Part shown: piece after piece, positions 1 to 64,000 of the stretch
Layout: each line of letters opens with the position of its first letter
Numbering within the stretch: the stretch's first letter is position 1
Assembly (NCBI GenBank): GCA_017520505.1
Contig: JAFXFN010000024.1
Coordinates: 209-64,208, forward strand
Source of the DNA: Clostridia bacterium
Lineage (GTDB): Bacteria > Bacillota > Clostridia > Oscillospirales > CAG-272
DNA: 64,000 bases
Direction of reading: 5' to 3'
Translations under genes and position numbers: made by a program
The notes under the pieces: model-generated
The model's input: only the letters and a program-made list of their open reading frames with translations
The model's database searches: none
What the model was told of the DNA's origin: nothing

Positions 1-59
1 GTGGCGCAACATCATATTTGCGAAGCAAATGCATCATATCGCCGCAGGCGATGCATCAT
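1..59. repeat. Word-hairpin array A, cut by the window edge. Word (A/G)CATCAT at 9, 31 and 53, separated by 15-nt hairpins
   Basis: The word recurs with a 22-nt period. The spacers are ATTTGC-GAA-GCAAAT (16-30) and ATCGCC-GCA-GGCGAT (38-52). Confidence 0.7.
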
Positions 60-63
60 TTAA

Positions 64-130
64 TTCCCCCTCGTGTATTGAAAAACACCGAAAACTGTGC
101 TATAATAAAATCAAAAAGGTGGTGAAATGC
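64..130 (+). promoter_or_regulatory. Conserved promoter/5'UTR module, copy A (-35 TTGAAA 78-83, 17-nt spacer, -10 TATAAT 101-106, GGTGGTG RBS)
   Basis: Near-identical to 1060-1126 and 4619-4684. It has a consensus sigma-A hexamer pair and ends at the ATG of the downstream ORF. Confidence 0.75.
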
Positions 131-796
131 ATGAGCCTAATAACAAAAGAAGAAGTATTTGCGATTATGGGCAAATATTATGGTAACGCCTATTGGAGAG
201 AAGCTGTCAGCAACGGATATTCTCAAGAGCAGTTGCTTTTTGTATCTGAAATTCTTGACGAAATTAATGCCTTGGGATATAATTTTAGTAACTTGCATCG
301 CCTGACAGACCACGAGGATATTCGCTTTATTCCCATCGTTCTTAAATATATCCATCAAAGAAAGTGGTGGGTTGGTTCGTTGCTGTCTGCATTTCATTGT
401 CGTACTTATTACGAATATACTCCTGAATTGATTGAATTATATAAAAGAGACGAATTTGATAAGTACAAATGGGATATCGGAAATGCACTTTTATTGTGTA
501 GACACAAAAAGTTTATTCCGCAATATCTTGAAGTAGTCAATGATCGATCGTACGGTAAGGAGCCCGACTTGATAATGGGAATTTTATGCCATTTTAAGGT
601 GAAGCAAGCCCTTCCTCGGTTATTAGAACTTTATGAGCGCTATCCCGATATTTGGCGATGGGATTTACTGAAATATGGTTGGTACTTTAAAGACAAGAAT
701 ATCATTCCATATATTGAACCCTATTTAACTTGTGATAATGGTGAGTATCGCAGTATGGCAAAAAAAGCTATGGGAAAGTTTTCTGATTCTCAATAA
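131..796 (+). CDS. Hypothetical soluble protein (222 aa), cassette gene 1
   Basis: ORF 29..796 trimmed to the ATG at 131, which lies 7 nt after the module RBS. AT-rich. I recognise no family. Confidence 0.55.
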   Translation: MSLITKEEVFAIMGKYYGNAYWREAVSNGYSQEQLLFVSEILDEINALGYNFSNLHRLTDHEDIRFIPIVLKYIHQRKWWVGSLLSAFHCRTYYEYTPELIELYKRDEFDKYKWDIGNALLLCRHKKFIPQYLEVVNDRSYGKEPDLIMGILCHFKVKQALPRLLELYERYPDIWRWDLLKYGWYFKDKNIIPYIEPYLTCDNGEYRSMAKKAMGKFSDSQ

Positions 797-856
797 ATTT
801 CACTGTTTACCAGTCAAAACATGATGGCATCCTTTTTGTCAATACGTCTCAAAAAG

Positions 857-888
857 AAAAGCACTTCGTAAGAAGTGCTTTTGTTTTT
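857..888 (+). terminator. Rho-independent terminator after cassette gene 1
   Basis: AAAAGCACTTC-GTAA-GAAGTGCTTTT stem-loop followed by a GTTTTT run. Confidence 0.7.
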
Positions 889-1053
889 GGAAATGAAGCG
901 CACCTGCGGTGCATGAAAAATGAAGCATGGCTTCGCCCTATGGAGCGTGGCTTCGCCACACGGAAAGGTAACCTCGCGCTTCGCTTCATGCGAGCATAGC
1001 GAGTGCTTCACGGCGCGTGCGCCGCTTCATATCGGCGTACGCCGATGCTTCAT
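889..1053. repeat. Word-hairpin array B (left arm ATGAAGC at 893 and 920; right arm GCTTCA[TC] at 983, 1005, 1024 and 1047)
   Basis: The two arms carry reverse-complementary 7-nt words. Spacers include GGCGC-GT-GCGCC (1012-1023) and ATCGGCG-TA-CGCCGAT (1031-1046). Confidence 0.7.
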
Positions 1054-1059
1054 TCAAAA

Positions 1060-1126
1060 TTCCCCCCTCGTGTATTGAAAAACACCGAAAACTGTGCTAT
1101 AATAAGATCAGAAAGGCGGGTGGAAT
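1060..1126 (+). promoter_or_regulatory. Conserved promoter/5'UTR module, copy B (-35 1075-1080, -10 1098-1103)
   Basis: Same block as 64-130. TTGAAA-N17-TATAAT, ending at the ATG at 1127. Confidence 0.75.
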
Positions 1127-1573
1127 ATGAAAAAAATAATACTTTTCGTTTTACTTTTAGCATTATTTATGCTTTCCTCCTGTGCCAAAATCGAAGAACC
1201 AAAGGCGCAAGAAGTCGCAAATCAGCTTTTTGAATACATCGAAAAAGGTGACTACTCCTCCGCATCTGCGTTGTTTTGTGCGAAAGAGGATGGCGGAAAA
1301 TCATTCTCTGAATTTTTGGATGAAATCGAAATTGAAACGGGACTTGATTTTCAATCCAATATTGAAATTTTAGAATATTCAGAATATCACTCCGCGCCGA
1401 ATAGCTATTTTGGAGTAGTTTGCGCTGACTTTAATGTAAAAGCAATTGTTGACGGAGAAGAAATAACGATGTATGTTGGCGTTCTTGAAAACGAAGATGC
1501 AATTGAATGTTGCCAACTTGTTATATATGCCGAAAATAATGATTATCAATTCCTTTGTGATTACATAGATTGA
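1127..1573 (+). CDS. Small lipoprotein (148 aa), cassette gene 2
   Basis: Signal peptide with a lipobox (LFMLSSC). Sits directly behind module copy B. Confidence 0.7.
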   Translation: MKKIILFVLLLALFMLSSCAKIEEPKAQEVANQLFEYIEKGDYSSASALFCAKEDGGKSFSEFLDEIEIETGLDFQSNIEILEYSEYHSAPNSYFGVVCADFNVKAIVDGEEITMYVGVLENEDAIECCQLVIYAENNDYQFLCDYID

Positions 1574-1706
1574 CGGCAAATTTTTTGTAAATGCGGCGTA
1601 AAATAAAAATCCGTTCTCATTGAGCAAGGCTGATAATGACAGTTATCTGTAAAAGAACCGGAATTTGCCGTACAAATTCCCTGCTTGTTATATATAAGAC
1701 AAAAAC

Positions 1707-1826
1707 TGCCGAAGGCAATAGCGCCTGTCGTAAGACAAATATCACTGATCAGCAGTATCTGCTGAATGCAATAGAACTCGCCGCAGGCGAATAAAACCGG
1801 CCAAGTGTACTTTAGAACACTTGGCC
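1707..1826. repeat. Degenerate hairpin array E, ending in CGCC-GCA-GGCG + AATAAAAC + a long hairpin (1799-1826)
   Basis: Hairpins TGCC-GAA-GGCA (1707-1717), TGTC-GTAA-GACA (1726-1737) and TCAGCAG-TAT-CTGCTGA (1749-1765). Word ATATCACT at 1739. The terminus is the same as array D at 30.6 kb. Confidence 0.55.
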
Positions 1827-2011
1827 GAGAGGGCGGATTTTCAAATGAATAATTAATCGCTTTTCGCTGAGGTGGAAAGCTTTTTTGCTGTAGGACGGTG
1901 TCTTGATGCCGCCGCTTTTATTGAATTCAGGATTCTTTTCTATTATAGTCTTTCTATTATAATACTTTTTTGATTTTGTAAATAGTTTTTATCAGTTTTA
2001 ACAAAATTGAC

Positions 2012-2737
2012 TTATTTCTGTGAAGCACGCTTTTCAAGCTCTAAAATTGCGCTCTCATACGCACGTTTTTGAAGCTCTAATGCAATTTCGTTTTTGGGCT
2101 TATCTCCGCTGATCTCAAAAAGCTTTGCCGCCACGTACTCAAGCACGTGTGGATTTCTGACTAAGATCGGACCTATAAGCGTGGTGGCGATAAAGTTTTT
2201 ATAAACAAATCCCTCGTTTTTGGAGTCTTTACCGTGTCCCGCACCGAAAACTACCTTAAAAAGAGGATTTTCGGTATCGTAAAACTCGGAGCATCTATTG
2301 ACAAAGCCAAGCGTCTTTTTCTCAAAAAGCTCGCTTTCAAAGAGACAATCTGACAAAATTCTGCGTTTTTTGTCTCGGTGTGCAGAATATCCTAAAATTC
2401 CAATCGCCTGCGTTTTATCACACTCGGTTTCAATGAATTTTCCGAAAAGCTCGACAGCTGAGCCCGTCGCAAGCAGCATTTTGCCATCCTCAACGAAAGC
2501 TTTGAGCTCGTCTTTTTTGGGCATAAGCAGATCGAGCGCACGGTCGAGCGAGTTTTCCGTACCGCTACCGAGATATATCATGTGATATTTTGAGAGGTCA
2601 GCGGAAAAAATATCGTCGGTTTTGTCGATTTGTATCTTAACTCCGCATTGTTTTACGTATTTTTCAACGGCGGATACGTTACCGTGGTCGCCGTAAAGGT
2701 TTAAAAGGTCCGGGTATAAAAACAAGACGTTTATCAT
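2012..2737 (-). CDS. gatD: Lipid II isoglutaminyl synthase, glutamine amidotransferase subunit GatD (CobB/CobQ-like GATase)
   Basis: 241 aa. The N-terminus MINVLFLYPDLLNLYGDHGN is typical of GatD. Lies downstream of murT. Confidence 0.85.
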   Translation of the reverse strand: MINVLFLYPDLLNLYGDHGNVSAVEKYVKQCGVKIQIDKTDDIFSADLSKYHMIYLGSGTENSLDRALDLLMPKKDELKAFVEDGKMLLATGSAVELFGKFIETECDKTQAIGILGYSAHRDKKRRILSDCLFESELFEKKTLGFVNRCSEFYDTENPLFKVVFGAGHGKDSKNEGFVYKNFIATTLIGPILVRNPHVLEYVAAKLFEISGDKPKNEIALELQKRAYESAILELEKRASQK

Positions 2738-2895
2738 GTTGTTGCCTTTCTGTTATTGGGGTAATTATCTTCACGGGAGGATTTTCTTCCCTGTAAGGTT
2801 GAGTGAGCCAAATATGGTTTATATCATAGGGACAAGCTTTCCCCGACGGTACGTAATTGCTTACACGTTCTGATTTGCGTTAATCGTTCAAATCA

Positions 2896-4233
2896 TCACT
2901 TCTTAGGCAAAATACACATCACCTTATCACGATCCGAAAAGCAGGTGATGAGGAAAAGCTCGGTATTTTCGTTTGTCGGGGCGCTAACGAAAATTTCAGT
3001 TGCCTTTTTGATATCGGGCTCGACGCTGATTTTTTTCTTGGGGATTTCCGTATAATCGAATCTGACGGCAAGATCGTGCGCATATTTACCCGAAAGGACG
3101 ATCTTTTCGCATCCCGATGCAAGTAAGTCGAAATTAATATCAAAAAGCCAGCTTGTTTCGCAGGTGTAGTACTTTCTGCTGATGGAATCGACCACGAACA
3201 TTACGACAAATGGATTCTTACATCTTACGGCGTAATCAATAGACTGATTATAGGAAATGGAGTTTTCGTGCTTTGAGGTCAGGAGCGTGAAATTGCATCC
3301 ATTCACCTTACGAGTTTTGACACGTCCGTTTTTCATGACGTAACCGCCGAGAAGTTCAGCTGTTTTTGATCTGTCGTAGCCAAGATGTGTGAGCAAGGTA
3401 TATGCGGCGAGCAGATTATAGACGTTATATGTGCTGCCAAAGGCAAGGTCGATCTTATACTCACCGTCGAAAACGATATTGAGCTTATCAAGATTGACAG
3501 AGGTTACCCTGCAAAGCGCATCCTCTGTGCGAAGAGCGCAGTTTTTGCACTCGAATTTGCCGATATGAGCCATATTATAGTATTCATACTCAAGCGGATG
3601 CTTACAAATGGGACAATAAGCGCCGTCGTTATACTTGCCGATCGGCTTTTTAGTGGAGTACTTATTTTCGTCCATAGAGAAATAAACCACGTTTTCAGGT
3701 GCCACGACTTTTGAAAATCTGCTGACGAGCGGGTCGTTTGCGTTGAGAATGAGGGATGTTTTGGTGTCGATGGAGTCAAGAAGTATGTTATAGATCCACT
3801 CACTATGCGCATTTCGGGTCATCTGGTCACGGTAGAGGTTGGTGATGACGTAGTGCGTGGGGGTGAAATGGCGCATCGTGAGGCGTGCATAACGCTCGTC
3901 GCTCTCAAGAAGCACGGCATCTGCCTTGACGACGCCCTTTAAGGTACAGTTACAGAGCAAAAATGTCGCAACGCCCTCCGTTTGATTGGATCCTTCCTTG
4001 TTATATATGACGTTTACGCCATGTCCTCTGAGTGCGTGCGCAATCATTTCAACGGTTGAGGTCTTTCCGTTGCTGCCCGATACCGCAATGATGGTTTTGG
4101 GCATTTTGAGCTTTGAGAGGATATTTGGAAAGAGCTTGAGAGCTATCTTTCCTGGCATACTTGAGCCCTTGCCGACAAGCTTGCCGACACGATAAAGACA
4201 TTTGCAGAGTATTACTGCGATCATTGTTTTCAT
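2896..4233 (-). CDS. murT: Lipid II isoglutaminyl synthase, Mur-ligase-type subunit MurT
   Basis: Mur ligase P-loop GSNGKTST and a Cys4 ribbon (CPICKH...CKNC). 445 aa. Paired with gatD. Confidence 0.85.
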   Translation of the reverse strand: MKTMIAVILCKCLYRVGKLVGKGSSMPGKIALKLFPNILSKLKMPKTIIAVSGSNGKTSTVEMIAHALRGHGVNVIYNKEGSNQTEGVATFLLCNCTLKGVVKADAVLLESDERYARLTMRHFTPTHYVITNLYRDQMTRNAHSEWIYNILLDSIDTKTSLILNANDPLVSRFSKVVAPENVVYFSMDENKYSTKKPIGKYNDGAYCPICKHPLEYEYYNMAHIGKFECKNCALRTEDALCRVTSVNLDKLNIVFDGEYKIDLAFGSTYNVYNLLAAYTLLTHLGYDRSKTAELLGGYVMKNGRVKTRKVNGCNFTLLTSKHENSISYNQSIDYAVRCKNPFVVMFVVDSISRKYYTCETSWLFDINFDLLASGCEKIVLSGKYAHDLAVRFDYTEIPKKKISVEPDIKKATEIFVSAPTNENTELFLITCFSDRDKVMCILPKK

Positions 4234-4403
4234 GATGTGTTCCTTGTTTTTTTATGTTATTTTGAGTTTGTTTTTGGCGTGTTTAAGGAGGAAATCAGCC
4301 CACGTCAAGTCTGGCAAGACGTTTTATTTTACGAACCGCCCTTCGCAATTTTACATACACAATTATTTTACTACTTCTTTTCTTTTTTGTCAACACACTT
4401 TTG

Positions 4404-4440
4404 AAAAAATAGAGCAAGTCAAAGACTTGCTCTATTTTTT
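4404..4440. terminator. Bidirectional terminator/insulator hairpin
   Basis: AAAAAATAGAGCAAGTC-AAA-GACTTGCTCTATTTTTT, a perfect 17-bp stem flanked by A and T runs. Confidence 0.7.
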
Positions 4441-4443
4441 CAA

Positions 4444-4611
4444 CTAAATCCGCCTTCGCCGGAATAAATCCACTATCGTGGATGAAATCGCTACGCGATG
4501 AAATCTTGCTTCGCAAGGTTAAGGGAGGCGGATTTAATTTCATCTGAAGCCGCAGGCTGAAGATTTCATCCGAACGGAGTGAGGATTTCATCGCGCCTTG
4601 CGCGATTTCAT
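4444..4611. repeat. Word-hairpin array C (left arm ATGAAAT at 4482 and 4498; right arm ATTTCAT at 4537, 4563, 4585 and 4605)
   Basis: The arms carry reverse-complementary words. Spacers include CTTGC-TTC-GCAAG (4505-4517) and CGCGC-CTT-GCGCG (4592-4604). Confidence 0.7.
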
Positions 4612-4618
4612 TAAAACC

Positions 4619-4684
4619 TTCCCCCTCGTGTATTGAAAAACACCGAAAACTGTGCTATAATAGAATCAGAAAGGTGGTGGAAAT
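4619..4684 (+). promoter_or_regulatory. Conserved promoter/5'UTR module, copy C (-35 4633-4638, -10 4656-4661)
   Basis: Same block as 64-130 and 1060-1126, ending at the ATG at 4685. Confidence 0.75.
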
Positions 4685-5206
4685 ATGAATAATATTCTCT
4701 ATGAATTACATTTTAATTGGTCGAGTTGCCTGATATTATTTATTCCTTTGCTTGTCGGTCTGGGATTTTTCTTCTGCTTTAAATGGTATCCTGCTCAAAA
4801 CCCGGGAGTGAACATAAAGGGAGCTCACGGATACGTAGGATATATTTTCTTTAAATGGCTAGGTTGGATTGTGGGCGTCTTTTGTTTCCTCCTTTTTGTG
4901 TCCATATTAGTTGCTCATATTGGTGATTATTCGGAAAAGAAAAACGCGATAAATAATGATCAAGTATTGGTGGTAGAGGGCTATGTGGAAAAGTATCATG
5001 CTATGCCGTTTGAAGGACACGACACCGAATACTTTGAAATCAATGGCGTGTATTTTGAATATTCAAATTTTGAATTGTACAACGGCTATAATCGTCCTGC
5101 TTGTTATGGTGGTGTTGTTACTGAAAACGGGCAATACTTAAAAATAAAGTATGTTACTGATATTACAGGTAAGAATATAATTTTATATATTGAGCGAATT
5201 GAATAA
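4685..5206 (+). CDS. Membrane protein (173 aa), cassette gene 3
   Basis: Two N-terminal hydrophobic helices followed by a soluble C-terminal domain. Sits directly behind module copy C. Confidence 0.65.
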   Translation: MNNILYELHFNWSSCLILFIPLLVGLGFFFCFKWYPAQNPGVNIKGAHGYVGYIFFKWLGWIVGVFCFLLFVSILVAHIGDYSEKKNAINNDQVLVVEGYVEKYHAMPFEGHDTEYFEINGVYFEYSNFELYNGYNRPACYGGVVTENGQYLKIKYVTDITGKNIILYIERIE

Positions 5207-5220
5207 GGCATCTTTTTTTC

Positions 5221-5300
5221 AACGAAATTCGCCTACGGTGAGTGAAATTTGGCTTCGCCATATGAAATAGCTTCGCTGTGAAATGTTCGCTTTGCGAACG
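5221..5300. repeat. Half word-hairpin array F (word TGAAAT x4 with short hairpin spacers)
   Basis: GAAAT/TGAAAT at ~5224, 5243, 5262 and 5279. Spacers include GGC-TTC-GCC and GTTCGC-TTT-GCGAAC. Confidence 0.55.
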
Positions 5301-5301
5301 T

Positions 5302-5327
5302 GGGCAAATATTATGGTAATGCCTATT
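5302..5327 (+). pseudogene. Remnant of a cassette-gene-1 paralogue (26 nt, 25/26 identical to 169-194)
   Basis: GGGCAAATATTATGGTAA[T/C]GCCTATT matches codons ~13-22 of the ORF at 131..796. Weaker similarity continues for ~10 nt on each side. Confidence 0.6.
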
Positions 5328-5391
5328 AAGAAAAAGCGCTTTGTAAGAGGTGTCTGTGATAGAGCAAAATTTATAGAAATTAAAAAATAAA

Positions 5392-5462
5392 GCGGGAGGT
5401 GATAGCCTCCCCTACAACGATATTCAATTTTTACAATGTAGGGGAGGATATTATCCTCCCGC
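5392..5462. repeat. Convergent pair of REP-like hairpins (hairpin-CCCCTACA ... TGTAGGGG-hairpin)
   Basis: GGGAGG-TGATAG-CCTCCC+CTACA at 5394-5416 and TGTAG+GGGAGGATATTATCCTCCC at 5437-5460. Confidence 0.7.
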
Positions 5463-5515
5463 AACTCGATAGCTTGCCTTTTGATAAACATTTTTCTTTA
5501 TTTGCTAAAAAAATA

Positions 5516-5544
5516 TTGACAAACGATAAAATACGTGGTATGAT
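5516..5544 (+). promoter_or_regulatory. Sigma-A promoter (TTGACA-N17-TGgTATGAT)
   Basis: -35 at 5516-5521, -10 at 5539-5544, with an extended -10 TG. Confidence 0.6.
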
Positions 5545-5567
5545 AGAGCTTGAAAGGCGGTGGGGAT

Positions 5568-6032
5568 ATGAAAAAGAAGAAAATCATAATAACCTCAATT
5601 TTTTTGGTGCTGATCGCTGTTACCTCGTTTGTTTTTCTGACAAGTGCGATAGAATCCTACAATTACGATATGGACCCTGCAAACGGTGTGGATATTTTGG
5701 AGGGTGTCGGAGCAGGCATACTTATAATGATCGGTAGCTTTGTCGTTTTCTATGAATTAGATTTGTTTTATACCGTTTACTACTTTTTTATAAGGCCGAA
5801 AACCGTTTTAAAATCGATAATTGTTGTTCTTTCTCATCTTATGCTGATTCTTATGTTTTTCAGTGAAAAAATAGAAGATTTTGTTAAAATCCATTTTCAT
5901 AAAATCGTTGAGGGGCCTTATGAAGACGCTGTGATTCTCATCGGGATGTTCTCTATATACTTCATTTTGAAAATAGCTATTTTTATAATCGGTTTGCGTG
6001 AGAAAATAAGAAAGGATATTTCAGATCTATAA
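5568..6032 (+). CDS. Membrane protein (154 aa)
   Basis: ORF trimmed to the ATG at 5568 behind a GGCGGTGGGG RBS. About 4 hydrophobic helices. Confidence 0.65.
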   Translation: MKKKKIIITSIFLVLIAVTSFVFLTSAIESYNYDMDPANGVDILEGVGAGILIMIGSFVVFYELDLFYTVYYFFIRPKTVLKSIIVVLSHLMLILMFFSEKIEDFVKIHFHKIVEGPYEDAVILIGMFSIYFILKIAIFIIGLREKIRKDISDL

Positions 6033-6156
6033 ATATAAATCATCATCTGATGTGGTTATGAAGATAAAATGACGCAAAACGAAGCGGCGGAAACAAGCAC
6101 CGCCCTGCGGTTGACAGGTGATTTTGTTTGTGATATACTGAAAGTGATATTAGAAA

Positions 6157-6495
6157 ATGAAGAAAAATATGAAAAGAAATGTCATTGTGATTTTGTTCAC
6201 TGCTGTCTATGCGGTGATTTTAGGCTTGGGACTTTGTTGTTTTTTAGATGTGATGTTAGCTAAGATGTTCGGAGGGATCAATAGGTATCCGAGATTTATT
6301 CCGTTTGGTATCATTGTGGGATATGCGGCGTTGGGTGCTTTGATAGCTGTTTTTGTTGCAAATCTGAAATTGTCAAAGAAAATCAATTTCACCAAATGGA
6401 CTTGGGTGATACAAACGGTATGTGCTGTGATATTATCCGTTCCGATGTTTCGGTTGTGGTTGTTGTTATTTAATTTTTTGCACAAAACGTTTTGA
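6157..6495 (+). CDS. Small membrane protein (112 aa)
   Basis: 3-4 TM helices. The start is uncertain (ATG at 6157 or 6169). Confidence 0.5.
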   Translation: MKKNMKRNVIVILFTAVYAVILGLGLCCFLDVMLAKMFGGINRYPRFIPFGIIVGYAALGALIAVFVANLKLSKKINFTKWTWVIQTVCAVILSVPMFRLWLLLFNFLHKTF

Positions 6496-6551
6496 TGTGA
6501 TCGTTTAACGGCGTGCACGTGTGCGGTAAAAAAGGCGGTGAGGTGTTTGAA

Positions 6552-7802
6552 ATGAGCAAATTGGATTGGTTTAAAGAGGCGAAATACGGATTGTTTATCC
6601 ACTTTGGCATTTATGCCTTGCCCGGCGGTGAATGGCACGGTGTGCCTTCCCCGCACGGCAGTGAATGGATAATGAAGAATATGAAAATACCGTATTCTGA
6701 ATACAAGGAGCTTGCAAAAAAGTTCGATCCCAAAAGCTTCGACCCGTATTACTACGTCAGAAACGCCAAAAAGTGGGGAATGAAATACCTGACCTTTACC
6801 GCAAAGCATCACGACGGCTTTGCAATGTACGACACCAAGGTTTCCGATTATAACGTAATGAATACCCCTTACGGCAAGGACATCGTAAAACAGCTTGCCG
6901 ATGCGTGCGCTGAGGAGGGGCTGACGTTTTGCATCTACTATTCCCAGATGCAGGACTGGGAGCATCCCGACGGCGAGGGGAACAACTGGGATTTTGACCC
7001 CGAAAAGAAAGATTTCAAGCGTTATTTTTACGATAAGTGCATTCCGCAGGTCAAGGAGCTTCTTACAAACTACGGCAAGGTTGGTATGATGTGGTTTGAC
7101 ACCCCCTACGATATGCCCGAAGAGCTTTGCCGTGAGCTTGCCGAGGTCGTGCGTGCGTGCCAGCCCGACTGTCTTATCAACAGCCGAATCGGCTACGGCT
7201 ACGGTGATTTCCGTGAGGTTGCGGACAATACCATTCCCGTGCTTTCACGACGTGATGTGTGGGAGTCGCCAATGACGATGAACAGCTCGTGGGGGTATAT
7301 CAAGCGTGATAAAACCTCGAAGTCGTCCGCCGACGTTCTTCAGAATCTCGTGCGTATTGTCGGCAAGGGCGGAAATCTTCTCTTGAATCTCGGCCCCGAT
7401 GAAAACGGTCTTCCCCCGAAGGTCTGCACAGATGCGCTCGACAGTGCGGGAAAGTGGCTGGAGAAATACGGCGACAGCATTTTCGGCACAACGAATATCC
7501 CGAATTTTCCTTACCTTTTGCCGTGGGGCGATCTTACGTACAGTGCGATCCGCAAAACTCTTTATTTCCACGTGAAGAATTACCCTGCCTTTCCGCACCG
7601 TGTGCTTTTGACGGGACTTCAAACGAAGGTGCGGAGTGTTACGCTTATGTATGACGGCTCAAAGCTTAAATATTCACAGTCCTATGAGCCCGGACGTGAC
7701 GAGCACAGACTTTACGTTTTTTTGCCCGAGGTCTGCCCCGACCCCGATGACACCGTTGTTGCCGTTGAGCTTGAGGGCGAGGCGACAGCGCAGACTATAT
7801 AA
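6552..7802 (+). CDS. Alpha-L-fucosidase (GH29)
   Basis: KYGLFIHFGIYALPG and KHHDGFAMYDT motifs. About 416 aa. Start taken at the ATG at 6552. Confidence 0.8.
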   Translation: MSKLDWFKEAKYGLFIHFGIYALPGGEWHGVPSPHGSEWIMKNMKIPYSEYKELAKKFDPKSFDPYYYVRNAKKWGMKYLTFTAKHHDGFAMYDTKVSDYNVMNTPYGKDIVKQLADACAEEGLTFCIYYSQMQDWEHPDGEGNNWDFDPEKKDFKRYFYDKCIPQVKELLTNYGKVGMMWFDTPYDMPEELCRELAEVVRACQPDCLINSRIGYGYGDFREVADNTIPVLSRRDVWESPMTMNSSWGYIKRDKTSKSSADVLQNLVRIVGKGGNLLLNLGPDENGLPPKVCTDALDSAGKWLEKYGDSIFGTTNIPNFPYLLPWGDLTYSAIRKTLYFHVKNYPAFPHRVLLTGLQTKVRSVTLMYDGSKLKYSQSYEPGRDEHRLYVFLPEVCPDPDDTVVAVELEGEATAQTI

Positions 7803-7829
7803 TGAGTGTAAATAAATCGAGGGACAGAA

Positions 7830-8129
7830 ATGGGAATTTCCAAAAAAACTAAAGCGGTATTATTCGGCTTGGTGTACGGATCTAATCTTTTGTCGGCGTT
7901 CTTTCTTTGGCTGTGCGGTGTATACGGTAATATTATGCTCGGTATACTGCTTATTGTATTTTACCGCTTGAGCTTATGGTCTGCGCCTTTTTTGGTAAGC
8001 GTTATTTGCCAGCTTCCGTCGGTGCCTCGGATTCCGTTTAATAAAAAACTTTTATATAATTTGTTTCATTTGATTTTGTGCGGTATGCTTTTTTTGCTGT
8101 GCTATCTTTTGTTTGGAAATTGGTATTGA
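7830..8129 (+). CDS. Small membrane protein (99 aa)
   Basis: Three hydrophobic helices, a GAGGGA RBS, and a terminator at 8146-8170. Confidence 0.55.
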   Translation: MGISKKTKAVLFGLVYGSNLLSAFFLWLCGVYGNIMLGILLIVFYRLSLWSAPFLVSVICQLPSVPRIPFNKKLLYNLFHLILCGMLFLLCYLLFGNWY

Positions 8130-8497
8130 GATCAATATTTATTCTGCGGGAGGCTCGTCCTCCTGCTTTTATGTTGTAAAATACGGTGCAGAATACATAA
8201 AACAAGGCAAAATCATAGGCGCTTGAATCTGTCGGGTTTTTATCCCGTTTGTGTTTTTTATTCTACAAGCTGCGGGGTTTATTTTCATTTGATTCAACTT
8301 GATGGCGAGCCTCGATTTACGGCATATATTATGCGATTTTAAATTTTTATGAATTTTGGGGAAATACTTGTCTTTTTGTGACTTGTTTGGTATAATGCTC
8401 CTTATGTGAAATCAAGTAACGAAAGAAGATGATCTTTGTGCGTAACCCTTTTGCGGTTTCGTCTATGATACCCGCGCGCTTTGTTCAGGGAGAGCTT

Positions 8498-9838
8498 ATG
8501 AGCGCAAGACAGATGTACGGAGAATTTTTCAAAATTGCCGCACCGTCTGTTGTTGAACTTGTTTTAACGAGTCTTATAGGTATGGTCGACACGCAGATGG
8601 TGTCGGGACTCGGCGATGCCGCCATTGCCTCGGTATCTCTCGTCGTTCAGCCGAGGATGCTCGTTTTGAGCTTATTTATGGCGCTTAACGTGGGCGTTAC
8701 GGCGACACTTGCAAGGCGAAAGGGTGAGGGCAGGCAGGATGCCGCAAGGCATACTCTTCGCTCGGTGCTTTGGATAATGCTTGCCGCATCGGTCGTTGTG
8801 ACCGTAATTGCGGAGCTTATTGCAGAGCCGATGATGATTTTTGCGGGCGCAAACGAGGAAACGCTTGCGCTGTCGTGTACATACTACAAAATATTTATTG
8901 CCGCCACACCGATGCAGGTGCTTTTGCTGGTGCTTGGCGCATCACAGCGAGGCATCGGAAACACGAAGGTCGTGATGATAGTGAATATCGTCGGAAATCT
9001 CGTCAACGTGCTTTTGAACTGGCTGTTTATACACGGCAACTGCGGATTTCCTGCGATGGGTGTTGCAGGTGCGGCGCTTGCCTCGGCGATCGGCGTTTGC
9101 GTGTCAGCAATCGGTCTTCTCATATCGGTGCTTTTGCCGAAGGCTTATTTAAGACTTACTTTACACGGTTCGTGGCTTCCGAATAAGGAAATAATCCGTG
9201 CTGTCACAAAGGTCGGCGGAAATGCTATTATTGAGCAAATGGCAATGCGTATCGGATTTTTCCTTTCCGCCATAATGATAGCGCACCTCGGCACGGGAAC
9301 CGTTGCGGCGCATAACATCTGTATGCAGATGCTTAATCTGACGTGGACGGTGTCAGAGGGGCTTGCCGTTGCCGCAACGAGCCTTGTCGGTCAGAATATG
9401 GGCAAAAACCGCCCCGACCTTTCGATGCTCTACGGCAAAGCCGCACAGAGAATTGCGCTTGTGGCATCCGTTGTATTGGCGGCGGTCACGATCGTGTTCC
9501 GCTATCAGTTCATTTCCTTGTTTACCGCAAAAAGCGATCCTGCGGTCATATCGATGTGCGCATCGATCATGCTGTGGGTGGCATTTTTCCAGCCGTTTCA
9601 GATGGGTGCGGTTGCAGTCATGGGAAGCTTGCGAGGGGCAGGAGATACGAAATTCGTTTCTTATATGACGATGATAACGATAGGCATCGTGCGCCCTGTC
9701 GTATCTGCACTGTGCGTTTACGTGCTCAGTATGAATGTATACGGTATATGGATGGGAATGTATGCCGATATGATAGTCAGAATGTTTATATCATTACACC
9801 GTTTTTCAAAGGGCAAGTGGATGAATATAAAGATTTGA
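8498..9838 (+). CDS. MATE family efflux transporter
   Basis: 12-TM profile. The N-terminus ...FFKIAAPSVVELVLTSLIGMVDTQMVS is typical of MATE. Start taken at the ATG at 8498 after a GGGAGA RBS. Confidence 0.8.
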   Translation: MSARQMYGEFFKIAAPSVVELVLTSLIGMVDTQMVSGLGDAAIASVSLVVQPRMLVLSLFMALNVGVTATLARRKGEGRQDAARHTLRSVLWIMLAASVVVTVIAELIAEPMMIFAGANEETLALSCTYYKIFIAATPMQVLLLVLGASQRGIGNTKVVMIVNIVGNLVNVLLNWLFIHGNCGFPAMGVAGAALASAIGVCVSAIGLLISVLLPKAYLRLTLHGSWLPNKEIIRAVTKVGGNAIIEQMAMRIGFFLSAIMIAHLGTGTVAAHNICMQMLNLTWTVSEGLAVAATSLVGQNMGKNRPDLSMLYGKAAQRIALVASVVLAAVTIVFRYQFISLFTAKSDPAVISMCASIMLWVAFFQPFQMGAVAVMGSLRGAGDTKFVSYMTMITIGIVRPVVSALCVYVLSMNVYGIWMGMYADMIVRMFISLHRFSKGKWMNIKI

Positions 9839-10061
9839 TTTTAAAAAATCCCCGATGCGGTGTGAAGGAATCTATCATATCGGATCACACCGAAATATAT
9901 CAATAAAAAGATAACTACCCGAAATGGAGAAATCAAAGCTCTTTTTCGGGTAGTTTTATTATATTTTATAATATTTTTTATCAATTTCCTATTGACTACG
10001 GTGAGGGTTTGTGATAGAATTGTGGACGCTAATTTTGTAAAGTCGGACGGTTGAAAAAACA

Positions 10062-11195
10062 ATGAACAGCGTTGCCAAGAAAAGAACACGGTGGGAGCAT
10101 TTTAACCACTTTATAAGAAAAAATGCAGTTATGCTTATTGCCCTTACAGCGGCGGCTGTGACGAGCATTATCGTACCTGTTGACAAGGAATATGCAGGGT
10201 ATTTCGATTTCAAGACGTTGACGTGCCTTTTTTGTGTGCTTGCTGTGGTTTGCGCACTTAAAAATATAAACTTCTTTTATATGCTTGCAAGGAAGATAGT
10301 TCAGCTTTTCAAAACTGCAAGAATGAGCGTTTTGGCGCTTGTGTATATCACCTTTATCGGCTCGATGCTTATTGCAAACGATATGGCGCTTCTGACGTTT
10401 TTGCCGCTTGGTTATTTTGTTCTGAGCTCGACCGGCAAGCAGAAATATATGGCGTTTACGTTCATTATGCAGAACATTGCCGCAAATCTCGGCGGAATGC
10501 TGACACCGTTTGGAAATCCTCAGAATTTATATCTTTACACCCACTTTAACATTCCCAATCTTGAATTTATGGCGATAATGGCACCGCCGTTCGTGCTTTC
10601 CGTTTTGTTGATAACGGTGTGCTGTATTGTGTTTGTCAAGTCGGAGCCTTTGAACGTTCCCGATGAAAAGGTCGTTTTAAATCCGAAAAGAACGGTTTTA
10701 TATCTTTTGCTTTTTGCTTTGTCAATAGCCATTGTTTTCAGAGGGATACCTTACCTGATAGGACTTATTGTTATTCCCGCTGTACTGTTTTTTGCTGACA
10801 GAAAAGCACTTGAGGACGTTGACTACGGACTGCTTCTGACGTTTGTATTTTTCTTCATTTTTGCGGGCAATATGGCAAGAGTGTATGCCGTGCGTGAGCT
10901 GTTTTCCGTGCTTCTTGAAAAAAGCACGCTTCTTTTCAGCGTAATATCGTGCCAATGCATAAGCAACGTGCCGTCGGCGATTTTGCTTTCACAGTTCACG
11001 GGAAATTATCAGGATCTTTTGGTCGGTGTAAATATAGGCGGTGTCGGCACGCTCATTTCATCTCTTGCAAGCCTTATTACGTTCCGTGCGTATGCAGAGC
11101 ATAACCCCGGAAAAACAGGACATTATATAGCCTTGTTTTCGGCGTTCAACTTTGCTTTTCTTATCATTCTTACAGCATTTATGCTTATTATATGA
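10062..11195 (+). CDS. Anion permease (ArsB/NhaD / CitMHS-like superfamily)
   Basis: 377-aa polytopic protein with a GNPQNLYLY motif. Substrate unknown. Confidence 0.6.
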   Translation: MNSVAKKRTRWEHFNHFIRKNAVMLIALTAAAVTSIIVPVDKEYAGYFDFKTLTCLFCVLAVVCALKNINFFYMLARKIVQLFKTARMSVLALVYITFIGSMLIANDMALLTFLPLGYFVLSSTGKQKYMAFTFIMQNIAANLGGMLTPFGNPQNLYLYTHFNIPNLEFMAIMAPPFVLSVLLITVCCIVFVKSEPLNVPDEKVVLNPKRTVLYLLLFALSIAIVFRGIPYLIGLIVIPAVLFFADRKALEDVDYGLLLTFVFFFIFAGNMARVYAVRELFSVLLEKSTLLFSVISCQCISNVPSAILLSQFTGNYQDLLVGVNIGGVGTLISSLASLITFRAYAEHNPGKTGHYIALFSAFNFAFLIILTAFMLII

Positions 11196-11199
11196 TCCG

Positions 11200-11223
11200 A
11201 GGCGCACGTAAGTGCGCCTTTTT
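11200..11223 (+). terminator. Rho-independent terminator
   Basis: AGGCGCAC-GTAA-GTGCGCCT followed by TTTT. Confidence 0.75.
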
Positions 11224-11278
11224 GACCTCTATTGACGAAATGAAGCGTTTGTGATAAAATAAAATGCGAGGTGATGAA

Positions 11279-11788
11279 ATGATTAAGGCGAGAGTTTCTT
11301 TAAAATTTTATATTGTTTCGTTTGTTTTACTCGCTTTGGTTGTCTTCGTGTGGTACGGGATATACTTCTTGAACGCCAATGAAATATTGATGGAGGATGG
11401 TGCTCCTATGGACAGCACGACAAAAATGATATTTACCGTGCTTATGAGTTTTATCGCTTTTTCGTGGAGCGTGTCTTCGTTGATTTTAATAAGGCAGATG
11501 CTTTTGAAATACGCCTTTGTTATGAACGGGGATGGAATACACAACACGGTGACGGCAATTCTGATTCTGGCTTTTATCGTTATAGTTCCCGTGAAGCTGA
11601 TACCGTATGATGCGGTGTTATATACGAAAGAGGAAGACGGGATTTTGACAGCGAAGCTTGACAGGACAAAATGCGTTACATCTCCTATATTTAAACCGTT
11701 TATGAGAAGCGAATACCATTTTTTCTCAGGCTTTACGAGTGAAAAACAGGAAAATATAAAAAATACACTTGACAAATATGTAAAATAG
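11279..11788 (+). CDS. Membrane protein (169 aa)
   Basis: Four TM helices. ATG at 11279 after a GAGGTG RBS. Promoter TTGACG-N17-TAAAAT lies upstream. Confidence 0.6.
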   Translation: MIKARVSLKFYIVSFVLLALVVFVWYGIYFLNANEILMEDGAPMDSTTKMIFTVLMSFIAFSWSVSSLILIRQMLLKYAFVMNGDGIHNTVTAILILAFIVIVPVKLIPYDAVLYTKEEDGILTAKLDRTKCVTSPIFKPFMRSEYHFFSGFTSEKQENIKNTLDKYVK

Positions 11789-11801
11789 CGAAGAGGGTTT
11801 T

Positions 11802-12410
11802 ATGGATTTTACGAAAACGTATAACGTCATATTTTTTACGGGGGCGGGAATAAGTGCCGAATCGGGAATCCCCACCTTTCAGTCACAGCCCGGAATAAGA
11901 GCGAAATTACATAGGTCGTTTGCAAACGAGCATCCCGAGGAATTCAGAAATACCGTGGGGCAAATGGTGGAAAGCTGTGAAAAAGCAAAACCGAATGCGG
12001 CGCATATTGCGATTGCTGAGCTTGGCTGTCCCGTTATCACGATGAACGTTGACGGACTTCACACGAAAGCAGGCAGTAAAGACGTAATTGAAATTCACGG
12101 GGTTCTTCCGACGAAAGAACAATTAAATGAGAAAAATTTTCCTTTTGAATACAGAGGGATAGTTCTGTACGATGACGTAGCGCCGAGATATAAGGATGCG
12201 ACGGAGCTTGTCGAATGTCTTGAGCTTGATAATTCGGTTTTTGTTATCGTCGGGGTGTCATTTTACACCGAGATAAGCAAGATGCTTCATCTGGCGGCGA
12301 AAATTGCGGGCGCTGAGATCATTATTATCAACGACAATGCATCCGTCAAAGTACCTGCGCTTTGCAAGGAATTGAAAAAGCGGTTTTCCTGCTTTGACGG
12401 TGATAAATAA
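11802..12410 (+). CDS. Sir2-family NAD-dependent deacylase-like protein, short form (202 aa)
   Basis: GAGISAESGIPTF, TMNVDGLH and EIHG motifs. No CxxC...CxxC zinc module. Confidence 0.7.
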   Translation: MDFTKTYNVIFFTGAGISAESGIPTFQSQPGIRAKLHRSFANEHPEEFRNTVGQMVESCEKAKPNAAHIAIAELGCPVITMNVDGLHTKAGSKDVIEIHGVLPTKEQLNEKNFPFEYRGIVLYDDVAPRYKDATELVECLELDNSVFVIVGVSFYTEISKMLHLAAKIAGAEIIIINDNASVKVPALCKELKKRFSCFDGDK

Positions 12411-12427
12411 ATTTAAGGAGCGAGAAT

Positions 12428-13489
12428 ATGAAAAAAATATTTTTTATCGTTTTATGTATCCTGACGGCACTCTGCGCCGTTTCCTGCGGTGAAACCGATA
12501 CCGCAAAGAATGAAAACAGAGCTTGCACGGTGTGCGGCTTGCTCGGTGCGGGGGACGGACTTGTGTTTGAATCGGGCGGTAACGGCGAATGCTCGGTGTC
12601 GGGACTTGGCACGTGCGCTGACGCAGAGTTTACTATACCTACTTTCTCGCCAAGCGGTGACAAGGTCACCTCGATTGCCCCTCGTGCGTTTTACAACTGC
12701 ACGTCGCTTGTGAGCGTTCATATACCCGATACGGTCGCAAGCATCGGCGATGGCGCATTTACAGACTGTAAAAATCTGAAGAGTATAACCGTTCACGATA
12801 CGGTTACGAGTATCGGAAAAGAGGTTTTTCTCGGCTGCTCCGAGCTTCTTGATGTCACCCTTCCGAACACCACCGCATCAGTCGGCGAAGGTATGTTTTC
12901 GGGCTGTATCAAGCTTGAAACGGTGAGCTTGCCGAGCAGTGTGACGGCTATTGAAAAAAATGCATTTTCGTCGTGCGAGAGTCTTTGTGGCATCACGCTT
13001 CCCGAAAATTTGAAAAGCATCGGAGAAAATGCTTTCAGCGCTTGCTTGTCACTTCGTGACGTTAAGATTCCCGATACTGTTACGGAGCTCGGCGACGGAG
13101 CTTTTGCTGAATGTGCAAGCCTTGAAAGCGTTAAGTTATCCGCAAGCATAACGAAGATAGGCGGATATGCGTTTAAAAACTGTAAGGCACTTAAAAAAGC
13201 CGATATTCCGAGTTGTGTTACGGAAATCGGCACGGAGGCGTTTTGGGACTGTATATCTTACGAAAGGATCGTTATTCCCGCAAGCGTTAAGATAATTGAA
13301 AAAAACGCATTCAGAAACTGCGGTGAATGTGACGGAACGGCGAGATTTGAAAAAACGGACGGTTGGATGTGCTTTGATTCATCGGATGTTGTCATAGATC
13401 CCCTTGACCTTTCCGATAAAAGGCAAAATGCAATTTTTATCACGTTTTTGTATAATGACTTCACGTGGAAAAGCTCCTACTTTATGTAA
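12428..13489 (+). CDS. BspA-type leucine-rich-repeat lipoprotein
   Basis: Lipobox LCAVSCG. Repeated ~23-aa units (IPxxVTxIGxxAFxxCxxL). Confidence 0.75.
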   Translation: MKKIFFIVLCILTALCAVSCGETDTAKNENRACTVCGLLGAGDGLVFESGGNGECSVSGLGTCADAEFTIPTFSPSGDKVTSIAPRAFYNCTSLVSVHIPDTVASIGDGAFTDCKNLKSITVHDTVTSIGKEVFLGCSELLDVTLPNTTASVGEGMFSGCIKLETVSLPSSVTAIEKNAFSSCESLCGITLPENLKSIGENAFSACLSLRDVKIPDTVTELGDGAFAECASLESVKLSASITKIGGYAFKNCKALKKADIPSCVTEIGTEAFWDCISYERIVIPASVKIIEKNAFRNCGECDGTARFEKTDGWMCFDSSDVVIDPLDLSDKRQNAIFITFLYNDFTWKSSYFM

Positions 13490-13576
13490 GGCGGGTTTTC
13501 CTTACAGAGAAAATCGGAGGATAGTGAAGCGTAAATTTATATATTTTGATTTCAGCGCATCGATAAATATGTAATA

Positions 13577-13786
13577 TCAGTTTTCATCATCGGAAAGCCC
13601 GATGAGATAATCTGCACTAACACCGTAAAAACGGCACAGACGTATAAGGTCATCGATTTTCAGTTCGGCTCTGCCTTCTTCTATATGGCTGTAGCCCTGC
13701 TGGGATTTGTTGATTACTTCGCCGAGCTGTCTTTGAGTTAAATTGCGGTCTTCTCTTAAATTTCTCATTCTGGTGCGGTAATTCAT
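13577..13786 (-). CDS. XRE-family HTH transcriptional regulator (69 aa)
   Basis: LTQRQLGEVINKSQQGYSHIEEGRAELKIDDLIRLCRFYGVSADYLIG is a classic Cro/CI-type HTH. Confidence 0.85.
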   Translation of the reverse strand: MNYRTRMRNLREDRNLTQRQLGEVINKSQQGYSHIEEGRAELKIDDLIRLCRFYGVSADYLIGLSDDEN

Positions 13787-13826
13787 AGCTGACCTCCACG
13801 ATACTTTTGTTTTAAAAAGTTTAGCA

Positions 13827-13872
13827 TACTCTCAAATTGAGTATTGACAAATACTCAAAAATTGAGTATAAT
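13827..13872 (+). promoter_or_regulatory. Promoter (TTGACA 13844-13849, TATAAT 13867-13872) overlapped by two TACTC-N7-GAGTA palindromes
   Basis: Palindromes at 13827-13843 and 13852-13868 bracket the -35 and overlap the -10. They lie in the divergent region next to the XRE gene. Confidence 0.7.
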
Positions 13873-13928
13873 AAGAGAAAAAGAGCCCTATACATATAAA
13901 ATACAGATAAAAATAAAGGAGAATTAAT

Positions 13929-14495
13929 ATGCAAAATCAATCACTTACAGATTATTCACTTGAACGTATGACACTTGAAAAAAGATATAACAATTCAAGA
14001 AACAATTTGCTTTTTGTCGTTATATTTTCGGTGATAAATATCGTTCTTTTGACTTGGAACAGCTTTACTTATTTTCTTTTCTCGGCATCAGTTCCTTATA
14101 TGCTGGCTGACCTCGGAAAATTTCTTTGCGGAAAGTATCCTTTGACATATTACGATGGGATCGAAGTGGATGAATTTTTGCCCGAAGCGGTGTATTGGGT
14201 GATGCTTGCCATCGCTGCTGTTATCATCGTTATGTACCTTCTGGCATATCTCTTTTCGAAAAAGAACAGAGTCGGATGGCTTATTTTCGCCCTTATCTTC
14301 TTTGTGCTTGACACTGTGACGATGTTTTTGTATTTCGGAATAAGTGCGGATATGATAATGGATATCGTGTTCCACATCTGGGTGCTTGTCAGCCTCGGAC
14401 TTGGTATTCACGCACACTTTAAGCTCAAAAAGCTTCCGTGTGATTCTGAATTCGAGACATATGAAGCTGTGCAGAACAGCCCTACAGAGCTTTAA
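13929..14495 (+). CDS. Membrane protein (188 aa)
   Basis: Four or five TM helices. Divergent from the XRE regulator. Confidence 0.65.
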   Translation: MQNQSLTDYSLERMTLEKRYNNSRNNLLFVVIFSVINIVLLTWNSFTYFLFSASVPYMLADLGKFLCGKYPLTYYDGIEVDEFLPEAVYWVMLAIAAVIIVMYLLAYLFSKKNRVGWLIFALIFFVLDTVTMFLYFGISADMIMDIVFHIWVLVSLGLGIHAHFKLKKLPCDSEFETYEAVQNSPTEL

Positions 14496-14594
14496 AATTT
14501 ATTTGACCGCTGACGGATTTCCGTCGGCGGTCAATGCTATTGACAAGGTATTGCTTTTTGTGATAAAATGACAGCGGTGTAAGGAGTGAGCGAA

Positions 14595-15113
14595 ATGGAA
14601 AAACAAACGAAGAATATTATTACGAAAAAGATGATAGAGTCTAAGCTTGATTTTTTGACAAAGGCTGATATTCGTGCATCCATCCTTCTTTATTTTCTGA
14701 CATTTGTTGTTAGTTTTCTTGGTTTCGGTATTATTTTTGGGGGTGCTTATGCGATGTGGGGGCACGCAGAGGGGATCGTCCTCGGTATTATCGGTGTTGT
14801 TGCTTTAATTTTGCTGATAGGCTATTTTATAAAAGACGTGTACGGTATAATTTCAAGCAGACGAAGCTTTAAAAGGGGAGAATTTGAGGTAAGCGTTGAG
14901 GCGCTGTCGTATAAAGCCGAGGAATCGGAGGGGCACGGCCGTTCTTTGCGATTGGTCAGATATTTCTACTTTCCGAGCTTTTCAAAGACTGCGGTTGGTA
15001 ACACCGAATTTCAGCTTGCATCAAACGGCGATGAATTCTATATCGTTCATTACAAAGGAGAAGACCGGGCGGTGCTGCTTTATTCGCTGAAACGGTATGA
15101 ATATAAGGAATAA
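14595..15113 (+). CDS. Membrane protein (172 aa)
   Basis: ATG at 14595 after an AAGGAG RBS. Own promoter TTGACA-N17-TAAAAT. Two TM helices plus a soluble C-terminal domain. Confidence 0.65.
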   Translation: MEKQTKNIITKKMIESKLDFLTKADIRASILLYFLTFVVSFLGFGIIFGGAYAMWGHAEGIVLGIIGVVALILLIGYFIKDVYGIISSRRSFKRGEFEVSVEALSYKAEESEGHGRSLRLVRYFYFPSFSKTAVGNTEFQLASNGDEFYIVHYKGEDRAVLLYSLKRYEYKE

Positions 15114-15202
15114 TAAGTAGAAAAATGTTGACATTTTAGACAAAGTGTGATAAAATGTGTCACGAATTAATTTTAGCGATAACTTATGCGGAGGTTTATG
15201 TA

Positions 15203-15853
15203 ATGTACAATAATAATGGTAATGACAGCTCACTTTCGTTCTTGTATTCGTGGCCTGTAATTATAATAGCTCTGTTTTTCTTCTGGCCGATAGGCTTTGT
15301 TTTGCTTATCAAGCGTTTTTCAACTGATAAGACTGCGGTTATGAGCTCGTCGTCTGCTGTTTTGAAGGTGTTCGGCATTATTATGGTTGTGTTTGGTGCT
15401 GTAGGACTTGCGGCAAATATTGAAAACATTGATGCTATGACGTGTGTTATGGTGGCGTTCTTTGTCGGCGGCGGCGTTATGTTGCTGAGAAAGGCAAGTA
15501 AAATCAAAAGAGAAGGAAAAGAGATAAGAAAATACATTTCTATCATCGTCAACCATAATGTAAGAGAGATAGACAGTATAGCGAAAGCCATGGGCAAGAC
15601 GTACGAAAAGACGAATGCTGATATTCAGAAGATGATCGACAAGGGCTTTTTGAAGAATGCTTATATAGATGAGCAGATAAAGCAGATCGTGCTTGCTTCT
15701 GACAACTATGCAAACAACGCAATAAATCAGGCACAGGCACAGGCGAGGGCAGATCTTCGCCCCCGTGTTGTTACGTGCAAGTGCTGCGGCGCTAAAAATA
15801 CGATAGTTGGCGCCGTCGGACAGTGTGAATACTGCGATTCGCCCATACAGTAA
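15203..15853 (+). CDS. Membrane protein with a C-terminal zinc ribbon (216 aa)
   Basis: ATG at 15203 after a GCGGAGG RBS. Three TM helices. C-terminal CKCCG...CEYC. Confidence 0.65.
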   Translation: MYNNNGNDSSLSFLYSWPVIIIALFFFWPIGFVLLIKRFSTDKTAVMSSSSAVLKVFGIIMVVFGAVGLAANIENIDAMTCVMVAFFVGGGVMLLRKASKIKREGKEIRKYISIIVNHNVREIDSIAKAMGKTYEKTNADIQKMIDKGFLKNAYIDEQIKQIVLASDNYANNAINQAQAQARADLRPRVVTCKCCGAKNTIVGAVGQCEYCDSPIQ

Positions 15854-16011
15854 TACACAGCGTTAATGATTTTAATAAGGGATGAAGTTCTTACTTTGAG
15901 TTTCATCCCTTAATATCTTGTGTGATAAATATATTATTTTGCTTTACATATAATACAATGTAAGTATATCTTTATATAAATTATTTCATTGCTTTATTGC
16001 CGGAGGGGGTT

Positions 16012-16785
16012 ATGAAGGAATTTTTCGGCTTTGGTGGATATCAAAGACAGCCTGAGGGCTTTTTATCGTGGCAGCATCTTACGTTCGTATCATCGCTTAT
16101 GGTCGTAATGATCGTGTGTGCTGTTGTTTTGGGAATCAAAAATAAGAATAAAAGCTATGATGAGAAAAACCGTGTGCTTATATGGAGTGCCGTTTTGATC
16201 GATGCTTTTGAAATATTTAAGATAATTATGCTTTGCATAATATCGGAAAATGCTATGCGCTGGACGTATGAGCTTCCGCTGTTTTTGTGCAGTATTTTGC
16301 TTATCGCAATGCCGATTGCGGCTTTTTCAAAGGGACGGCTTCGTGAAGCATCGGTCGATTTCGTGCTCATTTTCGGTGTTTTGGGTGCAGTTTTGGGAAC
16401 ATACGGTGCGGGAAACAATTATTCGTGCTATCCTGTGTTGAGCTTTGATAACGTAATATCGGGCATAACACACACGCTTTCGGGCTTTGCATCTCTGTAC
16501 ATAGGTATTTCGGGTATGGCTTCGATGAAAAAGAAAAACATTCCGATAACCTTTGCTGTTTTGCTCGGCTTTGCCGGCTGTGCGGCTGTTGCCAATAAGA
16601 TAATTGATTACAACTATATGTTTTTGAGGCGTGGCGACGGCACGCCGTACGAATTGCTTTATTCGCTTGTCGGCGGCAATGCGGTGCTTTACCCCATTTG
16701 CGTTATAGGGCTGTTCCTTATATACATACTTGCATTTTACGGTATTAACCATTTAATAAAAAGAGCGAAAAATAAAAATAAATAA
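16012..16785 (+). CDS. Integral membrane protein (YwaF/TIGR02206-like)
   Basis: Seven-TM profile. ATG at 16012 after a GGAGGGGG RBS. The family call is tentative. Confidence 0.5.
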   Translation: MKEFFGFGGYQRQPEGFLSWQHLTFVSSLMVVMIVCAVVLGIKNKNKSYDEKNRVLIWSAVLIDAFEIFKIIMLCIISENAMRWTYELPLFLCSILLIAMPIAAFSKGRLREASVDFVLIFGVLGAVLGTYGAGNNYSCYPVLSFDNVISGITHTLSGFASLYIGISGMASMKKKNIPITFAVLLGFAGCAAVANKIIDYNYMFLRRGDGTPYELLYSLVGGNAVLYPICVIGLFLIYILAFYGINHLIKRAKNKNK

Positions 16786-16867
16786 GCAAAAATGAGTTCG
16801 AAGCGGGTCGTGTAGTTCGTGGTGAGCCGCAAACCTTACAGTGTACGCTTTGGCGAAAGAGGATAAA

Positions 16868-17488
16868 ATGAGCGATTTTACGTATGAAAATGTAGATAAA
16901 GTAACACCGCTTGAAACATACGAGTGGGATAACGTGTGGATTCAGAGAACGGACGATAAAAAATCGCCCCGTGTGCTGTACATCGGAGATTCCATATCGT
17001 GTGCTTTGCGTGTGTTCGGTAACGGTGTGACAAAGGAAGAAATTTTGATTGACAGCTTCGGCACGTCGAAGGCGATCGATAATCCGTATTATTGGGATGC
17101 TTTGCGCTTGTTCAGCCTGCAGGAGGGACACCGTGACGTCGTTTTGTTCAATAACGGACTTCACGGATGGCATCTTGATGACGAAAATGATTATCCTGCT
17201 TATTACGAGCAAATGCTATGCAAGATCCTTGACGAATTCAAGGGCTCAAAGATTGTCATTGTGCTGACTACTGCCGTTGCAAAGGAAGAAAGACACAGAC
17301 GTGTAAAGGTGAGAAACGGTGCTGTTAAAAAGATTGCGGAAAAATATAGCCTTGACGTTATCGACCTTTATACCGTATCTGAGGAAAACATGAACCTTTT
17401 GGGAGATGACGGCGTTCATTTCAACGCTGACGGCTACACGTGTCTTTCGGAGTATCTTGTTAAAGAAATCAAACGTATATTAAAATAA
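16868..17488 (+). CDS. SGNH/GDSL hydrolase
   Basis: GDSIS block I and DGVHFN block V. Confidence 0.7.
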   Translation: MSDFTYENVDKVTPLETYEWDNVWIQRTDDKKSPRVLYIGDSISCALRVFGNGVTKEEILIDSFGTSKAIDNPYYWDALRLFSLQEGHRDVVLFNNGLHGWHLDDENDYPAYYEQMLCKILDEFKGSKIVIVLTTAVAKEERHRRVKVRNGAVKKIAEKYSLDVIDLYTVSEENMNLLGDDGVHFNADGYTCLSEYLVKEIKRILK

Positions 17489-17508
17489 TTTTCAAAGGAG
17501 ATAAAAAA

Positions 17509-18042
17509 ATGAAAATTCTTTTTGTGGGAAACAGCCATACGTATAACTACGAAGTACCTTACCGTGTTATGCAGGTTGCAAAAAAAGACGGTGTTGAGGT
17601 TGAAGCGTTTATGAACGCACACGGCGGCTGGACACTTTTTGGTCACTCAAAGGAGCCTGACGTGCCTTTCAATATTATGAACGGCAAATTTGACTACGTT
17701 GTTTTCCAGGAGCACGCACATCCGTTTGACCACGACGGCAATATGACGGCGGCTTGCGAGAAAATGGCGAAGATGTGCCACGACGTCGGCTCGGTACCTG
17801 TATACTTTATGGTATGGCCTCAGAAGTGGGAAAGAGAAAGACAGCCTATCTACACAGAGGGAACGAACCGTGTCGCAGAGCTTACGGGCGGTCTTGTAGC
17901 GCCTGTCGGCGTGAAGCTTTGGGAAGCGATCGACGCAAATCCCGACGTTGAGTATTTTTCTCCCGACGGCGGACACCTCTCAGCAGAGGGTGCAGACCTT
18001 GCCGCAGAGATAATCTGGAATACGATAAAGGGCAATAAATAA
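17509..18042 (+). CDS. SGNH-like hydrolase
   Basis: FVGNSHT block I and DGGHLS block V. Confidence 0.6.
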   Translation: MKILFVGNSHTYNYEVPYRVMQVAKKDGVEVEAFMNAHGGWTLFGHSKEPDVPFNIMNGKFDYVVFQEHAHPFDHDGNMTAACEKMAKMCHDVGSVPVYFMVWPQKWERERQPIYTEGTNRVAELTGGLVAPVGVKLWEAIDANPDVEYFSPDGGHLSAEGADLAAEIIWNTIKGNK

Positions 18043-18063
18043 TTGTATGAATTATGCGGGCGT

Positions 18064-18129
18064 GTAGTTCGCTGTACAGCGAACTACTTTGCTCGTTCGT
18101 ATGAAATGAACAAAAAACATATTTCCGCT
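18064..18129. repeat. REP-like hairpins: GTAGTTCG-CTGTACAG-CGAACTAC (18064-18087) and CATATTTCC-GCTA-GGAAATATG (18108-18129)
   Basis: Perfect stems. Both families recur elsewhere in the window. Confidence 0.7.
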
Positions 18130-18424
18130 AGGAAATATGCGCCATACGCCCGCAAGGCAATTTGCTTCGCAAATTGTGGGGGGTGCGGGCATGGCGCCGT
18201 TGTCACATACCTATGAAATGAAGAAAAATGGGTTTGAAGCGGCGGGAGTAGTCTCGCTGTGGCTCGGTCACGTTCGGGTTCTGACATACCACCGGTATGT
18301 CATTCATTACCCTCACGCCGCTTCGCTACCCCCGCCCTACAACACAGTCCTTGAATAAAACGAGCGGAAATGGGACAAAACGAACGAATGTTTGTTTTAA
18401 GTTCGAGAAATTCCAAAATCTGTA

Positions 18425-18453
18425 TTGACAAAATCGTGATTTTGTGGTATAAT
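18425..18453 (+). promoter_or_regulatory. Consensus sigma-A promoter of the phage-like cluster (TTGACA-N17-TGgTATAAT)
   Basis: -35 at 18425-18430, -10 at 18448-18453, extended -10 TG at 18445-18446. Confidence 0.7.
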
Positions 18454-18554
18454 ACGCACATCAGTTCGGAACAGGCAACTGCCCGACTGAAATGATATGC
18501 GATAATTATACCACTTTTTCTTTTGATTTCTCTAACTTCATAAGGAGGTTTACG

Positions 18555-18791
18555 ATGTGCGAATACTGTTATTCGTCACCGCATCTCAGGGGCTGCCCTG
18601 CAGGTGGTGACGACGGTGAAAAATATGCGAACAAATGTTCGTATTGTGGCGGAAGTTTTCAAGACGGAGACGGAGTTGTTCTGGGAACGGAAGCTTATTG
18701 CGATGACTGTATTGACGATTTTGACCTTGATGATGTTTTACAGATATCAGGTCACAGCAATGCAAAGGAGCTTTTAAGAGAGCTTGTATAG
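18555..18791 (+). CDS. Small Cys-rich (zinc-ribbon-like) protein, first gene of the phage-like cluster
   Basis: MCEYC...GCP...CSYCG...CDDC. ATG at 18555 after an AAGGAGG RBS. Confidence 0.6.
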   Translation: MCEYCYSSPHLRGCPAGGDDGEKYANKCSYCGGSFQDGDGVVLGTEAYCDDCIDDFDLDDVLQISGHSNAKELLRELV

Positions 18792-18799
18792 GAAGGACT

Positions 18800-19135
18800 A
18801 TGTTGAAGATTAACAACGGAAAAAGATTTTTACAGTCAATAGAAAAATATACCTGTGTCTGCAATTCCGACGACAGACTTCCCAATCTTGCGGGGTATCT
18901 CCGCTTTATGGGAATGACCGACGAGGAATACGCAAAGCTTTGCGAGAAGTTCCCGAAGCAGGCACAGCTTGCCATGTCGGTCTTTGAGGACGAGGCACTT
19001 AATTCGGGAACGAAAAAAATATCGGCATCCGTGCTCAATCTCTATCTGAAAAGCCGTTTCGGCTACGGCGGAGATGACAAGCACGATGACGACGGAATTT
19101 TAAGCGTTGTGTGCGAGCACAGCGACGGCGAATGA
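18800..19135 (+). CDS. Putative terminase small subunit
   Basis: 111 aa. Its stop overlaps the TerL start (ATGA). The call rests on position and size. Confidence 0.5.
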   Translation: MLKINNGKRFLQSIEKYTCVCNSDDRLPNLAGYLRFMGMTDEEYAKLCEKFPKQAQLAMSVFEDEALNSGTKKISASVLNLYLKSRFGYGGDDKHDDDGILSVVCEHSDGE

Positions 19136-20448
19136 AAAAGCTTTACTTGAAGGGCACGCCGAACAAAAAGCAGGAGCTGTTTTTCTCATCAAAAGCCAAG
19201 TTCACCGCCTACGGCGGTGCAAGGGGCGGCGGCAAAAGCTGGGCGCTTCGGCGCAAGCTCGTGCTTTTGTGTCTTCGCTACGCAGGGATAAAATGTCTTA
19301 TAATCAGACGAAGCTTTCCTGAGCTTCAGTATAACCACATACTGCCGCTTCGTGCGGAGCTTGGTGAGTGCGTGAAGTATTCAGAATCGGGGAAATGCTT
19401 TAAATTTCCCAACGGCTCTGTTTTGAAGCTCGGATATATGTCCGATGACGGTGACACACTTCAGTATCAGGGGCAGGAATACGACATAATCGCCCTTGAC
19501 GAGGCAACACAGCTGACCGAATACCGATTTTCAGCTTTAAAAGCGTGTCTTCGAGGCACGAACGGTTATCCGAAAAGAATGTATCTTTCGTGTAACCCCG
19601 GCGGTGTCGGTCACGCCTGGGTGAAGCGTTTGTTCATCGACAGAATATACCACGACGGGGAAAACCCCGATGATTACGCCTTTATTCAGGCGACGGCTTA
19701 TGACAATACCGTGCTGATGGAAAAGGACGGCGAATATATAAACACTCTGAAATCACTTCCGAAGGAGCTTCGTGCCGCCTGGCTTGACGGCAGGTGGGAC
19801 CTTTTTGAAGGACAGTTCTTCTCTGAAATTTCAGAGGATATCCACGTCATTCCGCCGTTTGAGCTTCCGTACGGTGTGCGCCGTATCGGCGGACTTGACT
19901 ACGGCTTCGATATGCTTGCGTTTGTCTGTCTTGCCATTGACGAGGACGGACGTGTTTACGTTGAGCGTGAGTACAGCGAGCCGAATTTGACCTTGTCATC
20001 TGCGGCACATAAAATAGCCGAGATGTGCCGAGGGCTTGATGTTGACTATATTTCCGCATCGCCCGATTTATGGAACAGACGGCAGGACAGCGGACTTTCG
20101 GGCTTTGAGATAATGGCAAACGTTCACGGTATGCCGCCGCTTATAAAGGCGGATAACAGGCGTGTTCCCGGTTGGCGTGCGCTTCGTGAATATCTCAAGG
20201 CTGACGGCGGTGAGCCGAAAATGAAATTTTTTAAGACGTGCTTTGACACGTTCCGATGTCTTTCATCTCTTACGTACGATAAGACGAAAGCAGAGGATGC
20301 CTCGGACACTCCGCACGAGATAACGCATCTGCCCGAGGCGCTTCGGTATGCGGTGATGTCGAGAATACAGCGTGCAGACACCGCCGAGGAAATGTACAAT
20401 ATGAGAAAAAGACGATATGAAAACAGAAATAATTTGGCAAATTACTGA
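19132..20448 (+). CDS. Phage terminase large subunit
   Basis: Walker A YGGARGGGKSW, Walker B-like DIIALDEAT, and a C-terminal nuclease-like half. Confidence 0.85.
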   Translation: MKKLYLKGTPNKKQELFFSSKAKFTAYGGARGGGKSWALRRKLVLLCLRYAGIKCLIIRRSFPELQYNHILPLRAELGECVKYSESGKCFKFPNGSVLKLGYMSDDGDTLQYQGQEYDIIALDEATQLTEYRFSALKACLRGTNGYPKRMYLSCNPGGVGHAWVKRLFIDRIYHDGENPDDYAFIQATAYDNTVLMEKDGEYINTLKSLPKELRAAWLDGRWDLFEGQFFSEISEDIHVIPPFELPYGVRRIGGLDYGFDMLAFVCLAIDEDGRVYVEREYSEPNLTLSSAAHKIAEMCRGLDVDYISASPDLWNRRQDSGLSGFEIMANVHGMPPLIKADNRRVPGWRALREYLKADGGEPKMKFFKTCFDTFRCLSSLTYDKTKAEDASDTPHEITHLPEALRYAVMSRIQRADTAEEMYNMRKRRYENRNNLANY

Positions 20449-20462
20449 CTTTTAGGAGGTAT

Positions 20463-22037
20463 ATGGAAAATAAAACAAAGGCTTGGGAGCAATACGAGGC
20501 CGGTGTTGAATACAAAAGGCGCATAGGTCTTTACACAACTGTGCGTGAAAACGAGCGCTTTTACAGAGGCGAGCAATGGGAGGGCGTGAACGCAAACGGT
20601 CTGCCAACTCCCGTGTTCAACATCATTAAGCGTATTGTTTCGTATATGATAAGCACCGCCACCTCACAGCCGATAAGTGTGAGCTACAGCGACGATTCGC
20701 TGAGCGTTATCGGCAGTGAACGGCTGAAAAAGCAGATCTCCGACGGTATCGAGCTGCTCAACAAAAACGTGTCGTACAGGCTTGACAAGGACAAGATAGA
20801 GTCGCTTGTCAGGGGTGCTATGCTCGATGCGGCTGTGTCGGGCGACGGGGTGTTTTACACCTTCTGGGATTCCGACATAAAGACGGGGCAGATATATACG
20901 GGTGACATAAGAACGGTTTTGTGCGACAATACGGATTTATTTGTTGCCAACGTGAACAGCCGTGACATTCAAAGGCAGGATTACGTGATGCTCAAGGGGC
21001 GTGACACGGTCGAGCATCTGAAAAAGGAAGCCCTCGAAAACGGTGTTTCGCCCAAGGATGCTGAGAAGATAGTTCCCGACGATACGGAGGGCATAGGTGC
21101 AGGTGAGCTTTTCGACATTGAGAGCGAAAACGATGAATATGCTACGTTTCTGCTCAAATTCAGCCGTGATGAAAACGGATACGTCGTGTGGGAGAAAGCC
21201 ACACAGTCCACCGTTATCAAAACGTGTCAAACGAAGATGAGAAGATACCCGATAGCGTACTTTTCGTGGGAGAACGCAAAGGGCTCATTTATCGGAAATT
21301 CACCCGTTACGGCTCTTATTCCCAATCAGAAATACATCAACAAGGCTTACGCCATGGTGATGAAGCATATGACGGACACCGCATTTTCAAAGGTCATTTA
21401 TGACAAGACTCTCATTCCCGAATGGACGAATGAGGTCGGTGAGGCGGTCGGTGTCAAGGGCGGTGACGTCAGAGGTGCGGCTGTTGCCCTCGGTGCGGGT
21501 AACATGCAAAGCGGATTTCTTGACGTTATCAATCTGACGATGATGCACACGAAGGAGCTGATGGGGGCGACCGATGCCGCACTCGGTGAGGTCGATCCCG
21601 ACAACACCTCGGCTATCCTTGCGCTTCAGGAATCGTCAAACGTTCCGCTTGAAAACATAAGACAGAATCTTTACGCTTGTATTGAGGACCTTGCCCTCAA
21701 CTGGGCGGAGATGATGTTTGAATATTATCCCGAGGGCAGATTCCTGCCCTATGACGATAACGGAGAGAGCAAAAGCGGCAAGATGCCCGACTACGAGCTT
21801 TTTAAAAATTCCGTTATCCGTGCCCGTGTTGACGTGGGGGCGGGCACGAAATACTCGCAGATAGTTGCGGTTAATACGCTTGACAAGCTTTTGTCGGGCG
21901 GATTTATCGGAATTGAGGATTATCTTGAAAGACTGCCCGACGGCATAATTTCCGACAAGCGTGAGCTTATTGAAAAAGCCGTGCTTCGTCAGAAGAGTTC
22001 CGAGCAGACGGAAACGGAGGCAATCGATGGACAATGA
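20463..22037 (+). CDS. Phage portal protein
   Basis: 524 aa, immediately after TerL. Acidic C-terminus. The call rests on position, size and general resemblance. Confidence 0.65.
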   Translation: MENKTKAWEQYEAGVEYKRRIGLYTTVRENERFYRGEQWEGVNANGLPTPVFNIIKRIVSYMISTATSQPISVSYSDDSLSVIGSERLKKQISDGIELLNKNVSYRLDKDKIESLVRGAMLDAAVSGDGVFYTFWDSDIKTGQIYTGDIRTVLCDNTDLFVANVNSRDIQRQDYVMLKGRDTVEHLKKEALENGVSPKDAEKIVPDDTEGIGAGELFDIESENDEYATFLLKFSRDENGYVVWEKATQSTVIKTCQTKMRRYPIAYFSWENAKGSFIGNSPVTALIPNQKYINKAYAMVMKHMTDTAFSKVIYDKTLIPEWTNEVGEAVGVKGGDVRGAAVALGAGNMQSGFLDVINLTMMHTKELMGATDAALGEVDPDNTSAILALQESSNVPLENIRQNLYACIEDLALNWAEMMFEYYPEGRFLPYDDNGESKSGKMPDYELFKNSVIRARVDVGAGTKYSQIVAVNTLDKLLSGGFIGIEDYLERLPDGIISDKRELIEKAVLRQKSSEQTETEAIDGQ

Positions 22038-22356
22038 GCGTTTTACCTCGGAAACGGAGGAGTTTTACGAAAATTTCCCCGACGTTGACCTCGACACGGT
22101 AAGCGATGACGTGTGGCAGAGCGTTAAAAACGGCGAGCGTCTTACAGACGCCTACCGCCGTGAAAGAAACGCCGAGGCGCAGGCGTTAGCCCGTAACGAA
22201 AAGAACCGAATGTCGTCGTCTGGTGCTGTCGGCAAGACGGTGCGCCAAAGAGGCGTTTACAACGAGCGTGACGTGCGTGCGATGAGCCCGAAGCAGGTAC
22301 ACGATGAATACGATAATATCATCAAAAGTATGAGTGGGAAAGGGTTCTTTAAGTGA
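22027..22356 (+). CDS. Putative scaffolding protein (109 aa, charged, helical)
   Basis: ATG at 22027 overlaps the portal stop. Charged, low-complexity composition. Lies between the portal and capsid genes. Confidence 0.45.
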   Translation: MDNERFTSETEEFYENFPDVDLDTVSDDVWQSVKNGERLTDAYRRERNAEAQALARNEKNRMSSSGAVGKTVRQRGVYNERDVRAMSPKQVHDEYDNIIKSMSGKGFFK

Positions 22357-23011
22357 GCGGGGATGGGGTTCACCCTCTCCGTCGGTAGTTGGTTTACCAA
22401 CTACAACCACCATCCCCCAAAGGGGGAGGCATAACATCACATCGGATAAAATTGGCGGAAATGGGTTTGAAAATGAAATGCCTGTGGTATGAAATGTTAT
22501 CCGTTGTGCGGATAACATTGTAAACAATCCTCCCACCAAGCTTACGCTTGGTCCCCCCTCCTTTACACAAGGAGGGCTTGGGTGAACGGGGATGGGATTA
22601 AAACACCTCATCCACCGCAAGCAAGGTGTATCAGGGCGATACACCGGTAGTTGACCTTGTCAACTACAAGTCCCGTCCTTTTCCCGCTGGGGAAGGCAGA
22701 ACATTATAACCGTAGTATCTTGTTTCACATAAATTTTTACGGTGACGGCGCCATGCCCGCACCCCCCACGGCTCGCAGGCGTAACGGTAGTTCGCCCGAG
22801 CCGCCCTGCGGGCGAATGGCGCAGATTTCCTACGGAAATCTATTTGTAACATTTAAGAAGAAACAAGGCAGTAGAAAAATGAAAAAGGTAGAATATCACG
22901 CCGGGCTTGCGTTTTCGGGCGGTGTAGTTCGTGGTTCGCCACGAACTACATGAATCTACCCCTACAAATCACGTTGAATTTAAATAACATAAAAAGAAAG
23001 GAAAAATAAAT
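22357..23011. repeat. 655-bp block of REP-like hairpins inside the phage-like operon
   Basis: GTAG hairpins at 22385-22404, 22647-22667, 22788-22816 and 22924-22949. CCCCTACA at 22959-22966. 24-nt motif at 22449-22472. No credible ORF. Confidence 0.75.
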
Positions 23012-23851
23012 ATGGCTATTACACAGTTTATACCTACAGTGTGGAGTGAAACGCTCTACAGACAGCTTGACAAGGAATATATTGCAGTTAAGAACTGCTC
23101 AAGAGAATTTGAGGGCGATATCAAGAATATGGGTGACACGGTAAAGATCATCGGTCTTAACCCCATCAACGTATTCGACTACACCAAGAATACGGATATG
23201 TCAGCCCCCGGTGAGCTTTCGGACAACGTCCGTATGCTTACCGTCAACCGTGCAAAGGCGTTCAATTTCGTCATTGACGATATTGAAGCGGCGCAGACGT
23301 CTCCCGTTATTATGAAGGAGGCTATGCGTGTTGCCGCAAGCGCACTTTCAAACGAAGCGGACAAGTATATTTACTCCCTTTATGAAACAGTGCCCACGGA
23401 GAACGTCATCAAGTCAGACTCTCTTACATCTGACGGCGTGCTTGACCTTTTGCTGAATGCTCAGCAGAAGCTTCTTGAAAAGAACGTACCCGGCAATGAG
23501 GAGATCGTGCTTGAAGTACCGCCTTGTGTTGCGGCAAAGATCATCAAGGCGAAGATAATGAACGGCACGTCAAACGAGGAGGAGCTTGACAAGGGCTGTA
23601 TCGGCAAGTTCCTCGGCTTCAGGATCTACGTTTCAAACAATATCGTGAACGCTCAGAATTACCACAAGTGCTTTGCAAGAACAAAGCGTGCCATCGCCTT
23701 TGCAGAGCAGATAAACGAGGTTGAGGCATACCGTCCCGAAAAGCGTTTTGCCGATGCTGTAAAGGGACTTCACCTTTACGGCGCAAAGGTCGTTTATCCC
23801 GACGAGATACTTGTGCTTGACATAAGCGTGGGTGACGAAGCGGGCGCATAA
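23012..23851 (+). CDS. Major capsid protein (HK97-fold, P22-coat-like small type)
   Basis: 279 aa. The N-terminus ITQFIPTVWSETL... resembles coat proteins. Position fits the head module. Confidence 0.6.
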   Translation: MAITQFIPTVWSETLYRQLDKEYIAVKNCSREFEGDIKNMGDTVKIIGLNPINVFDYTKNTDMSAPGELSDNVRMLTVNRAKAFNFVIDDIEAAQTSPVIMKEAMRVAASALSNEADKYIYSLYETVPTENVIKSDSLTSDGVLDLLLNAQQKLLEKNVPGNEEIVLEVPPCVAAKIIKAKIMNGTSNEEELDKGCIGKFLGFRIYVSNNIVNAQNYHKCFARTKRAIAFAEQINEVEAYRPEKRFADAVKGLHLYGAKVVYPDEILVLDISVGDEAGA

Positions 23852-24237
23852 TGAAATGCAGTGACGTTTTTGAGCTTGCGGCATCATATATCGGCGAGGA
23901 TGCCGAGGCTGTTGATTTTGCAGAGCTTGCACGCCGTTTACCGCCGATGCTCGGCGCAGTTATATCCGAGCACATTCCGCTTGACAAGATACTGACAGAC
24001 GGACAGACGCCGTACCCCGCAATGGGACAGATACGTGACGGGGAGGATGTTTTTCCGCTGTGTGACGAATGCGCCGTTTTATGCGCCTTGCGCCTCGGCA
24101 TACTTCTTATTGCCGATGAAAACCCCGAGCTTGCTTCGTTTTTGTCGGGTGAATATACACGGGTGCGCTCCTCGGCACTTTCTTCTGTGAGTGCGCACAG
24201 AGAAAGCATAAAGGATATGTATCCCGGTATCGTTTAA
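23851..24237 (+). CDS. Hypothetical phage protein (possible head-tail adaptor)
   Basis: 128 aa. Its start overlaps the capsid stop (TAATG). Confidence 0.4.
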   Translation: MKCSDVFELAASYIGEDAEAVDFAELARRLPPMLGAVISEHIPLDKILTDGQTPYPAMGQIRDGEDVFPLCDECAVLCALRLGILLIADENPELASFLSGEYTRVRSSALSSVSAHRESIKDMYPGIV

Positions 24238-24247
24238 GGAGGTGCTT

Positions 24248-25969
24248 ATGGCATTTTTTAAAAAGAGTCACAAATTTCAGATGACAGTCAGTTCCTTTAA
24301 CGGAACTGACTGTACAAAAAAGGTGACAAATGCAATATCATCCGCTGAATATATGCGTAATTTCAGAATTACGGAAAACGGCAAGCTTCAGAAAAGATAC
24401 GGCTACAAGAGGCTTGCGGATATACAGGGAGAAGATATTTACGTGTCGGACGGTGTAATTTTTTACCGCAACGGTAAGACACTTAACGCATATAATATAG
24501 ATAAGCAGACGATAGTATCATCGTATGAGCTGGGTGTGATGGGCAAGACCGTTTATTTTACATTCGGCGGTGCGGTGTACTGCGTTTGCGAGGACGAAAT
24601 AGTTGTTTATGAATACGGCCGTTTTGAAGAAAGTGAGCCGTACGTGCCGACGATAGCAATTACCTGCTCACCTGACGGCGGCGGTACTTTGCACGAGTCG
24701 CTGAATCTGCTTTGCGATATGGCGAAGATGTCCTTTTCGCCCGACGGGGTTGCGGTGAAATATAAGCTTCCGTCAAGCTCGGTCGGTGTGGAATACGTGA
24801 CGAAGGACGGCTTTGATATGCCTGTGGATAAATATTCATTCGATCTGTCATCCCACACGGTCACGTTTATAGAACCGCCCGAAGGCGGTGTTTCCGACAG
24901 CTTGCAGATAACATTTTTGATGTCGAGCAATTCGATAGACAAAAGAGTGCTTCACGGCCGCCGCTTTTGCATATATGGCGGTGAATTTGACAGCAGAGTT
25001 TTTGCCTACGGCGGTGACAACGTCATATTTTATTCGGATATAACGTCAAGGGGTGCTGATCCGCTTTATTTTCCTGCGGATAACTACATAAAGGTCGGTG
25101 ACGGTACGTACGACGTTACGGCACTCGTGCGCCATTATTCAACGCTCGCCGTGTTCACATCGGGCGATGCGTGGTACATTTCGCCGTCAAGTGTTGACTA
25201 CGACGGCTACAGAAAGCCGTCGTTCCCGATATATCCTCTCAACGGAAGCGTTGGCACGTCGTACGGCTGTGCGGCACTTGTTGATAACTCACCTCTGACG
25301 GTGAACGAGGACGGCGTGTATTTGTGGCGTGCGACAAACGTGCGTGACGAAAGAAACGCCGTGTGTATATCGGAGCGCATTGAACCGCTTTTGCACAGCT
25401 ATTTCCTTGAAAATGCGGGGGTTTTTGACTATCAGAGCAAAAAGGAGCTGTGGATATACAATTTCGGCACGGTTATGATATATAACTACGGTCTTGACGT
25501 CTGGTATGCCTTTGACGGCATTAATGCCGACGTTATGTATGAGCACGGCGGTGAGGTGCTTTTTGCAAATGCCTCGGGTGTTTACATTTTTGACTCCGAG
25601 GTATATACCGATGACGGCAAAGCGTATAAGGCGATATGGCAAAGCGGCTTTGCCAATTTCGGACGGATAGACAAAAAAAGACTGTATATGCTCTACGCAT
25701 CGCTTGTGCCGGAGCCGTGCAGTAATATAAAAATAACGCTCGTTCCGAACACGGGCGAGCGTGTGACCGTCGGAGAAAACGGAGAATTTTCAAATGAGGT
25801 TCTTGACTTTTCAGCCCTCGATTTTTCCGATTTTACGTTTGAATGTGAGGGCAGGCCTGCCCTTACAAGGCACAGAATTCGTCTGCGCCGATTTGACAGC
25901 GTGCGCCTTATAATTGAAAATTCATACCCTGACAGCCGTGCGACAGTAGAAAGGGTAGTGATAAGCTGA
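24248..25969 (+). CDS. Large hypothetical phage structural protein (573 aa; tail/nozzle candidate)
   Basis: ATG at 24248, 6 nt after an AAGGAGG RBS. Beta-rich with repeated aromatic/Gly motifs. I recognise no family. Confidence 0.5.
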   Translation: MAFFKKSHKFQMTVSSFNGTDCTKKVTNAISSAEYMRNFRITENGKLQKRYGYKRLADIQGEDIYVSDGVIFYRNGKTLNAYNIDKQTIVSSYELGVMGKTVYFTFGGAVYCVCEDEIVVYEYGRFEESEPYVPTIAITCSPDGGGTLHESLNLLCDMAKMSFSPDGVAVKYKLPSSSVGVEYVTKDGFDMPVDKYSFDLSSHTVTFIEPPEGGVSDSLQITFLMSSNSIDKRVLHGRRFCIYGGEFDSRVFAYGGDNVIFYSDITSRGADPLYFPADNYIKVGDGTYDVTALVRHYSTLAVFTSGDAWYISPSSVDYDGYRKPSFPIYPLNGSVGTSYGCAALVDNSPLTVNEDGVYLWRATNVRDERNAVCISERIEPLLHSYFLENAGVFDYQSKKELWIYNFGTVMIYNYGLDVWYAFDGINADVMYEHGGEVLFANASGVYIFDSEVYTDDGKAYKAIWQSGFANFGRIDKKRLYMLYASLVPEPCSNIKITLVPNTGERVTVGENGEFSNEVLDFSALDFSDFTFECEGRPALTRHRIRLRRFDSVRLIIENSYPDSRATVERVVIS

Positions 25970-26268
25970 TGACATTTGACGAGGTGGCCCTGATCTCGGA
26001 AAGACACGAGATGCAGATAAAGTCTTTACAGCATCAGATAAATGACATAAAAGAGGTCACAAAGGAAATCAAAACAATGAATGAAACACTTATCGTTCTG
26101 ACAGAGGAGCTGAAGCATACGAACAACACTTTGAAATCATACGATGACAGGCTTGACACCCTGGAGGTAATGCCGAAAAACAGATGGAACACGCTTGTGA
26201 ACGCCGTGCTGACGGCTATCGTATCGGGGCTTGTGGGCTATGCCGCAGCGCATTTCGTCGGAATGTGA
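25969..26268 (+). CDS. XhlA-like lysis-associated membrane protein
   Basis: N-terminal coiled coil plus a single C-terminal TM helix. Precedes holin and amidase, as in xhlA-xhlB-xlyA. Confidence 0.6.
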   Translation: MTFDEVALISERHEMQIKSLQHQINDIKEVTKEIKTMNETLIVLTEELKHTNNTLKSYDDRLDTLEVMPKNRWNTLVNAVLTAIVSGLVGYAAAHFVGM

Positions 26269-26282
26269 AAGGGGGTAGCTGA

Positions 26283-26588
26283 TTGCAGATAAATGATTTT
26301 CTCACCTGGCAGATGCTTGCGGGATTTTCCTGCATGGCAGCAGCGGTGGGAGTTCTTACACAGTTTTTCAAGGGGCTTTTTGATAAATTACCCGTCAGAG
26401 TGCCGACACGTGCGGTATCGTATATATTCGCTCTTTTGCTTCTTTTCGGCACGACGTACTTTACGGCAGATGCAGGGGCGTCGGAGTATTTCCTCTGCCC
26501 CGTCAACGCCGTATTCGTATCGTTTTCCTCAAACGGTGCGTTTGACTTCATAAAATCACTTTCTGACAAGGGGGACGGCGATGCTTAA
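26283..26588 (+). CDS. Holin
   Basis: 101 aa with 2-3 TM helices, immediately upstream of and overlapping the amidase. TTG start after a GGGGGT RBS (the alternative is ATG at 26313). Confidence 0.6.
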
Positions 26589-27609
26589 AATAACGCTTGA
26601 TCCGGGACACGGCGAAAACGCCAACAAGGGCGTGCTTCCCGATTATTACGAGGGAAAAAGGATGTTTCGATTAGCGGAATACTTAAAGGCAGAGCTTGAA
26701 AAATACGGCATTGATGCCGAGATGACGAAAAACAGAGTGAGTGACGATCCCACCCTGTCGTCAAGGGGAAATACGGCTGTGAAAAACGGCTCGGAGGTGT
26801 TTATATCACTTCATTCAAATGCGGCAGGAAGCGAAAAGGCGTGCGGTGTGTCGTCGTTTTACTCCGTAAAGCTTCCCGAAAGCCGTGAGCTTCTGACAAG
26901 GCTCGTCGATAAGGTGACGGCGGTTATGAACAAAAAGACGGGTGTCACATACAAAAGGGGCGTTATGACAAGAACGTACCAAAGCGGAGGCAGGGAGTAC
27001 GACTACTACGGCGTCATCAGAAATTCTATAGGCGGCGATGTCAGATATTCGTTTATCATCGAGCACGGATTTCACACAAACGAAAGGGAATGTGCGTTTT
27101 TGCTCGACGATGAGAATTTAAAGGATATAGCACGTGCCGAAGCCGAGGTCATCGCTGAATATTTTTCTCTTGAAGCGGAGGAAAATACGGAAAACGACGA
27201 GTCGGTTTACACGGTGCAAAAGGGCGATACGCTGTCGAAGATCGCTTCACTTTACGGTCTTTCTGTGACATCGCTTGCCGAATATAACGCCATTGAAAAC
27301 CCCAATCTTATTATTGTCGGTCAGAAGATACGGATACCGAAGGCGGATGAGCAAACGGTGCAGGTGGGTGACATTGTACGGCTGAAGGAGGGAACGGTAA
27401 CGTATTTCCCCGGAGGCAATCCGTTTTCGCCGTGGGTTAAAAATTACGATTATGCTGTTATGAAGGATTCTGACTCGCTTGGTAAGCCCGTTTACCGAGG
27501 TGGAGACCTTTGTGTGCTTTTAGGCGAAAGAGTGAACAGAAAAACAGGAGAACGAGGCGGTGCGATCAAATCCTGGTGCAGTGTAAATTACATAGATAAG
27601 GTTAAATGA
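26581..27609 (+). CDS. N-acetylmuramoyl-L-alanine amidase endolysin (Amidase_3 + LysM + C-terminal binding domain)
   Basis: DPGHG, SLHSNA and EHGFHTN motifs. LysM: [20 protein letters not shown]...GQKIRIP. Confidence 0.85.
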
Positions 27610-27622
27610 AAGGAATATAAAT

Positions 27623-28399
27623 TTGGCAATATCAACGTTCAATGAAAATCTTGATATAATCGCTTCCTTGCCGACTTGCCCCACGTCGCCCGAATATACG
27701 GCGGATGAGGTCAAGGGTAAGTTTGACGAGGGAGCGAAAAAAATAAAGGAGTATATAAACGGTACGCTTATACCGCAGATACTCGATGAGCTTGCAAATA
27801 CCGCCACGGGCGACGGCGCATATAAATATATTCCGTGCAAAAGACTGCTGAAGCAGTATAAAACGGCAGGGACATATATCTTTGATACGGAGGAATTTCC
27901 CTCCTTTACGGGTGTTTACGATGTCGTGCTTGTCGGCGGTGGCGGCGGAGGATATAATAGCGGCGAAAAGCAGGGCGGCGGCGGAGGTGCTGTCACGGAG
28001 CTTATCGGCGTTGACCTCGTCGGCAGATATACCGTGAACGTAGGCGCAGGCGGTGCGGTGTCAAACGGACTTTTTCCGAATGACGGCGAGAGCACCTATG
28101 TTACAAATGCGGGCGACGAAGTCGATTTTTATGAATATGCCGCAGGCGGACAGGGCGCTGACGGCGGAAAAACACGTGCAAGAGGCGGCGGTGTCGGCGC
28201 AACGGATGCCGTACCCAATGACGGTGCGGATGCCTACGGCGCAGGCGGTGACAGCATCGGCTACGGTACGGGCGCAAAGGGCGCAGGTATCGATGACAGC
28301 ATCATTCATCCCAAGGGCTACGGCGGTGGCGGCTGGGGAGCTGTTTCGGGCGGATGCGGCACGGTGCTTATATACGGATACGTAAGACAGGAGGTATAA
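27623..28399 (+). CDS. Glycine-rich tail-fibre/receptor-binding-like protein
   Basis: The N-terminus (LPTCPTSPEYTADEVKGKFDEGAKKIKEYINGTLIPQI) resembles Firmicutes phage fibre N-termini. Gly-rich C-terminal half (VGGGGGGYNSGEKQGGGGGA). Confidence 0.55.
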   Translation: MAISTFNENLDIIASLPTCPTSPEYTADEVKGKFDEGAKKIKEYINGTLIPQILDELANTATGDGAYKYIPCKRLLKQYKTAGTYIFDTEEFPSFTGVYDVVLVGGGGGGYNSGEKQGGGGGAVTELIGVDLVGRYTVNVGAGGAVSNGLFPNDGESTYVTNAGDEVDFYEYAAGGQGADGGKTRARGGGVGATDAVPNDGADAYGAGGDSIGYGTGAKGAGIDDSIIHPKGYGGGGWGAVSGGCGTVLIYGYVRQEV

Positions 28400-28400
28400 A

Positions 28401-29357
28401 TTGTCATCTTATAACAGAGATACGAAATCTTACGAAAGCTATGAAATGCTTTCAAAATTGCTTAACAGCAATAAAAAGGAGAATATCGATACGGTTTACG
28501 ATACTCTCAAAAAGCTCACGGAGCAGAATTATGAGGGAAGCCTTGCGGAAAATGAGGCTGAATACGCCAAGGCAAGGGATACCTTGTCGAGAAACAGAGC
28601 AAAGTCGGAAAAGTACCTCGATTATTTTGTAAACGAGGGCGGATATGCAAACAGCGGTGTAGGTACTGATGCAAGGCTGAAGCAGGAGCTTAATTACGAA
28701 AACAACGTGAGTGCGCTTAACTCCGAGCAGGTCGCTGCAAAGGAAAAGCTTGCAAGAGAAAAGCAGGCGGAGATACTCAGAATAGAAAGCGAGCGTGCAT
28801 CGGCACAGGCGGAAGCTGACACGGAGCTTGCCGATATGGCTTTGAAGAACGAACAGCTCGAGCTTCAGAAAAAGCAGGTCGAGCAGGACAATTATTGGAA
28901 GAGCAAGCAGTATGAGCTTCAGAAAAACGCATATTCAGGTTCTTCCTCGTCTTCATCATCCTCGTCGGGCGGCGGTGCATCACACGGAGATTCGGCGTAC
29001 AGCGCCGTTATGTACAACGAGATGATAAAGAAGCTTTCCGAGTGTAAAAATGCCGATCAAATGCAGGAATTGTACGATTCCATTGTCGGCGAGAACACAG
29101 CGGCGGCACAGGGGATTTACGGAAGCTTTTATTCAAAGCTTCTTTCCGAAATGCGTGAAACGCTTCTGGACAAGCGTGCCGAGGAGGATAACGATGACAA
29201 GGTGCGTGAGATATGCAGACTTATGACGAAGGTTGGGTATAACTCAAATAACGTGTTCATCAATCTCTACAGAGATTCTATGCTTACATCTCATCCGCAG
29301 TACACGACCGAGCAGGTCGAGGAAGCGTACAGACGAGTCATAAGACTCTGGGGCTGA
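28401..29357 (+). CDS. Coiled-coil protein with a poly-Ser tract (318 aa)
   Basis: TTG start after an AGGAGG RBS. Long Glu/Lys/Gln-rich heptad-like region and an S10 tract. Confidence 0.55.
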   Translation: MSSYNRDTKSYESYEMLSKLLNSNKKENIDTVYDTLKKLTEQNYEGSLAENEAEYAKARDTLSRNRAKSEKYLDYFVNEGGYANSGVGTDARLKQELNYENNVSALNSEQVAAKEKLAREKQAEILRIESERASAQAEADTELADMALKNEQLELQKKQVEQDNYWKSKQYELQKNAYSGSSSSSSSSSGGGASHGDSAYSAVMYNEMIKKLSECKNADQMQELYDSIVGENTAAAQGIYGSFYSKLLSEMRETLLDKRAEEDNDDKVREICRLMTKVGYNSNNVFINLYRDSMLTSHPQYTTEQVEEAYRRVIRLWG

Positions 29358-29509
29358 CGGCTGTCTGAAATTTTTATCGGACGAAAAGGATAGACAGCGG
29401 TTTGCAAAATTAAAAGACAGAGGGTTAAAGCGTGATGTTCTTATCGGAGAAATCACAAATCAGTTGGCTCATATGGCGCATATTTGCGATGCAGTAAACA
29501 AATAATTAG

Positions 29510-29546
29510 CCCCGACAGATTTTAAAGTCTGTCGGGGTCATTTTTT
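29510..29546. terminator. Bidirectional terminator closing the phage-like cluster
   Basis: CCCCGACAGA-TTTTAAAG-TCTGTCGGGG followed by TCATTTTTT. Confidence 0.8.
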
Positions 29547-30234
29547 AGTTGTTTATCAATTTATCTACCCATTCTTGAGTTAAAACATATTCTATATCGT
29601 CGATTATGATTGAATATGCTTTGTCATCAAATGACATCACTTGCAAAGGAATAACTATGTTAACATCGTCCTGTATAACACCGCAGGCATATCCGTAGAC
29701 ATAACAGTTTTTCAACATCCCGTCGGGTTGCTTTACCAAATCATACAATCCAGCATCTTTTGCCTTTTGCCCGCTTTTAATTTCATTAAGAAAATCTTCG
29801 CATTCAGTTATTCCGTTTTTTGAGATTATCGTTTCATCACTATTAAAAAGCGAACCTTTTACAAAATCAAATCTAATACAATTATCAATAGTGACTTCTG
29901 TTTTCAGTAATTCGGACTTTACATACATAGCAGCAAACTCATTGTCGGGGAAATATCTTACCAACACATCTTGACTACCATTAACAGAATACATACCTGT
30001 TTTAACCTTATTGGTAAGATGAACAAAGGTCTTTTTTTCTCCCTTTACATGACCGATGAACTCCCATTCTCCAAAGCACCAAACTCTACCCTCGTTGCCG
30101 ACAAAAGTGTATTCAGTGCCGTCGATTGTTACAATGTTTTTATCTTCAGTTTCCGTAAATTTAACTTTATTGGTACAAGCGGAAAAAGAAAAAATAACTA
30201 CCAAACAAATAAAAATAACGAATATCTTTTTCAT
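29545..30234 (-). CDS. Lipoprotein (229 aa), AT-rich
   Basis: Lipobox FSFSAC. Hand count 17/60 G+C at 29581-29640. Confidence 0.7.
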   Translation of the reverse strand: MKKIFVIFICLVVIFSFSACTNKVKFTETEDKNIVTIDGTEYTFVGNEGRVWCFGEWEFIGHVKGEKKTFVHLTNKVKTGMYSVNGSQDVLVRYFPDNEFAAMYVKSELLKTEVTIDNCIRFDFVKGSLFNSDETIISKNGITECEDFLNEIKSGQKAKDAGLYDLVKQPDGMLKNCYVYGYACGVIQDDVNIVIPLQVMSFDDKAYSIIIDDIEYVLTQEWVDKLINN

Positions 30235-30330
30235 AAAATCCCCCCGTTTTTCTGTTTAATAAGCTTCTCTTTTTAATTTTGCATTTTTATTGTTTTATCG
30301 CAAGTTTCGCCTTTGTATTACAAAGGCATA

Positions 30331-30460
30331 GGGCAAAGCCCATACCCCTTGTAGGGCGAGGGTTTACTCCCGCCATCTTATTGACCTAAATTTTATGTTA
30401 CGGCGGGAGCAAGCCCCCGCCCTACGATATCCCATTATATCACAAATCGGCAGAGAAAAC
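30331..30460. mobile_element. Miniature derivative of the RAYT-type transposase unit (REP-L 30351-30374, REP-R 30402-30425, shared flank motifs)
   Basis: GTAGGGCGAGGGTTTACTCCCGCC ... GGCGGGAGCAAGCCCCCGCCCTAC. GGGCAAAGCCCATACCCC is the reverse complement of 52366-52383. CGGCAGAGAAAACA equals 52424-52437. Confidence 0.65.
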
Positions 30461-30463
30461 AAG

Positions 30464-30680
30464 AGTGATATTCCGACTTCGTCGGAGTAATATTATTGCT
30501 ACCGCAATAGTGATATTGAAGCCTTACGGCTTCAGTGGTATTTTATTCGCCTTCCAAAACTTGCGTAGCAAATATCACTCGGCATAAGCCGAATATCACT
30601 GCGAAGCAATATCACTCGCCAAAGGCGAATAAAACTGCCCAACTTTCTTATGGGAAGTTGGGCAATCCTCTGTCTTTTTT
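30464..30680. repeat. Word-hairpin array D (left arm GTGATAT at 30465 and 30510; right arm ATATCAC at 30572, 30593 and 30609) with a terminal hairpin at 30637-30663
   Basis: Spacers TCCGAC-TTC-GTCGGA, ATTGC-TACC-GCAAT, TGAAGCC-TTAC-GGCTTCA, CGGC-ATAA-GCCG and CGCC-AAA-GGCG. Ends in AATAAAAC + GCCCAACTT...AAGTTGGGC + a T-run. Confidence 0.7.
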
Positions 30681-30803
30681 ATAGCCGTACAAATTGCTTT
30701 TTGCAGTTTAGTGCCGAAAATCACAAAACAGATTTCTGAAAGAAATCTGCGCCTTGCCCCGAGGGGGGGACGGGGCAGGCGCAAGATGTGAAAACTAACA
30801 AGG

Positions 30804-31025
30804 CTATTTGCTTGATTTTCTTGGGGTGTCGGTTAACCCTGCAAGATAATCAATAGAAACATTATAATATTTTGCCAATACTATAAAATGGTGCATCGGC
30901 ATTTCACGCTTTCCGCTTTCGTAAAGCTGGTATTGCTGTCGGGTAATATTTAAAACCGATGCAATATCCTCTTGTTTTTTATCCGAATCTTCCCTGATAT
31001 CTTTCAATCTTTGATAAATGTACAT
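30804..31025 (-). CDS. XRE-family HTH transcriptional regulator (73 aa)
   Basis: MYIYQRLKDIRED...QEDIASVLNITRQQYQLYESGKREMPMHHFIVLAKYYNVSIDYLAG. Start trimmed to the ATG at 31025. Confidence 0.8.
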   Translation of the reverse strand: MYIYQRLKDIREDSDKKQEDIASVLNITRQQYQLYESGKREMPMHHFIVLAKYYNVSIDYLAGLTDTPRKSSK

Positions 31026-31073
31026 ATACTGTTTCCTATTCAAAATAAAGTTTTGTAAAAATATTATAGCATT

Positions 31074-31118
31074 GCATTCAAAAAAATGCTTGACGTGCAT
31101 TCAAATGAATGCTATAAT
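31074..31118 (+). promoter_or_regulatory. Promoter (TTGACG 31090-31095, TATAAT 31113-31118) with a GCATTCA-AA-TGAATGC operator filling the spacer
   Basis: Perfect 16-bp palindrome at 31097-31112 and a partial copy at 31074-31089. Lies in the divergent region next to the XRE gene. Confidence 0.65.
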
Positions 31119-31160
31119 ATTTTATATATTTGATTGAAAGGAATTTTAAAGGTAATTACT

Positions 31161-31445
31161 ATGAAAAAAACACTTGAAAGATTATGGTACGAGTATATGT
31201 TCGAGGAAAGTGCCGCAATTGATACGGAGGAACAAAGGATGCTTATGAAACAGACTTCGGAATTAAGCAAGAAGGCATACGAACTACTAAATGATGAACA
31301 ACAAGATGCCGTGGAAAATTATGTAGATTCGTTATGCGATCTGGAAGCACTTTTAGCAAAAAAAGCTTTTATTAAAGGGTGTGAATTTGCCGTTTCTTTT
31401 ATTTTGGAAGCGGGGAATTTTAAAAAAACAGACATTGGATTATGA
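31161..31445 (+). CDS. Small helical hypothetical protein (94 aa)
   Basis: ATG at 31161. Divergent partner of the XRE regulator. Terminator at 31482-31519. Confidence 0.55.
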   Translation: MKKTLERLWYEYMFEESAAIDTEEQRMLMKQTSELSKKAYELLNDEQQDAVENYVDSLCDLEALLAKKAFIKGCEFAVSFILEAGNFKKTDIGL

Positions 31446-31481
31446 CCGACGGAGTTGGGGGAGCTCCCGACAAAACAGATA

Positions 31482-31519
31482 CCCCGACAGACATTTAAAA
31501 TCTGTCGGGGCTTGTTTTT
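31482..31519. terminator. Terminator; inverted copy of the 29510-29537 hairpin
   Basis: CCCCGACAGA-CATTTAAAA-TCTGTCGGGG followed by CTTGTTTTT. Its reverse complement differs from the 29.5-kb copy by one inserted nucleotide. Confidence 0.75.
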
Positions 31520-31626
31520 ACTCGGTTAATAGATATTTATGATTTACATTTAATTGTATTTGTAAGTTATCGGGGAATAACTCAAACACTGTGTTATAGT
31601 CAAAATGTTAAAATAGTTTTGATGTT

Positions 31627-32319
31627 TTATGAAAGGGGAACGATGTTTACAATTCCCGTTTCGTAGTTTATTTTGACGGAATAGCCTGCGGCACGGATGA
31701 ACGGGTTTGCCGATTCACGGTCAAGAACTATCTCGCCGTTTATGACCTTGCGTACATAATGCGATGAATCGGGGTTCTTGGGCAGACCGAAGTCGGGAGT
31801 TGAAATATCCAAAATAAGCGTGAGGTTATCCTTGCTTATTATCGCTCTTTCCTCGTTCCATGTGACACTTGCGCCTATCTCTTTCATAATGCTTGTTATG
31901 GCAAGCTCCGAGGTTTTTAATTTTTCGTTTACGTAAACGTAACAGATGTCAGTTACGTCTTTGTCATCGATGTATACCTTCACGTTGCCTTTTTCGATTA
32001 TTTCCGCCGTATCGTGGTCATACGTGACACCGTCCACAACCTCATCTTCGGGCTCGCCTCTTGTGCCGGGGGCTTCTGCATATACCTTCGTGACCTCATC
32101 TGTGTCTTCGGAAGGAGTGACGGGGGTGTCGTCAGGTGTGCCGATATTATCTGACGGTGTGTTGTCGGGTGTGTCAGTGTTATCTGCAACCGTGCTTTCA
32201 AAAGCATCGGTTATTTTATCGGCTTTGGTGCTGTCGCTTGTGTTGTTTTCCGAGTCGGAGCAGGAAGCAAATGACAGCATTAAAATGCAGGATAATAAAA
32301 ATGCGGTGATTTTTTTCAT
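31627..32319 (-). CDS. Lipoprotein with a copper-amine-oxidase-N-terminal-like (stalk) domain
   Basis: Lipobox SFASC, an Asp/Thr/Pro-rich linker, and a C-terminal IMKEIGASVTWNEERAIIS-type motif. Confidence 0.55.
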   Translation of the reverse strand: MKKITAFLLSCILMLSFASCSDSENNTSDSTKADKITDAFESTVADNTDTPDNTPSDNIGTPDDTPVTPSEDTDEVTKVYAEAPGTRGEPEDEVVDGVTYDHDTAEIIEKGNVKVYIDDKDVTDICYVYVNEKLKTSELAITSIMKEIGASVTWNEERAIISKDNLTLILDISTPDFGLPKNPDSSHYVRKVINGEIVLDRESANPFIRAAGYSVKINYETGIVNIVPLS

Positions 32320-32364
32320 TTTGGATACCTCATGTTAGTTTGTTGAAATTTTATACTGCGGTAT

Positions 32365-33048
32365 TTAATTGATTATATCCTTTATCACCTCGGAGGCGAT
32401 TATAAGACCTGCCACCGATGGGGTGAACGAAATGCTTGCGGGGGTTCTTCCGCCCGATATGCTTTTCGGTTCTTCCTTTGAGTAAAGCACCTTCAGCGAT
32501 TTTACGCCTCGTGCCTTAAGCTCACGCCGCATGACCCTTGCAAGGGGGCAGACGGACGTTTTGTATACGTCAGTTATTTCGAATTCGGTAGGGTTGAGCT
32601 TGTTTCCCGTGCCCATACTGCTTATTACGGGCACGCCGAGCGACTTTGCCTGACAGATTATAAGGAGCTTTGAGGAAACCGTATCAATAGCATCAACAAT
32701 ATAATCGTAATTTGAAAAATCTATCGAGGATGCGTTTTCCGCACCGTAAAAAATGGGTAGGGAAAGAACGTCGGCCGAGGGGTTTATGTCCATTATTCGT
32801 GCTTTTGCCGCCTCGACCTTTAACATTCCGATGGTTGAATGAAGCGCATAAAGCTGGCGGTTCAGATTGGAGAGGGCGACCGTATCGCCGTCAACGAGCG
32901 TGAGGTGTCCTACCCCTGCACGTGCAAGTGATTCGGCTGTATACGAGCCGACACCGCCGATGCCGAATATCAGCACTCTTGATTTTTTTATTTTTTCCAA
33001 AGCGTCGGTACCGATAAGCGCTTCTGTTCTTGAAAATTGTTCGTTCAT
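32365..33048 (-). CDS. tcdA: tRNA threonylcarbamoyladenosine dehydratase (ThiF/MoeB family, TcdA-like)
   Basis: FGIGGVGS nucleotide-binding loop, DGDTVALSNLNRQ, 227 aa. Confidence 0.7.
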   Translation of the reverse strand: MNEQFSRTEALIGTDALEKIKKSRVLIFGIGGVGSYTAESLARAGVGHLTLVDGDTVALSNLNRQLYALHSTIGMLKVEAAKARIMDINPSADVLSLPIFYGAENASSIDFSNYDYIVDAIDTVSSKLLIICQAKSLGVPVISSMGTGNKLNPTEFEITDVYKTSVCPLARVMRRELKARGVKSLKVLYSKEEPKSISGGRTPASISFTPSVAGLIIASEVIKDIIN

Positions 33049-33163
33049 ATAGTAGATTCCTTGTGATGCTTTGATTGAAATTGGCGGAAATGGGGTTTGA
33101 AACGGGGTACCACTTCAAATTAAATTGACAAAAACGGTTTTTTAAATGAAATGTTTGCGAACA

Positions 33164-33193
33164 GAATAGGGCGTTGTATTCAACGCCCTATTC
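33164..33193. terminator. Terminator hairpin
   Basis: GAATAGGGCGTTG-TATT-CAACGCCCTATTC. Confidence 0.7.
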
Positions 33194-33207
33194 ATATTAT
33201 TTATGAG

Positions 33208-34851
33208 TTATGCCTTTTTCTTCTTGAGAATGATGAATACGACTGCTGCTACTGCAACTACTGCAACTGCAACGATTGCGATTATAAGACCTGTGTTTCC
33301 GCCTTCGCTGTCGCCTTCGCCTGTTGTTTCAGCGTCTGTTGATGCTGCTGTTTCATTGCTTGCGTTTGTGTCAGCGTTTGTGTCGGCGTCTGTGTCGGGA
33401 GCTGCTGTATCCTCTGCGGGAGCTTCCTGTGTATCCTCGGTGGGAGCGAATGTTGCAGCGGGATCAGTTTCAACTGTGATGCCCTCAACGTTGAACTTCT
33501 GAGCATCCTCGAGGTTGTTGAAGAAGCCTATTCCGTAAAGTGTCATTTCAGATGTAAGTGTGTCTGTAACTTCGTTTACGGGGTCAAAGCGGAGCTGGAG
33601 CAGACGGCCGTTCCATTCGCCTTCTGTGAAGCCTGCCGCTTCGTCATTCATAAAGTACTGGAAGTCGAGAACAACGATCTGTCCGCCTTCAACGTCGAAA
33701 TATTCCGACATAACGGATACACCTGCATCGATTGTGGGCGATGCGCTTGTTGTGAAGAACATTTCACCCCAGTTTGTTTCGTTTGTCTTGAGGTAAAGAG
33801 CAAGATAACGGTAATTACCTGCTTCGATCGCATAAAGGCTGTTAACGTCAAGCCAGAGCTGAGGATCAGCACCTGTCAAAGCCATGTGGATGGAACCGTC
33901 ATCGTTAAGGGTATATTCCATATCCTTCGTACCTGCGTTACCCATAGCGTTAAGGGGCTTGATGAGAGTTTCGTTGAATGTAAGAAGGAACTTCTCTGAT
34001 GTAATTGTTTCAATGGGGGGGAGTGTAACCGGTGCGTTGGGGTCAGCAAGCTCATCACCGCCTGTTGCACGGTCAGCAACGAACACAAGACGGTTTGAAC
34101 CGTAGATGTTCTTGTTACGTGTTGTCATAACGCCTGTACCCCACTCAATGTGGTTCTTGTAAAGGCCTGTGTCCTTGTCACCGTCATTTACGGAGATAGC
34201 AAAGCCGAGCTTTGTACCAACGTGGGGAAGTGTCTGAAGGATAACTTCCCACGGAATGAACAGCTCATACGTTGTTTCCTGCTTGGAAGCGTTGTGCTTT
34301 ACAACGTATCTGCCGTTACCGCCCGTAAGGTCCTCGTGGTCAACAACGCCGTGCCAGCTGTATGCGTATGTAACGCCGTCATCGCCGAGAGCAAATGCAA
34401 ATTCATTGTAAGAGGAGTGCCAGTTACCGTTTCTGTTTGACGTGGGGTTAAGTCCCTGGTCAACAGTACAGCCGTAAGCATCAAGACGAACCTGCAAGCA
34501 GTCGCCGTTCCAGATGCTGTTACGGTCTTCAACGACCTTTGCGTTGCAGTGCTGGTCATCGTATGCAACTACAGCAAGGTAGAAGCCCTGGAAGTTGTAA
34601 CGTGTCCACATTGAAAATTCCATACGTGTGCCGTCAAGTTCAAGGTCAACAACGGGGTTGTTTGCATCAGCATTTGCAACTGTGGGAGAACCCCATTCAG
34701 TAGCGGATACAACACCGTCAATAGTAGGCTCAGCGTTCTTTGCGAACTGGAGCGCTTCAACTGTTGCGAACTTTTCTTCTGCAAATACCGTCAAGGACGA
34801 CATTGTAAGAAGTGTTGCAACAACCAAAAAAATAGAAATTATTTTCTTCAT
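33208..34851 (-). CDS. Secreted carbohydrate-binding (CBM9-like) protein with a C-terminal membrane anchor
   Basis: Signal peptide. DGVVSATEWG-type CBM9 start. Thr/Asp/Ala linker and a terminal TM helix plus KKKKA. Confidence 0.55.
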   Translation of the reverse strand: MKKIISIFLVVATLLTMSSLTVFAEEKFATVEALQFAKNAEPTIDGVVSATEWGSPTVANADANNPVVDLELDGTRMEFSMWTRYNFQGFYLAVVAYDDQHCNAKVVEDRNSIWNGDCLQVRLDAYGCTVDQGLNPTSNRNGNWHSSYNEFAFALGDDGVTYAYSWHGVVDHEDLTGGNGRYVVKHNASKQETTYELFIPWEVILQTLPHVGTKLGFAISVNDGDKDTGLYKNHIEWGTGVMTTRNKNIYGSNRLVFVADRATGGDELADPNAPVTLPPIETITSEKFLLTFNETLIKPLNAMGNAGTKDMEYTLNDDGSIHMALTGADPQLWLDVNSLYAIEAGNYRYLALYLKTNETNWGEMFFTTSASPTIDAGVSVMSEYFDVEGGQIVVLDFQYFMNDEAAGFTEGEWNGRLLQLRFDPVNEVTDTLTSEMTLYGIGFFNNLEDAQKFNVEGITVETDPAATFAPTEDTQEAPAEDTAAPDTDADTNADTNASNETAASTDAETTGEGDSEGGNTGLIIAIVAVAVVAVAAVVFIILKKKKA

Positions 34852-34955
34852 ATTTCCTCCTGAAGTAAAAATTTTTTATTTTCTATACTCATATTATAAC
34901 AAATAAATCGAAAATGTCAAGCATATTCGTAAATTTAACATAGTACGAGTATTTT

Positions 34956-35038
34956 GGAAATTGAAAATTGAAAATCGAAAATGGAAAATTGCAGGGGCGG
35001 TAATGGGTTGAAGCGGGCGATTAATAATCGCCCCTACA
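34956..35038. repeat. Simple 7-nt word run (GAAAATN x5, 34956-34991) followed by a REP hairpin GGGCGATTAATAATCGCCC+CTACA (35015-35038)
   Basis: Read directly from the sequence. The same layout occurs at 57809-57885. Confidence 0.65.
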
Positions 35039-35220
35039 ACACCACGTTGAATAAAATGAACAAAAATGGGTTTGAAACGGGCGGAAATGGTTTTTCCCCA
35101 TTTATCCGTAGGGGCGTACACATCCTATTTGTAAACTTTGTTTTGAGGGTATTGAAAAAATAAATATATATGATATAATAAAGTCGGATAATAATACAAT
35201 AATAGATATGGATTTTTAAA

Positions 35221-36663
35221 ATGGCAGATAAAAGAGCACTCGCTGAAAGAATTTCAAGCGAAGAAATAGAAAAACAGTATGAATATATGCGCCGTGTAAG
35301 AGATATAACGGCGAAAAAGGCTGCGGAAAGAGGCGCTCCGCTTTATGCGTGCGTCAAGACCTACGGCTGTCAGCAGAACGAAGCTGACAGCGAAAGACTT
35401 GCGGGAATGGCTGTCGAAATGGGCTACTCTCTTACAGACGACGACAAGTGCGCAGACCTTATTCTGATAAACACGTGCGCCGTGCGTGAGCATGCGGAGC
35501 TTAAAGCCCTTTCAATAACGGGGCAGTTCAAGCATCTTAAAGAAAAAAACAAGGAGCTTGTTATCGGCATCTGCGGCTGTATGGTATCACAGGAGCACAG
35601 ATGCGACGACATCAAGCACAGATACCCTTATGTTGATTTTCTGTTCGGCACGTCGATGCTTTACAGACTCCCCGAAATACTTTGTAAGCGATTGTCGGGC
35701 GGAAGACGGGGATTTTACTCCGACTACGGCGCAGGAAATATCGCCGAGGGCTTGCCGGTATCACGCAAAGCACCGTACAAGGCTTGGGTGTCCGTTATGT
35801 ACGGCTGTAACAATTTCTGCACGTACTGCATCGTGCCGTACGTAAGAGGCAGAGAAAGAAGCCGTCTTAAAGAGGATATTTTGAAAGAGGTTCGTGAGCT
35901 TGTACAAAACGGCTGTCACGAGATAACTCTGCTCGGTCAGAACGTAAACTCATACGGTCTTGACATAGAGGAATACAAGGAAAAATACGATTTTGCATCG
36001 CTTCTTTGCGATATAAATGATATAGAGGGTGATTTTCTCATCCGTTTTATGACCTCGCACCCGAAGGATGCAAGCAAAAGGCTTATCGACACATTGGCAA
36101 CGCTTAAAAAGGCTGCTCCTCACTTTCATTTGCCGCTTCAGTCGGGAAGCGACAGAGTGCTGAAGCGTATGAACAGACGGTACACATCGGCTGATTATCT
36201 GAAGCTTCTTGCGTATATGCGTGAGAAGATGCCCGATATATGCGTTACAAGCGACATAATAACGGGATTTCCCGGTGAAACGGAGGAGGATTTTGAAGAA
36301 ACTCTCCGTGTTATAAAAGAAGCAAATTACGATATGATATATTCATTCATCTATTCAAAGCGAAAGGGAACGCCTGCCGCAGAATACGATGACCAGATAC
36401 CCGCAGATGTTACATCGGCACGCTTCCGCCGACTGCTTGACACGCAGAACGAAATTGCCAAAGAAAAAAACAGTCTTCTTGTCGGCAAAACATTCCGTGT
36501 GCTGTGCGACGGCGTAAGCAAGAGCGACGAAAATATGTACACGGGAAGAACTCCCGGCGCAAAGCTCGTGCATTTTCCGTCAGATACGGATGTAACAGGT
36601 GAATTTGTAAGCGTTAAGATAACATCAGCCGAGACGTTTGCTCTGTTCGGCGAAAAAGTATAA
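35221..36663 (+). CDS. miaB: tRNA-i6A37 methylthiotransferase MiaB
   Basis: N-terminal TYGCQQNEADSE, a radical-SAM CNNFCTYC motif, and a C-terminal TRAM-like end. 480 aa. Confidence 0.85.
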   Translation: MADKRALAERISSEEIEKQYEYMRRVRDITAKKAAERGAPLYACVKTYGCQQNEADSERLAGMAVEMGYSLTDDDKCADLILINTCAVREHAELKALSITGQFKHLKEKNKELVIGICGCMVSQEHRCDDIKHRYPYVDFLFGTSMLYRLPEILCKRLSGGRRGFYSDYGAGNIAEGLPVSRKAPYKAWVSVMYGCNNFCTYCIVPYVRGRERSRLKEDILKEVRELVQNGCHEITLLGQNVNSYGLDIEEYKEKYDFASLLCDINDIEGDFLIRFMTSHPKDASKRLIDTLATLKKAAPHFHLPLQSGSDRVLKRMNRRYTSADYLKLLAYMREKMPDICVTSDIITGFPGETEEDFEETLRVIKEANYDMIYSFIYSKRKGTPAAEYDDQIPADVTSARFRRLLDTQNEIAKEKNSLLVGKTFRVLCDGVSKSDENMYTGRTPGAKLVHFPSDTDVTGEFVSVKITSAETFALFGEKV

Positions 36664-36673
36664 GGAGTTTTTT

Positions 36674-38260
36674 ATGAAAAAATTTATTTGCGTACTTATT
36701 GCGTGCGCTGTGACAATATCATTTATTGCTTGCTCATCTGACAACACAAGCAATACAACAGACGGCACATCAAAGCCCGAGGGCACAAAGGTACAGCAGA
36801 CGGTCGTTGTTACCGACGAGGAGGGCAACACGACGGTAATTGAAGTTACCGAGCCTATAGAGGACGGTGATGAAACGTCACCCTCACAAAACGAAACCGA
36901 TACGGAAACAGAAGAAAATGACACGGCATCAGCAGATACCGAGGACAAGTCTGACGTAACGACATACCCGATTGAAAAAAATCCCATTGATGACCTTGAT
37001 GGTATCGAGCTTGTAAATGCGGCATACAATAAGATGAACACGCTTTCAAGCTATGAATATACTACCAACACAAAAATGAGATATATGAACGAAAATGCGG
37101 AGTATACTGTCAAGACCGTTCTGAAGGACGGCGGTGACGACATACAGTATGCAAGCGAAATGTTCTACGACGGCGAGGCCTCTGAGGGTATATACCACAA
37201 GGACGGCTACACTTACCAGACGATAGACGGCGAGCTTTTCAAGGGCAAAATGACAAAAGCCGAGTTCAAGGAATACCTTTTTGAAATCGGAATGAGCGCA
37301 AACGAATACATCAGCGCATTCAAAAAGCTTGAAACCGAAAAGACCGAAAACGGCGCTGTTGTAACGCTTTCGGAGTTTGATGTCAACGCCGCTGACGCTT
37401 TCCCCGATGCCGAATCGTTCAGTATTGAAAAGGCAGAGGGAACTGTTGTGATAGACAAGGCAGGGCATATCGTAAGCGAGCATATCTACATCAGCTTTAT
37501 GATAGGCAGAAATCCCATAGCCGAAATAGAAGTTGATACAGACGTCAAAAACGTAAACAGCGTTGAAAATGTAACGTTCCCGTCACTTGACGGCTACCTT
37601 GAAACGGAAAGCCTTGCAGGGCTTTACCGCCTTACTAAAGCATCCGAGGCATACGACATAAAGATGCTCCAGGGGATGAACTTCGAGCTTTCGCAGGATA
37701 TTAAAGTAACAGGCCCCGAAAAGGCACATGATATCGTAGAGGCTGAATGTGAGTATTCGTATCAGGAGTCGCTTTTAAGCACCAAGATACTTATGGATAT
37801 GCACGCTTCAGGCTCATATAACGGCGAAGCGCAGGAAATGAGCGTTGTCAGCGACGGTAAGAACGTGACGATGATATATAACGGTACTGAAAACAAGACG
37901 AAGTACGATGAGGACCTCGTCTGGACACTTCTTTCCGAAATGCTTGAATACACGCTCGGCTATGCAAGCTGTATCGTTGAATTTAAGGAAGAAAAGACCG
38001 AAGACGGTTATCTTTACACGTACACATCCGATGAGGATTACGGATATTACTTCGTCGAAAAGGCTGTATCCTGCCTTGAAGCTGAAATAGACCATGACGA
38101 AATATCCGCAGTTACCTTCAAAATCATCGAATGTACATCACAGCTCGATAAATACGGAGAGCTTGCGTTCTTTACAAACAAAGCCGAGTTCACGTTCAAA
38201 ATGGAAAACGGCGCTGTGTATAATGTTGAATATAACGTAAGCGTAACGGTGAATTCTTAA
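36674..38260 (+). CDS. Lipoprotein (528 aa)
   Basis: ATG at 36674 after an AAGGAG RBS. Lipobox FIACSS and an acidic Thr-rich linker. Confidence 0.65.
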   Translation: MKKFICVLIACAVTISFIACSSDNTSNTTDGTSKPEGTKVQQTVVVTDEEGNTTVIEVTEPIEDGDETSPSQNETDTETEENDTASADTEDKSDVTTYPIEKNPIDDLDGIELVNAAYNKMNTLSSYEYTTNTKMRYMNENAEYTVKTVLKDGGDDIQYASEMFYDGEASEGIYHKDGYTYQTIDGELFKGKMTKAEFKEYLFEIGMSANEYISAFKKLETEKTENGAVVTLSEFDVNAADAFPDAESFSIEKAEGTVVIDKAGHIVSEHIYISFMIGRNPIAEIEVDTDVKNVNSVENVTFPSLDGYLETESLAGLYRLTKASEAYDIKMLQGMNFELSQDIKVTGPEKAHDIVEAECEYSYQESLLSTKILMDMHASGSYNGEAQEMSVVSDGKNVTMIYNGTENKTKYDEDLVWTLLSEMLEYTLGYASCIVEFKEEKTEDGYLYTYTSDEDYGYYFVEKAVSCLEAEIDHDEISAVTFKIIECTSQLDKYGELAFFTNKAEFTFKMENGAVYNVEYNVSVTVNS

Positions 38261-38872
38261 ATGGAAAGGCCCGTATTTGTTATGATAGCCCGCACAAACA
38301 CGGCAATGGGCGGACTTATTAAGCAATTTGAAAAAGGATACTACAATCATGCGGCGATAACCTTTTCGGACGATCTTTCAAGGCTGTATTCGTTTTCAAG
38401 ATATTACGTGAATACGCCGAACGTAGGAGGCTTTGTCGTTGAAAAGCCTGCAAGATATTTGTCAGAAGAGGAGCCTACGCCGATAAAGCTGTATATGCTT
38501 CCCGCCGATGACGGCGACTATGCAAAAATCCGCAAAAAGATCGACGGATTTGCAAAAAACAGAAAGAAATATCTTTACGACACCTTCGGCGCAATATCGG
38601 CACAAAAGGGCAAGCCGAAGAAAATAAAGGATGCGTACACGGACGTGACGTTTGTGGCGCATATTCTCGAAATGAAGAACGTGTACACCGTGGAGCAGCT
38701 TGAAAAAGCGCTTGAGCATTACAGAGTCTACACGGGAACGCTCCAGAAGTATCTGCGCGGCGAATACGAATGCGACGAGGTATACTACGAAAGGCAAAGC
38801 ATCGGCCGTGTGCTTTACGGCACGGCAAGCCATTTTGCAAGGCTTGCAAAACGGTCTCTTTTCGATAAATAA
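38261..38872 (+). CDS. Hypothetical protein (203 aa)
   Basis: ORF abutting the previous stop. No firm family call; a YiiX/permuted-papain-like fold is only a guess. Confidence 0.45.
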   Translation: MERPVFVMIARTNTAMGGLIKQFEKGYYNHAAITFSDDLSRLYSFSRYYVNTPNVGGFVVEKPARYLSEEEPTPIKLYMLPADDGDYAKIRKKIDGFAKNRKKYLYDTFGAISAQKGKPKKIKDAYTDVTFVAHILEMKNVYTVEQLEKALEHYRVYTGTLQKYLRGEYECDEVYYERQSIGRVLYGTASHFARLAKRSLFDK

Positions 38873-38884
38873 ACGGAGGACTGT

Positions 38885-39550
38885 ATGTTTAAAACGAAAG
38901 AAATGTTTGATCTGTCGCACACAGCGGCATCGGAATTCCTTGCGGGATTTGAATATCCCTACGAAGCACTCCCTCATATAAAACAATACATTAAGGACCT
39001 GATATGCACACTTTCAGAGGATGAGTTTTATTCACCTGCCGACGGTGTGTGGATATCAAAGAAAGCAAAGGTAGCACCCACGGCGTGCATTGTCGGCCCG
39101 ACTGTCATTTACGCAGGGGCGGAGATAAGACATTGTGCCTACATAAGAGGCTCTGTTATAGTCGGTAAGGACTGTGTAGTGGGTAACTCCACAGAGCTTA
39201 AAAACTGCATTTTGTTCGACAAAACAGCAGTTCCGCACTTCAACTATATCGGAGATTCGATTCTCGGATACTGCTCTCACCTCGGTGCGGGTGCGGTAAG
39301 CTCAAATGTCAAGAGCGACAAGACCAATGTTGTCATCAAGGACGGAGATGAACGCATCGAAACCGGACTTCGTAAGTTCGGTGCGATGGTCGGCGACTTT
39401 GTCGAGGTCGGCTGTAACAGCGTGCTGAATCCGGGTACTGTGATAGGACGCAACTCTACCGTCTACCCGGGAAGCCGTGTGCGTGGCGTTATTCCCGAAA
39501 ATTCAATATACAAAAGCGGCAACAATGTCGTTATCAAGAAAATAAATTAA
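38885..39550 (+). CDS. Left-handed beta-helix (hexapeptide) acyltransferase, GlmU C-terminal-domain-like
   Basis: Hexapeptide repeats (IGDSILGYCSHLGAGAV..., VGDFVEVGCNSVLNPGTVIG). Lies upstream of glmM-glmS. Confidence 0.6.
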   Translation: MFKTKEMFDLSHTAASEFLAGFEYPYEALPHIKQYIKDLICTLSEDEFYSPADGVWISKKAKVAPTACIVGPTVIYAGAEIRHCAYIRGSVIVGKDCVVGNSTELKNCILFDKTAVPHFNYIGDSILGYCSHLGAGAVSSNVKSDKTNVVIKDGDERIETGLRKFGAMVGDFVEVGCNSVLNPGTVIGRNSTVYPGSRVRGVIPENSIYKSGNNVVIKKIN

Positions 39551-39571
39551 TTTTGAAAGGATATAATTAAA

Positions 39572-40927
39572 ATGGGACGTTTATTCGGAACAGACGGTGT
39601 AAGAGGTATTGCCAACACCGAACTCAGCTGTGAGCTTGCGCTCGACATAGGACGTGCGGCGGCATCGGTTCTGTCTAACGGTACAAGAAGAAGACCTGTA
39701 TTTGTAGTAGGATGTGACACGAGAATGTCATCTGATATGCTCGGCTGTGCGGTAACGGCGGGACTTTGCTCATACGGAGCAGACGTTATCAACCTCGGCG
39801 TTGTGCCGACACCTGCGGTTGCATATCTCGTAGGAAAATATAAAGCAGATGCGGGAGTTATGATATCCGCATCGCACAACCCCGCAGAATTCAACGGAAT
39901 AAAGCTCTTTTCGGGTGACGGCTACAAGCTTCCCGATATGATAGAGGAGCAGATAGAGTCGCTCGTGCTTGATAAAGACGACGACGAAAAGCTTTCTTTG
40001 CCCATAGGAGGCGCTGTAGGTAAGCTTTACACAGGCTATAACGCCGTTAAGGATTATACAGACCACATAAAGTCGTCCGTGCCGAACTCGCTTGACGGAC
40101 TCAGAATCGCCGTTGACTGCGCAAACGGCTCGGCATCGGTAACTGCCGAAAAACTGTTCACATCGCTCGGTGCTGAATGTATCTTCCTTTCCAAGGATCC
40201 CGACGGTGAAAACATCAACCGTGACTGCGGCTCAACACACATCGAAGCGCTTGCAAAGTGCGTTGTTGAAAACGGACTCGATGCAGGTGTTGCATTCGAC
40301 GGTGACGCTGACAGATGTCTTTGCGTTGACGAAAACGGTAAGCTCGTCGACGGTGATATGATAATGGCAATATGTGCCGTTGACCTCAAAAACAGAGGTA
40401 AGCTCAACAGAAATACAGTTGTCGGTACCGTTATGACGAACTTCGGCTTCGGCAAGTTCTGCGAGGAAAACGACCTGTCATTCGTTTCCACGAAGGTCGG
40501 TGACAGATTCGTGCTTGAAAAGATGCTTCTTGAAGAATATGACTTCGGCGGTGAGCAGTCCGGACACATCATCTTCCGTGACTTTGCAACGACGGGCGAC
40601 GGTCAGCTGACAGCCGTTCAGCTTCTTGCGCATCTTAAGAGAAGCGGCGAAAAGCTTTCAAAGCTTGCAAGCGTAATGAAGAAGTACCCGCAGATAATGA
40701 TAAATCTCAAGATAACGGCAGAGGGTAAGCTCCACTTCTACACGAACAGAGAAGTCAAGGAAGCTATTGAAAACGGAAAACACAAGCTCGGCAAAACGGG
40801 CAGAGTCGTTGTACGTCCCTCGGGTACAGAGCCCCTTATCCGTGTAATGGCAGAGGGCGAGGACGAGGTAACGATAGCAGAGGTTGCAAATATGATAGCC
40901 TCCGTTATCAGAGATCAGCTCGCATAA
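39572..40927 (+). CDS. glmM: Phosphoglucosamine mutase
   Basis: MGRLFGTDGVRG start, phosphoserine loop SASHNPAEFNGIK, 451 aa. Confidence 0.9.
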   Translation: MGRLFGTDGVRGIANTELSCELALDIGRAAASVLSNGTRRRPVFVVGCDTRMSSDMLGCAVTAGLCSYGADVINLGVVPTPAVAYLVGKYKADAGVMISASHNPAEFNGIKLFSGDGYKLPDMIEEQIESLVLDKDDDEKLSLPIGGAVGKLYTGYNAVKDYTDHIKSSVPNSLDGLRIAVDCANGSASVTAEKLFTSLGAECIFLSKDPDGENINRDCGSTHIEALAKCVVENGLDAGVAFDGDADRCLCVDENGKLVDGDMIMAICAVDLKNRGKLNRNTVVGTVMTNFGFGKFCEENDLSFVSTKVGDRFVLEKMLLEEYDFGGEQSGHIIFRDFATTGDGQLTAVQLLAHLKRSGEKLSKLASVMKKYPQIMINLKITAEGKLHFYTNREVKEAIENGKHKLGKTGRVVVRPSGTEPLIRVMAEGEDEVTIAEVANMIASVIRDQLA

Positions 40928-40971
40928 CAAATCACTTTTAAATAATAAAAAAGTCGAAAGGGTAAGCAAAT

Positions 40972-42771
40972 ATGTGCGGAATTGTTGGATATACAGGTAA
41001 AAATGAAGCGCTCCCCGTTGTAACAGGCGGTTTGTTTGCGCTTGAATACAGAGGTTATGACTCCTCAGGCGTTGCCGTTTTGTGCGGCGGCAAGACAGAA
41101 ATTGTTAAAAAAACGGGCAAGCTTGAAAATCTTATGGCTGCCCTTGAAAAAGCACAGCTTAAAGGCACGTGCGGTATCGGCCACACAAGATGGGCAACGC
41201 ACGGCGAGGTAACAGAAACGAATGCGCACCCGCATACGGTCGGCAAGACGGTGCTGGTGCATAACGGAATTATTGAAAACTACGTGTCCGTCGGTAAAAT
41301 GACGAATACCGATTTCAAAAGCACGACTGATACGGAGCGTGCGTGCGCTCTGTTCAACGAGCTTTATGAAAGATGCGGCGACGGACTTCAGACTATCACA
41401 AGCGCATGCCGTGAGTTTGTAGGCTCTTATGCGTTTTTGGTAATGTTCAAAGATGAACCGGATATTTTTTACGCAGTAAGAAACGGCTGTCCGCTTGTCG
41501 TTGGCACGGCTGACGGCGGCTTTGCCGCTTGCTCAGATGTTGCCGCTTGCGACTTCGGCGAATACTACAAGCTTTCGGACGGTGACGTTGCAAAGGTTAC
41601 AAAGGATGGTATTTCGTTCTTTGACAAAGACGGAGCGCCTATTTCAAAAGAAGCGCTGACACCGAAAAAATCGTTTTCAGCTCCCGATAAATGCGGATTC
41701 CCCCATTATATGCTGAAAGAAATGGAGGAAATTCCGACGGTTCTCAAAAACACACTTGAAGCACACATAAAGGACGGTTTGCCTTACTTTGAGGGCGTTG
41801 AGGATGAAATATTTAAAAATATGAACCGCCTGCGCATCGTCGGATGCGGTACGGCATACCACGCAGGACTTGTGTGCGAGCATATTTCAAGACGTCTGAC
41901 AGGCATCGAGGGCGATATATACATCGCCTCCGAATACAGATATTCGGGCCATAAGCTCAATAAAGACGATGCGGTGATATTTATCACGCAGTCGGGTGAA
42001 ACTGCCGACACGCTTGCGTGCATACGTATGTGTCGTGCGCAGGGCGCGTATACGCTCGGTGTTGTAAACGTGCCGACGTCAACGGCGGTCGAGGAGTGCG
42101 ACGGTGTTATCTTAACTCACGCAGGAAGCGAAATTGCCGTTGCAAGCACGAAGGCTTACGTAACACAGCTTGCGGCACTTTATCTTATAGTGCTTAAAAT
42201 GAGCCTTGTCAAGGGTACGCTTACCGAAGACGAGGTAAGAGGGCTTTGTGGTGAGCTTTTGAACGGTGTATGCGCTGAGTCAAGGCTTTCAGACACAGAC
42301 AAGATAACGATAAACAGAATTGCGGAAAAATATTCCGAATGCCGTGATATGTTCTATATCGGACGTGGGCTTGACAGCGTGCTTTGCAGCGAGGCATCCC
42401 TCAAGCTCAAGGAAATTTCGTACGTTCACAGCGAAGCGTACCCATCGGGTGAGCTGAAGCACGGTACTATCTCTCTTATTACAGAGGGTGTCGGTGTGTT
42501 TGCGATTTTGACAGACGAAAGGCTGTATCTGAAATCGATAGGAAACATCGAGGAAGCAGCGGCACGAGGCGGCTCGGTCATAGCACTTTGCAAGGAAGGC
42601 TTCTGTAAGGACAAAAATTATGACCTTATACCCTGCCGTATATCAAACGACTTGTTTGCGCCGTTTGCTGTTGCACCGAGATTTCAGTATTTTGCATACT
42701 GTATGACAATAATTAAAAATCTCGACCCCGATAAGCCGAGAAATCTTGCAAAATCCGTAACGGTTGAATAA
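40972..42771 (+). CDS. glmS: Glutamine--fructose-6-phosphate aminotransferase
   Basis: MCGIVGY N-terminal nucleophile, two SIS domains, C-terminal KSVTVE. Confidence 0.9.
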   Translation: MCGIVGYTGKNEALPVVTGGLFALEYRGYDSSGVAVLCGGKTEIVKKTGKLENLMAALEKAQLKGTCGIGHTRWATHGEVTETNAHPHTVGKTVLVHNGIIENYVSVGKMTNTDFKSTTDTERACALFNELYERCGDGLQTITSACREFVGSYAFLVMFKDEPDIFYAVRNGCPLVVGTADGGFAACSDVAACDFGEYYKLSDGDVAKVTKDGISFFDKDGAPISKEALTPKKSFSAPDKCGFPHYMLKEMEEIPTVLKNTLEAHIKDGLPYFEGVEDEIFKNMNRLRIVGCGTAYHAGLVCEHISRRLTGIEGDIYIASEYRYSGHKLNKDDAVIFITQSGETADTLACIRMCRAQGAYTLGVVNVPTSTAVEECDGVILTHAGSEIAVASTKAYVTQLAALYLIVLKMSLVKGTLTEDEVRGLCGELLNGVCAESRLSDTDKITINRIAEKYSECRDMFYIGRGLDSVLCSEASLKLKEISYVHSEAYPSGELKHGTISLITEGVGVFAILTDERLYLKSIGNIEEAAARGGSVIALCKEGFCKDKNYDLIPCRISNDLFAPFAVAPRFQYFAYCMTIIKNLDPDKPRNLAKSVTVE

Positions 42772-42783
42772 AGGACAGAAATT

Positions 42784-43095
42784 ATGAAGCTTATTTTGAT
42801 AATAATACAAAATGATGACAGTACAGAGGCAGTATCAGCTCTTACAAAAGAGGGCTTCTTCATAACGAAGCTTGCAACGACGGGAGCGTTTCTCTCATCG
42901 GGAAACACAACGCTTCTGATAGGTACAAACGAAGACAGAATACCGAAAATAAAGGAAATACTTTCAAAAACGTGTGTCGGTACGGTGCAAGCCGAACCGT
43001 CTGTATCAGCGTTTGTACCGAATGCCTCCGATAATGAATCCGTCGGCGGTGCTACAATGTTCGTATTGAACGTTGAGTCATTTGAGAAAATATAA
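42784..43095 (+). CDS. darA: PII-like cyclic-di-AMP receptor (DarA/YaaQ family)
   Basis: 103 aa. MKLILIIIQNDD...ALTKEGFFITKLATTGAFL is typical of the family. Confidence 0.7.
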   Translation: MKLILIIIQNDDSTEAVSALTKEGFFITKLATTGAFLSSGNTTLLIGTNEDRIPKIKEILSKTCVGTVQAEPSVSAFVPNASDNESVGGATMFVLNVESFEKI

Positions 43096-43145
43096 AATTG
43101 CGGGAGTTCACCTCGGTATTATTGTGTAAAATGTGATTTAGCAAT

Positions 43146-43169
43146 GTAGGGCGGGGGCTTGCTCCCGCC
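43146..43169. repeat. Solo REP GTAGGGCGGGGGCTTGCTCCCGCC
   Basis: Identical to 51972-51995. Confidence 0.8.
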
Positions 43170-43297
43170 GAAGAATGACCATCCTTCCGCAATATCGTTT
43201 TTTTAAAGAGCATATGGAGCGCTCTTTGCTACCTTGCTTTATCTAAAGGTTTACAAATGGATTTCTGCAGGAAGTCTGCGCCGTTTGTTGTAAACTT

Positions 43298-43335
43298 AAA
43301 ATTGAGCCTTTACCGTTCGGTAAAGGCTCAATTTT
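43298..43335. terminator. Bidirectional terminator
   Basis: AAAATTGAGCCTTTACC-GTTC-GGTAAAGGCTCAATTTT. Confidence 0.8.
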
Positions 43336-43341
43336 GTTTTA

Positions 43342-43776
43342 TTACAGCGAATAGATTTTTTCTGCATCAAGAAGCGAAACGCCCGCTTTTGTCAATAACT
43401 CCTCAGCACGCTCAGGGTCGGATGTGCTTATGATGACACAAGCGTATTTTTCGTCGCCCGGCGTCAGAAATGCGTACATATAGTCAACACTTATGCCTGC
43501 GTGTGCTAAAAACTGCATAGCCTCCGAAAAGCTTCCGGGGCGGTCTTCTATCTGTATTGCGATAACGTCGGTCAAGGCCGTCATAAGACCTGCTCTGTGG
43601 CATACGTCAGATGCTTCATCTGGCTTGTTTACGATAAGACGCAAAATGCCGAAATCTGTTGTGTCGGCAATAGACAGTGCACGGATGTCTATTCCTGCGC
43701 TTGCCAGAATGCGTGTTATCTCCGCAATTCTTCCCGACTTGTTCTCCATAAATATAGAAAGCTGTTTAACTCTCAT
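43342..43776 (-). CDS. ACT domain-containing protein
   Basis: MRVKQLSIFMENKSGR start (ATG at 43776; the longer ORF runs to 43797). Tandem ACT layout. Last gene of the ior operon. Confidence 0.75.
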   Translation of the reverse strand: MRVKQLSIFMENKSGRIAEITRILASAGIDIRALSIADTTDFGILRLIVNKPDEASDVCHRAGLMTALTDVIAIQIEDRPGSFSEAMQFLAHAGISVDYMYAFLTPGDEKYACVIISTSDPERAEELLTKAGVSLLDAEKIYSL

Positions 43777-43777
43777 A

Positions 43778-44356
43778 TCAGCAACCTGCCTTTTCATAGC
43801 CGTCGGAGAAAGCCTTGATGTTTGTTTCCTTTGTTTTTTCGGGAACTGTGTCGCAGATGGTTTTCAGCCATACTTCTTTATCGATATGGAGGAATTTTGC
43901 CGCCATACCGAGAAGAACCATATTAACAGCCTTTGCAGAGCCTGCCGCTTCCGCTATTTCAAGTGCCTCTGCGCTTATTATTTTGATTCCCGTGTTTTCT
44001 ATCTTTTCGAGTATATTTTCGGGATACTCAGCCTTGCCCATAATAACGGGCATAGGATCTATTTTCTGTGTGTTTGTGATGATGATGCCGTCGGGCTTGA
44101 GATATGATACCCAGCGAGCCGCTTCGAGCTGTTCGAAGGAAATAAGTATATCAGCCTCACCCTTTTCGATAACGGGAGAAAATACCTTTTCGCCGTATCT
44201 TACGTATGTAACAACGGAGCCGCCTCTCTGCGACATACCGTGTACCTCACTTACCTTTACATCGTAGTCAAGTCCTGTAAATACTGCGCCCATTATTTTG
44301 GAAGCAAGAAGCGTACCCTGACCGCCTACGCCGACAATAAGTATATTTTTAACCAT
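43778..44356 (-). CDS. iorB: Indolepyruvate oxidoreductase subunit beta
   Basis: MVKNILIVGVGGQGTLLASK start. Follows iorA. Confidence 0.85.
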   Translation of the reverse strand: MVKNILIVGVGGQGTLLASKIMGAVFTGLDYDVKVSEVHGMSQRGGSVVTYVRYGEKVFSPVIEKGEADILISFEQLEAARWVSYLKPDGIIITNTQKIDPMPVIMGKAEYPENILEKIENTGIKIISAEALEIAEAAGSAKAVNMVLLGMAAKFLHIDKEVWLKTICDTVPEKTKETNIKAFSDGYEKAGC

Positions 44357-44375
44357 AATATATACCGTTCCTTTC

Positions 44376-46115
44376 TTATTTCTCGATAGCACCGAACTTA
44401 CAAGCGTATGTACATACACCGCAGCCGAGACACTGATTCTTGTCGATTATTGCACGCTTTTTGCCGTCTGCCGTAGCTCTTACTGAGATTGCGGGACATC
44501 CGCAGTTAAGGCAAGCCTTACAGCCGATACATTTGTCCTCGTTTATCTTGAGTGCGGGTGCGTGCTTGATGCCCTTGAGAAGTGCGCAAGGACGGCGGGA
44601 GATGATGAGCGACGGCTCAAGTGCGTTCATTTCCTCATCAACCACACGGCGGACCTCTTCAACGTCAAACGGGTCAACAACTGAAATGCGCTTTATACCG
44701 ATAGAGCGTGCAAGCTCCTCAATATTAACCGCCGACGTAGGATCGCCCTTGATCGTAAAGCCGTTTGCGGGGTTGTTCTGGTGGCCCGTCATACCCGTGA
44801 TGGAGTTGTCAAGCACAACAACAGTCGAAAAGCCCTTGTTGTATACTATATCGATAAGTCCCGTGATACCCGAATGGATAAACGTGGAGTCACCGATAAC
44901 TGCAAGTGATTTCTTGCTTTCCTCACCTCTTACCTTGTTGTAGCCGTGAAGTGCCGATACCGATGCGCCCATACAGATACAAGCATCGACCGAGGAAAGG
45001 GGAGCAGCAGCGCCGAGTGTGTAACATCCGATGTCACCGCTTACGTACGGCTTGTACTTATTGATTGCGTAGTAGAAGCCTCTGTGCGGACAGCCTGCGC
45101 AAAGCACGGGGGGACGTGCGGGAATGTCCTCGGGGAACGTGATGCATTCAGCCTCGAAGCCGTCAACGGCTTTCTTGACCGTTGCCTGTGAAAACTCACC
45201 TAAAAGTGAGAAAATTTCCTTACCGATTACCTTAACACCGTTTTTAAGGCAATGTGTTTCGATAACGTCGTCAAGCTCCTCAACAACGTAAAGCGTGTCA
45301 ACGTTCTTTGCAAAATCCTTGATTATCTCAACGGGAAGCGGATTTACCATACCGAGCTTGAGATAGCTTGCATCCTCTCCGAATGCTTCACGTGCATAGT
45401 TGTATGTAGTACCTGCGCATATAAATCCACGCTTTTTGCTGAAATATTCCGTTTTGTTTATTTCGCAGCTTTCAGCCCATTTTGCCATATCTGCCATACG
45501 CTGTTCAACGAATGCGTGGCGGGGACGTGCCATTGCGGGCATCATTACGTTCTTTGCGGCATCCTTTTTGTATTCTTTAAGCTCAAGCTCTTTTCTTTCG
45601 CCAAGCTCAACGAGTGAGCGTGAGTGTGAAATTCTCGTTGAAAGACGGAGCAAAACGGGTGTGTCGTATTTTTCGGAAAGCTCGTAAGCAAGAAGTGTAA
45701 AATCACGGCACTCAGCGGAGTCGGACGGTTCAAGCATAGGAACCTTTGCACCGATTGCGTGACGGCGTGAATCCTGCTCGTTCTGCGAGGAGTGCATACC
45801 GGGGTCATCCGCAACGGCGCAGACAAAACCGCCGTTAACACCGATATACGACATTGTGTAAAGGGGGTCAGCCGCCACGTTAAGACCGACGTGCTTCATT
45901 GCGCAAAAGCTGCGTCCGCCGCCGATAGATGCGCCCGATGCAACCTCAAAGGCAACCTTTTCGTTGGGCGCCCATTCGCTGTATATTTCGTCATATTTTG
46001 CAACAAATTCCGTGATTTCCGTGCTGGGTGTGCCGGGGTAAGAAGAAACGACCTTAACGCCTGCTTCGTATATACCTCGTGCTACAGCCTCATTTCCCAA
46101 AAGTAATTTTTTCAT
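44376..46115 (-). CDS. iorA: Indolepyruvate ferredoxin oxidoreductase subunit alpha
   Basis: TPP-binding region and C-terminal 2x[4Fe-4S] motifs (CIGCKAC...GCP, CLGCGVC). 579 aa. Confidence 0.85.
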   Translation of the reverse strand: MKKLLLGNEAVARGIYEAGVKVVSSYPGTPSTEITEFVAKYDEIYSEWAPNEKVAFEVASGASIGGGRSFCAMKHVGLNVAADPLYTMSYIGVNGGFVCAVADDPGMHSSQNEQDSRRHAIGAKVPMLEPSDSAECRDFTLLAYELSEKYDTPVLLRLSTRISHSRSLVELGERKELELKEYKKDAAKNVMMPAMARPRHAFVEQRMADMAKWAESCEINKTEYFSKKRGFICAGTTYNYAREAFGEDASYLKLGMVNPLPVEIIKDFAKNVDTLYVVEELDDVIETHCLKNGVKVIGKEIFSLLGEFSQATVKKAVDGFEAECITFPEDIPARPPVLCAGCPHRGFYYAINKYKPYVSGDIGCYTLGAAAPLSSVDACICMGASVSALHGYNKVRGEESKKSLAVIGDSTFIHSGITGLIDIVYNKGFSTVVVLDNSITGMTGHQNNPANGFTIKGDPTSAVNIEELARSIGIKRISVVDPFDVEEVRRVVDEEMNALEPSLIISRRPCALLKGIKHAPALKINEDKCIGCKACLNCGCPAISVRATADGKKRAIIDKNQCLGCGVCTYACKFGAIEK

Positions 46116-46235
46116 AATACAAAACCTTTCTGTTTTGGTGTTTATAATGTTGTATTTTGCTTATTTCATTTACGTCGGTGATACCTCCACCCCCGGGGAT
46201 GGTGGCACGGCAACGTATGTCCCTGCGTTTAATGC

Positions 46236-46262
46236 GGACAGCCGAGGACGTCTGTCCCTACA
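46236..46262. repeat. REP hairpin GGACAG-CCGAGGACGT-CTGTCC+CTACA between paaK and iorA
   Basis: Hairpin plus CTACA signature within a 210-bp intra-operon gap. Confidence 0.65.
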
Positions 46263-46325
46263 TTTTGTTTTATTATCATATTTGTTGTGTAAAATACAAA
46301 ACAAATTGAACGTGCGATGTTGATT

Positions 46326-47648
46326 TTATTTTACGTTTCTCAAATCGATAACCCTCTTTGCCTTGCCGACGAATCTCTCGATGCTCTTCGGCTCAACAAG
46401 AGTTACCTTTATTTCAATTCCTAAAATTGATTTTATCTTGTCGTGTACCTTTCTCTGGAGAGCTTCAAGCTCACTGTACTTTGCAAGAAGTGTGCCGTCG
46501 ATAAGCTCAACCTTAACTTCAAGGTTGTCAGCATAGCCCTCACGTCTTACAACGAGCTGATAGTGGGGAGAAATCTGCGATATGCCGATAAGTGCGCTTT
46601 CTATCTGCGTCGGGAAGACGTTTACGCCTCTGATTTTAAGCATATCGTCGCTTCGTCCGATTATCTTGTGCATACGTGCCGTCGTTCTTCCGCAAGCGCA
46701 GGGCTCGTAGTTGATGTTCGTTATATCCTTCGTTCTGTAACGGAGCATCGGAATACCCTTTTTGGTAAGGTTGGTCACAACGAGCTCACCCGTTGAGCCC
46801 TTGGGGAGTACCTCACCCGTCACAGGGTCGATTATCTCGCAAAGGAAGTGGTCCTCGGAGATGTGAAGTCCGTTTCTGAATACGCAGTCACCTGCCATAC
46901 CGGGGCCGTTAAGCTCACTCATTCCGTAGTTGTCGGTTACAAAGAAGCCGTTACCCCATTTTTGCTCTATCTCATTACGCATTTCGGGTGTGCAGCCCTC
47001 GCTTCCCAAAAGTCCGAGCTTCAATTTATAGTTATCAAGCGAAAATTCACCTGCGTGCTCTGCCGCAGCTTCTGCGAGGTAGAGGCAGTAGGAGGGAGTT
47101 GCAACGAGCGTGTCCGTTCCGAAGTCACGCATAAATTTAAGCTGTTTTTCGGTGTTACCCGACGATGTGGGGGCAACTGTTGCGCCTATTCTTTCAAGAC
47201 CGTAATGAAGACCGAGCGCACCCGTGAACATACCGTAGCCGAAGCAAATCTGAACGATGCTCTCGTCAGTTGCACCTGCCGCCATACAGATACGTGCGAC
47301 CTGCTCTGACCAGTTATCAAGGTCTTCTCTCGTATAACCTACGACCGTGGGGTTACCCGTCGTACCCGATGATGCGTGAAGACGTACTATCTCCTTCATC
47401 GGTGCGCCGAACATACCGAAGGGGTATGTGTCACGCAGGTCCGTTTTGTTCGTGTAGGGAATGTACTTGATGTCGTCAAGCGTCTTTATCTTTTCTGCTG
47501 TAACGCCTGCCTTTTCGAGTCTTTCACGGTAGAAAGGCACGTTTTTGGCACAGTAATCCACCATATTGCGGAGTCTTTCAAGCTGGAGCGCTTCCATATC
47601 GGAGCGCTTCATACATTCCATATCTTTGTTGTATATATTGATCTTCAT
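46326..47648 (-). CDS. paaK: Phenylacetate--CoA ligase family protein
   Basis: SSGTTGNPT AMP-binding motif and MEALQLERLRN N-terminal region. 440 aa. Confidence 0.85.
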   Translation of the reverse strand: MKINIYNKDMECMKRSDMEALQLERLRNMVDYCAKNVPFYRERLEKAGVTAEKIKTLDDIKYIPYTNKTDLRDTYPFGMFGAPMKEIVRLHASSGTTGNPTVVGYTREDLDNWSEQVARICMAAGATDESIVQICFGYGMFTGALGLHYGLERIGATVAPTSSGNTEKQLKFMRDFGTDTLVATPSYCLYLAEAAAEHAGEFSLDNYKLKLGLLGSEGCTPEMRNEIEQKWGNGFFVTDNYGMSELNGPGMAGDCVFRNGLHISEDHFLCEIIDPVTGEVLPKGSTGELVVTNLTKKGIPMLRYRTKDITNINYEPCACGRTTARMHKIIGRSDDMLKIRGVNVFPTQIESALIGISQISPHYQLVVRREGYADNLEVKVELIDGTLLAKYSELEALQRKVHDKIKSILGIEIKVTLVEPKSIERFVGKAKRVIDLRNVK

Positions 47649-47673
47649 CGGTTTGTCCTTCTCAATCTTAAAT

Positions 47674-49191
47674 TTATTTTGCCGTTTGATAAAATTCTGT
47701 GTTTGCTTCGTTTGTTTTTGTCACAGAGTTATATATTTTAGTGCCGATAAAGCACAGCGGGAACGAAATTATCATTGCAAGACAAGCAAAATGCGGGCCG
47801 AGTGCGGAAAGCTCACCAAGCGGAGTTGACACGGTGATTCCGAACAGCTTGCACACAAGCGGAGGGAACGCCGTTATAAAGCCGCCGAGCATACCCACCC
47901 ACGCACCTGCACGGTTCAGCTTCTTCCAGAAAAGGCTGAGTATATAAGGTGCCATAAACGAGCCTGAAATGATACCCCACGAATAAGACATCATAACGAG
48001 TATCGGCGTGCCGGGGGTGATCGCAATTACAAATGAAAGAATGATAAACAAGACGGAAACTATCTTGCAGGCATTTCCGACCTTTTCGGATGATGCCTTT
48101 TTCATTGCAACGGGTGCTATAAAGTCCATTGTAAGCGTTGTCGATGCCGTGATCGTGATAGATGCAAGCGTTGAAACTGATGCGGAGATCAAAAGCACGA
48201 GGATAATTCCGAGAAGTATCGTCGGTACGTTTGCCGCTTCAAGCACGTTCGGAATGATGTTGTCATACACACCGTCGGCAAAGGCTTCGGGGAAAAGTCT
48301 TGAAAGCGAGCCGATGAAGTAGCCGCCGCCCGCAATTATAAGACAGAATAATGTTGAAATAACAGTTCCTCTTACGACCTCGGCACGGTCCTTGATGCCG
48401 TAGTATTTATGTATCATCTGCGGAAGTCCCCACGTGCCGAACGATGTCATAAGCACGGTTGCCCACAGACTTATGTGGTCTTTCGACGTTAACGAAAGCT
48501 CGCTCGTTTTATCGATTATGTTGTTTATGCCGTTGGTAAGACCGCCGACCTGCTCACATCTCATTATAACGACGATAAGTGCGATAACACCGCCGACCAT
48601 TACGATGCCCTGCAAAAAGTCCGCCTTGAGCGTTGCCATATAACCGCCGAGCACGACGAGAACCGCCGCAACGCAGGCGATAAGTATACAGCAGAGCATT
48701 TCGTCGATGCCGAGAAGTATACTGCAAACGCTTGTCAGTCCCTTATAGACCGATGCGGAATAAGGAAGCAGGAATATGAACGTAACGAAAACGCAGAACT
48801 GCTTCATCACCTTGTCGCCGAAGCGTTTTTCGAAAAACTGAGGCATTGAGCGTATATCGTGATGTCTTGTTATATCTCTCGTTCTGTTTGCAAGCACCAG
48901 CCACGCAAACAAAGCGCCGAAAATTGCATTGCCTATACCGGGCAAAATGCCCCACAGACCGTAATTCCAGCCCGTCGTGCCTGCATATCCGATGAACATA
49001 ACGGCTGAAAAATATGCCGTTCCGTATGAAAACGCCGAAAGCCACGCATTTGCGTTGCGCTTACCTACGGCAAAATCGCTTACGTTCTTTGCGCTTCTGC
49101 TTGAAAGAACGCTGACGATTATCATTATTGCGATATATACGGCGATAGTACCGTATATGATTACTTCTTTGTTATCCATTGGGTTCTCCAT
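47674..49191 (-). CDS. Sodium:solute symporter (SSS family)
   Basis: About 13 TM helices. An alternative start at 49179 has a better GGAGA RBS. Confidence 0.75.
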   Translation of the reverse strand: MENPMDNKEVIIYGTIAVYIAIMIIVSVLSSRSAKNVSDFAVGKRNANAWLSAFSYGTAYFSAVMFIGYAGTTGWNYGLWGILPGIGNAIFGALFAWLVLANRTRDITRHHDIRSMPQFFEKRFGDKVMKQFCVFVTFIFLLPYSASVYKGLTSVCSILLGIDEMLCCILIACVAAVLVVLGGYMATLKADFLQGIVMVGGVIALIVVIMRCEQVGGLTNGINNIIDKTSELSLTSKDHISLWATVLMTSFGTWGLPQMIHKYYGIKDRAEVVRGTVISTLFCLIIAGGGYFIGSLSRLFPEAFADGVYDNIIPNVLEAANVPTILLGIILVLLISASVSTLASITITASTTLTMDFIAPVAMKKASSEKVGNACKIVSVLFIILSFVIAITPGTPILVMMSYSWGIISGSFMAPYILSLFWKKLNRAGAWVGMLGGFITAFPPLVCKLFGITVSTPLGELSALGPHFACLAMIISFPLCFIGTKIYNSVTKTNEANTEFYQTAK

Positions 49192-49226
49192 TCTGCCGTC
49201 CTACGGCTGACCTCGGTGCGCGGGGT

Positions 49227-49763
49227 TTATTTTTTTGCCTTCTTTTCGGGAAGTAACTTGATGTTTTTATATCCGAGCATATAGACCGCAAAGACCGCAA
49301 AGACGGAGATGAACGGTGTTATCGTGTATGCAAAGGGATTTGCGTTAAGCTCCATTCCGTTAATAACGACACTCTTGAAAACGCCGATGTAAACTGCCTG
49401 AATGAGGCGGAGTATTGCGTTTGATGTGTTGTACAGCCCCGGAATATCACCGAAATACGAAATAAGCGTAAGAGCTGACAGTATAAAGTTCGGAACGTTT
49501 GCGATAAGTGCGATGTATACGGGTTTGCCGAAGTTCGGTTTTTCACCCGATACGTCGTTTCTTATGCGGTCACGTCCGCCGACCTCCCACATAAAATCAT
49601 ATATGATAAGCAGATAAAGCAGTATGCCGAGAATGCCTGCACCGAGCAAAAGCGGTGGGGATGAAACCGTTGCGCCTGACGTGACAAATCCGAACACTGC
49701 CATAGCTATCTGTCCTAAAAACAGCTTGACCGAGTCGTAAAGCGAGGATTTAAAATAAGACAT
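49227..49763 (-). CDS. Membrane protein (178 aa)
   Basis: Five TM helices. First gene of the minus-strand block. Confidence 0.6.
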   Translation of the reverse strand: MSYFKSSLYDSVKLFLGQIAMAVFGFVTSGATVSSPPLLLGAGILGILLYLLIIYDFMWEVGGRDRIRNDVSGEKPNFGKPVYIALIANVPNFILSALTLISYFGDIPGLYNTSNAILRLIQAVYIGVFKSVVINGMELNANPFAYTITPFISVFAVFAVYMLGYKNIKLLPEKKAKK

Positions 49764-49950
49764 ATTTTGACACCTTTAAAAATAATTATACTGTTATATT
49801 ATATATCACGTGTGCGTATTATTATAGCCTTATATCTTTAATAAAATTTTAACATTTACCGAAGTAAAGCGGTAAACACCTTGATATTTCAGACTTAACT
49901 TAAAATTTCGGAATGATGTGTTAAGATGTAATGCTTGAAATCCGTATTGA

Positions 49951-50014
49951 ATATTTCCGCAGGAAATATCTGCGCCTCCGCCAATCAGTTGACTCTGTCA
50001 ACTGCGGGGGGTGG
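49951..50014. repeat. REP-like hairpins ATATTTCC-GCA-GGAAATAT (49951-49969) and CAGTTGAC-TCT-GTCAACTG+CGGGGGGTGG (49986-50014)
   Basis: Both families recur (18108, 59889 and 63479; 57755-57794). Confidence 0.7.
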
Positions 50015-50162
50015 CAGGGCGCAGGGGATAAAAAACACTTAAAGGCTTTATAAGAGCTTGCGTATGAATAAAAACAAAATCCAAATTTTCTTCTTTTGAT
50101 GTTTAAAACCGTGATTTTGATGAAAAAATATAGGCAGAACATATCAAAAGGAGTAATCAAAG

Positions 50163-50534
50163 GTGCTTATCAGAAGAGGAGATATTTTTTATGCGGATCT
50201 GTCACCCGTCGTCGGCTCGGAGCAGGGGGGACTTCGCCCCGTGCTTATCGTGCAGAACGACGTCGGCAACAAGTTTTCGCCGACAGTAATTGCCGCCGCC
50301 ATAACAAGCCAGATATCAAAAACAAAGCTTCCGACACACATAGGAGTGTACGCCGACAGCTACGGACTTGCAAAGGATTCGGTCATACTGCTTGAGCAGA
50401 TACGCACGCTTGACAAGCAGCGACTTAAAGAAAAGATGGGACATCTTGACGAAGACGTAATGGAAAAGGTAAACGAAGCCATTTCCGTCAGCTTCGGTCT
50501 TTCATCGGGCGGTGACGGTGCGGCAATATCATGA
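50163..50534 (+). CDS. mazF: MazF/PemK-family endoribonuclease toxin (EndoA-like)
   Basis: [30 protein letters not shown]...[12 protein letters not shown] start 9 nt after an AAGGAG RBS. Confidence 0.85.
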
Positions 50535-51937
50535 TAAACGAAACGAATATCGATATAAAAAGACAGCGTTTCGATAAGGCTCTGCGGATAGATGCAAGCT
50601 TTGATGCGGTCAGACGTGATATTATAACGTGCGGTAAAAAATGCAGCTTTTATTTCATTGACGGACTTACGAAGGACGAGGTAATGCTCCGCATAATGGA
50701 CCTTTTTATGAAGCTGAAGGAGCTTGACTTATCGAGCGTGTCAGACCTCAAAGCCTTTTACGATACGTACATTCCGTACGTTGAGGTAGAGGGCGCAAAG
50801 GACGGAAATGCTGTGGTTACAGGCGTGCTTTCGGGTATGACTGCGATGATAGTTGACGGCATTCCGGGTGCTGTGCTTATCGACTGCCGAACGTACCCCG
50901 TGCGTGGAATCGAGGAGCCCGAAAACGACAAGGTTTTAAGGGGCGCACGTGTCGGATTCGTCGAAACGCTTGTGTTCAACGCCGCACTTATCCGCCGACA
51001 CATACGTGATGCAAGGCTTTCAATGAAGATAAAAACGGTGGGTACGTCGTCAAAAACAGATGTCGTTTTGTGCTATCTTGACGGAGTGGCTGACAAAAAG
51101 CTGTTATCAAGAATAGAACAGAAGATAGACAGCATAAAGGTTCCTTCGCTGTCGCTTGGAAGCGAGTCACTTGCCGAATGTCTTATAAAAACGGGGTGGT
51201 ACAATCCATTTCCGAAGATAAGATACACAGAGCGCCCCGATGCCGCCGCCGCATCTATAATGGAGGGGAGCATTATCGTTTTGTGCGACAACTCTCCCTC
51301 TGCGATGATACTTCCGACGTGTATTTTTGACTTTTTGCAGGAAACAGACGACTACTATTTTCCGCCCCTTACGGGAACGTATCTGCGTTTTGTCAGATGC
51401 TTTGTGTTCTTTCTGACGATGTTTTTGTCGCCTCTTTGGTATCTGCTTATCACGCATCCCGAATATATCCCCGAATGGCTCGGATTCATAACGGTTGAAT
51501 CGGAGTCGGCGCTGCCGATAATCGTTCAGCTTTTCTTGCTTGAATTCGCCGTTGACGGGCTGAAGCTTGCCGCACTCAACACCCCGTCTGTGCTTGCGGG
51601 AAGCTTTTCGATAATCGGCGGTCTTATCCTCGGTGACTTTGCCGTTAAGGTCGGGTGGTTCGTACCCGAAACGATACTTTATACAGCGTTTGTAAGCATT
51701 GCGAACTTTGCCCAGCCGAGTTATGAGCTTGGCTACGCATTCAAATTTATGCGCCTTATATTGCTTGCCTTAACGGCGCTTTTCGCCGCATCGGGCTTTA
51801 TCTTCGGCGTACTTTTGTCGCTCGTTTTAATAGCCTCAAACAAGACCGTAGACGGTCAAAGGCATTATCTTTACCCCCTCTTTCCGTTTAACGCACGTGC
51901 GCTTTCACGTCTTATTTTAAGGCGGAAATTGAAGTAA
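50531..51937 (+). CDS. spoVAF: GerA-family spore germination protein, SpoVAF-like
   Basis: 468 aa. Soluble N-terminal domain plus about 5 C-terminal TM helices. Its ATG overlaps the mazF stop (ATGA). Confidence 0.7.
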
Positions 51938-51962
51938 TTTTATCCGATGGCATTTTATTTGA

Positions 51963-52364
51963 GATATATCTGTAGGGCGGGGGCTTGCTCCCGCCGAAAC
52001 AGACGGAATAGAGTACACCACGTTTGGAAAGATTGCAGAGAAGCAGTTACTCTTACTCGAAGATCGTTATCCCTGCCTTTCAGTTGACAGATACGTAATT
52101 ATGCCAAATCACATTCATATTATTTTTGTTTTGGAGGGCGATGCGGCACGAGCAAGCCCCCGCCCTACGATCATGGATGCGATCTGTGCATATAAATCAC
52201 TGACAACAAGAGAATGTAAAAAGGCCGGAAAGGTTGGAAAATTATTCCAAACATCTTTTTATGAGCATGTAATTCGCGGTCGCGAGGATTATGAGGAAAT
52301 CGTAAAATACATTCACGAAAATCCAATGCGTTGGTACTATGATGAATTATACGCTGAAGAATAG
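51963..52364 (+). pseudogene. 5'-truncated IS200/RAYT-type HUH (Y1) transposase
   Basis: The open frame from 51963 reads ...VGRGLAPA...FGKIAEKQLLLLEDRYP...VIMPNHIHIIF (HUH)...ARASPRPT...YIHENPMRW (Tyr motif). No start codon precedes the internal ATG at 52101, and the N-terminal ~45 aa of the family appear to be missing. Confidence 0.7.
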
Positions 52365-52492
52365 GGGTATGGGCTTTGCCCGATGCAGATAGAATTTACG
52401 CATTACAAAACAAAACGGCAGAGAAAACATTTCTCTGCCGAAATTCGTTTGTATGGTATTCATTGAATACCATTATTTTTTTGTTATATGAC

Positions 52493-52517
52493 GGGCGATT
52501 CGTGAATCGTCCCTACA
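52493..52517. repeat. REP hairpin GGGCGATTC-GTG-AATCGTCCC+TACA
   Basis: Imperfect stem followed by the CTACA signature. Confidence 0.55.
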
Positions 52518-52556
52518 AGAAGCGAAACATTCTTATAAAACAGCTTGGTAAGTTTT

Positions 52557-53510
52557 TTATTTTTTTGTCCTCTTGACTATAAATATCACAGCTGTAACTG
52601 CGGCGGTGATGACTGCCGCTGTTACAACGATTATAACAGGCAGAAGCGATGTGCCGTCAGGCTCATTCGGCTCGGTCGGCTCTGTTTTGGCATCGCCCTC
52701 TGTCGGTAAGTCGGGGCGTTGCGTTGCTTCCGTGCGGTTTTCGGTCTGATGCTCCGATTCATCTTGTGCTGTTGTTACAGCGGATGTTACCGATTCGGCA
52801 GGGCGTGACGTCGTAACTGGCGTTGTTTCCTTTGCCTCGTATACGGCTGTAAAGGTAACGCTTTCAGCGGGTGTGTCAAGATTTCCGTCTGAAAATATCC
52901 CCTCGGAAAGTGTCAGGGATACGTCACCGCTTTTTGAAATTATTTTGAATTTCATATCAAGAAGCGGAGTGTCGGGCTCCAATTCATTTTCTGAATAAAA
53001 CATAAATCGGAATTCGCCGTCAGTTCCCGCAAATTCCACCGTCACACCGTCGGGTGTGCACGGTAAAACGGACATTATCACGACCTTTGACGTGTCGAAA
53101 ACGACCGTTCCTTCACCGCCGAATATACCGCTTTTCTGCGTACCGGCAGAGGTGTCGGTGTCTGTTTGTGTGTCTGTGTTCTCTTCCGTATCGGTCACGG
53201 TATCGACGTTTGTGACGTCCTCGGAAACAGCATCAGAAATCACCGCCGGTATATCCTCGGCGGGTGCAGACACGCTTGCTGTACCGCTGTCGGTGTCTGT
53301 TATTTCATCGGTCGATACCGTTTCGCCCTCTGTCATTTCGGGCGACGTCGTTTCCTCGGTCCGTGTTTCCGTTATCATTGCGGAGATACGCACCGAGAAC
53401 ACAGGACTTGAAAGAATATCATCTCCTGTAACCGTAAACGACGGAGTGTATGCGCAGGTATTAACTGTAAGTGCGGCAATGACCGCCAATAAAACAAATA
53501 GCTTCTTCAT
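52557..53510 (-). CDS. Cohesin-domain protein with a C-terminal membrane anchor
   Basis: Signal peptide, Thr/Asp-rich linkers, a cohesin-like block (VVFDTSKVVIMSV...LLDMKFKIISKSGDVSLTL...GIFSDGN) and a terminal TM helix plus KRTKK. Confidence 0.6.
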   Translation of the reverse strand: MKKLFVLLAVIAALTVNTCAYTPSFTVTGDDILSSPVFSVRISAMITETRTEETTSPEMTEGETVSTDEITDTDSGTASVSAPAEDIPAVISDAVSEDVTNVDTVTDTEENTDTQTDTDTSAGTQKSGIFGGEGTVVFDTSKVVIMSVLPCTPDGVTVEFAGTDGEFRFMFYSENELEPDTPLLDMKFKIISKSGDVSLTLSEGIFSDGNLDTPAESVTFTAVYEAKETTPVTTSRPAESVTSAVTTAQDESEHQTENRTEATQRPDLPTEGDAKTEPTEPNEPDGTSLLPVIIVVTAAVITAAVTAVIFIVKRTKK

Positions 53511-53512
53511 TT

Positions 53513-54904
53513 TTATCCGTGGTATGTTACTATTGAATCTTTAAGCTTTGAAAAGGTGAAAAAATCGCTTACCGTCACAGCTCCGTCCTCGTTGATGTCG
53601 CAGAACGGCGAATAACGCTGTGAAGACTCTGCATCTTTTCTCAAAATAATGCTTTTTATTATGTTGATGTCGCTGTCAGTTATCTGTCCGTCGCCGTCTG
53701 CATCTCCGCTTACGCAAAGCGTGAGCGTTTGCAGTACGTATCCGTTTACATCAAGCGTGAGCGTACAGCCCGAGCCTACGATACTGCTGTCGGAAAGCAC
53801 GGCACCGTCCTTGTCGGTGAACGTGAAAAACCGTCCGTCAAGCGCAAGAAGCGTTTTGATATATCCAACGCTTGAAGACAGCGGAATACGTGACATCATG
53901 CCGTTTTCCACGTGGAAAAATTCACTCGGTATCTGTGTCGGCGCACCCTCAAAAACGTAGTTGTATACGGCTTTTTCGCACTCATCTCTGTATTTTTCAT
54001 CGGGTATACGGTTTATTGCGGCAACGTCGGTGGACACAAGCAGAAAATCACGTGTTATCTGCGTGTGTATGCCGTTTTCGTCAACGGGACCGTTGTGTAA
54101 AATATCGAGATGATAGGGTCTTCCGTTTATATAAACGAGATTCCACACGTGCTTCGTTGTGCCGACCGTGCCTGTGATAAACTTGTTTTCATATCCCATC
54201 TCGTCAAGAAACAGCGCCGTCAGTCCTGCATATTCCTCACATACGCCTTTTTTGCCCGTTATAAATGCATAAACGCTTGAACGGTTTACAAATTCCATAT
54301 CGTATGAAAACTGACCGTTTAATAAAAATTCATTCAGCTTTATGAATTTTTCCCCCTCTGTAAGTCCTTCCCAGAGCGATACCGTCGGACGGACAAGGCT
54401 TGACAGCACCTCTGCCCTTTCCTCGTTGCTTTCGCCTGTTGCTATTATGAACCTTACAGTGTAGCTCTTATACGTATTGTTTTCTTTGTCGGCAGTACCC
54501 GAAACGCTTATGCTGTATGAGCGTGCGATGCATTTTACATAGGTCGAGGAAAGAATTGACTTTACCTCTGCAAACATAGTATCGGCAAGCATCTTTGCCT
54601 CTTCCGTAGTATAATTTGAAATGTCGGTTATTGAGAATGTCCGCATATAAACGTAACATTCCGTGGGGACACCCCCGACGTTTACAATGCCCTTTGTGAA
54701 GTTATTTTCTTTAAGAGAAAATATTTCCTTTACACTTGCGTTTTTATAAAATCCGTAAAGTCCGTCAACTGTTACGTTCTTTATGTGAACGGGCTTTTCG
54801 GAGATAAGCTGCTTGTAAGCGGGGGAATCCGAGGCGACGGCAGGATATGCCAGAATACACATCCAAAGCGCAAGACAAAAACAGATAAAACGTGTCTTCT
54901 TCAT
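53513..54904 (-). CDS. Transglutaminase-like (Cys-His-Asp) protein with a C-terminal type-I dockerin
   Basis: GVCEEYAG...HVWNLV...HLD core. Dockerin repeats GDADGDGQITDSD and DINEDGAVTVSD. Start trimmed to MKKTRF at 54904. Confidence 0.7.
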   Translation of the reverse strand: MKKTRFICFCLALWMCILAYPAVASDSPAYKQLISEKPVHIKNVTVDGLYGFYKNASVKEIFSLKENNFTKGIVNVGGVPTECYVYMRTFSITDISNYTTEEAKMLADTMFAEVKSILSSTYVKCIARSYSISVSGTADKENNTYKSYTVRFIIATGESNEERAEVLSSLVRPTVSLWEGLTEGEKFIKLNEFLLNGQFSYDMEFVNRSSVYAFITGKKGVCEEYAGLTALFLDEMGYENKFITGTVGTTKHVWNLVYINGRPYHLDILHNGPVDENGIHTQITRDFLLVSTDVAAINRIPDEKYRDECEKAVYNYVFEGAPTQIPSEFFHVENGMMSRIPLSSSVGYIKTLLALDGRFFTFTDKDGAVLSDSSIVGSGCTLTLDVNGYVLQTLTLCVSGDADGDGQITDSDINIIKSIILRKDAESSQRYSPFCDINEDGAVTVSDFFTFSKLKDSIVTYHG

Positions 54905-55176
54905 TTTAAAACCCCCTTGAAATTTATATATATAAGTGATTTGTATTATATCACATAAGAACTTCATAATATGACATTTTAATTTAAATAATCTAAAAAA
55001 ATATTAGTATTAATTGTTACAACAATATGACGCTGTTGTACGTGTACATTTAATGTGCATAACGAAAATTGTTAGACATAAAAAACGATAAACTCCGATT
55101 TTTATGTTATTCCATACGGTTTATTTTCACATCCCCCGATTTTCCGAAAAAAACTTATAAAATTTCCCCTGTGTGT

Positions 55177-55183
55177 TTCGACA
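55177..55183 (+). promoter_or_regulatory. Possible Spo0A box (TTCGACA) upstream of spoIIE
   Basis: A single 7-mer match about 70 nt upstream of the start. It could occur by chance. Confidence 0.3.
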
Positions 55184-55251
55184 GTTTACTCAAGAGACGT
55201 GGAGTATTATATCTACAGACAAAGGAAGATGCAAAGAAAGGGAAATTTGAA

Positions 55252-57561
55252 ATGAAAGAAGAAAAAAGAATGAAAAATCCGACAGCGGTGCTTGAAAAAT
55301 ATACGTCAAAGACAGAGGCGAAAGAGCTTCTTGAGGCAGTTTTTTACTGTGCCGTTTCATATTTGTTCGGATGTGCGGAGATGATGTTCGGTGTGTATCC
55401 CCTCGGCGTTGCGTTTATGTGTACGGTCAGACGCCACGTGCCGTTTGCCGTTATGGGTGCGGTCTTGTCGGCGTTTGCCTGTGGTGCGCCGATTTCCGTT
55501 TCTCTTACCGCCTGCGCTGTGTCGTCTGTGTTCCGCTATGCGCTTATGTTCGCCTTCAACGGCGGAAAAATAGACGTTTTAACGCTCAATGACAGCCTTT
55601 TGAGCCGTATCTGCGCTGTTTCCGGCGGGCTTTTGTCGTCCTCTGCATTGCGTATGGTGTCGGGCGGATTTACGTATTACAACTTGCTTTCGTGTGTCTT
55701 CAACGTGCTGTTCGGTGCGTTTATGGTCTACGCTTATTCGCTTGTCACAGACGAAAAAAACAGATATACACAGAAGTATGAGGCAGGTGTCGGGGCTGTA
55801 TTTTTCTCCCTCGTTTCCTCGCTTGACACGCTTGAAATATTGGGTATGTCCTGCGGCATCACAGCGGCATTTGTCCTGCCGCTTTACGCTGCAAGAAAGG
55901 GCGGTGCGCTTCGTGGTGTGGTCATGGGCTTTTTGTGCGGTGCCGCCCTCGATATTTCGCTTTGTCCTATGTTCGGAGCTGTGGGATTTGTCGGCGGTGT
56001 GCTGTGTTCAATACCCGTGTCGTGGTGCGCTTCGGCAGCGGTCGTATCATCTCTTCTGTGCGGTTATTATATGGGTGGAGTCGATGCCTTGTTACAGTAT
56101 TTTCCCGAGGCGATAGTGTCGCTTTTTGTGTACATACCGCTTGAAAAAATGCGTTTTTTGCCACCCTTGCGCCTTTTTCGGGGTGATGCTGTATACACAG
56201 ATGATATTTCTCCTTCTGATATTGCAACGGAGCTTAAAAGTAAGTCGTACAAAGAGGGGCTTACATCGCTTTCGAAGGCGCTTTATGATATTTCCGAGGT
56301 GATGTGCGCACTGTCCGAAAATGAAAAGCGTCCGTCTGTGCACGAAATATGCGAGCTTTGCGAAAAGGAGTTTTCCTCGTTCTGTAAAAAATGCTCAATG
56401 AAAAAGCTGTGCTTTCCCGAGGGGATAAGAGGAAATAATATCATACGGAATACAGCGCAGGCAATATATGAAAAGCGTGCGCTCACAACCGACGATCTGC
56501 CCGAAAAAATAAAAACGAATTGCTATTTTTCGGATAAAATTACCGTTTCTCTTAATATAAAGCTTGCCGAATATACAGCGGAAAGGCTGAAAAATAACAA
56601 AACAGAGGTTATGGCAGAGGATTACCGTGCGCTCTCACAGCTCATAGGTCAGACCGTACAGACAGCCGAGGAGAAAAATGAAATAAATACAGAGCTTACG
56701 GAAAAGCTCCGCCGTACAATGCTTTATAAGGAGCTTTTTTCAAACAGCGTTGCGGTCTACGGACGACAAGAGCTTACCGTTATTGCCTGCGGAGCTGACA
56801 CAGCCGGAATAAAACGGCTGTCAGAGGAGGTGAGAAAGAATTTCAGCAAGATACTCGGCGTGACGCTGTCACCGCCCGAGCTTACTCTGTGCGGTGATTA
56901 CACCGCCGCCGTGTTCAGCCGTGCGCAGAAGCTGTCGGCTGAATGTGCAAGCGTGCAATGTATAAAAGACGGAGAATCGATAAACGGCGACAATATTTTT
57001 TCATTTACCCACAGCGGAAAGCTTCACGTGTGTATATGCGACGGTATGGGAAGCGGACGTCTTGCGGCGCTGACTTCAAAAACAGCGGGCATATTTTTGC
57101 AAAGAATGCTCCGTGCGGGGTGCAATACAGAGGGTGCGCTTAAAATGCTGAATCATTTTGTGCGGAGCAAGGCAGGGGAGTGCTTCACGACGGTTGACCT
57201 CATGACGGTCGACCTCGTAACGGGCGGCGCATCGTTTACAAAAAGCGGTGCGCCTGCCTCCTATGTCGTTCGTGACGGCAGGATATTCAGGCTCGCCTGC
57301 CACACACCGCCCGTCGGTATTATGGCAGAGCTGTGCGCTGAAAGAATAGATTTTGTATTTAAAAGCGGTGATTTAGCCGTTATGGTCAGCGACGGCATTT
57401 CAGATGCCGACGATCCGCTTGTGTGGCTTTATAATATGCTTACCTACGAAAGCGACGTTACAGCAGAGCAGCTTTGCGAAAAAATACTTCAGCACGCACA
57501 GACAGAGGGCGCAGGGGACGACGACGTGACCGTCTGCGCCGTGAGAATACAGAATTTATAG
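55252..57561 (+). CDS. spoIIE: Stage II sporulation protein E (PP2C phosphatase)
   Basis: About 10 N-terminal TM helices. C-terminal PP2C motifs (ICDGMGSG, VSDGISD, DDVTV). Start taken at the ATG at 55252. Confidence 0.85.
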   Translation: MKEEKRMKNPTAVLEKYTSKTEAKELLEAVFYCAVSYLFGCAEMMFGVYPLGVAFMCTVRRHVPFAVMGAVLSAFACGAPISVSLTACAVSSVFRYALMFAFNGGKIDVLTLNDSLLSRICAVSGGLLSSSALRMVSGGFTYYNLLSCVFNVLFGAFMVYAYSLVTDEKNRYTQKYEAGVGAVFFSLVSSLDTLEILGMSCGITAAFVLPLYAARKGGALRGVVMGFLCGAALDISLCPMFGAVGFVGGVLCSIPVSWCASAAVVSSLLCGYYMGGVDALLQYFPEAIVSLFVYIPLEKMRFLPPLRLFRGDAVYTDDISPSDIATELKSKSYKEGLTSLSKALYDISEVMCALSENEKRPSVHEICELCEKEFSSFCKKCSMKKLCFPEGIRGNNIIRNTAQAIYEKRALTTDDLPEKIKTNCYFSDKITVSLNIKLAEYTAERLKNNKTEVMAEDYRALSQLIGQTVQTAEEKNEINTELTEKLRRTMLYKELFSNSVAVYGRQELTVIACGADTAGIKRLSEEVRKNFSKILGVTLSPPELTLCGDYTAAVFSRAQKLSAECASVQCIKDGESINGDNIFSFTHSGKLHVCICDGMGSGRLAALTSKTAGIFLQRMLRAGCNTEGALKMLNHFVRSKAGECFTTVDLMTVDLVTGGASFTKSGAPASYVVRDGRIFRLACHTPPVGIMAELCAERIDFVFKSGDLAVMVSDGISDADDPLVWLYNMLTYESDVTAEQLCEKILQHAQTEGAGDDDVTVCAVRIQNL

Positions 57562-57583
57562 CTTCAATATATATAACGCAAAA

Positions 57584-57616
57584 AAATGCAAAAGGTTTCG
57601 ACCATTTGCATTTTTT
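57584..57616 (+). terminator. spoIIE terminator
   Basis: AAATGCAAA...TTTGCATTT stem followed by a T-run. Confidence 0.65.
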
Positions 57617-57754
57617 CTTGTTTATTAAAAAACATCTGCTGCGTATGTGGTTTGGGTGAGGCTTTTGCCGCCGGACGATCCCGCCCTTCCCCCACCGGGA
57701 AAGGCGTTTAGCCACCTCATACACCGCTTGCGGTGTGCGCCATATCGCCCAAGG

Positions 57755-57885
57755 CAGTTGACAGGCAATTTCGCCTGTCAACTGTGGGGGGTGGGCGATG
57801 GCGCTTTTTATCTATTCTCTATTATCTCTTATTTCTTATCTATTATCTCCAATCTTTTTGCAGTAGGATGATATCCTCCCCTACA
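57755..57885. repeat. REP block: CAGTTGACAGG-CAATTTC-GCCTGTCAACTG+TGGGGGGTGG (57755-57794), simple word run (57809-57850), AGGATGATATCCT+CCCCTACA (57863-57885)
   Basis: Read directly from the sequence. It parallels 49986-50014 and 34956-35038. Confidence 0.7.
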
Positions 57886-58024
57886 AGCATTTTGACAGCA
57901 GTTGGACAGATTAAGCGTGAAAATAGGGATATGGGCTGTGCCTGAAGATTTTGCATTTTTTTATTGTACCAATCATAATAAATAATGGTTTGATTAAAAA
58001 ATGTGTATTTTTTTACGACAAATA

Positions 58025-58053
58025 TTGACAAAATCGATGAAAAGGTATATAAT
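58025..58053 (+). promoter_or_regulatory. Sigma-A promoter (TTGACA-N17-TATAAT)
   Basis: -35 at 58025-58030, -10 at 58048-58053. Confidence 0.65.
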
Positions 58054-58087
58054 ACGGCTATTATTTTTAATTTTGGAGGATATTATT

Positions 58088-59674
58088 ATGATGTGCAACA
58101 AATGCGGTGCGCAGAATGCAGACGAAAACAAGATCTGCTCAAACTGCGGAAACGTTTTGGAAGCGGAAGTGATAGATGCTGCTCAGGAACAGACAGAAGC
58201 TCCCGCGGAAGAAATTGCAAATGAAACACCTGCGAAAGAACCTGCCGCAAAGGAGGAAGACAAGCTTGCTTGCCTTAAGAAATATCTTGGCAACAAGAAG
58301 ATCGTAGCGGCTGTTCTGGCTGTTATCATCGTTCTCGGCATTATCATCTGCGCTTGCTGTTCAGGCAGTGATGAGCTTGTTAAGGGCGATTTTTCCGTTA
58401 TTTACGATGAGGGTGCTGAAGAAAGCCACATTATCTATGCAGGCGAAGTCATTGTAAGAGGAGTTTCGGGTAAGATCTCTCTTAAAGAATGTGCAACCGG
58501 CGAGGCGGCTCTGTATCTTGATGAAGAAAAGACACTTTACGTAGTTACAGAGGACGGAAGCAAGAAGGTCGCTGATGAAGTTGACAGCATCAAGGGCTTC
58601 TCTGCTGACGGTGAAAAGGTCGCATATATGGATGCTGATTACGCATCGGTTATTCATAACATCAAAAACGGCGACAAAAAGGTATTCAGCGAGGATTCTA
58701 CAAGCGGAATTGTGTTCTCACCCAACGGTGACCTGCTCGGATATACAGTAATTGATACAGAGTCAGGCGCTGAAGGCGAGGATGCTAAAACAGTTTACAA
58801 AAGCTACGTATACGAAGACGGCGAAAGCAAAAAGGTTTTCGACGGCGGCAGTATCATCGCAATTTCCGATAGCGGAAAATATATTTACTGCTCAAAGACA
58901 GAGGAAGATACGATGGGTGAAGCATCACTTTACGTAACTAACCTCAAGGGCGAAAAGAAGAAGATAGCATCAAACATTAATAATTTTGTGGTAAATGCTG
59001 ACGGTACGCAGGTTATTTTCGAAAGTGAAGACAAGTGGTATGCTTCTGTTAAGGGCGATGAAAAGATAAGAATTGAAGGCGTTCCCTCGTCTGTTTCTTC
59101 ATTTGCTCCCTTGAACGGCAACGAAAGCTTCAAGAACAACACGTTTATCGCTTACGCTGACGGCGAGCTTGCAATATACACGGTCAACGGTAAGTGGGCA
59201 GCTGAAAAGCTTGCAGGCGGTATCGATGATCTCAGTATAAGCGAAGACAGCGAAACAATATATTACCTCAAGAACGATAAGCTCTACATTCTCGGTGAGG
59301 ATGAAGCTATTGAAGACGAGGTGAAGACGTTTGTTTCAACGTCAGACGGTGCTGCTGTTTACTTCATATCCGAGGATGATACCCTCTACTACAAGAAGGG
59401 CACGAAGGACAAAAAGCGTATTGCAGATGATATTGCAACGATAAGAAGGACATACGATGATTACGCTTTGTTCATAGACGAGGACGACGTACTTTACGCA
59501 AGCAATGGCGGCAGTGCGGCAAAGAAGCTTTGCGAGGATGTAAAGAGAGTATATACTTGCATTGATTATACGTATTATTACGGTGACGCTGATTCTTCGG
59601 CAGATACGGTAAACGTATATATAGCAAGCAAAAAGACAAAGTTTGAAAAGGTATTCACAGATATCAAGGCTTAA
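58088..59674 (+). CDS. Zinc-ribbon / single-pass membrane protein with a large extracellular beta-rich domain
   Basis: MMCNKCGAQN...CSNCG ribbon and one TM helix (IVAAVLAVIIVLGIIICA). Repetitive beta-strand-like C-terminal domain. Confidence 0.65.
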   Translation: MMCNKCGAQNADENKICSNCGNVLEAEVIDAAQEQTEAPAEEIANETPAKEPAAKEEDKLACLKKYLGNKKIVAAVLAVIIVLGIIICACCSGSDELVKGDFSVIYDEGAEESHIIYAGEVIVRGVSGKISLKECATGEAALYLDEEKTLYVVTEDGSKKVADEVDSIKGFSADGEKVAYMDADYASVIHNIKNGDKKVFSEDSTSGIVFSPNGDLLGYTVIDTESGAEGEDAKTVYKSYVYEDGESKKVFDGGSIIAISDSGKYIYCSKTEEDTMGEASLYVTNLKGEKKKIASNINNFVVNADGTQVIFESEDKWYASVKGDEKIRIEGVPSSVSSFAPLNGNESFKNNTFIAYADGELAIYTVNGKWAAEKLAGGIDDLSISEDSETIYYLKNDKLYILGEDEAIEDEVKTFVSTSDGAAVYFISEDDTLYYKKGTKDKKRIADDIATIRRTYDDYALFIDEDDVLYASNGGSAAKKLCEDVKRVYTCIDYTYYYGDADSSADTVNVYIASKKTKFEKVFTDIKA

Positions 59675-59691
59675 AATCAAAGCATAAAAAT

Positions 59692-59730
59692 ACGGCTCAT
59701 TTGGGTATTGTTCCCGAATGAGCCGTTTTT
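59692..59730 (+). terminator. Rho-independent terminator
   Basis: ACGGCTCATTTGGG-TATTGTT-CCCGAATGAGCCGT followed by TTTTT. Confidence 0.75.
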
Positions 59731-59824
59731 CTTTTGTTTTGACGGTTTGAAGCCGATAGAATGAAAACAATTTTAAATATGCGTGATTACATTGAATTCA
59801 ATGTGATAACAGCGCAAGCACAAA

Positions 59825-59908
59825 GCAGTTTGCAGTAGTTCGATATACGAACTACAAGCAAACTGCTGACCGTGGGGTGTAGGCGCGCATATTTCCTGAC
59901 GGAAATAT
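59825..59908. repeat. Nested REP palindrome GCAGTTTGCA-[GTAGTTCG-ATAT-ACGAACTAC]-AGCAAACTGC (59825-59866) and ATATTTCC-TGAC-GGAAATAT (59889-59908)
   Basis: Read directly from the sequence. Confidence 0.7.
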
Positions 59909-59965
59909 TTTTTAATTTTGCAGTTAATTCAATTTAACATAATTCGCAGAATGAAACGAATATGG

Positions 59966-62173
59966 TTATATTTTACCCTTGAATTTCTTTATCTGCTGGC
60001 ACATTAAATCATAGTAGAACGTGCCGTATTCTACTGACGGCTCAAGGTCACGTGAACGCTCGGGATTCTTTTGCTCGCTTGACGTCCATTCGTTCCAAGT
60101 GGTGAAAATTATCATTTTTGCACCGAGATTATACGCACGCTGTACTTGCTTTTTCAGCGTTGTGCCGTTTGAACGAAGCTCGCTGCTCTCCTCACTTTCT
60201 CCTCTTGTCGCCGCAGAGCAGGTGACCGTTTCAACAACTCCGTCGAGCTGTGTGTAGGTTTGCGGTGAACGCTCCTCCCAGCTCCAGAATCTCTCCGAGC
60301 AGAGCTTTCTGTCGTAAAGTGACGGCTGTTGTCCGACGTATCCCGTCATCCAGCGGATCGTGAATCTGTCGTCAGTCCATTTTGGGTTTTCTCCGTACTG
60401 GTTCGGCGTCGCACCGTAGCAGATGAGAAGCGGCTTTCCCTCGTAATAATAGTACATATCGCCGTATTCTTCATTTTCAACGAATGAAGAATACACCTGG
60501 TCAGCCTTCTTCTGATGCTTTCCGTTGTCAACGTTCGACTGTCCTGCGTGGCCCGGACCTAAGAAAAGTGCTATCTTTGGTGCGTTGGGTACGGTTTTCC
60601 ATATCTCGAACATTTTGTACGTCGAATGTTCTATCATTCTGAAGTCCTCTGCCGTTTCGAGGGTGACCTCGGAGATAGTCGTATTGTTTGACCAATCGAC
60701 GAATACAAAATCAACGTCTGCGGCGGCAAGAAGCTCTGCGTGGTAACGCAAAACGTCCTCTTCCTGCGACTCATATTCGCCGATAATGGGCGTGCCCCAG
60801 GTGTTTTTCCACCACGTTTTGGTGTTTCTGTGCCACGTTGTGTATGAAATTCCGACTATTCTTTCTTCAAACGGTGCGCTTGCAAGCTTTCCTACACCCG
60901 TTTTACTGCATTCGACGTCATCATAATTGAATACGACCTCGTCGTACAGCTTGAAATTGTCTGCGGCGAGCGTTTTTTTATCACTCGGTATTTCCGAATT
61001 TGCAGGATATACCGTGCATATACCGCTTGCGCTGTCAAACGATGCCGTGTAACCGAGTATCTTCGCAAAGCTGTCAACGCACATATAAAGACCGCCGTCA
61101 ATGCTCTTGACTGACGTAAACGGCTTTTCCTCTCCGTTTACGCTCATAAAAGGTCTGCCTGATGTAACGGCGAGGGATGCGTTGCCTCTTTCCGCCTTGA
61201 CAACTTCACCGTCAAGAACGTACGTGAAGTCAAACATTTTAAAAAGCGTTACGGCATCTGCGTATATCTTTCCGTCAAGCATCTTCGTTTTTGCCGTGTG
61301 CATAAATGCCTGCTTATCCTTGAAGGAATATCCACGCTCCGTCATAAACGCATAAACCGTTTCATCGGGTGTGAATACTTCCTCCGACGTGTGCGAAAGG
61401 CTTATTGAGCCGATTATGGATTTGCAGCGGTCGGTTTCAACACGGAAATAGCCGTGAGTGCCTTCTTCAAATATTACGTTGTCAGTACCGCATTTTGCAA
61501 GCTCGCCACCGTTTGAGTCCTTCAGTGAAAGCCCCGATTCGGTAAGCTGTACCGTTGCTATGTGCGTTTCGTTTGCCGATACCTTTATTTCATTCGGTGT
61601 GCCGGAGAAGCTGACCTTTACACCGTCCTTGCAGTCAAACGGAAGAGAATTCGTCACCGTGCAGTCAAGACCGCCTTGAATATGCGCCTTTACCGTGTTT
61701 TTCGCAAACGAAAACCAAAGACCGCTTGACGTGTGGGTATGCTCCGCCAATCGGCACAGAATACCTGCTTTTACTGTTTCATCTCCGCGGCGGGAGTCGT
61801 TTGCGTAAAGATATGCCTCAGCGGTGTAGGGGAACGTGACTATCCTTTCGGAAAATCCGACGGCTCCTATCTCTCTGTCCGAGCCGACAAGCCCCTTTTT
61901 CTTATCTCTTGTAAAGCTTTCACCCGTCAGGCTGATATATTTGTTCGCCTTGCACGTACCGACGGTACATTCGGTGAAATCAAAGCTGTGTGTGAAGTTG
62001 TTTCGTGTCTGAAGCAGCAATTCCGTTATATCAAACGATATTTCCGCAGGATCTGCCGCACCTTCAGTTTCCGACAACGCACCCGTTTCCGTGCTGTTTT
62101 TCGTGCAAGATGCGGTGAAAAGCAGGGAAAGGAGCGTTGAAGATAAAATTATAAGAGTTAAAATTCTTTTCAT
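59966..62173 (-). CDS. Lipoprotein with an N-terminal ~400-aa region and a C-terminal GH-like TIM-barrel domain (paralogue of the upstream gene)
   Basis: Lipobox LFTASC. The C-terminal ~330 aa align with 62174..63193 (VDFVFVDWSNNT, FWSWEER, TWNEW, identical YYDLMCQQIKKFKGKI end). Confidence 0.6.
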   Translation of the reverse strand: MKRILTLIILSSTLLSLLFTASCTKNSTETGALSETEGAADPAEISFDITELLLQTRNNFTHSFDFTECTVGTCKANKYISLTGESFTRDKKKGLVGSDREIGAVGFSERIVTFPYTAEAYLYANDSRRGDETVKAGILCRLAEHTHTSSGLWFSFAKNTVKAHIQGGLDCTVTNSLPFDCKDGVKVSFSGTPNEIKVSANETHIATVQLTESGLSLKDSNGGELAKCGTDNVIFEEGTHGYFRVETDRCKSIIGSISLSHTSEEVFTPDETVYAFMTERGYSFKDKQAFMHTAKTKMLDGKIYADAVTLFKMFDFTYVLDGEVVKAERGNASLAVTSGRPFMSVNGEEKPFTSVKSIDGGLYMCVDSFAKILGYTASFDSASGICTVYPANSEIPSDKKTLAADNFKLYDEVVFNYDDVECSKTGVGKLASAPFEERIVGISYTTWHRNTKTWWKNTWGTPIIGEYESQEEDVLRYHAELLAAADVDFVFVDWSNNTTISEVTLETAEDFRMIEHSTYKMFEIWKTVPNAPKIALFLGPGHAGQSNVDNGKHQKKADQVYSSFVENEEYGDMYYYYEGKPLLICYGATPNQYGENPKWTDDRFTIRWMTGYVGQQPSLYDRKLCSERFWSWEERSPQTYTQLDGVVETVTCSAATRGESEESSELRSNGTTLKKQVQRAYNLGAKMIIFTTWNEWTSSEQKNPERSRDLEPSVEYGTFYYDLMCQQIKKFKGKI

Positions 62174-63193
62174 TTATATTTTACCCTTGAATTTCTTTAT
62201 TTGCTGACACATAAGGTCATAGTAGAATGTGCCGTGCGCCTTTGACGGCTCAAGATCCTTTGAGTTTTCCTCGGAGATCTGCTCGCCCTTCATCCACTCG
62301 TTCCACGAAACGAGCACGGCAATACGTGCGCCGAGGTTGTATGCTCTCTGAAACTGCTTTTTGAACGTTGCGCCGTTATTTCTCAATTCGGCGGGAATGT
62401 AGCCTCTTGAGCCCTCTCTGCCCTGGCTTCTCGTTGCGGCAACGATAGTTACAGCCTCGACCGTTCCCTGTGACACGGTGAAGGTCTGTGCGCCTCGCTC
62501 CTCCCAGCTCCAGAAGTGGTGGCTCTTGCGTGTTTCCTTGTCGTAAAGGTCGCCCTGCTGACCGACATATCCCGTTACCCAGCGGATGGTAAATCTGTCG
62601 TCCTTCCATTCGGGGTCTGCACCGTAGAACGTAGGTGTTGCGGCATAGCAAAGCAAAAGCGGCTTGCCCTCGTATTGGAAATACATATCGCATCTGTCGG
62701 GATTTGACACGTAATCTCTGTATATCTGCTCAACCTTTCTGTCGTGGTCGCCCGAATCAACGCTCTTTTGTCCGTCGTGGCCGGGGCCTGCGAAAAGCGC
62801 TATTTTGGGAGCGTTGGGTATCGTTTTCCATATATCAAACAGCATATCCGTTGTGACTTCTATTGTTCTGAAATCATTTCTTGTCTCGCTCATCGTTTCG
62901 GGAACGTAATACGTGTTGTTCGACCAGTCAACGAACACGAGGTCAACGTCGGCTGCCGCCAGCATCTCGCCGTGACGGCGGATTATCGCCTCATTGTCGG
63001 AGCGGTATTTGCCGTAAAGCGGCTCGCTCCAGGCACTTTTTTCCCAGTTGAGGTCAGAACGGAGCCAAGCGGAGTACGCAACCGCCACGAGTCTTTCGTC
63101 AAACGGTGTTTTGGGGTAAAGTCCTACACCGATGTTGTCACATTCAACGTCCGATGTGTCGGCTATTATTTTTTCAAGTATGTCATTGTTCAT
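62174..63193 (-). CDS. Cytoplasmic GH-like (TIM-barrel, NEW-motif) protein
   Basis: Start trimmed to MNNDILEK at 63193, behind a GGAGG RBS. VDLVFVDWSNNT, FWSWEER and SWNEW motifs. The GH family is not assignable by eye. Confidence 0.55.
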   Translation of the reverse strand: MNNDILEKIIADTSDVECDNIGVGLYPKTPFDERLVAVAYSAWLRSDLNWEKSAWSEPLYGKYRSDNEAIIRRHGEMLAAADVDLVFVDWSNNTYYVPETMSETRNDFRTIEVTTDMLFDIWKTIPNAPKIALFAGPGHDGQKSVDSGDHDRKVEQIYRDYVSNPDRCDMYFQYEGKPLLLCYAATPTFYGADPEWKDDRFTIRWVTGYVGQQGDLYDKETRKSHHFWSWEERGAQTFTVSQGTVEAVTIVAATRSQGREGSRGYIPAELRNNGATFKKQFQRAYNLGARIAVLVSWNEWMKGEQISEENSKDLEPSKAHGTFYYDLMCQQIKKFKGKI

Positions 63194-63250
63194 AGTTAAA
63201 AACCTCCGATAAAGTTTATTTGATTTTAACACACGCAATAAAAAAAGTCA

Positions 63251-63497
63251 AGTAGGGGGCGGCGCCCATGTAGTTCGAAGTAATTCGAACTACCGCAGTT
63301 TACAAAGTAAACTGCACGACCTGATTGTTGACGTCCTATAAATTCACAGGGTTTATTTTCATTTAATTCAACGGGTTACGTGCGCCTCCGCCTGCAACCC
63401 CCATGTAGTTTGCGACTCGTCGCAAACTACCGTAGTTGGCTCTGCCAACTACATGGCTCTGCCAACTACAAGGTGCACATATTTCCTGTGGAAATAT
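63251..63497. repeat. Cluster of GTAG hairpins upstream of spoIIAA
   Basis: GTAGGGGGCGGCGCCC (63251-63266), GTAGTTCGAAGTAATTCGAACTAC (63269-63292), GCAGTTTAC-AAA-GTAAACTGC (63294-63314), GTAGTTTGCGACTCGTCGCAAACTAC (63405-63430), GTAGTTGGCTCTGCCAACTAC (63432-63452) plus a partial duplicate, and ATATTTCC-TGT-GGAAATAT (63479-63497). Confidence 0.75.
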
Positions 63498-63630
63498 ATT
63501 TTCGTTTGTTTCATTCAGCGGACACTATCATTGCATTTTGTCCATTTTGTAAATTCAATAAGAATGACCGTAAGTGACAATATTTGCGCCTTTGCCGTGA
63601 TATTATCGTATCATAGAAACGGAGGTAAAA

Positions 63631-63939
63631 ATGGACGGGCTTGAAATAGAATACGAAAACGGTGTTATGAGGGCATCTGTCGGCGGTGAGGTCGACCATC
63701 ATCTGTGCGCCTCTGTGCGTGAGGATATTGACAGCGCATTTTTTAAATATGCCCCGAAAAAGCTGATACTTGACCTGACGGGAATGAAATTTATGGACAG
63801 TTCGGGGCTTGGGCTGATAATGGGCAGATATTCACGCTGTCTTGCCGCAGAGTGCGAATTTATCATCTGCGGTGTTGACGAGAGGGCTATGCGCATACTG
63901 CGTATGTCGGGCATGGACAAGGTGCTTAAAATCAAATGA
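63631..63939 (+). CDS. spoIIAA: Anti-sigma-F factor antagonist SpoIIAA (STAS domain)
   Basis: 102 aa. FMDSSGLG phosphorylatable-Ser motif. Followed by a probable spoIIAB. Confidence 0.8.
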   Translation: MDGLEIEYENGVMRASVGGEVDHHLCASVREDIDSAFFKYAPKKLILDLTGMKFMDSSGLGLIMGRYSRCLAAECEFIICGVDERAMRILRMSGMDKVLKIK

Positions 63940-63953
63940 TAACGGAGAAAAAA

Positions 63954-64000
63954 GTGAAAAAGGAAAAAATAAACGAGGTAAAAATAACCCTGCTTGCGGT
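63954..64000 (+). CDS. spoIIAB: Probable start of anti-sigma-F factor SpoIIAB (partial, runs off the window)
   Basis: GTG after a GGAG RBS, 15 nt after the spoIIAA stop. Only 15 codons are visible, so the call is by synteny. Confidence 0.45.
   Translation, partial: MKKEKINEVKITLLA

Follow-up and report, generated by a model that had tools for sequence, protein, structure and literature searches.

The Gut-1 motif of gut Clostridia is one half of a larger, polar, fold-back element

Three copies of an exact 38-nucleotide promoter module, where none is expected by chance, are found in the 64,000-nucleotide stretch of a CAG-272 Clostridia contig that was analysed here (the window, from JAFXFN010000024.1). 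Each of them sits just downstream of an array in which a short word recurs between small hairpins, and each drives the gene of a small cassette from the cassette's own promoter (score 11/12; in copy 1 the score includes the TG extension). The question raised by this locus is what the arrays are, and whether they function as DNA or as RNA. They are members and variants of Gut-1, a fold-back element scattered between genes in gut Clostridia, and the Rfam model of Gut-1 covers only one half of the element.

The features of the window are listed in Table 1. Read in the direction of the flanking genes, a full element has a terminator first. Next come the conserved half with its short hairpins, the closing stem and the fast-evolving half, whose words are complementary, and a promoter is last. 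The terminator-proximal half has three to four copies of the word with short G+C hairpins between them, and its U-rich first word doubles as the tail of the terminator. The centre of the array pairs back to the outer end of this half, forming the closing stem of about 10 bp. The promoter-proximal half has three to four reverse-complement words separated by longer, freely varying hairpins and is followed by a sigma-A-type promoter. The words are spaced 19-26 nt apart in the arrays described here, and the period varies from 16 to 26 nt overall.

Table 1. Positions of the arrays, promoter modules and terminator hairpins in the window.
Feature	Position	Strand	Details
Array A, promoter-proximal half only	1-59	+	rest cut off by window start; words ACATCAT 9-15, GCATCAT 31-37 and 53-59; hairpins 16-30 (GAA loop) and 38-52 (GCA loop)
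Promoter module, copy 1	70-107	+	-35 TTGAAA 78-83; TG-extended -10 TATAAT 101-106; drives ORF A (131-796)
Terminator hairpin	857-882	both	flanking A and T runs; scores as terminator either way
Array B, full	890-1053	+	terminator-proximal half: ATGAAGC 893 and 920; promoter-proximal half: GCTTCA(T/C) 983, 1005, 1024 and 1047
Promoter module, copy 2	1067-1104	+	drives ORF B (1127-1573, lipoprotein-like 148-aa product)
Degenerate terminator-proximal half-array	1713-1799	-	words on + strand AATAGCGCC, AATATCACT, AATAGAACT, AATAAAACC; adjoins gatD terminator (1797-1828, - strand)
Terminator-like hairpin	4409-4436 (approximate)	+	tagagcaagtc-aaa-gacttgctcta and T run; directly upstream of array C; read from sequence
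Array C, full	4445-4611	+	words ATGAAAT 4482 and 4498; ATTTCAT x4 at 4537, 4563, 4585 and 4605
Array C, terminator-proximal half	4445-4527	+	closing stem AAATCCGCC/GGCGGATTT
Array C, promoter-proximal half	4532-4611	+	
Promoter module, copy 3	4625-4662	+	drives ORF C (4685-5206, membrane protein)
Array E, terminator-proximal half only	5220-5289	+	word TGAAAT at 5243, 5263 and 5279
Array D, full, canonical word	30463-30640	-	9-nt word AGTGATATT/AATATCACT
Array D, promoter-proximal half	30463-30540	-	long hairpins and AGTGATATT-type words
Array D, closing stem	30541-30553 with 30622-30634	-	
Array D, terminator-proximal half	30571-30636	-	AATATCACT x3; short hairpins including GCGAAGC
Terminator-like hairpin abutting array D	30636-30664	-	TGCCCAACTT...AAGTTGGGCA

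Four different words (ATGATG, ATGAAGC, ATGAAAT and GTGATATT) are used within this single 64-kb window. Arrays A and B have near-identical flanks, yet their words differ by one base in every copy. The whole of array A is visible on the same contig (L001), where five tRNA genes are followed by a terminator, four copies of ATGATG and four of CATCAT; the hairpin found at 857-882 also precedes this array. On the minus strand, the hairpin abutting array D is followed by the U-rich first word AGTTTTATT, and hairpins of the same class are seen beside arrays in other genomes. Array D was also picked up in the inverted-repeat listing as repeats I2 and I8-I11. Array E has lost its second half and is truncated exactly at the array centre, where it abuts a 37-nt remnant (5291-5327) of an ORF-A-like gene, 89% identical to 158-194. 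At this spot L138 carries a strain variant.

A scan of the window for chains in which the same 7-mer occurs at least three times with a period of 16-30 nt gave eight chains, compared with a mean of 0.17 (maximum 2) in shuffled sequences. Seven of the eight represent array B, C or D in a shifted register; the exception is at 4326. The word periodicity claimed in the original prediction is therefore far above chance. The anatomy given there is correct on the sequence: an array is an imperfectly palindromic stretch of about 170 nt that bears side hairpins and an array-specific word and lies between a terminator and a promoter. The word coordinates for arrays B and C and those of four hairpins (16-30, 38-52, 1031-1046 and 4592-4604) are also right; the first word of array A had been read as GCATCAT and is ACATCAT.

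The arrays had been described as fitting no known repeat class, and a match to a known family had been set as the outcome that would count against this. Such a match exists. The Gut-1 model (RF01706) aligns to 5220-5289 (plus strand) with 59.4 bits and to 30567-30637 (minus strand) with 58.4 bits, both above the gathering score of 50 bits, and thus the claim does not hold. Below threshold are the two halves of array C (4461-4527, plus strand, 35.3 bits; 4532-4613, minus strand, 27.7 bits) and the half-array at 1713-1799 (23.6 bits). The sole match touching arrays A or B scores 18.5 bits and runs over the terminator hairpin into the first part of array B (853-924); spurious alignments also pick up the hairpin at 4409-4436. 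Of 20 related loci, 9 have a hit above threshold, which falls on the terminator-proximal half in almost every case. The three-hairpin architecture with a repeated UGAAAU-like word is present in all arrays of the window, and covaries in 45 related arrays.

Gut-1 was described as an RNA motif whose function was unknown (Weinberg et al. 2010; PMC2864571). It has been in Rfam since 2010, and no function, known host or follow-up was found in the literature searched. It resembles the arrays in having three hairpins with a constant GUGAAAU or GUGAUAU word between them and in being confined to gut Clostridia-type sequences. As filed, however, it is a single half and a small RNA on one strand, whereas the elements described here are usually double, with an inverted second half, an extra covarying closing stem and a fixed placement between terminator and promoter. 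Their words may also differ wholly from those of Gut-1 (ATGATG, ATGAAGC, CGATAT, GCTAAAT and others), which leaves the model blind to arrays A and B. The reverse-complement words are already present in the flanks of Weinberg's own alignment.

Pattern scans beyond the window, as the original prediction had proposed, showed that the architecture recurs in more than 100 genome bins of gut Clostridia. The words fall into about ten types, and every type has a partner half that is complementary to it. The complementarity between halves nearly always holds; in two arrays (L012 and L090) the words are one base off the partner half. Among 48 full arrays away from contig ends, an inward-reading terminator is present on one side only in 25 and on both sides in one. 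An outward promoter lies on the side opposite the terminator in nine of these arrays and on the same side in none, and in 12 of the 48 the 3' end of a tRNA gene points into the array. Most arrays are solitary, and arrays also lie singly away from cassettes. In the window genome and in L042, the same tRNA cluster is followed by tandem units, each made up of an array, a promoter, a small variable ORF and a terminator. The cassette region is essentially identical among strains of the species, and relatives with 78-85% MurT identity have neither arrays nor cassettes around murT-gatD.

Homology between genomes is limited to about 400 nt, from about -250 to +150 nt around the array centre, with no flanking synteny in 10 pairs. 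One genome (L035) carries two copies that are 97.6% identical over 166 nt, with a sharp boundary and unrelated flanks. Arrays persist at orthologous sites across species, for example behind the tRNA Val-Asp-Phe-Gly-Cys cluster, where the window genome, L042 and L091 each have one, and in the syntenic pair L045/L114. In this pair the terminator-proximal halves are nearly identical; the hairpins of the other half differ and are offset by one unit. Across bacterial families, the terminator-proximal half shows conservation at the level of sequence. This is more in line with a factor that recognises the sequence than with structure alone, and it counts against the reading favoured below. Assemblies frequently break inside arrays.

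Folding as single-stranded DNA and as RNA, also proposed earlier, showed that arrays A-D fold better than shuffled sequences as RNA and arrays B-D likewise as DNA. The z scores are -3.4 to -3.9 for arrays A-C, and for array D -8.1 as RNA and -7.2/-5.1 as DNA. In array B the left words pair with the right words in both kinds of fold, and the side hairpins remain (z about -3.5). In an alignment of 45 arrays, 97.1% of the cells are paired, compared with 75.9% in shuffles. The covariation score is 0.509, compared with 0.118 when shuffled, and none of 500 shuffles reaches 0.509; kinship among the 45 sequences inflates such shuffle statistics, but controls with slid partners, scoring only 0.03-0.09, argue otherwise. 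In this alignment 264 cells have changed on both sides and about 6 on one side. The long-range pair 103:201 is A-U in 22 sequences, U-A in 13 and C-G in 9, with one break. The covariation is strong and of the Watson-Crick type, with almost no G-U intermediates; G-U is no commoner than other mismatches.

The loops of the hairpins have a polarity. In the 3' half, on either strand, they are of the type C-GAA-G, C-GCA-G, C-GTA-G or C-GNRA-G; pyrimidine-ended loops number 300 on the word-sense strand, compared with 34 purine-ended ones. The polarity is mirrored about the array centre. A 2-bp hairpin, GCGAAGC, is conserved in the arrays. Extraordinarily stable DNA mini-hairpins of this kind, d(GCGNAGC) and d(GCGNNAGC), are known, and d(GCGNAGC) melts at 70-76 °C, compared with 39 °C for r(GCGAAAGC) (PMC13037366). 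The arrays hold literal GCGAAGC, GCGTAGC, CGCC-GNA-GGCG and CGGC-GTAA-GCCG. The known natural cases of the d(GCGNAGC) type are single hairpins at phage and plasmid priming sites and in phage N4 promoters; among them is no chromosomal array with intervening words. The signals of strand conflict on the question of DNA or RNA. On the Rfam strand, U-G wobbles of the invariant word ends TATT/AGTG could make each hairpin longer, and a G-T asymmetry first counted as 10 against 2 did not hold up in the alignment (9 against 14).

Taken together, we favour, with a probability of about one half, the reading that the arrays are a dispersed fold-back repeat at the boundaries of transcription units, acting as a folded single-stranded nucleic acid, most likely DNA. 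The DNA-level role suggested originally is thus the preferred one. It is supported by the complementarity of the words between halves, the covarying long-range stem, the GNA-capped mini-hairpins of 2-4 bp, which are of the DNA type, the Watson-Crick covariation with G-U intermediates nearly absent, the placement after intrinsic terminators and the mirrored loop polarity. In the proposed mechanism, the G+C mini-palindromes would snap into GNA or GNRA hairpins closed by C-G, and the A+T-rich words of both halves would zip together with the closing stem into either a closed domain of several hairpins or a ladder of four-way junctions. If the arms are physically paired, one of them could be copied anew from its partner, probably by intrastrand template switching or repair, judging from the pattern of changes. 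Such recopying would make the words the same within an array, complementary between its halves and different between arrays. The cellular role, the least certain part, may be that of a REP/BIME-like boundary between transcription units. The arrays might also supply dispersed homology for the gain, loss and truncation of promoter-bearing small-gene cassettes.

It is possible, if somewhat unlikely, that the conserved half is instead a small RNA or a 3'-UTR or readthrough element whose hairpins and single-stranded words bind protein or RNA, the second half being a partner site or an antisense copy. The Rfam match, the covariation of the hairpins, the possible U-G extensions and the conservation of this half across families agree with an RNA. 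In canonical arrays a plausible sigma-A promoter (TTGAAA, 17 nt, TGATATTAT) reads from the variable into the conserved half, and a two-way terminator follows about 19 of 61 such arrays. However, this internal promoter is limited to the GTGATATT word type and absent from GTGAAAT, ATGATG and ATGAAGC arrays, and in about half of the canonical arrays the hairpin is not followed by a T run in that direction. Read along the Rfam strand, the motif comes after an intrinsic terminator, whose U tract is the first word. The near absence of G-U intermediates also argues against an RNA, stems of 2-3 bp with triloops are weak as RNA, and a single transcript does not explain the mirrored loop type. A half-only subfamily lies directly 3' of stop codons and lacks the U tract, as expected of a 3'-UTR RNA; this counts against folded DNA.

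That the arrays are a MITE- or REPIN-like element without host function, which targets terminator hairpins and is mobilised in trans by a transposase whose gene lies elsewhere and which perhaps acts on single-stranded DNA, is doubtful. The dispersal without synteny, the two copies in L035 and the frequent assembly breaks are consistent with mobility. So is a subfamily of about 400 nt, which has inverted-repeat-like ends (GGnGTGATryTCTTArCGGAG) and whose position, within inverted repeats that are specific to the locus and have A and T runs at their sides, looks like an insertion in a terminator loop. Against this, transposase and recombinase families show no enrichment within about 4 kb of some 115 arrays, neither a target-site duplication nor an empty site was found, and arrays persist at orthologous sites. 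The constant polarity between terminator and promoter suggests selection, or at least strongly targeted insertion. The REP/BIME and REPIN sequences of proteobacteria are likewise short extragenic palindromes that are inverted, dispersed, located at operon ends and fold back when single-stranded, and the arrays too are dispersed, extragenic, inverted and fold back. REP hairpins, however, have one conserved sequence per genome, a 5' GTAG and a RAYT transposase gene, whereas each half of an array consists of three to four direct units, with freely varying hairpins and a constant, short, array-specific word. Assignment to a single-palindrome family was rejected, the hairpins varying within and between arrays and the word alone being constant. 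No RAYT-like (Y1 transposase) gene was seen in the sampled array flanks, which are genome fragments.

A further proposal is very unlikely. In it, the arrays are recombination scaffolds of an integron-like gene capture without known integrase, in which the array-specific word is a pairing address and the folded word-hairpin ladders downstream of tRNA genes are sites of insertion, swap and deletion of promoter-bearing small-gene cassettes in gut Clostridia. In a milder version, Gut-1 would be no small RNA at all; it would be a self-templating fold-back repeat of DNA, the first to be described, with the build of a ladder of four-way junctions.

The related suggestion of the original prediction, an attC-like folded site at which a site-specific recombinase captures promoter-bearing cassettes downstream of tRNA genes, is highly improbable. 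attC sites, such as the Vibrio cholerae repeats, occur beside small variable ORFs as imperfect palindromes 60-140 nt long, conserve structure more than sequence and act as folded single-stranded DNA; the tandem cassettes behind one tRNA cluster, the variable sequence on a conserved structure, the cut of array E at its centre and the relatives devoid of arrays and cassettes around murT-gatD are in keeping with this. attC sites lack the periodic word-hairpin substructure, however, and no integrase or attI accompanies the arrays: the called genes within about 10 kb either side of murT contain no integrase or recombinase domain, and none is enriched near the roughly 115 arrays. Most arrays are solitary, the cassettes carry their own promoters, strains hardly differ over the cassette region, and no conserved GTTRRRY-type core was read at the array ends. 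The iteron also suggested there, or any operator- or centromere-like duplex array to which a dimer or oligomer of a protein would bind at intervals of about two helical turns, is hardly credible in spite of the period of about 22 bp, the conserved half and a TATCAC word that presumably resembles known operator half-sites, because the words differ between arrays of one genome and across some ten types, the period is variable, the spacers need only be palindromic and covary strongly, as a duplex site would not require, and no rep or par gene adjoins the arrays, which are chromosomal and matched no plasmid.

The window places Gut-1 in assembled genomes of abundant gut Clostridia. If the arrays do act as folded DNA, an RNA family has been misfiled and a common intergenic DNA building block of gut Firmicutes has gone unnoticed. 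This would be relevant to the annotation of terminators and promoters, to the breaks in assemblies and to the turnover of small accessory genes beside tRNA genes.

The word-hairpin arrays correspond to the Gut-1 motif of Rfam (RF01706), so that the original prediction, which placed them in no known repeat class, has to be revised. Matches at or above the gathering score are found at 5220-5289 (59.4 bits), in half-array E, and, on the minus strand, in array D at 30567-30637 (58.4 bits). The two halves of array C score 35.3 and 27.7 bits on opposite strands. The Gut-1 consensus has the order UGAAAU word, hairpin, GUGAAAU, hairpin and so on, and this alternation is the same as the word-hairpin unit predicted originally. 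Gut-1 was reported from human-gut metagenomes as a probable non-coding RNA whose function is not known (Weinberg et al. 2010, PMC2864571); a literature search by sequence and by name found no later work on it. Reverse-complement words can already be seen in the flanks of the published alignment, downstream of the part that was modelled. The palindromic whole is thus in those data, though undescribed. The arrays are a variant and an extension of this known, unexplained family, and the feature is real and widespread.

The predicted array coordinates agree with the sequence, except for one word copy in array A: GCATCAT had been placed at 9-15, where the sequence reads ACATCAT. A scan of the window for the same 7-mer occurring at least three times with a 16-30-nt period found eight chains, compared with a mean of 0.17 and a maximum of 2 in shuffled sequences. 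Seven of them are arrays B, C and D read in shifted registers, the exception being at 4326. The 38-nt promoter module, for which the chance expectation is none, occurs in exactly three copies, each of which scores 11/12 with a TG extension in a promoter scan. Array A, which is cut by the window, was completed on L001, the same contig, recovered via the MurT protein. There, five tRNA genes (Val, Asp, Phe, Gly, Cys) are followed by a terminator hairpin identical to the one preceding array B, four copies of ATGATG, four copies of CATCAT and the promoter module. The polarity from terminator to promoter is kept by all arrays of the window, including array D in its minus-strand orientation. A Pfam search gave no match for ORFs A-C, the small genes behind the promoter modules; the relatives of these cassette proteins are small membrane or zinc-ribbon proteins. 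Array D lies just past the right end of a prophage-like region (about 19000-30200) with a P22-like portal gene and an amidase gene with LysM. Upstream of the prophage-like genes, a SIR2-domain gene, unannotated neighbours and a small HTH gene may form a defence locus.

Features of the window and extent of the ~400-nt conserved element at other loci
Feature	Position	Strand	Remarks
Array A	1-59		cut by the window
Array B	890-1053
Array C	4445-4611
Half-array (array E)	5220-5289	+	Gut-1 match
Degenerate half-array	1713-1799	-	adjoins gatD terminator
Full array D	30463-30640	-	9-nt word AGTGATATT/AATATCACT
Promoter module copies	70, 1067, 4625
SIR2/HTH region	11802-13489
P22-like portal gene	20463-22037
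Amidase gene with LysM	26581-27609
~400-nt conserved element	-250 to +150 nt of centre		L088, L104, L013, L049, L053, L115
~400-nt conserved element, further loci	-250 to +150 nt of centre		L040, L080, L097, L107, L120

A pattern search across genomes, of the kind proposed originally, showed that word arrays are widespread: three copies of GTGATATT were found in at least 120 stretches, using one genome per species. Among the matches listed, nearly all are in gut Clostridia bins (Acutalibacteraceae, Oscillospiraceae, Ruminococcus, Christensenellaceae, Lachnospiraceae). The few matches in Bacteroidales, Agathobacter and Loktanella were rejected as plain tandem repeats. One of these (L067:3300-3450, Loktanella sp.) consists of six direct repeats of GGGTGATATTACGAAAG with a 22-28-nt period and without hairpin spacers; in contrast to the arrays, these look like true iterons, a false positive of the scan.

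The arrays share a common plan. Read in the sense of the flanking genes, an intrinsic terminator is followed by a terminator-proximal half, a centre, a promoter-proximal half and a sigma-A-type promoter. The hairpins between the words of the terminator-proximal half are short and conserved in sequence (CGCC-GNA-GGCG, GCGNAGC, CGGC-GTAA-GCCG), and the promoter-proximal half has reverse-complement words and longer, variable hairpins. Among 48 full arrays, none at a contig end, an inward-reading terminator is present on one side only in 25 and on both sides in one. An outward promoter is situated opposite the terminator in nine and on the same side in none, and a tRNA 3' end is directed into the array in 12. 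The word adjoining the terminator, AGTTTTATT or AGTTATATT, is rich in U and doubles as the terminator tail. Tandem back-up terminators were rejected as a general mechanism, because U-richness is confined to the first word and is lacking in the words of arrays A-C. In several Acutalibacteraceae bins (L015, L042, L112) a recurring motif, GTCATTCGTGTCCGAAAAAGAACTG...GAAAACCGAGG, is found downstream of the terminators of small-gene cassettes.

Word types beside GTGATATT are TGAAAT, ATGATG, ATGAAGC, TCGATAT, CGATAT, GCGATAT, ATGATAT, GTGATGTT and GCTAAAT. Several types can occur in one genome, and the reverse complement of each is present in the partner half, except for a one-base mismatch between halves at two loci (L012 and L090). 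Arrays A and B have near-identical terminator and promoter flanks, and their words, GCATCAT and GCTTCAT, differ by one base. This difference runs through essentially all copies in both halves, showing that the words change in concert.

The hairpins covary. In an alignment of 45 canonical arrays, those of the GTGATATT type, standard pairs occupy 97.1% of the cells of a six-helix structure, compared with 75.9% after shuffling. The arrays have a covariation score of 0.509, compared with 0.118 when shuffled; none of 500 shuffles reached it, and it falls to 0.03-0.09 when the partners are slid by 1-3 columns. Positions in the hairpins of the variable half have as many as four pair types. A long-range stem joins the centre, TT[A/T/C]TATTCGCC, to the conserved half at its outer end, GGCGAATA[T/A/G]AA; at the variable position 22 sequences have A-U, 13 have U-A and nine have C-G, with one break.

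Folding of the arrays agreed with the original prediction. Compared with dinucleotide shuffles, better folds were obtained for arrays A-D as RNA and for arrays B-D as DNA (z of -3.4 to -3.9 for arrays A-C and -5.1 to -8.1 for array D). In the predicted folds the left words are paired to the right words and the spacers are left as side hairpins. The long-range stem and the last local hairpin compete for the same GGCG, a three-way arrangement found also in arrays A and C despite their different sequences. This allows two folds, one with a closed multi-hairpin domain next to independent hairpins, the other a full word zipper that would give a ladder of four-way junctions. The predictions switch between the two.

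The DNA-level role predicted originally is the preferred reading, although the evidence is mixed, with four observations favouring DNA and others pointing the other way. In the aligned arrays, 264 cells have changed on both sides of a pair and about six on one side; nearly all changes are from one Watson-Crick pair to another, and G-U is no more frequent than other mismatches. Stems under selection as RNA commonly go through G-U pairs. Secondly, the 3' half, read on either strand, contains loops closed by C-G (GAA, GCA, GTA, AAA, GCAA, GTAA and GAAA), with their complements in the 5' half; on the word-sense strand 300 loops end in a pyrimidine and 34 in a purine. This polarity is mirrored about the centre and is therefore explained neither by strand composition nor by a single transcript. 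Thirdly, the hairpin conserved most strongly has the exact sequence GCGAAGC or GCGTAGC, and d(GCGNAGC) has a Tm of 70-76 °C, compared with 39 °C for r(GCGAAAGC) (PMC13037366). In a folded-DNA model the DNA of the conserved half would be much more stable than the RNA on the AATATCAC strand. Lastly, on the Rfam strand the motif sits past a terminator.

On the same strand, the invariant word ends TATT/AGTG could lengthen each hairpin by two U-G pairs, which points to RNA. So do a half-only subfamily placed directly after stop codons and the conservation of the sequence of the conserved half across bacterial families. The ratio of G-T to A-C mismatches, used to assign the folding strand, is 10 to 2 by one method and 9 to 14 on the alignment, so that the two methods disagree. 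Canonical arrays contain a plausible promoter (TTGAAA, 17 nt, TGATATTAT) reading from the variable into the conserved half. Other word types do not have it, and roughly one canonical array in two lacks a T run in its direction. The promoter is thus not common to the arrays in general, and an antisense sRNA was rejected as a general mechanism. At 30514-30550 (+) in the window and at L014 and L042, for example, TTGAAA or TTGAAG is separated by 16-17 nt from TGATATTAT or TGGTATTTT, resembling a TG-extended sigma-A promoter.

The arrays are dispersed. In ten locus pairs from different genomes homology extends only from about -250 to +150 nt about the array centre, even when translated. Two copies at L035 share 97.6% identity over 166 nt, up to a limit exactly at the outer word. 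One subfamily is an element of ~400 nt that contains the array and has inverted-repeat-like ends (GGnGTGATryTCTTArCGGAG). Complementary stems particular to each locus enclose it, preceded by an A run and followed by a T run, as if it had been inserted in a terminator loop. A MITE is possible but unproven; target-site duplication, an empty site and a transposase were all not found. Around murT-gatD, relatives at 78-85% identity have a different context without arrays and gave no clean filled-versus-empty pair. Close MurT relatives were found only on 2-4-kb contigs. Short-read contigs of independent assemblies (L002, L129, L138) end inside arrays, at window positions 1768, 4489, 1751 and 5223; arrays may break assemblies or be heterogeneous.

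Some sites are kept. In the window genome, in L042 and in L091, an array comes after the same tRNA cluster. The conserved half is near-identical between L045 and L114, a syntenic pair in which the other half has different hairpins and a one-unit shift. In array E the second half is gone, and the array adjoins a 37-nt ORF-A-like remnant (5291-5327, 89% identical to 158-194), which looks like a deletion scar left when the second half was removed together with the promoter and the beginning of an ORF-A-like gene. In a same-species sample (ERZ28654893, L138:2300-2401), compared with window 5210-5290, extra sequence straight after the ORF C stop comprises a terminator similar to that of array C and then a different, shorter word-hairpin unit. 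Same-species strains are otherwise ~100% identical, with no other polymorphism seen across the region, and the promoter module had no match in JGI metagenomes.

Tandem cassettes follow the same tRNA cluster in two genomes, as an attC-like site for cassette capture would allow. However, the cassettes carry their own promoters and most arrays are solitary. No recombinase was found within ~10 kb on either side, nor was one enriched near ~115 arrays, and clustering of the ORFs at ~115 array loci gave only housekeeping and transport families. The attC-like site originally proposed has thus only a small probability. REP/BIME or REPIN elements are the closest analogy in logic, but their defining conserved palindrome with GTAG is absent from the arrays. 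A separate hairpin repeat at 63260-63480, with GTAGTT...AACTAC inverted words around G+C hairpins and a 17-nt exact tandem repeat (TGGCTCTGCCAACTACA, two copies), is like REP in beginning with GTAG. Iterons or operators, in which proteins would bind the double-stranded words, are not supported: a single genome can carry different words, being palindromic is all that is required of the spacers, no rep gene was found and plasmid collections had no match. A search of phage collections gave one weak phage-contig match. A word-reading protein cannot explain the concerted change, because the word is array-specific, and physical pairing of the word copies can account for it.

The anatomy and polarity of the arrays, their covariation with its long-range stem, the concerted change of the words and the dispersal are established by these results. 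The arrays would appear to act as folded single-stranded DNA, held in register by intrastrand templating. In the cell they might have no role, or might serve as a recombination substrate or as a boundary or insulator.

Follow-up and report, generated by a model that had tools for sequence, protein, structure and literature searches.

A conserved promoter arm and 3′ block frame putative exchangeable accessory-gene cassettes in gut Clostridia

A ~67-nt block that precedes three unrelated genes in a Clostridia genome is probably one arm of insulated, self-expressing accessory or immunity cassettes that are exchanged by general recombination via conserved arms. The block forms the 5′ arm of self-contained, putatively monocistronic expression cassettes. 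Each opens with a predicted sigma-A promoter whose −10 box has a TG extension, and with a leader of ~20 nt that is hardly more than a long SD (AGAAAGGYGGTG). The cargo is one small low-GC ORF, cut to a few nucleotides around its start and stop codons and followed by a conserved block, GGCATCTTTTTTGTCAACACG..CAAAAA, and then a predicted intrinsic terminator; the next promoter is usually preceded by Gut-1-type hairpin arrays in an inverted pair. Such arms would confer strong, context-independent and insulated expression on any captured ORF and could also act as portable homology: recombination between tandem arms would lead to cassette loss, and incoming DNA recombining through the arms would lead to gain or replacement.

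Results

The initial annotation of the window (the whole 64,000-nt stretch of DNA analysed) had described the ~67-nt block at three sites, and exact matching and alignment bear this out. The 29-mer TTGAAAAACACCGAAAACTGTGCTATAAT occurs exactly at 78–106, 1075–1103 and 4633–4661, on the + strand in all three cases, and alignment of 52–133, 1048–1129 and 4607–4687 gave an invariant 44-nt core, CCCCCTCGTGTATTGAAAAACACCGAAAACTGTGCTATAATA, with a mean column identity of 90%. The window contained no further site for the 29-mer with ≤3 mismatches allowed, and shuffled sequences contained none (0/100 shuffles). The sigma-A promoter previously read in the block, TTGAAA and TATAAT separated by 17 nt, was recovered together with a TG extension by the promoter scan, which scored 11/12 for every copy; from this consensus match, the module is likely to be an active promoter. 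Each copy stops 5–8 nt short of the start codon (ATG) of ORF A, B or C, and a −10 box equally near an SD occurs in the window only at the three module sites and at 49790 (− strand). The earlier count of three modules holds for exact copies, but a fourth, diverged cassette promoter before ORF D had been overlooked. Coordinates are collected in Table 1.

Table 1 Features of the cassette island in the window
Feature	Position	Strand	Remarks
Array 1, right half	1–63	+	word GCATCAT; cut at window edge
Module copy A	64–130	+	predicted promoter TTGAAA-17-TGcTATAAT, ~20-nt leader, SD AAAAAGGTGGTG
ORF A	131–796	+	221 aa, HEAT-like alpha solenoid; orphan homologue of RHS/PT-HINT/Tox-REase-7-linked immunity protein
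3′ block of ORF A	826–856	+	GGCATCCTTTTTGTCAATACGTCTCAAAAAG
Predicted intrinsic terminator	857–888	+	857–882 listed by scan
Array 2	889–1058	.	ATGAAGC words left, GCTTCAT words right, GC-rich mini-hairpins between
Module copy B	1060–1126	+	exact 29-mer, promoter scan, alignment
ORF B	1127–1573	+	148-aa lipoprotein, lipobox present
3′ block of ORF B, degenerate	1575–1604	+	
Weak Gut-1-like remnant	1713–1799	−	23.6 bits
gatD	2012–2737	−	core gene inside island, opposite orientation
murT	2896–4233	−	core gene inside island, opposite orientation
3′ block remnant without upstream ORF	4377–4410	+	TTTTTTGTCAACAC..GAAAAAA
Predicted terminator, linker 3	4411–4440	+	AGAGCAAGTC-AAA-GACTTGCTCT + T run
Array 3	4441–4618	.	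two convergent Gut-1-like halves
Module copy C	4619–4684	+	exact 29-mer, promoter scan, alignment
ORF C	4685–5206	+	173 aa: two membrane helices + small beta domain
3′ block of ORF C	5207–5223	+	GGCATCTTTTTTTCAAC; without terminator hairpin
Half array	5220–5289	+	Rfam Gut-1, 59.4 bits, gathering score 50
ORF A fragment	5291–5327	+	89% identity to ORF A codons 10–22
Diverged cassette promoter	5516–5567	+	TTGACA-17-TGgTATGAT; SD GAAAGGCGGTGGGGAT common with module
ORF D	5568–6032	+	154-aa membrane protein

The proteins encoded by ORFs A, B and C have no BLASTP similarity to one another, in agreement with the first description, and none has a Pfam family; ORF A had been given as 222 aa, one residue too many. 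The cargo is also more AT-rich than the genes that it brackets, as had been reported, its G+C content being 35–36%, whereas gatD/murT have 43–45% and the window as a whole 45%; gatD and murT themselves are not cassette cargo. ORF B homologues (81–87% identity) occur in two unrelated contexts with differing promoter variants upstream, the ORF C family comprises 85 homologues without a Pfam domain, and a homologue of ORF D in contig L021 has a canonical module in front.

The unit proved larger than noted earlier, possessing a conserved 3′ arm besides the promoter arm. This second conserved block, which had been overlooked, lies downstream of cargo stop codons, 0–12 nt past them in ~35 places, and variable terminators follow. 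The terminator hairpins described ahead of module copies B and C are present, one in the scan and the other, in linker 3, with perfect 20-nt arms (4401–4420 and 4424–4443); a further terminator on the gatD side (1797–1828) adjoins the Gut-1-like remnant. The hairpin ahead of array 2 is the same as that behind a tRNA operon in the source contig, L024. All of these are predicted to function as terminators from their consensus features.

The palindromic word-hairpin arrays ahead of the modules are real, as judged from fold z-scores of −3.9 and −3.3. Array 1, correctly described as cut by the window edge, is complete in L024 just beyond the window, and upstream of it lie a terminator and the tRNA Val-Asp-Phe-Gly-Cys operon. 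By sequence, the arrays are the Rfam Gut-1 motif (RF01706), whose best matches within the window reach 59.4 and 58.4 bits vs a threshold of 50. Array 2 is a Gut-1-like variant that escapes the Rfam model, and the halves of array 3 scored 35.3 bits (4461–4527, +) and 27.7 bits (4532–4613, −), with hairpins preserved through compensatory changes. Gut-1-like arrays are also dispersed in the window away from the cassettes, far from any module.

Beyond the window, an exact 24-mer of the module core was found in 14 other species-representative MAGs and 9 metagenome contigs, every copy lying 20–28 nt upstream of a differing ORF. The hosts are uncultured gut Clostridia, Oscillospiraceae-like, with one match to Candidatus Flemingiibacterium. 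Profile searches added tandem diverged copies, such as five consecutive cassettes in L012. The 35 cassettes counted are spread over 27 unrelated cargo families; 27 of the 35 (77%) encode a lipobox or membrane helix. The cargo has nearly no Pfam matches, and the enzymes among it include GH28, a 256-aa protein, and RtcB with the 3′ block behind. The first cassette follows the tRNA Val-Asp-Phe-Gly-Cys operon in L024, L012, L013, L011, L033, L035, L005, L014 and L046, and the cargo behind this operon differs in each of at least nine genomes; the islands would thus be anchored chiefly at this site. The gene-cassette reading put forward in the initial annotation holds because the module is not confined to its three sites, the cargo genes are not divergent paralogues, and orthologous loci do not share identical content.

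Comparison of loci revealed several kinds of breakpoint. A single 860-bp cassette distinguishes L033 from L035, with the junction within a 47-nt stretch of shared module. A zinc-ribbon lipoprotein cargo is ~99% identical between L004 and L013 across its 3′ 200 nt through the 3′ block, with unrelated flanks, and linker 3 (4381–4692) recurs at 85–88% identity in L004, L005, L011 and L007 with flanks that differ on both sides. Three promoter variants drive ORF B homologues, and in L044 the terminator plus ~110 nt is duplicated in direct orientation on either side of the ORF B cassette. L002 carries a hybrid array. Within the window, the half array is fused to the ORF A fragment at the microhomology TTTGCGA, a recombination scar. 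Breakpoints are thus scattered over the module, the inside of the ORF, the array and the terminator region; turnover looks like general recombination through shared arms. The arms (5′, ~45–70 nt; 3′, ~30 nt) are short for RecA-dependent exchange, and homologous recombination alone leaves the ORF-precise trimming of the cargo unexplained. Four more same-strain contigs (99.96–100% identity) have identical content, and we therefore see turnover only in the related haplotype pair L033/L035 and between species, not as an ongoing process.

The initial annotation had also considered a promoter-carrying mobile unit. In its transposon-like form this is unsupported: there is no terminal inverted repeat between the 3′ block and the module (p ~0.31), no linked recombinase was found at the array loci examined or among the best 25 of 60 Pfam families of flanking proteins, and breakpoints are scattered.

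One ORF A homologue (78% identity) lies 14 nt behind a 2128-aa toxin in L026, and another (49% identity) lies 9 nt behind a 1533-aa toxin in L040/L041, both toxins combining RHS/YD-shell, PT-HINT and Tox-REase-7; in L042, a homologue lies behind an orphan toxin tip. Neither the module nor the 3′ block is present in these toxin contexts. The structure predicted for ORF A is a HEAT-like solenoid (pLDDT 94.7), and ten large window ORFs that were scanned gave no RHS or PT-HINT match. Given the position of its homologues 9–14 nt behind toxins, ORF A is in all likelihood an orphan immunity gene here, directed against Tox-REase-7 RHS toxins. Direct toxin-locus evidence covers only 1 of the 27 cargo families. 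The cargo is accessory and mostly envelope-associated, and this tendency, together with ORF A, leads us to infer that the islands most likely store immunity or envelope-defence genes.

Discussion

General recombination through the arms has to be weighed against an integron-like mechanism, in which a dedicated, unlinked site-specific recombinase would excise and insert cassettes; the folded, palindromic Gut-1 arrays or the conserved blocks would be its attC-like sites, and the attI-like platform would be the tRNA-Cys flank. Such a mechanism would suit small, co-oriented, low-G+C cassettes whose functions are mostly unknown and whose ORF-trimmed cargo resembles that of integrons; it would also suit the structured imperfect palindromes that separate them, the compensatory changes that preserve the hairpins, the one conserved tRNA-adjacent anchor site in at least nine genomes and the Campbell-type flanking duplication in L044. 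We consider it unlikely, however, as no recombinase gene was found to adjoin the arrays of the window, L024 or L012, and none is among the best 25 of 60 Pfam families of 49 flanking proteins. The sole integrase fragment (L044) has a tRNA-Cys gene on one side and a partial copy of tRNA-Cys on the other and therefore belongs to a separate island. Moreover, breakpoints are not fixed, array sequence varies by cassette, some cassettes lack an array, arrays are also found at a great distance from modules, and every cassette has its own promoter.

We give still less credence to the possibility that the linker, from the 3′ block via terminator and Gut-1 array to the promoter, is a miniature mobile element in its own right (Correia/REPIN/MITE type), which would insert between existing genes and supply them with a terminator and a promoter that points outward. 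Repeat elements that bear promoters are known from earlier work (PMC3575422), and the ~310-bp linker does recur between unrelated genes in several genomes, as Gut-1-like arrays do outside cassettes in the window. Against this stand the missing terminal inverted repeat, the lack of any target-site duplication on inspection by eye and the absence of matches in phage, plasmid and IMG/VR collections. The linker parts are also mosaic, L046 pairing the same terminator with another array and promoter, and the cargo too is variable, low in G+C and found with different linkers on both sides. Comparably improbable is a regulon without any mobility mechanism, in which the module would be a shared operator-promoter under selection for one regulator, with a candidate operator, GTGT-N8-ACAC, over the −35 box and cargo differences arising from ordinary gene gain and loss. 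The inverted repeat does lie on both sides of the −35 box, and the 17-nt spacer is invariant in 27 multi-species copies, beyond sigma-factor needs, these copies having been chosen by exact match. Yet at least five −35/spacer variants are joined to the same −10-to-SD core in other cassettes, one indel junction lies within the module, near-identical cargo occurs in two species with unrelated flanks, and the operator model has no place for the conserved 3′ block. Shared regulation is, in any case, compatible with exchangeable cassettes.

Chromosomal integrons and superintegrons consist of co-oriented, ORF-trimmed cassettes, mostly of unknown function, with structured imperfect palindromes between them and one preferred platform. 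The Clostridia cassettes share the co-orientation, trimming, palindromic separators and single preferred chromosomal platform, but have no intI gene, attI site or GTTRRRY core sites; they carry promoters, their breakpoints are not fixed, and single copies occur at other loci too. Phage morons are likewise promoter-ORF-terminator units, autonomous in transcription and distinct in base composition from the surrounding genes; the Clostridia cassettes, however, are chromosomal, tandem, outside prophage, equipped with common homologous arms and without a match in phage collections.

The recombinase-associated acquired interbacterial defence (rAID-1) clusters of Bacteroidales (Ross et al., bioRxiv 10.1101/471110) are likewise small-gene arrays of gut bacteria with orphan immunity genes, skewed G+C and repetitive intergenic sequences. 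They differ in host and in the XerD-family recombinase conserved at the array head, of which none was seen in the cassette loci examined; a promoter, SD and terminator come with each Clostridia cassette, and only one cargo family has a toxin tie. By analogy, the cassettes probably represent a Gram-positive counterpart of integron or rAID-1 arrays. Putative mobile promoters, defined by upstream similarity of ≥80% over ≥50 nt before non-paralogous genes across taxa, in a survey region of −150 to −50 (Nijveen, Matus-Garcia and van Passel 2012, PMC3575422), resemble the module in this similarity and in having no known mobilisation mechanism, but the conserved stretch here spans −70 to −6 relative to the ATG and the promoter makes up one of the two arms of a terminator-bearing cassette. 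Strings of T7SS immunity paralogues in Firmicutes (PMC9484751) are reported to evolve by homologous recombination, immunity genes being gained and lost within tandem arrays of Gram-positive bacteria, as would be the case in our loci; the homology there lies within the paralogous genes themselves, whereas the cassettes hold unrelated genes and have their homology in non-coding arms.

Weinberg et al. (2010, PMC2864571) described Gut-1, a candidate for a free-standing ncRNA, from human-gut reads with neither organism nor context. The arrays here fit that model, with UGAAAU words between three GC-rich hairpins, but differ from it in forming inverted pairs between terminator and promoter, in occurring on both strands and in word variants (ATGAAGC, ATGATG, GATGAAATC) that the Rfam model misses. 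Their presence on both strands fits a REP/BIME-like DNA or 3′-end element no less well than an sRNA gene. Gut-1, earlier without context, is now placed between cassette terminators and promoters.

A promoter module and a 3′ block bracket unrelated genes

The initial annotation described a repeated promoter block in front of three mutually dissimilar, AT-rich ORFs, and on re-examination this description held in nearly every respect. A 29-mer, TTGAAAAACACCGAAAACTGTGCTATAAT, occurs exactly at 78, 1075 and 4633, all on the + strand, with no further match in the 64 kb at three or fewer mismatches and none in shuffled sequences. Alignment of module copies A, B and C gave an invariant core of 44 nt, with a few substitutions near the SD. 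All three copies scanned as TTGAAA-17-TATAAT with a TG extension, in agreement with the promoter claimed at the level of the consensus, and each ends 5–8 nt before the ATG of its ORF; the only other -10 box equally near an SD in the window is at 49790 (- strand). Within the genome, the copies are 89–95% identical over 66–84 nt, and the cargo behind them is unrelated. The proteins encoded by ORF A, ORF B and ORF C resemble neither one another nor any Pfam family, and the G+C content of the cargo is 35–36% versus 43–45% for gatD/murT. The assignment of ORF B as a lipoprotein and of ORF C as a membrane protein stood, whereas ORF A, given as 222 aa, proved to be one residue shorter.

Directly behind the cargo stop codons lies another conserved block, GGCATCTTTTTTGTCAACACG(Y)CTCAAAAA, itself followed by a terminator hairpin of variable sequence. 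The order of the unit is thus promoter/SD, ORF, 3′ block, terminator and array; about 35 3′ blocks were counted in related loci. By inspection, the cassette boundaries read ..AAGGCGGTG(N5-8)ATG and stop(N0-12)GGCATCTTTTTTGTCAAC. Judged by consensus, every cassette has a TTGAAA-17-TGnTATAAT promoter and a terminator to itself, from which promoter and terminator activity may be predicted. A fourth cassette in the window has a diverged promoter, and a homologue of its ORF D lies behind a canonical module in the related locus L021. At 5291-5327, part of another ORF A-type gene is fused to half an array at a 7-nt microhomology.

Features of the cassette island and Gut-1 matches in the window
Feature	Position	Strand	Score (bits)	Remark
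ORF A	131-796			221 aa
ORF B	1127-1573			lipoprotein
ORF C	4685-5206			two membrane helices
3′ block	826			after ORF A
3′ block	5207			after ORF C
Degenerate 3′ block	1575			after ORF B
3′ block remnant	4377			without ORF upstream
Fourth cassette, diverged promoter	5516-5567			carries ORF D, 5568-6032
Gut-1 match	5220-5289	+	59.4	
Gut-1 match	30567-30637	-	58.4	
Gut-1-like, array 3 left half	4461-4527	+	35.3	below threshold
Gut-1-like, array 3 right half	4532-4613	-	27.7	below threshold

Two observations concern the arms in other loci. In L001 (1321-1370, module-oriented coordinates), two back-to-back 3′ blocks form a perfect palindrome, GGCATCTTTTTTGTCAACACGAGCCAACACGTGTTGACAAAAAAGATGCC, which is one junction common to two convergent cassettes. 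The sister lineage represented by L033/L035 has its own versions of the arms (5′ arm, CCGCTTTTATGCTATAATACACCYAAGGCGGTGATGATATG; 3′ arm, ..CAGTTCTTTTTCGGACACGAATGACAAAAA), showing that both arms evolve jointly by clade. Three candidate features were discarded. Base pairing in the mRNA between the 3′ block and the SD was dropped after inspection by eye, as the variant blocks of the L033 lineage do not keep it. A repeat search pointed to terminal inverted repeats formed by the 3′ block and the -35 region, but the reverse complement of the block scored no better against the module than shuffles did (p ~0.31); the inverted repeats that were found are internal to the array. A supposed decayed fourth linker at ~1826-1947 aligned to the related locus L007 no better than shuffled sequences did.

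The module is distributed among related Clostridia with different cargo

The exact 24-mer core of the module was found once in each of 14 species-representative MAGs, labeled Oscillospiraceae, Eubacteriales or Clostridia, with one Candidatus Flemingiibacterium, and a metagenome scan returned it in 9 short contigs only. A different ORF begins 20–28 nt 3′ of every exact copy. A profile search with the module recovered diverged tandem copies, including five consecutive cassettes in L012. At least five -35/spacer variants are joined to one -10-to-SD core, TGCTATAATAAAnCnAGAAAGGCGGTG. In the loci examined, 35 cassettes represent 27 unrelated families. Thus, the module extends well beyond the three sites in the window, and the proposal that its cargo had been swapped rather than duplicated was borne out. 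A lipobox or membrane helix is encoded by 27 of the 35 cassettes, and Pfam searches with the three window ORFs and 31 cargo proteins returned essentially nothing.

In L024, the source contig, cassette A follows a tRNA Val-Asp-Phe-Gly-Cys operon and the terminator of that operon. The same operon lies 5′ of the first cassette in L012, L013, L011, L033/34, L035/36, L005, L014 and L046, with different cargo in each locus; elsewhere, cassettes follow tRNA-Thr genes (L003) or lie between housekeeping genes. The murT/gatD pair consists of ordinary core genes inside the window island, in opposite orientation, and the genes flanking arrays comprise tRNAs, murT/gatD and genes for a DUF5722 protein, a fucosidase and MatE. 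Homologues of the three cargo proteins reside mostly on contigs of 0.5–3 kb, as would be expected if the shared arms interrupt short-read assembly; cassettes have therefore probably been sampled far from completely. One cassette in L002 (140-560, module-oriented coordinates) encodes a 119-aa protein, MAESKLRELSMEFSVDIINLVKYLK..., which we take to resemble the four-helix-bundle/23S rRNA intervening-sequence protein family.

ORF A is homologous to toxin-linked immunity genes

The initial annotation advised profile and structure searches of the three proteins for immunity or other accessory families. The predicted structure of ORF A is a confident HEAT-like solenoid (pLDDT 94.7) with alphaRep matches, and some of its 67 homologues carry HEAT_2. 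In L026, a homologue of 78% identity lies 14 nt behind the gene for a 2128-aa toxin of RHS/YD-shell, PT-HINT and Tox-REase-7 architecture; in L040/L041, a toxin of 1533 aa with the same architecture is followed after 9 nt by a homologue of 49% identity; and in L042, an orphan toxin tip is followed by a homologue, likewise after 9 nt. In protein P0067, part of a PT-HINT domain is joined to the C-terminus of ORF A. Lying directly 3′ of genes for toxins that end in a toxin domain, these homologues would be classed by position as immunity genes, whereas the window copy lies in no such position. The toxin loci have neither the module nor the 3′ block. Conversely, the ten large window ORFs scanned gave no RHS or PT-HINT match, which makes the window ORF A a putative orphan immunity gene under standard arms.

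The toxin-locus evidence concerns the ORF A family, none having come from the other 26 cargo families, for which a defensive role is putative. A 186-aa 'deaminase' beside an ORF A homologue in L028 was rejected as a toxin, since its dCMP_cyt_deam_1 and MafB19-deam profile fits housekeeping TadA. ORF B has lineage-confined homologues of 62–92% identity in three unrelated contexts. ORF C encodes a small beta domain anchored in the membrane, with only weak OB-like matches in a fold search of the PDB.

Cassettes turn over at scattered breakpoints

Two haplotypes (L033/L035) share an identical ORF C homologue and are distinguished by a single 860-bp cassette; its junction lies within the 47-nt module that the flanking copies have in common. 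Two species have a zinc-ribbon lipoprotein cargo that is ~99% identical from the middle of the ORF to the end of the 3′ block, with all flanks unrelated. Linker 3 (4381-4692) recurs at 85–88% identity, flanked on either side by different genes, and in L046 its terminator is paired with another array and another promoter. L044 has a single ORF B cassette between direct duplications of the terminator plus ~110 nt, and L002 contains a hybrid array, in which two types meet at a common hairpin. Breakpoints thus fall in the module, ORF, array and terminator, a scatter that argues for general homologous and microhomology recombination and against cleavage at a single site; we infer the recombination pathway of the cassettes from such junctions. 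The cargo variation anticipated between strains and loci was seen in the L033/L035 pair and between species, but four contigs of the same strain from other samples (L047–L050) are identical in content to the window, and turnover is therefore seen in the former comparisons only.

No recombinase was found beside the arrays among the flanking genes or among the best 25 of 60 Pfam families for 49 flanking proteins, and phage, plasmid and viral collections gave no match. L044 (5320-7690) has an intact tRNA-Cys, an integrase N-terminal fragment (5642-6346), two small ORFs and a partial 3′ tRNA-Cys copy (~7620-7690). The tRNA-Cys pair looks like the attL/attR of a decayed integrative island 5′ of the ORF B cassette; lying between the two, the integrase fragment belongs to that separate island.

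The hairpin arrays belong to the Gut-1 family

The consensus of the Gut-1 covariance model (RF01706; gathering threshold, 50 bits) is the exact word-plus-hairpin pattern of the arrays, with UGAAAU words between three hairpins. Two window sites exceed the threshold; the arrays directly 5′ of modules B and C fall under it or are missed by the model, as are the ATGAAGC- and ATGATG-word variants. The arrays are members or variants of Gut-1. In a six-genome alignment of array 3 (4441-4618), 99.1% of cells are paired, and 8 pairs have changed on both sides and 0 on one side only, versus 30–39% paired in slid controls (6 sequences). RNAalifold favored long-range word-to-word pairing in this array, and local hairpins were then counted explicitly. 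Fold z-scores for the arrays were -3.9 and -3.3.

The original description of Gut-1 presented it as an ncRNA candidate of the 'human gut only', without organism, context or function (PMC2864571). The cassette-associated arrays lie between terminator and promoter as inverted pairs, with the motif on both strands. Any function of these arrays and of the 3′ block is putative. Gut-1 arrays also occur in the window away from modules and are thus not cassette-specific. Module-free word/hairpin arrays lie at 18050-18350, 22450-22950, 30450-30650 and 63250-63480, with the words GTAGTTCG.. and GTGATATT/AATATCAC; the Gut-1 match at 30567-30637 is one of them. Several of them border a phage-like gene cluster (19111-22037, on to ~30 kb) with a large terminase (19111-20448) and a P22-like portal (20463-22037), which may be a prophage or gene-transfer-agent-like region; no link between this cluster and the cassettes was found. 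Some linkers (L033, 6790-6990, and those of L013 and L011) have word repeats without hairpins in place of the arrays: the left side consists of CTTACC/CTTCAC runs and the right side of GTAATAAG/GTGAAAAG runs, and the left/right reverse-complement symmetry is kept.

Relation to known cassette systems

Integrons have an intI tyrosine recombinase gene adjoining the array, together with attI; their attC sites place R''/L''/L'/R' boxes and a GTTRRRY core at cassette boundaries, and their cassettes are promoterless and expressed from a common Pc. The resemblance of the present cassettes to integron arrays is formal: neither intI nor attI is among the genes flanking the window arrays, the boundaries seen by inspection lack attC boxes and the GTTRRRY core, and each cassette has a promoter and terminator of its own by consensus. 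MITEs and Correia-like promoter-bearing elements have terminal inverted repeats and a target-site duplication, a signature not seen in the linker. The closest system in function is rAID-1, the orphan-immunity arrays of Bacteroidales, which show skewed G+C and repetitive intergenic DNA and include a XerD-like recombinase (bioRxiv 10.1101/471110). The cassette islands share the skewed G+C and repetitive intergenic sequences, but no XerD-family recombinase was found heading the arrays. With no linked recombinase among the flanking genes surveyed, and with cassettes that are not promoterless, the arrangement therefore falls outside both rAID-1 and integrons. The module itself qualifies under the operational criteria for putative mobile promoters, which call for ≥80% identity across ≥50 nt in front of non-paralogous genes (PMC3575422). 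A limited full-text search found no published account of this arrangement.

A bolder reading, which we consider rather unlikely, is that Gram-positive gut anaerobes have a previously unrecognized system for exchanging cassettes, corresponding in function to the integron, in which every captured ORF would be set between standard expression arms and the Gut-1 arrays would be folded-DNA elements for recombination or insulation, not sRNA genes, acted on by an unlinked enzyme.

Quite apart from this bolder reading, the cassette islands would extend the known stores of orphan immunity or accessory genes from Bacteroidales and Proteobacteria to abundant uncultured gut Clostridia, in a distinct architecture with expression signals on each gene and no recombinase linked. 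Gut-1, to our knowledge an orphan Rfam family since 2010, gains an organism and a fixed genomic context, making its function testable. The cassettes also offer a natural example of standardized 'promoter-RBS / ORF / terminator' parts, and the conserved arms practical probes for the accessory gene pool of these organisms in metagenomes.

Other repeats in the window

A motif of ~35–40 nt (..AAAATGGGTTTGAA[AG]CGG..) recurs at several intergenic sites (16777, 18213, 22433, 33062, 33106 and 35038). A direct repeat of 84 nt, with 85% identity, occupies 59966-60049 and 62174-62257. Each of its copies (+ strand) begins where one of two adjacent minus-strand ORFs (735 and 354 aa) has its low-coordinate (3′) end, which suggests tandem paralogues or a common C-terminal segment.

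Follow-up and report, generated by a model that had tools for sequence, protein, structure and literature searches.

A conserved podovirus-type operon of gut and rumen Clostridia is a probable domesticated, GTA-like element

Introduction

Gene transfer agents (GTAs) of the RcGTA type, found in Alphaproteobacteria, are host-regulated, and production of RcGTA requires LexA. PBSX, a GTA-like defective prophage of Bacillus subtilis, resides in the chromosome, can be induced by the SOS response, does not replicate and packages host DNA. A podovirus-like GTA-like element, FpGTA, has been reported from Faecalibacterium prausnitzii (Borodovich et al., Nat Commun 2026, PMC12946183; bioRxiv 2024.11.15.623857); its podovirus-like particles contain 8.4-8.9 kb of random host DNA, and the producer belongs to related gut Clostridia (PMC12946183).

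Here we describe an 11-kb operon in a 64,000-nucleotide stretch of DNA (the window) from Clostridia bacterium (assembly GCA_017520505.1, contig JAFXFN010000024.1). Like FpGTA, it is a chromosomal podovirus-like particle gene set of gut Clostridia without replication genes. An earlier note on this DNA had read the locus as a long-resident, possibly domesticated particle-producing locus, and had thought a short-tailed GTA in Clostridia unprecedented. The novelty claim is dated, FpGTA having been published in 2024/2026 (PMC12946183); the core reading is strongly supported by conservation in 24 species, purifying selection, host co-divergence and conserved regulation, as set out below.

Results

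The operon consists of 13 ORFs, all on the + strand (as are the gene coordinates below), between a sigma-A promoter and an intrinsic terminator (29509..29546, + strand) with a 13-bp stem that includes 7 GC pairs and is followed by a T-run; both signals and the 13 co-directional genes are as first described. We revised three starts: those of the Cys-rich gene g01 (ATG 18555, preceded by AAGGAGG), the large terminase (TerL) gene g03 (ATG 19132, in an ATGA overlap with the stop of the small terminase gene) and the scaffold-like gene g05 (ATG 22027). Three absences claimed in the earlier note were also confirmed. Scans of the ORFs against Pfam, NCBIfam and PHROGs over ~10 kb on either side, which took in the sequence just outside the cluster, found no integrase, recombinase or replication domain and no partition or long-tail gene. 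Family searches of the operon ORFs gave no match to prohead protease, tube, sheath or tape-measure genes. The longest flanking direct repeat is a 12-mer, which is at chance level (12 or longer in 22/100 shuffles). No att repeat and no tRNA were found.

The promoter-proximal genes are predicted to package DNA and build a head. The position of g02 (18800..19135, 111 aa), its ATGA overlap with the TerL gene and a match to Pfam GP3_package below the curated cut-off (E 1.5e-4) weakly suggest a small terminase (TerS); g02 has 19 orthologues. TerL (g03, 19132..20448, 438 aa) matches Terminase_3 and Terminase_6N above cut-off as well as phrog_979 (E 3e-46), and carries the Walker A motif GGARGGGKS; its nearest NCBIfam family is the PBSX-family TerL, at 70 bits, below the 105-bit cut-off. 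The portal (g04, 20463..22037, 524 aa) is of P22 type (P22_portal, PF16510, E 3e-16; phrog_156, E 1e-28) and is 28% identical to Pagevirus portals. A candidate mini-scaffold, g05 (22027..22356, 109 aa), aligns (E 6e-11) to residues 136-211 of the 258-aa scaffold-position protein of a related metagenomic phage contig, L007, and matches profile positions 148-245 of 263 in phrog_14606. The HK97-fold major capsid protein (g06, 23012..23851, 279 aa) matches phrog_267 (E 6e-44), Phage_capsid_4 and mycobacteriophage Che8 gp6 (PDB 8E16; E 6e-29 with the single sequence, 7e-36 with a profile), with no NCBIfam match, and its identity is 66-74% even in the most distant clusters. The Che8 protein, its closest solved relative, has 9 chains per asymmetric unit and forms a large capsid; the particle might therefore have room for more than 11 kb, and the operon itself could be among its cargo.

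The earlier note had proposed structure prediction for four further proteins. The first, g07 (23851..24237, 128 aa), is encoded between the capsid gene and g08. Podovirus adaptors make up about 18 of the 20 best Foldseek matches in the PDB for its AF2 model (pLDDT 86.7), with probability mostly 0.6-0.98 and TM 0.4-0.62 but E 0.1-1.5, and it is probably a tail adaptor resembling P22 gp4 and Sf6 gp7. As judged from its AF2 model (pLDDT 86.4, pTM 0.84), g08 (24248..25969, 573 aa) is a podovirus tail nozzle, or tail-tube beta-propeller protein, of the P22 gp10 / T7 gp12 fold: Foldseek matches include the Pa223 tail (E 8e-18), P22 gp10 (E 2e-15 to 5e-15), Sf6, SU10 and T7 gp12, and the protein is 29% identical to the Pagevirus 'virion structural protein' Page_15. 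A nozzle and a probable adaptor imply a short-tailed particle rather than the tail-less one that the earlier note had allowed for. The glycine-rich g12 (27623..28399, 258 aa; Gly_rich_2, E 5e-7) resembles, in its N-terminal 47 residues, the N-terminus of the 'tail fiber protein' Page_16 (hhalign E 1.6e-4, probability 50%), whose gene likewise comes after that of the nozzle homologue in phage Page; our guess is a tail fibre or receptor-binding protein. Family and PDB searches gave no match for g13 (28401..29357, 318 aa), a helical, coiled-coil protein. Its N- and C-terminal domains are conserved among 16 aligned orthologues (dN/dS 0.02-0.19) on either side of a variable Ser/Ala-rich linker, and we can only guess at a plug, needle or ejection-type virion protein.

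Three genes form a putative lysis cassette. The XhlA-like protein g09 (25969..26268) combines a coiled coil with a C-terminal transmembrane (TM) segment at residues 76-97 and matches phrog_937 (E 3e-12) and, under the cut-off, Pfam XhlA (E 1e-4). No family in Pfam or PHROGs matched g10 (26283..26588); two TM segments in its hydropathy profile, a charged C-terminus and its place between the XhlA-like and amidase genes point to a holin. The endolysin, g11 (26581..27609), has Amidase_3 (PF01520, E 1e-23) and LysM (PF01476, E 4e-16) domains. The operon opens with g01 (18555..18791), encoding an acidic, Cys-rich (CxxC...CxxC) protein of 78 aa with orthologues in 12 related loci (dN/dS 0.01-0.13) and no family match over threshold in Pfam, PHROGs or NCBIfam; it is possibly, at a guess, a Zn-ribbon partner of TerS or a regulator. 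With TerL, portal, capsid, nozzle, probable adaptor, fibre candidate and lysis genes, the kit for a short-tailed particle and its release by lysis is complete.

The promoter (18425..18453, + strand) matches TTGACA-17-TATAAT at 12/12 positions, and has an extended -10 TG; a 13-kb scan turned up no second site of this kind. This sequence, TTGACAAA..TGTGGTATAAT, is kept in 12 orthologous loci across clades, though between-clade dS is saturated. The earlier note had described the promoter as host-type. We scored LexA boxes against a Firmicute (Cheo) consensus, which may not be the lineage's own, and found four matches in the window, three of them within 260 bp of the promoter. The putative box CGAACGAATGTTTG (18381..18394), 31 nt 5' of the -35 element, has one mismatch to CGAACN4GTTCG, and the equivalent place holds a perfect box in two relatives (L017, L018). 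Directly 3' of the -10 element, CGCACATCAGTTCG (18455..18468) also has one mismatch and is kept only in the window's own clade (L009, L014). Inside the g01 coding sequence lies CGAACAAATGTTCG (18628..18641), the sole perfect match in 64 kb.

Across loci, the sequence upstream of TerL shows a 25-fold enrichment in LexA boxes: a box with 0-1 mismatch occurs within 1 kb upstream in 21/21 loci, and 15/21 have exactly CGAACAAATGTTCG at the g01-internal position. The codons of this box are fixed in 12/13 g01 genes, synonymous sites included, as compared with 6/92 comparable invariant residues elsewhere, and the residue preceding it varies, yet xCG is retained. The g01-internal box is therefore constrained at the DNA level. 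In most lineages, a divergent gene for a CI-like repressor (XRE-HTH and Peptidase_S24) adjoins the cluster. The predicted LexA sites suggest that the operon is under SOS control, and the conservation of this host-type control, promoter and boxes alike, supports domestication.

The identical 13-gene order, with gene lengths also kept, is present in uncultured Clostridia from gut and rumen, in 24 species-level MAGs that are all incomplete. In 8 independent pairs, dN/dS is about 0.02-0.3 for every gene; all 13 genes evolve under purifying selection, which by itself would equally fit an active phage. The earlier note had named simple decay as its main alternative, that is, an ordinary prophage remnant degrading slowly with its late genes kept by chance. 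The missing lysogeny and replication modules would fit such a remnant, as would a nonsense codon in the nozzle gene of one relative (L022) and the absence of the holin and amidase genes in two related species (L008, L021). The note had looked to frameshifted or absent orthologues as a mark of decay. Of the orthologues, ~278/279 are intact over divergences at which dS is saturated; together with low dN/dS in every gene, a conserved promoter and operator and the shared gene order, this makes decay highly improbable.

Several observations show that the operon is inherited vertically and co-diverges with its host. Flanking host genes have dS equal to that of the cluster genes in every close pair, and identity of the host neighbour ThrE correlates with that of the cluster core (Pearson r = 0.89, 105 pairs) down to 44% ThrE identity. 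The arrangement ThrE_2-ThrE-repressor-cluster is found in at least 12 species, and chromosomal position is constant within clades. Synteny and purifying selection across relatives, the check that the earlier note had proposed, thus both came out in favour of domestication. The window's own clade occupies a different site, with upstream GDSL genes in place of ThrE, which implies that the locus moved, or its flank was rearranged, at least once.

Composition also fits long residence, as the earlier note had held. The cluster has 48.6% GC, against 44.5% in the rest of the window, and its genes (GC 0.47-0.54, GC3 0.52-0.60) match host housekeeping genes (GC 0.43-0.50, GC3 0.45-0.57). Hairpins of one family, GTAGTT-N(3-14)-AACTAC, occur 8 times in the window, where 0.02 would be expected. 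One lies at 18064; three (22385, 22647, 22924) lie, with other dispersed repeat pieces, in an intergenic insert at 22357..23011, so host REP-like elements have colonised the operon as proposed. In the deep clade the orthologous gap measures 12-23 bp, and outside that clade 52-497 bp.

The earlier note had left open a capsid-forming satellite beside a GTA-like element. A mobile mini-phage or satellite could be moved by host or helper functions (e.g. Xer-type recombination, helper replication), and a preferred target site would mimic synteny. The operon does resemble cf-PICIs and other satellites in its 11-kb size and its own TerS, TerL, portal and capsid genes; the different site in the window's clade and the adjoining CI-like repressor gene would also fit. 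However, those satellites have genes for integrase, repressor and replication and hijack helper-phage tails, whereas this cluster has none of those genes, neither primase gene nor att repeat was found, and the nozzle, adaptor and fibre are encoded in the cluster itself. Equal dS in the flanks, the correlation with ThrE divergence and the REP elements inside the cluster count further against mobility. The earlier note had regarded related phage genomes of ~11 kb as contrary evidence; IMG/VR yielded no member by nozzle patterns, promoter pattern or capsid protein (best match 59%), and GenBank phages no DNA match to the operon. The lack of integrase and replication genes, the operon's own tail and its clade-constant position disfavour a satellite, and we regard this explanation as improbable.

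Discussion

We conclude that the locus is probably a domesticated, vertically inherited, SOS-induced GTA-like operon ('viriform') derived from a Page/P22-like podovirus. We propose that DNA damage would inactivate LexA and, in most lineages, the neighbouring CI-like S24 repressor too, freeing the very strong sigma-A promoter. Portal, mini-scaffold and capsid protein would build a procapsid, into which TerS and TerL would package DNA by the headful, either at random or processively from a site in the operon; since excision and replication functions are lacking, the chromosome would be the only substrate. Adaptor and nozzle would seal the portal, the short tail would be completed by the glycine-rich fibre and perhaps by the 318-aa protein, and the XhlA-like protein, holin and amidase would lyse the producer. 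The particles would contain random host DNA and deliver it to recipient cells, which is GTA function proper.

A domesticated particle might instead be selected for a non-transfer role, as a PBSX-like killer ('phibacin') or for SOS-triggered altruistic lysis and eDNA release, with DNA perhaps packaged but not productively delivered. The lysis cassette follows the XhlA-holin-amidase logic of PBSX, TerL is closest to the PBSX family, control is of SOS type, and family and PDB searches recognised no ejection protein, needle or plug among the operon proteins; the FpGTA authors leave the same option open for their element (PMC12946183). Against this, the genes for TerS, TerL and portal rank with the best conserved, at 60-67% identity even in the farthest clusters, which argues for selection on DNA packaging itself, and the tail is a non-contractile nozzle with no killing sheath. 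These data would fit killing as well as transfer, and we consider a non-transfer role the less likely of the two readings.

Among known systems, the nearest cultured relatives of the portal and nozzle belong to Pagevirus (Bacillus megaterium podophages Page, Pony, Pascal and relatives, ~40 kb), and L007 (35 kb) has matches to TerL, scaffold, capsid protein and amidase as well. At 35-40 kb, however, these are true phages that have modules for replication, recombination and regulation, large tail proteins (e.g. 1,556-1,679 aa), tailspikes and a scaffold-position protein of ~260 aa, as compared with 109 aa here. PBSX, whose lysis logic is shared, differs in its long contractile tail and ~30 genes. 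RcGTA-type GTAs share vertical inheritance, purifying selection and the lack of replication and integration genes, but have a siphovirus-type tail, unrelated genes, several dispersed loci and a documented 4-kb packaging size. FpGTA has a similar order of TerS, TerL, portal, small protein and capsid protein, with a P22 gp10-like nozzle and a coiled-coil-rich protein later, and has its own holin and endolysin. FpGTA is backed by particle, proteomic and DNA-size evidence, and the present cluster by sequence and predicted structures. The FpGTA capsid protein is annotated N4-gp56, and that of the present cluster matches Phage_capsid_4 / Che8 gp6; a Prp protease gene adjoins the FpGTA portal gene and is absent here; and FpGTA occupies two operons 125 kb apart, rather than a single operon that includes lysis and fibre genes. 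The capsid family, the lack of a Prp protease and the single-operon layout look like independent domestication. Inherited vertically and kept intact in at least 24 species, the operon is a strong candidate for a short-tailed GTA family separate from FpGTA, the second of its kind.

Gene content of the particle operon

The cluster comprises 13 ORFs on the plus strand (18425-29546), packed and co-directional as an earlier reading of the DNA had described them. The gene set is complete for head, packaging, short tail and lysis, and functions for autonomy are absent. Family searches placed TerL in Terminase_3/6N (phrog_979, E 3e-46); against the PBSX-family model TIGR01547 it scored 70.4 bits, below the cut-off of 105. 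The portal is P22-type (PF16510, E 3e-16). The capsid protein has an HK97 fold (phrog_267, E 6e-44, with matches to Phage_capsid_4/_2) and no NCBIfam match at E <= 0.01. In a family-profile search it aligned with gp6 of Che8 (PDB 8E16, E 7e-36), the closest solved capsid protein, which builds a large capsid. The endolysin combines Amidase_3 and LysM, and the searches also recognized a Gly_rich_2 protein and an XhlA-like protein. TerS is weakly identified by a GP3_package match (E 1.5e-4) and an ATGA overlap with TerL, and a holin candidate was inferred from two transmembrane segments and gene position. In L007, a related 35-kb phage contig, the scaffold position is filled by a 258-aa protein, and the ~110-aa protein encoded 3' of the portal gene in the cluster matches its C-terminal half (E 6e-11); the shorter protein is by this alignment a predicted truncated "mini-scaffold". 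Family searches gave no assignment for the 318-aa coiled-coil protein or the 78-aa Cys-rich protein.

The earlier note had left open whether the particle was short-tailed or tail-less and had proposed a search for tail folds. This search yielded a nozzle fold for the 573-aa protein and an adaptor-like fold for the 128-aa protein, so the short-tailed option stands and the tail-less one does not. The 573-aa protein was modelled with AlphaFold2 (pLDDT 86.4, pTM 0.84), and in Foldseek the model matched Pa223 (E 8e-18), P22 gp10 (2e-15; 8eap_D, 5e-15), Sf6, SU10 and T7 gp12, which identifies the protein at the level of the model as a podovirus tail nozzle, or tail-tube protein. For the 128-aa protein the model (pLDDT 86.7) shows a bundle of helices, and of the 20 best structural matches about 18 are to tail adaptors of podoviruses (Sf6 gp7, P22 gp4), with probabilities mostly of 0.6-0.98 and E values of only 0.1-1.5. 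Because of these matches and the position of its gene between those for capsid protein and nozzle, we call it a tail adaptor with moderate confidence. The N-terminus of the protein annotated as tail fibre in Page, a podophage of Bacillus megaterium, aligns with residues 1-47 of the Gly-rich protein (hhalign, E 1.6e-4); in the Page genome the tail-fibre gene follows the nozzle homologue. PDB profile searches with the 128-aa, Gly-rich and 318-aa proteins returned nothing significant; the 318-aa protein had no PDB match, and its hhalign comparison with Page_18 was not significant. The closest cultured relatives are the ~40-kb Pagevirus podophages of B. megaterium, at 28% identity for the portal and 29% for the nozzle.

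We note that L008 and L021, loci of related species, lack the holin and amidase genes (11742-12875 in L008) and retain an intact XhlA-like gene and all structural genes. Their lysis functions may be encoded elsewhere, by analogy with FpGTA, the podovirus-like GTA-like element of Faecalibacterium.

Absence of mobility functions and signs of long residence

Among the ORFs scanned within ~10 kb on either side (Pfam, NCBIfam, PHROG), we detected no integrase, recombinase or replication domains, in agreement with the earlier note. No tRNA was found, and there was no flanking direct repeat beyond chance. The gene tables of three related loci (L003, L005 and L008) likewise contain no integrase, replication or excision genes.

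In GC and GC3 the cluster genes match host housekeeping genes, extending a composition match first noticed by hand count. Invasion of the operon by host REP elements also held up: hairpins of the form GTAGTT-N(3-14)-AACTAC occur in eight copies in the window (at 18064, 22385, 22647, 22924, 59835, 63270, 63405 and 63432), versus 0.02 expected. Of the eight, three occupy the 655 bp that separate the scaffold-like gene from the capsid gene, and the copy at 18064 lies shortly before the promoter. The family is genome-specific, found among orthologous loci only in the close relative L010 (87% identity), and in distant relatives the corresponding scaffold-capsid gap measures no more than 12-23 bp.

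Three further kinds of repeated element were observed in the window. The Gut-1 RNA motif (Rfam RF01706) occurs twice, at 5220-5289 (+) and 30567-30637 (-), with 59.4 and 58.4 bits against a gathering score of 50. The second copy lies ~1 kb beyond the cluster terminator, between an HTH_3 ORF (30804-31100, -) and a 229-aa ORF (29545-30234, -). An 89-nt promoter-plus-RBS region (TTGAAAAACACCGAAAACTGTGCTATAAT...) is present in three copies, 71-100% identical, at 52-140, 1049-1137 and 4607-4695; each precedes a small plus-strand ORF, and the first Gut-1 RNA comes after the third of these ORFs. A direct repeat of 84 nt (85% identity; 59966-60049 and 62174-62257) lies at the 3' ends of two adjacent minus-strand ORFs of 735 and 354 aa, which suggests that their products have paralogous C-termini.

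Conservation, purifying selection and vertical inheritance

The nozzle protein has 77 homologues, and a scan of GTDB species representatives recovered 27 loci, all from metagenome-assembled genomes (MAGs) of uncultured gut or rumen Clostridia. When the 13 window proteins were mapped onto these loci, 24 species-level genomes showed the same genes in identical order. Orthologue lengths are nearly constant (nozzle, 572-582 aa; capsid protein, 277-286 aa). In the most distant clusters, identity to the window is 66-74% for the capsid protein, 63-67% for the portal, 60-67% for TerL, 40-46% for the nozzle and 29-38% for the 318-aa protein. Every gene is under purifying selection, with dN/dS of 0.02-0.3 across eight independent genome pairs (Nei-Gojobori), and ~278 of 279 orthologues are intact after apparent internal stops were checked. 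Simple decay of a small prophage, which the earlier note had kept as its main alternative, is rejected.

The only disrupted orthologue found is the nozzle gene of L022, from a yak-rumen MAG (7189-8925), which has an in-frame stop at codon 264 and could be a true pseudogene or an assembly error. A dN/dS of 1.03 for the nozzle in the pair L022/L029 was set aside as an artefact of this stop, which is real in L022.

Housekeeping genes adjoin both ends of the cluster in related loci, and we compared their divergence with that of the cluster. In each close pair, flanking host genes and cluster genes have equal dS: 0.15-1.17 (flanking) and 0.17-1.15 (cluster) between the window and L009, 0.25-0.32 and 0.20-0.61 between L017 and L018, and 0.24 and 0.10-0.29 between L022 and L029. 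At least 12 species share an upstream order of ThrE_2, ThrE and a divergent repressor gene. Identity of ThrE, which ranges from 98% to 44% over 105 pairs from 15 genomes, correlates with that of TerL, portal and capsid protein combined (Pearson r = 0.89) and with that of the nozzle (r = 0.92). The clade of the window (window, L009 and L014) lies elsewhere: GDSL genes precede the cluster, and ThiF and MiaB follow it in a downstream flank that L011 shares; at least one relocation or flank rearrangement has therefore taken place. Outside the host species GlmS identity falls to 68%, 55% and then ~47%, with no close cultured relative, which places the host in a deep uncultured lineage.

The proposal that the locus is long-resident and domesticated is thus supported by conservation, selection and co-divergence with ThrE; the upstream synteny shared by at least 12 species and the matched dS of flanks and cluster answer the check for vertical inheritance that accompanied it. 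Vertical inheritance, absence of autonomy functions and purifying selection are features by which a GTA or viriform is recognized, and all three were found here.

A conserved promoter and constrained LexA boxes

The operon begins at the promoter reported in the earlier note (18425-18453), a 12/12 consensus match with an extended -10, and ends at the terminator also reported there, which we place at 29509-29546 (13-bp stem plus T-run). The promoter, TTGACAAA-N10-TGTGGTATAAT, is retained by 12 loci from clades that have reached saturation at synonymous sites. Its 17-nt spacer (18431-18447 in the window) carries a symmetric element, AAAAT-N(4-6)-ATTTT, that is kept across clades (AAAATTGCAATTTT in L017; equivalents in L017, L025, L026, L030 and L031) and is a possible second operator. 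An Rfam scan found no known RNA inside the cluster, and the fold of the 5' leader is not unusual (z = -0.6).

We searched for LexA boxes using the Firmicute (Cheo) consensus CGAACN4GTTCG with at most one mismatch. The 64 kb contain four matches, three of them at 18381, 18455 and 18628, the last being the only perfect one. A box with zero or one mismatch lies within 1 kb upstream of TerL in 21 of 21 loci, the exact CGAACAAATGTTCG stands 470-510 nt upstream of TerL in 15 of the 21, and box density upstream of TerL is 25-fold above that in the rest of the loci. The perfect box at 18628 sits within the first gene, over residues NKCS. Twelve of 13 genes use the same codon at each of these four residues, so that four synonymous sites are fixed; the residue before them may be A, T, P or S, but its codon still has the form xCG. 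Codon identity was seen at only 6 of 92 comparable invariant N, K, C and S positions outside the box. This codon fixation amounts to DNA-level constraint on the box inside the first gene, which is consistent with a predicted operator. A predicted LexA operator kept within coding sequence makes an instructive case of dual coding. A second CGAAC-N4-GTTCG-like site (zero or one mismatch) was observed at a fixed position inside the portal gene, ~+1860 nt from the TerL start, in L022 and L025-L031 (deep clade).

In most lineages a divergent gene adjoining the operon encodes a ~205-aa protein with an XRE-type HTH and Peptidase_S24 (E 5e-27), by its domains a predicted CI/LexA-like self-cleaving repressor. 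The gene lies on the minus strand at 4284-4907 in L008, 4237-4854 in L033, 3924-4508 in L003 and 4000-4584 in L017. In L003 and L017 it is retained in degenerate form, with the S24 catalytic motif (GDSM...K) lost. We did not find the gene beside the window's copy, and the clade of the window is without it at this site. The HTH_3 ORF at 30804-31100 was considered as a regulator and rejected, being weakly similar to the repressor HTH (E 0.004) and not conserved in sister genomes. Taken together, control looks host-wired and SOS-linked; host regulation, a further feature expected of a GTA, is seen at the sequence level only, as a conserved sigma-A promoter and constrained LexA boxes.

Searches for mobile forms and related minimal loci

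Three independent probes of IMG/VR (nozzle peptide patterns, a capsid profile and the promoter pattern) found no member of the cluster family, and GenBank phages contained no megablast match to the cluster as a whole. The IMG/VR capsid-protein scan returned only relatives of at most 59% identity with a different gene order. A 9.6-kb "Bacteriophage sp." (MT836592.1), considered as a phage of ~11 kb, turned out to be part of a larger and distantly related phage (nozzle 24%, capsid protein 38%). Leads in the plasmid database were distant capsid-protein matches only; a 100-kb Subdoligranulum replicon (36%) carries a larger phage-like region, not the minimal cluster.

The best viral capsid-protein matches (47-59%) belong to a sister arrangement, which we term type B (TerS-TerL-nozzle-portal-scaffold-capsid-adaptor), also placed between housekeeping genes on long chromosomal contigs. 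The promoter and LexA-box arrangement of the window cluster was not found in type B clusters. Other minimal loci include one that is head-only, without a nozzle gene, and one without a recognizable TerL. These further minimal podovirus-type loci in gut Clostridia MAGs, flanked by housekeeping genes, lie at 4216-12490 in L116 (of the pair L116/L117), 4561-11270 in L118, 4424-11231 in L142, 758-5813 in L141 and 3092-10937 in L032. Because type B, head-only and TerL-less loci all occur, and because the capsid-protein family has 7,893 matches at E <= 1e-10, such loci seem common in gut Clostridia, which suggests a large unrecognized superfamily.

Few GTA families are known so far, and for most gut GTA-like packaging signals the responsible genes are unidentified (PMC12946183). 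We tentatively entertain a broader reading in which the cluster is an ancient, independent domestication of a Page-like podovirus (at family level or deeper) into a single-operon, LexA-switched GTA. It would be one branch (type A) of a much larger, unrecognized superfamily, beside type B, with its nozzle gene between TerL and portal, and the head-only loci, all embedded among gut Clostridia housekeeping genes and supplying the missing genes for the GTA-like packaging signals that gut viromes show in taxa without GTA genes found to date.

Proposed mechanism and significance

We propose that DNA damage would derepress the operon, that capsids would assemble on the portal with the mini-scaffold, and that TerS and TerL would package DNA. 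This DNA would be chromosomal, since the element neither excises nor replicates, and could be taken up at random or processively, starting at a site in the operon. The short tail would be completed by adaptor, nozzle and fibre, and the XhlA-like protein, holin and amidase would lyse the cell. By the generic definition, GTA particles package (quasi-)random host DNA in amounts too small to hold the genes that encode them, and bring it into recipient cells.

The cluster is very probably a domesticated, functional particle operon. The full reading, an SOS-induced, GTA-like element that packages host DNA, we consider moderately probable. The cluster is a well-delimited, testable GTA candidate: compact, bounded at 13 genes, and offering one promoter and its LexA boxes as regulatory handles, with unusually strong comparative support for domestication. 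Nozzle, capsid protein and promoter-box provide markers for spotting such elements in virome and metagenome data. If the full reading is true, short-tailed GTAs arose more than once in Clostridia, and an entire lineage of uncultured gut bacteria shares, as a conserved trait, the SOS-triggered export of chromosomal DNA.

Comparison with known systems

Capsid-forming PICIs have an integrase with att sites and replication or primase genes, none of which was found in the window cluster or among the ORFs scanned within ~10 kb of it; they also lack tail genes and use helper-phage tails, whereas the cluster has a nozzle, an adaptor and a fibre candidate of its own. The reading as a satellite was rejected on these grounds. 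With PBSX the cluster has in common its lysis logic and SOS link; PBSX has a contractile tail, and we found no sheath, tube, tape measure or baseplate matches in the cluster. Its P22-type portal, adaptor (at moderate confidence) and nozzle tail hub are those of P22-like and Page-like podoviruses. True Page-like phages, in contrast, carry replication, lysogeny or early modules, none of which was found in the cluster on comparison with the Page genome table.

The ~40-nm podovirus-like particles of FpGTA contain random host DNA of 8.4-8.9 kb; head and nozzle are encoded by one operon of 10.5 kb, fibres and lysis functions by another of 5.5 kb (PMC12946183). The expectation of the earlier note that a short-tailed GTA-like element in Clostridia would be new is thus overtaken. 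On paper the window cluster works similarly. Only in the clade of the window is the promoter directly preceded by two SGNH/GDSL hydrolase genes (16841-17488 and 17509-18042, +); FpGTA operon II encodes an SGNH/GDSL protein that was detected in particles and called an "RBP anchor" (PMC12946183), a likeness that may be coincidence.

The two systems share a P22 gp10-type nozzle, 8eap_D being the entry that the FpGTA authors cite for RCH50846. They differ in three features: (i) the FpGTA capsid protein is named N4-gp56 family, and that of the window is Phage_capsid_4/Che8-like; (ii) FpGTA has a Prp-type protease gene between the portal and capsid genes, where the window has a scaffold-like gene without a Prp match; and (iii) FpGTA is divided between two operons, whereas the window cluster is one, from promoter to terminator, with lysis and fibre genes included. 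Because these three features, as judged by annotation and layout, do not correspond, we regard the window cluster as the probable product of a separate domestication, from another podovirus lineage, and not as an orthologue of FpGTA.
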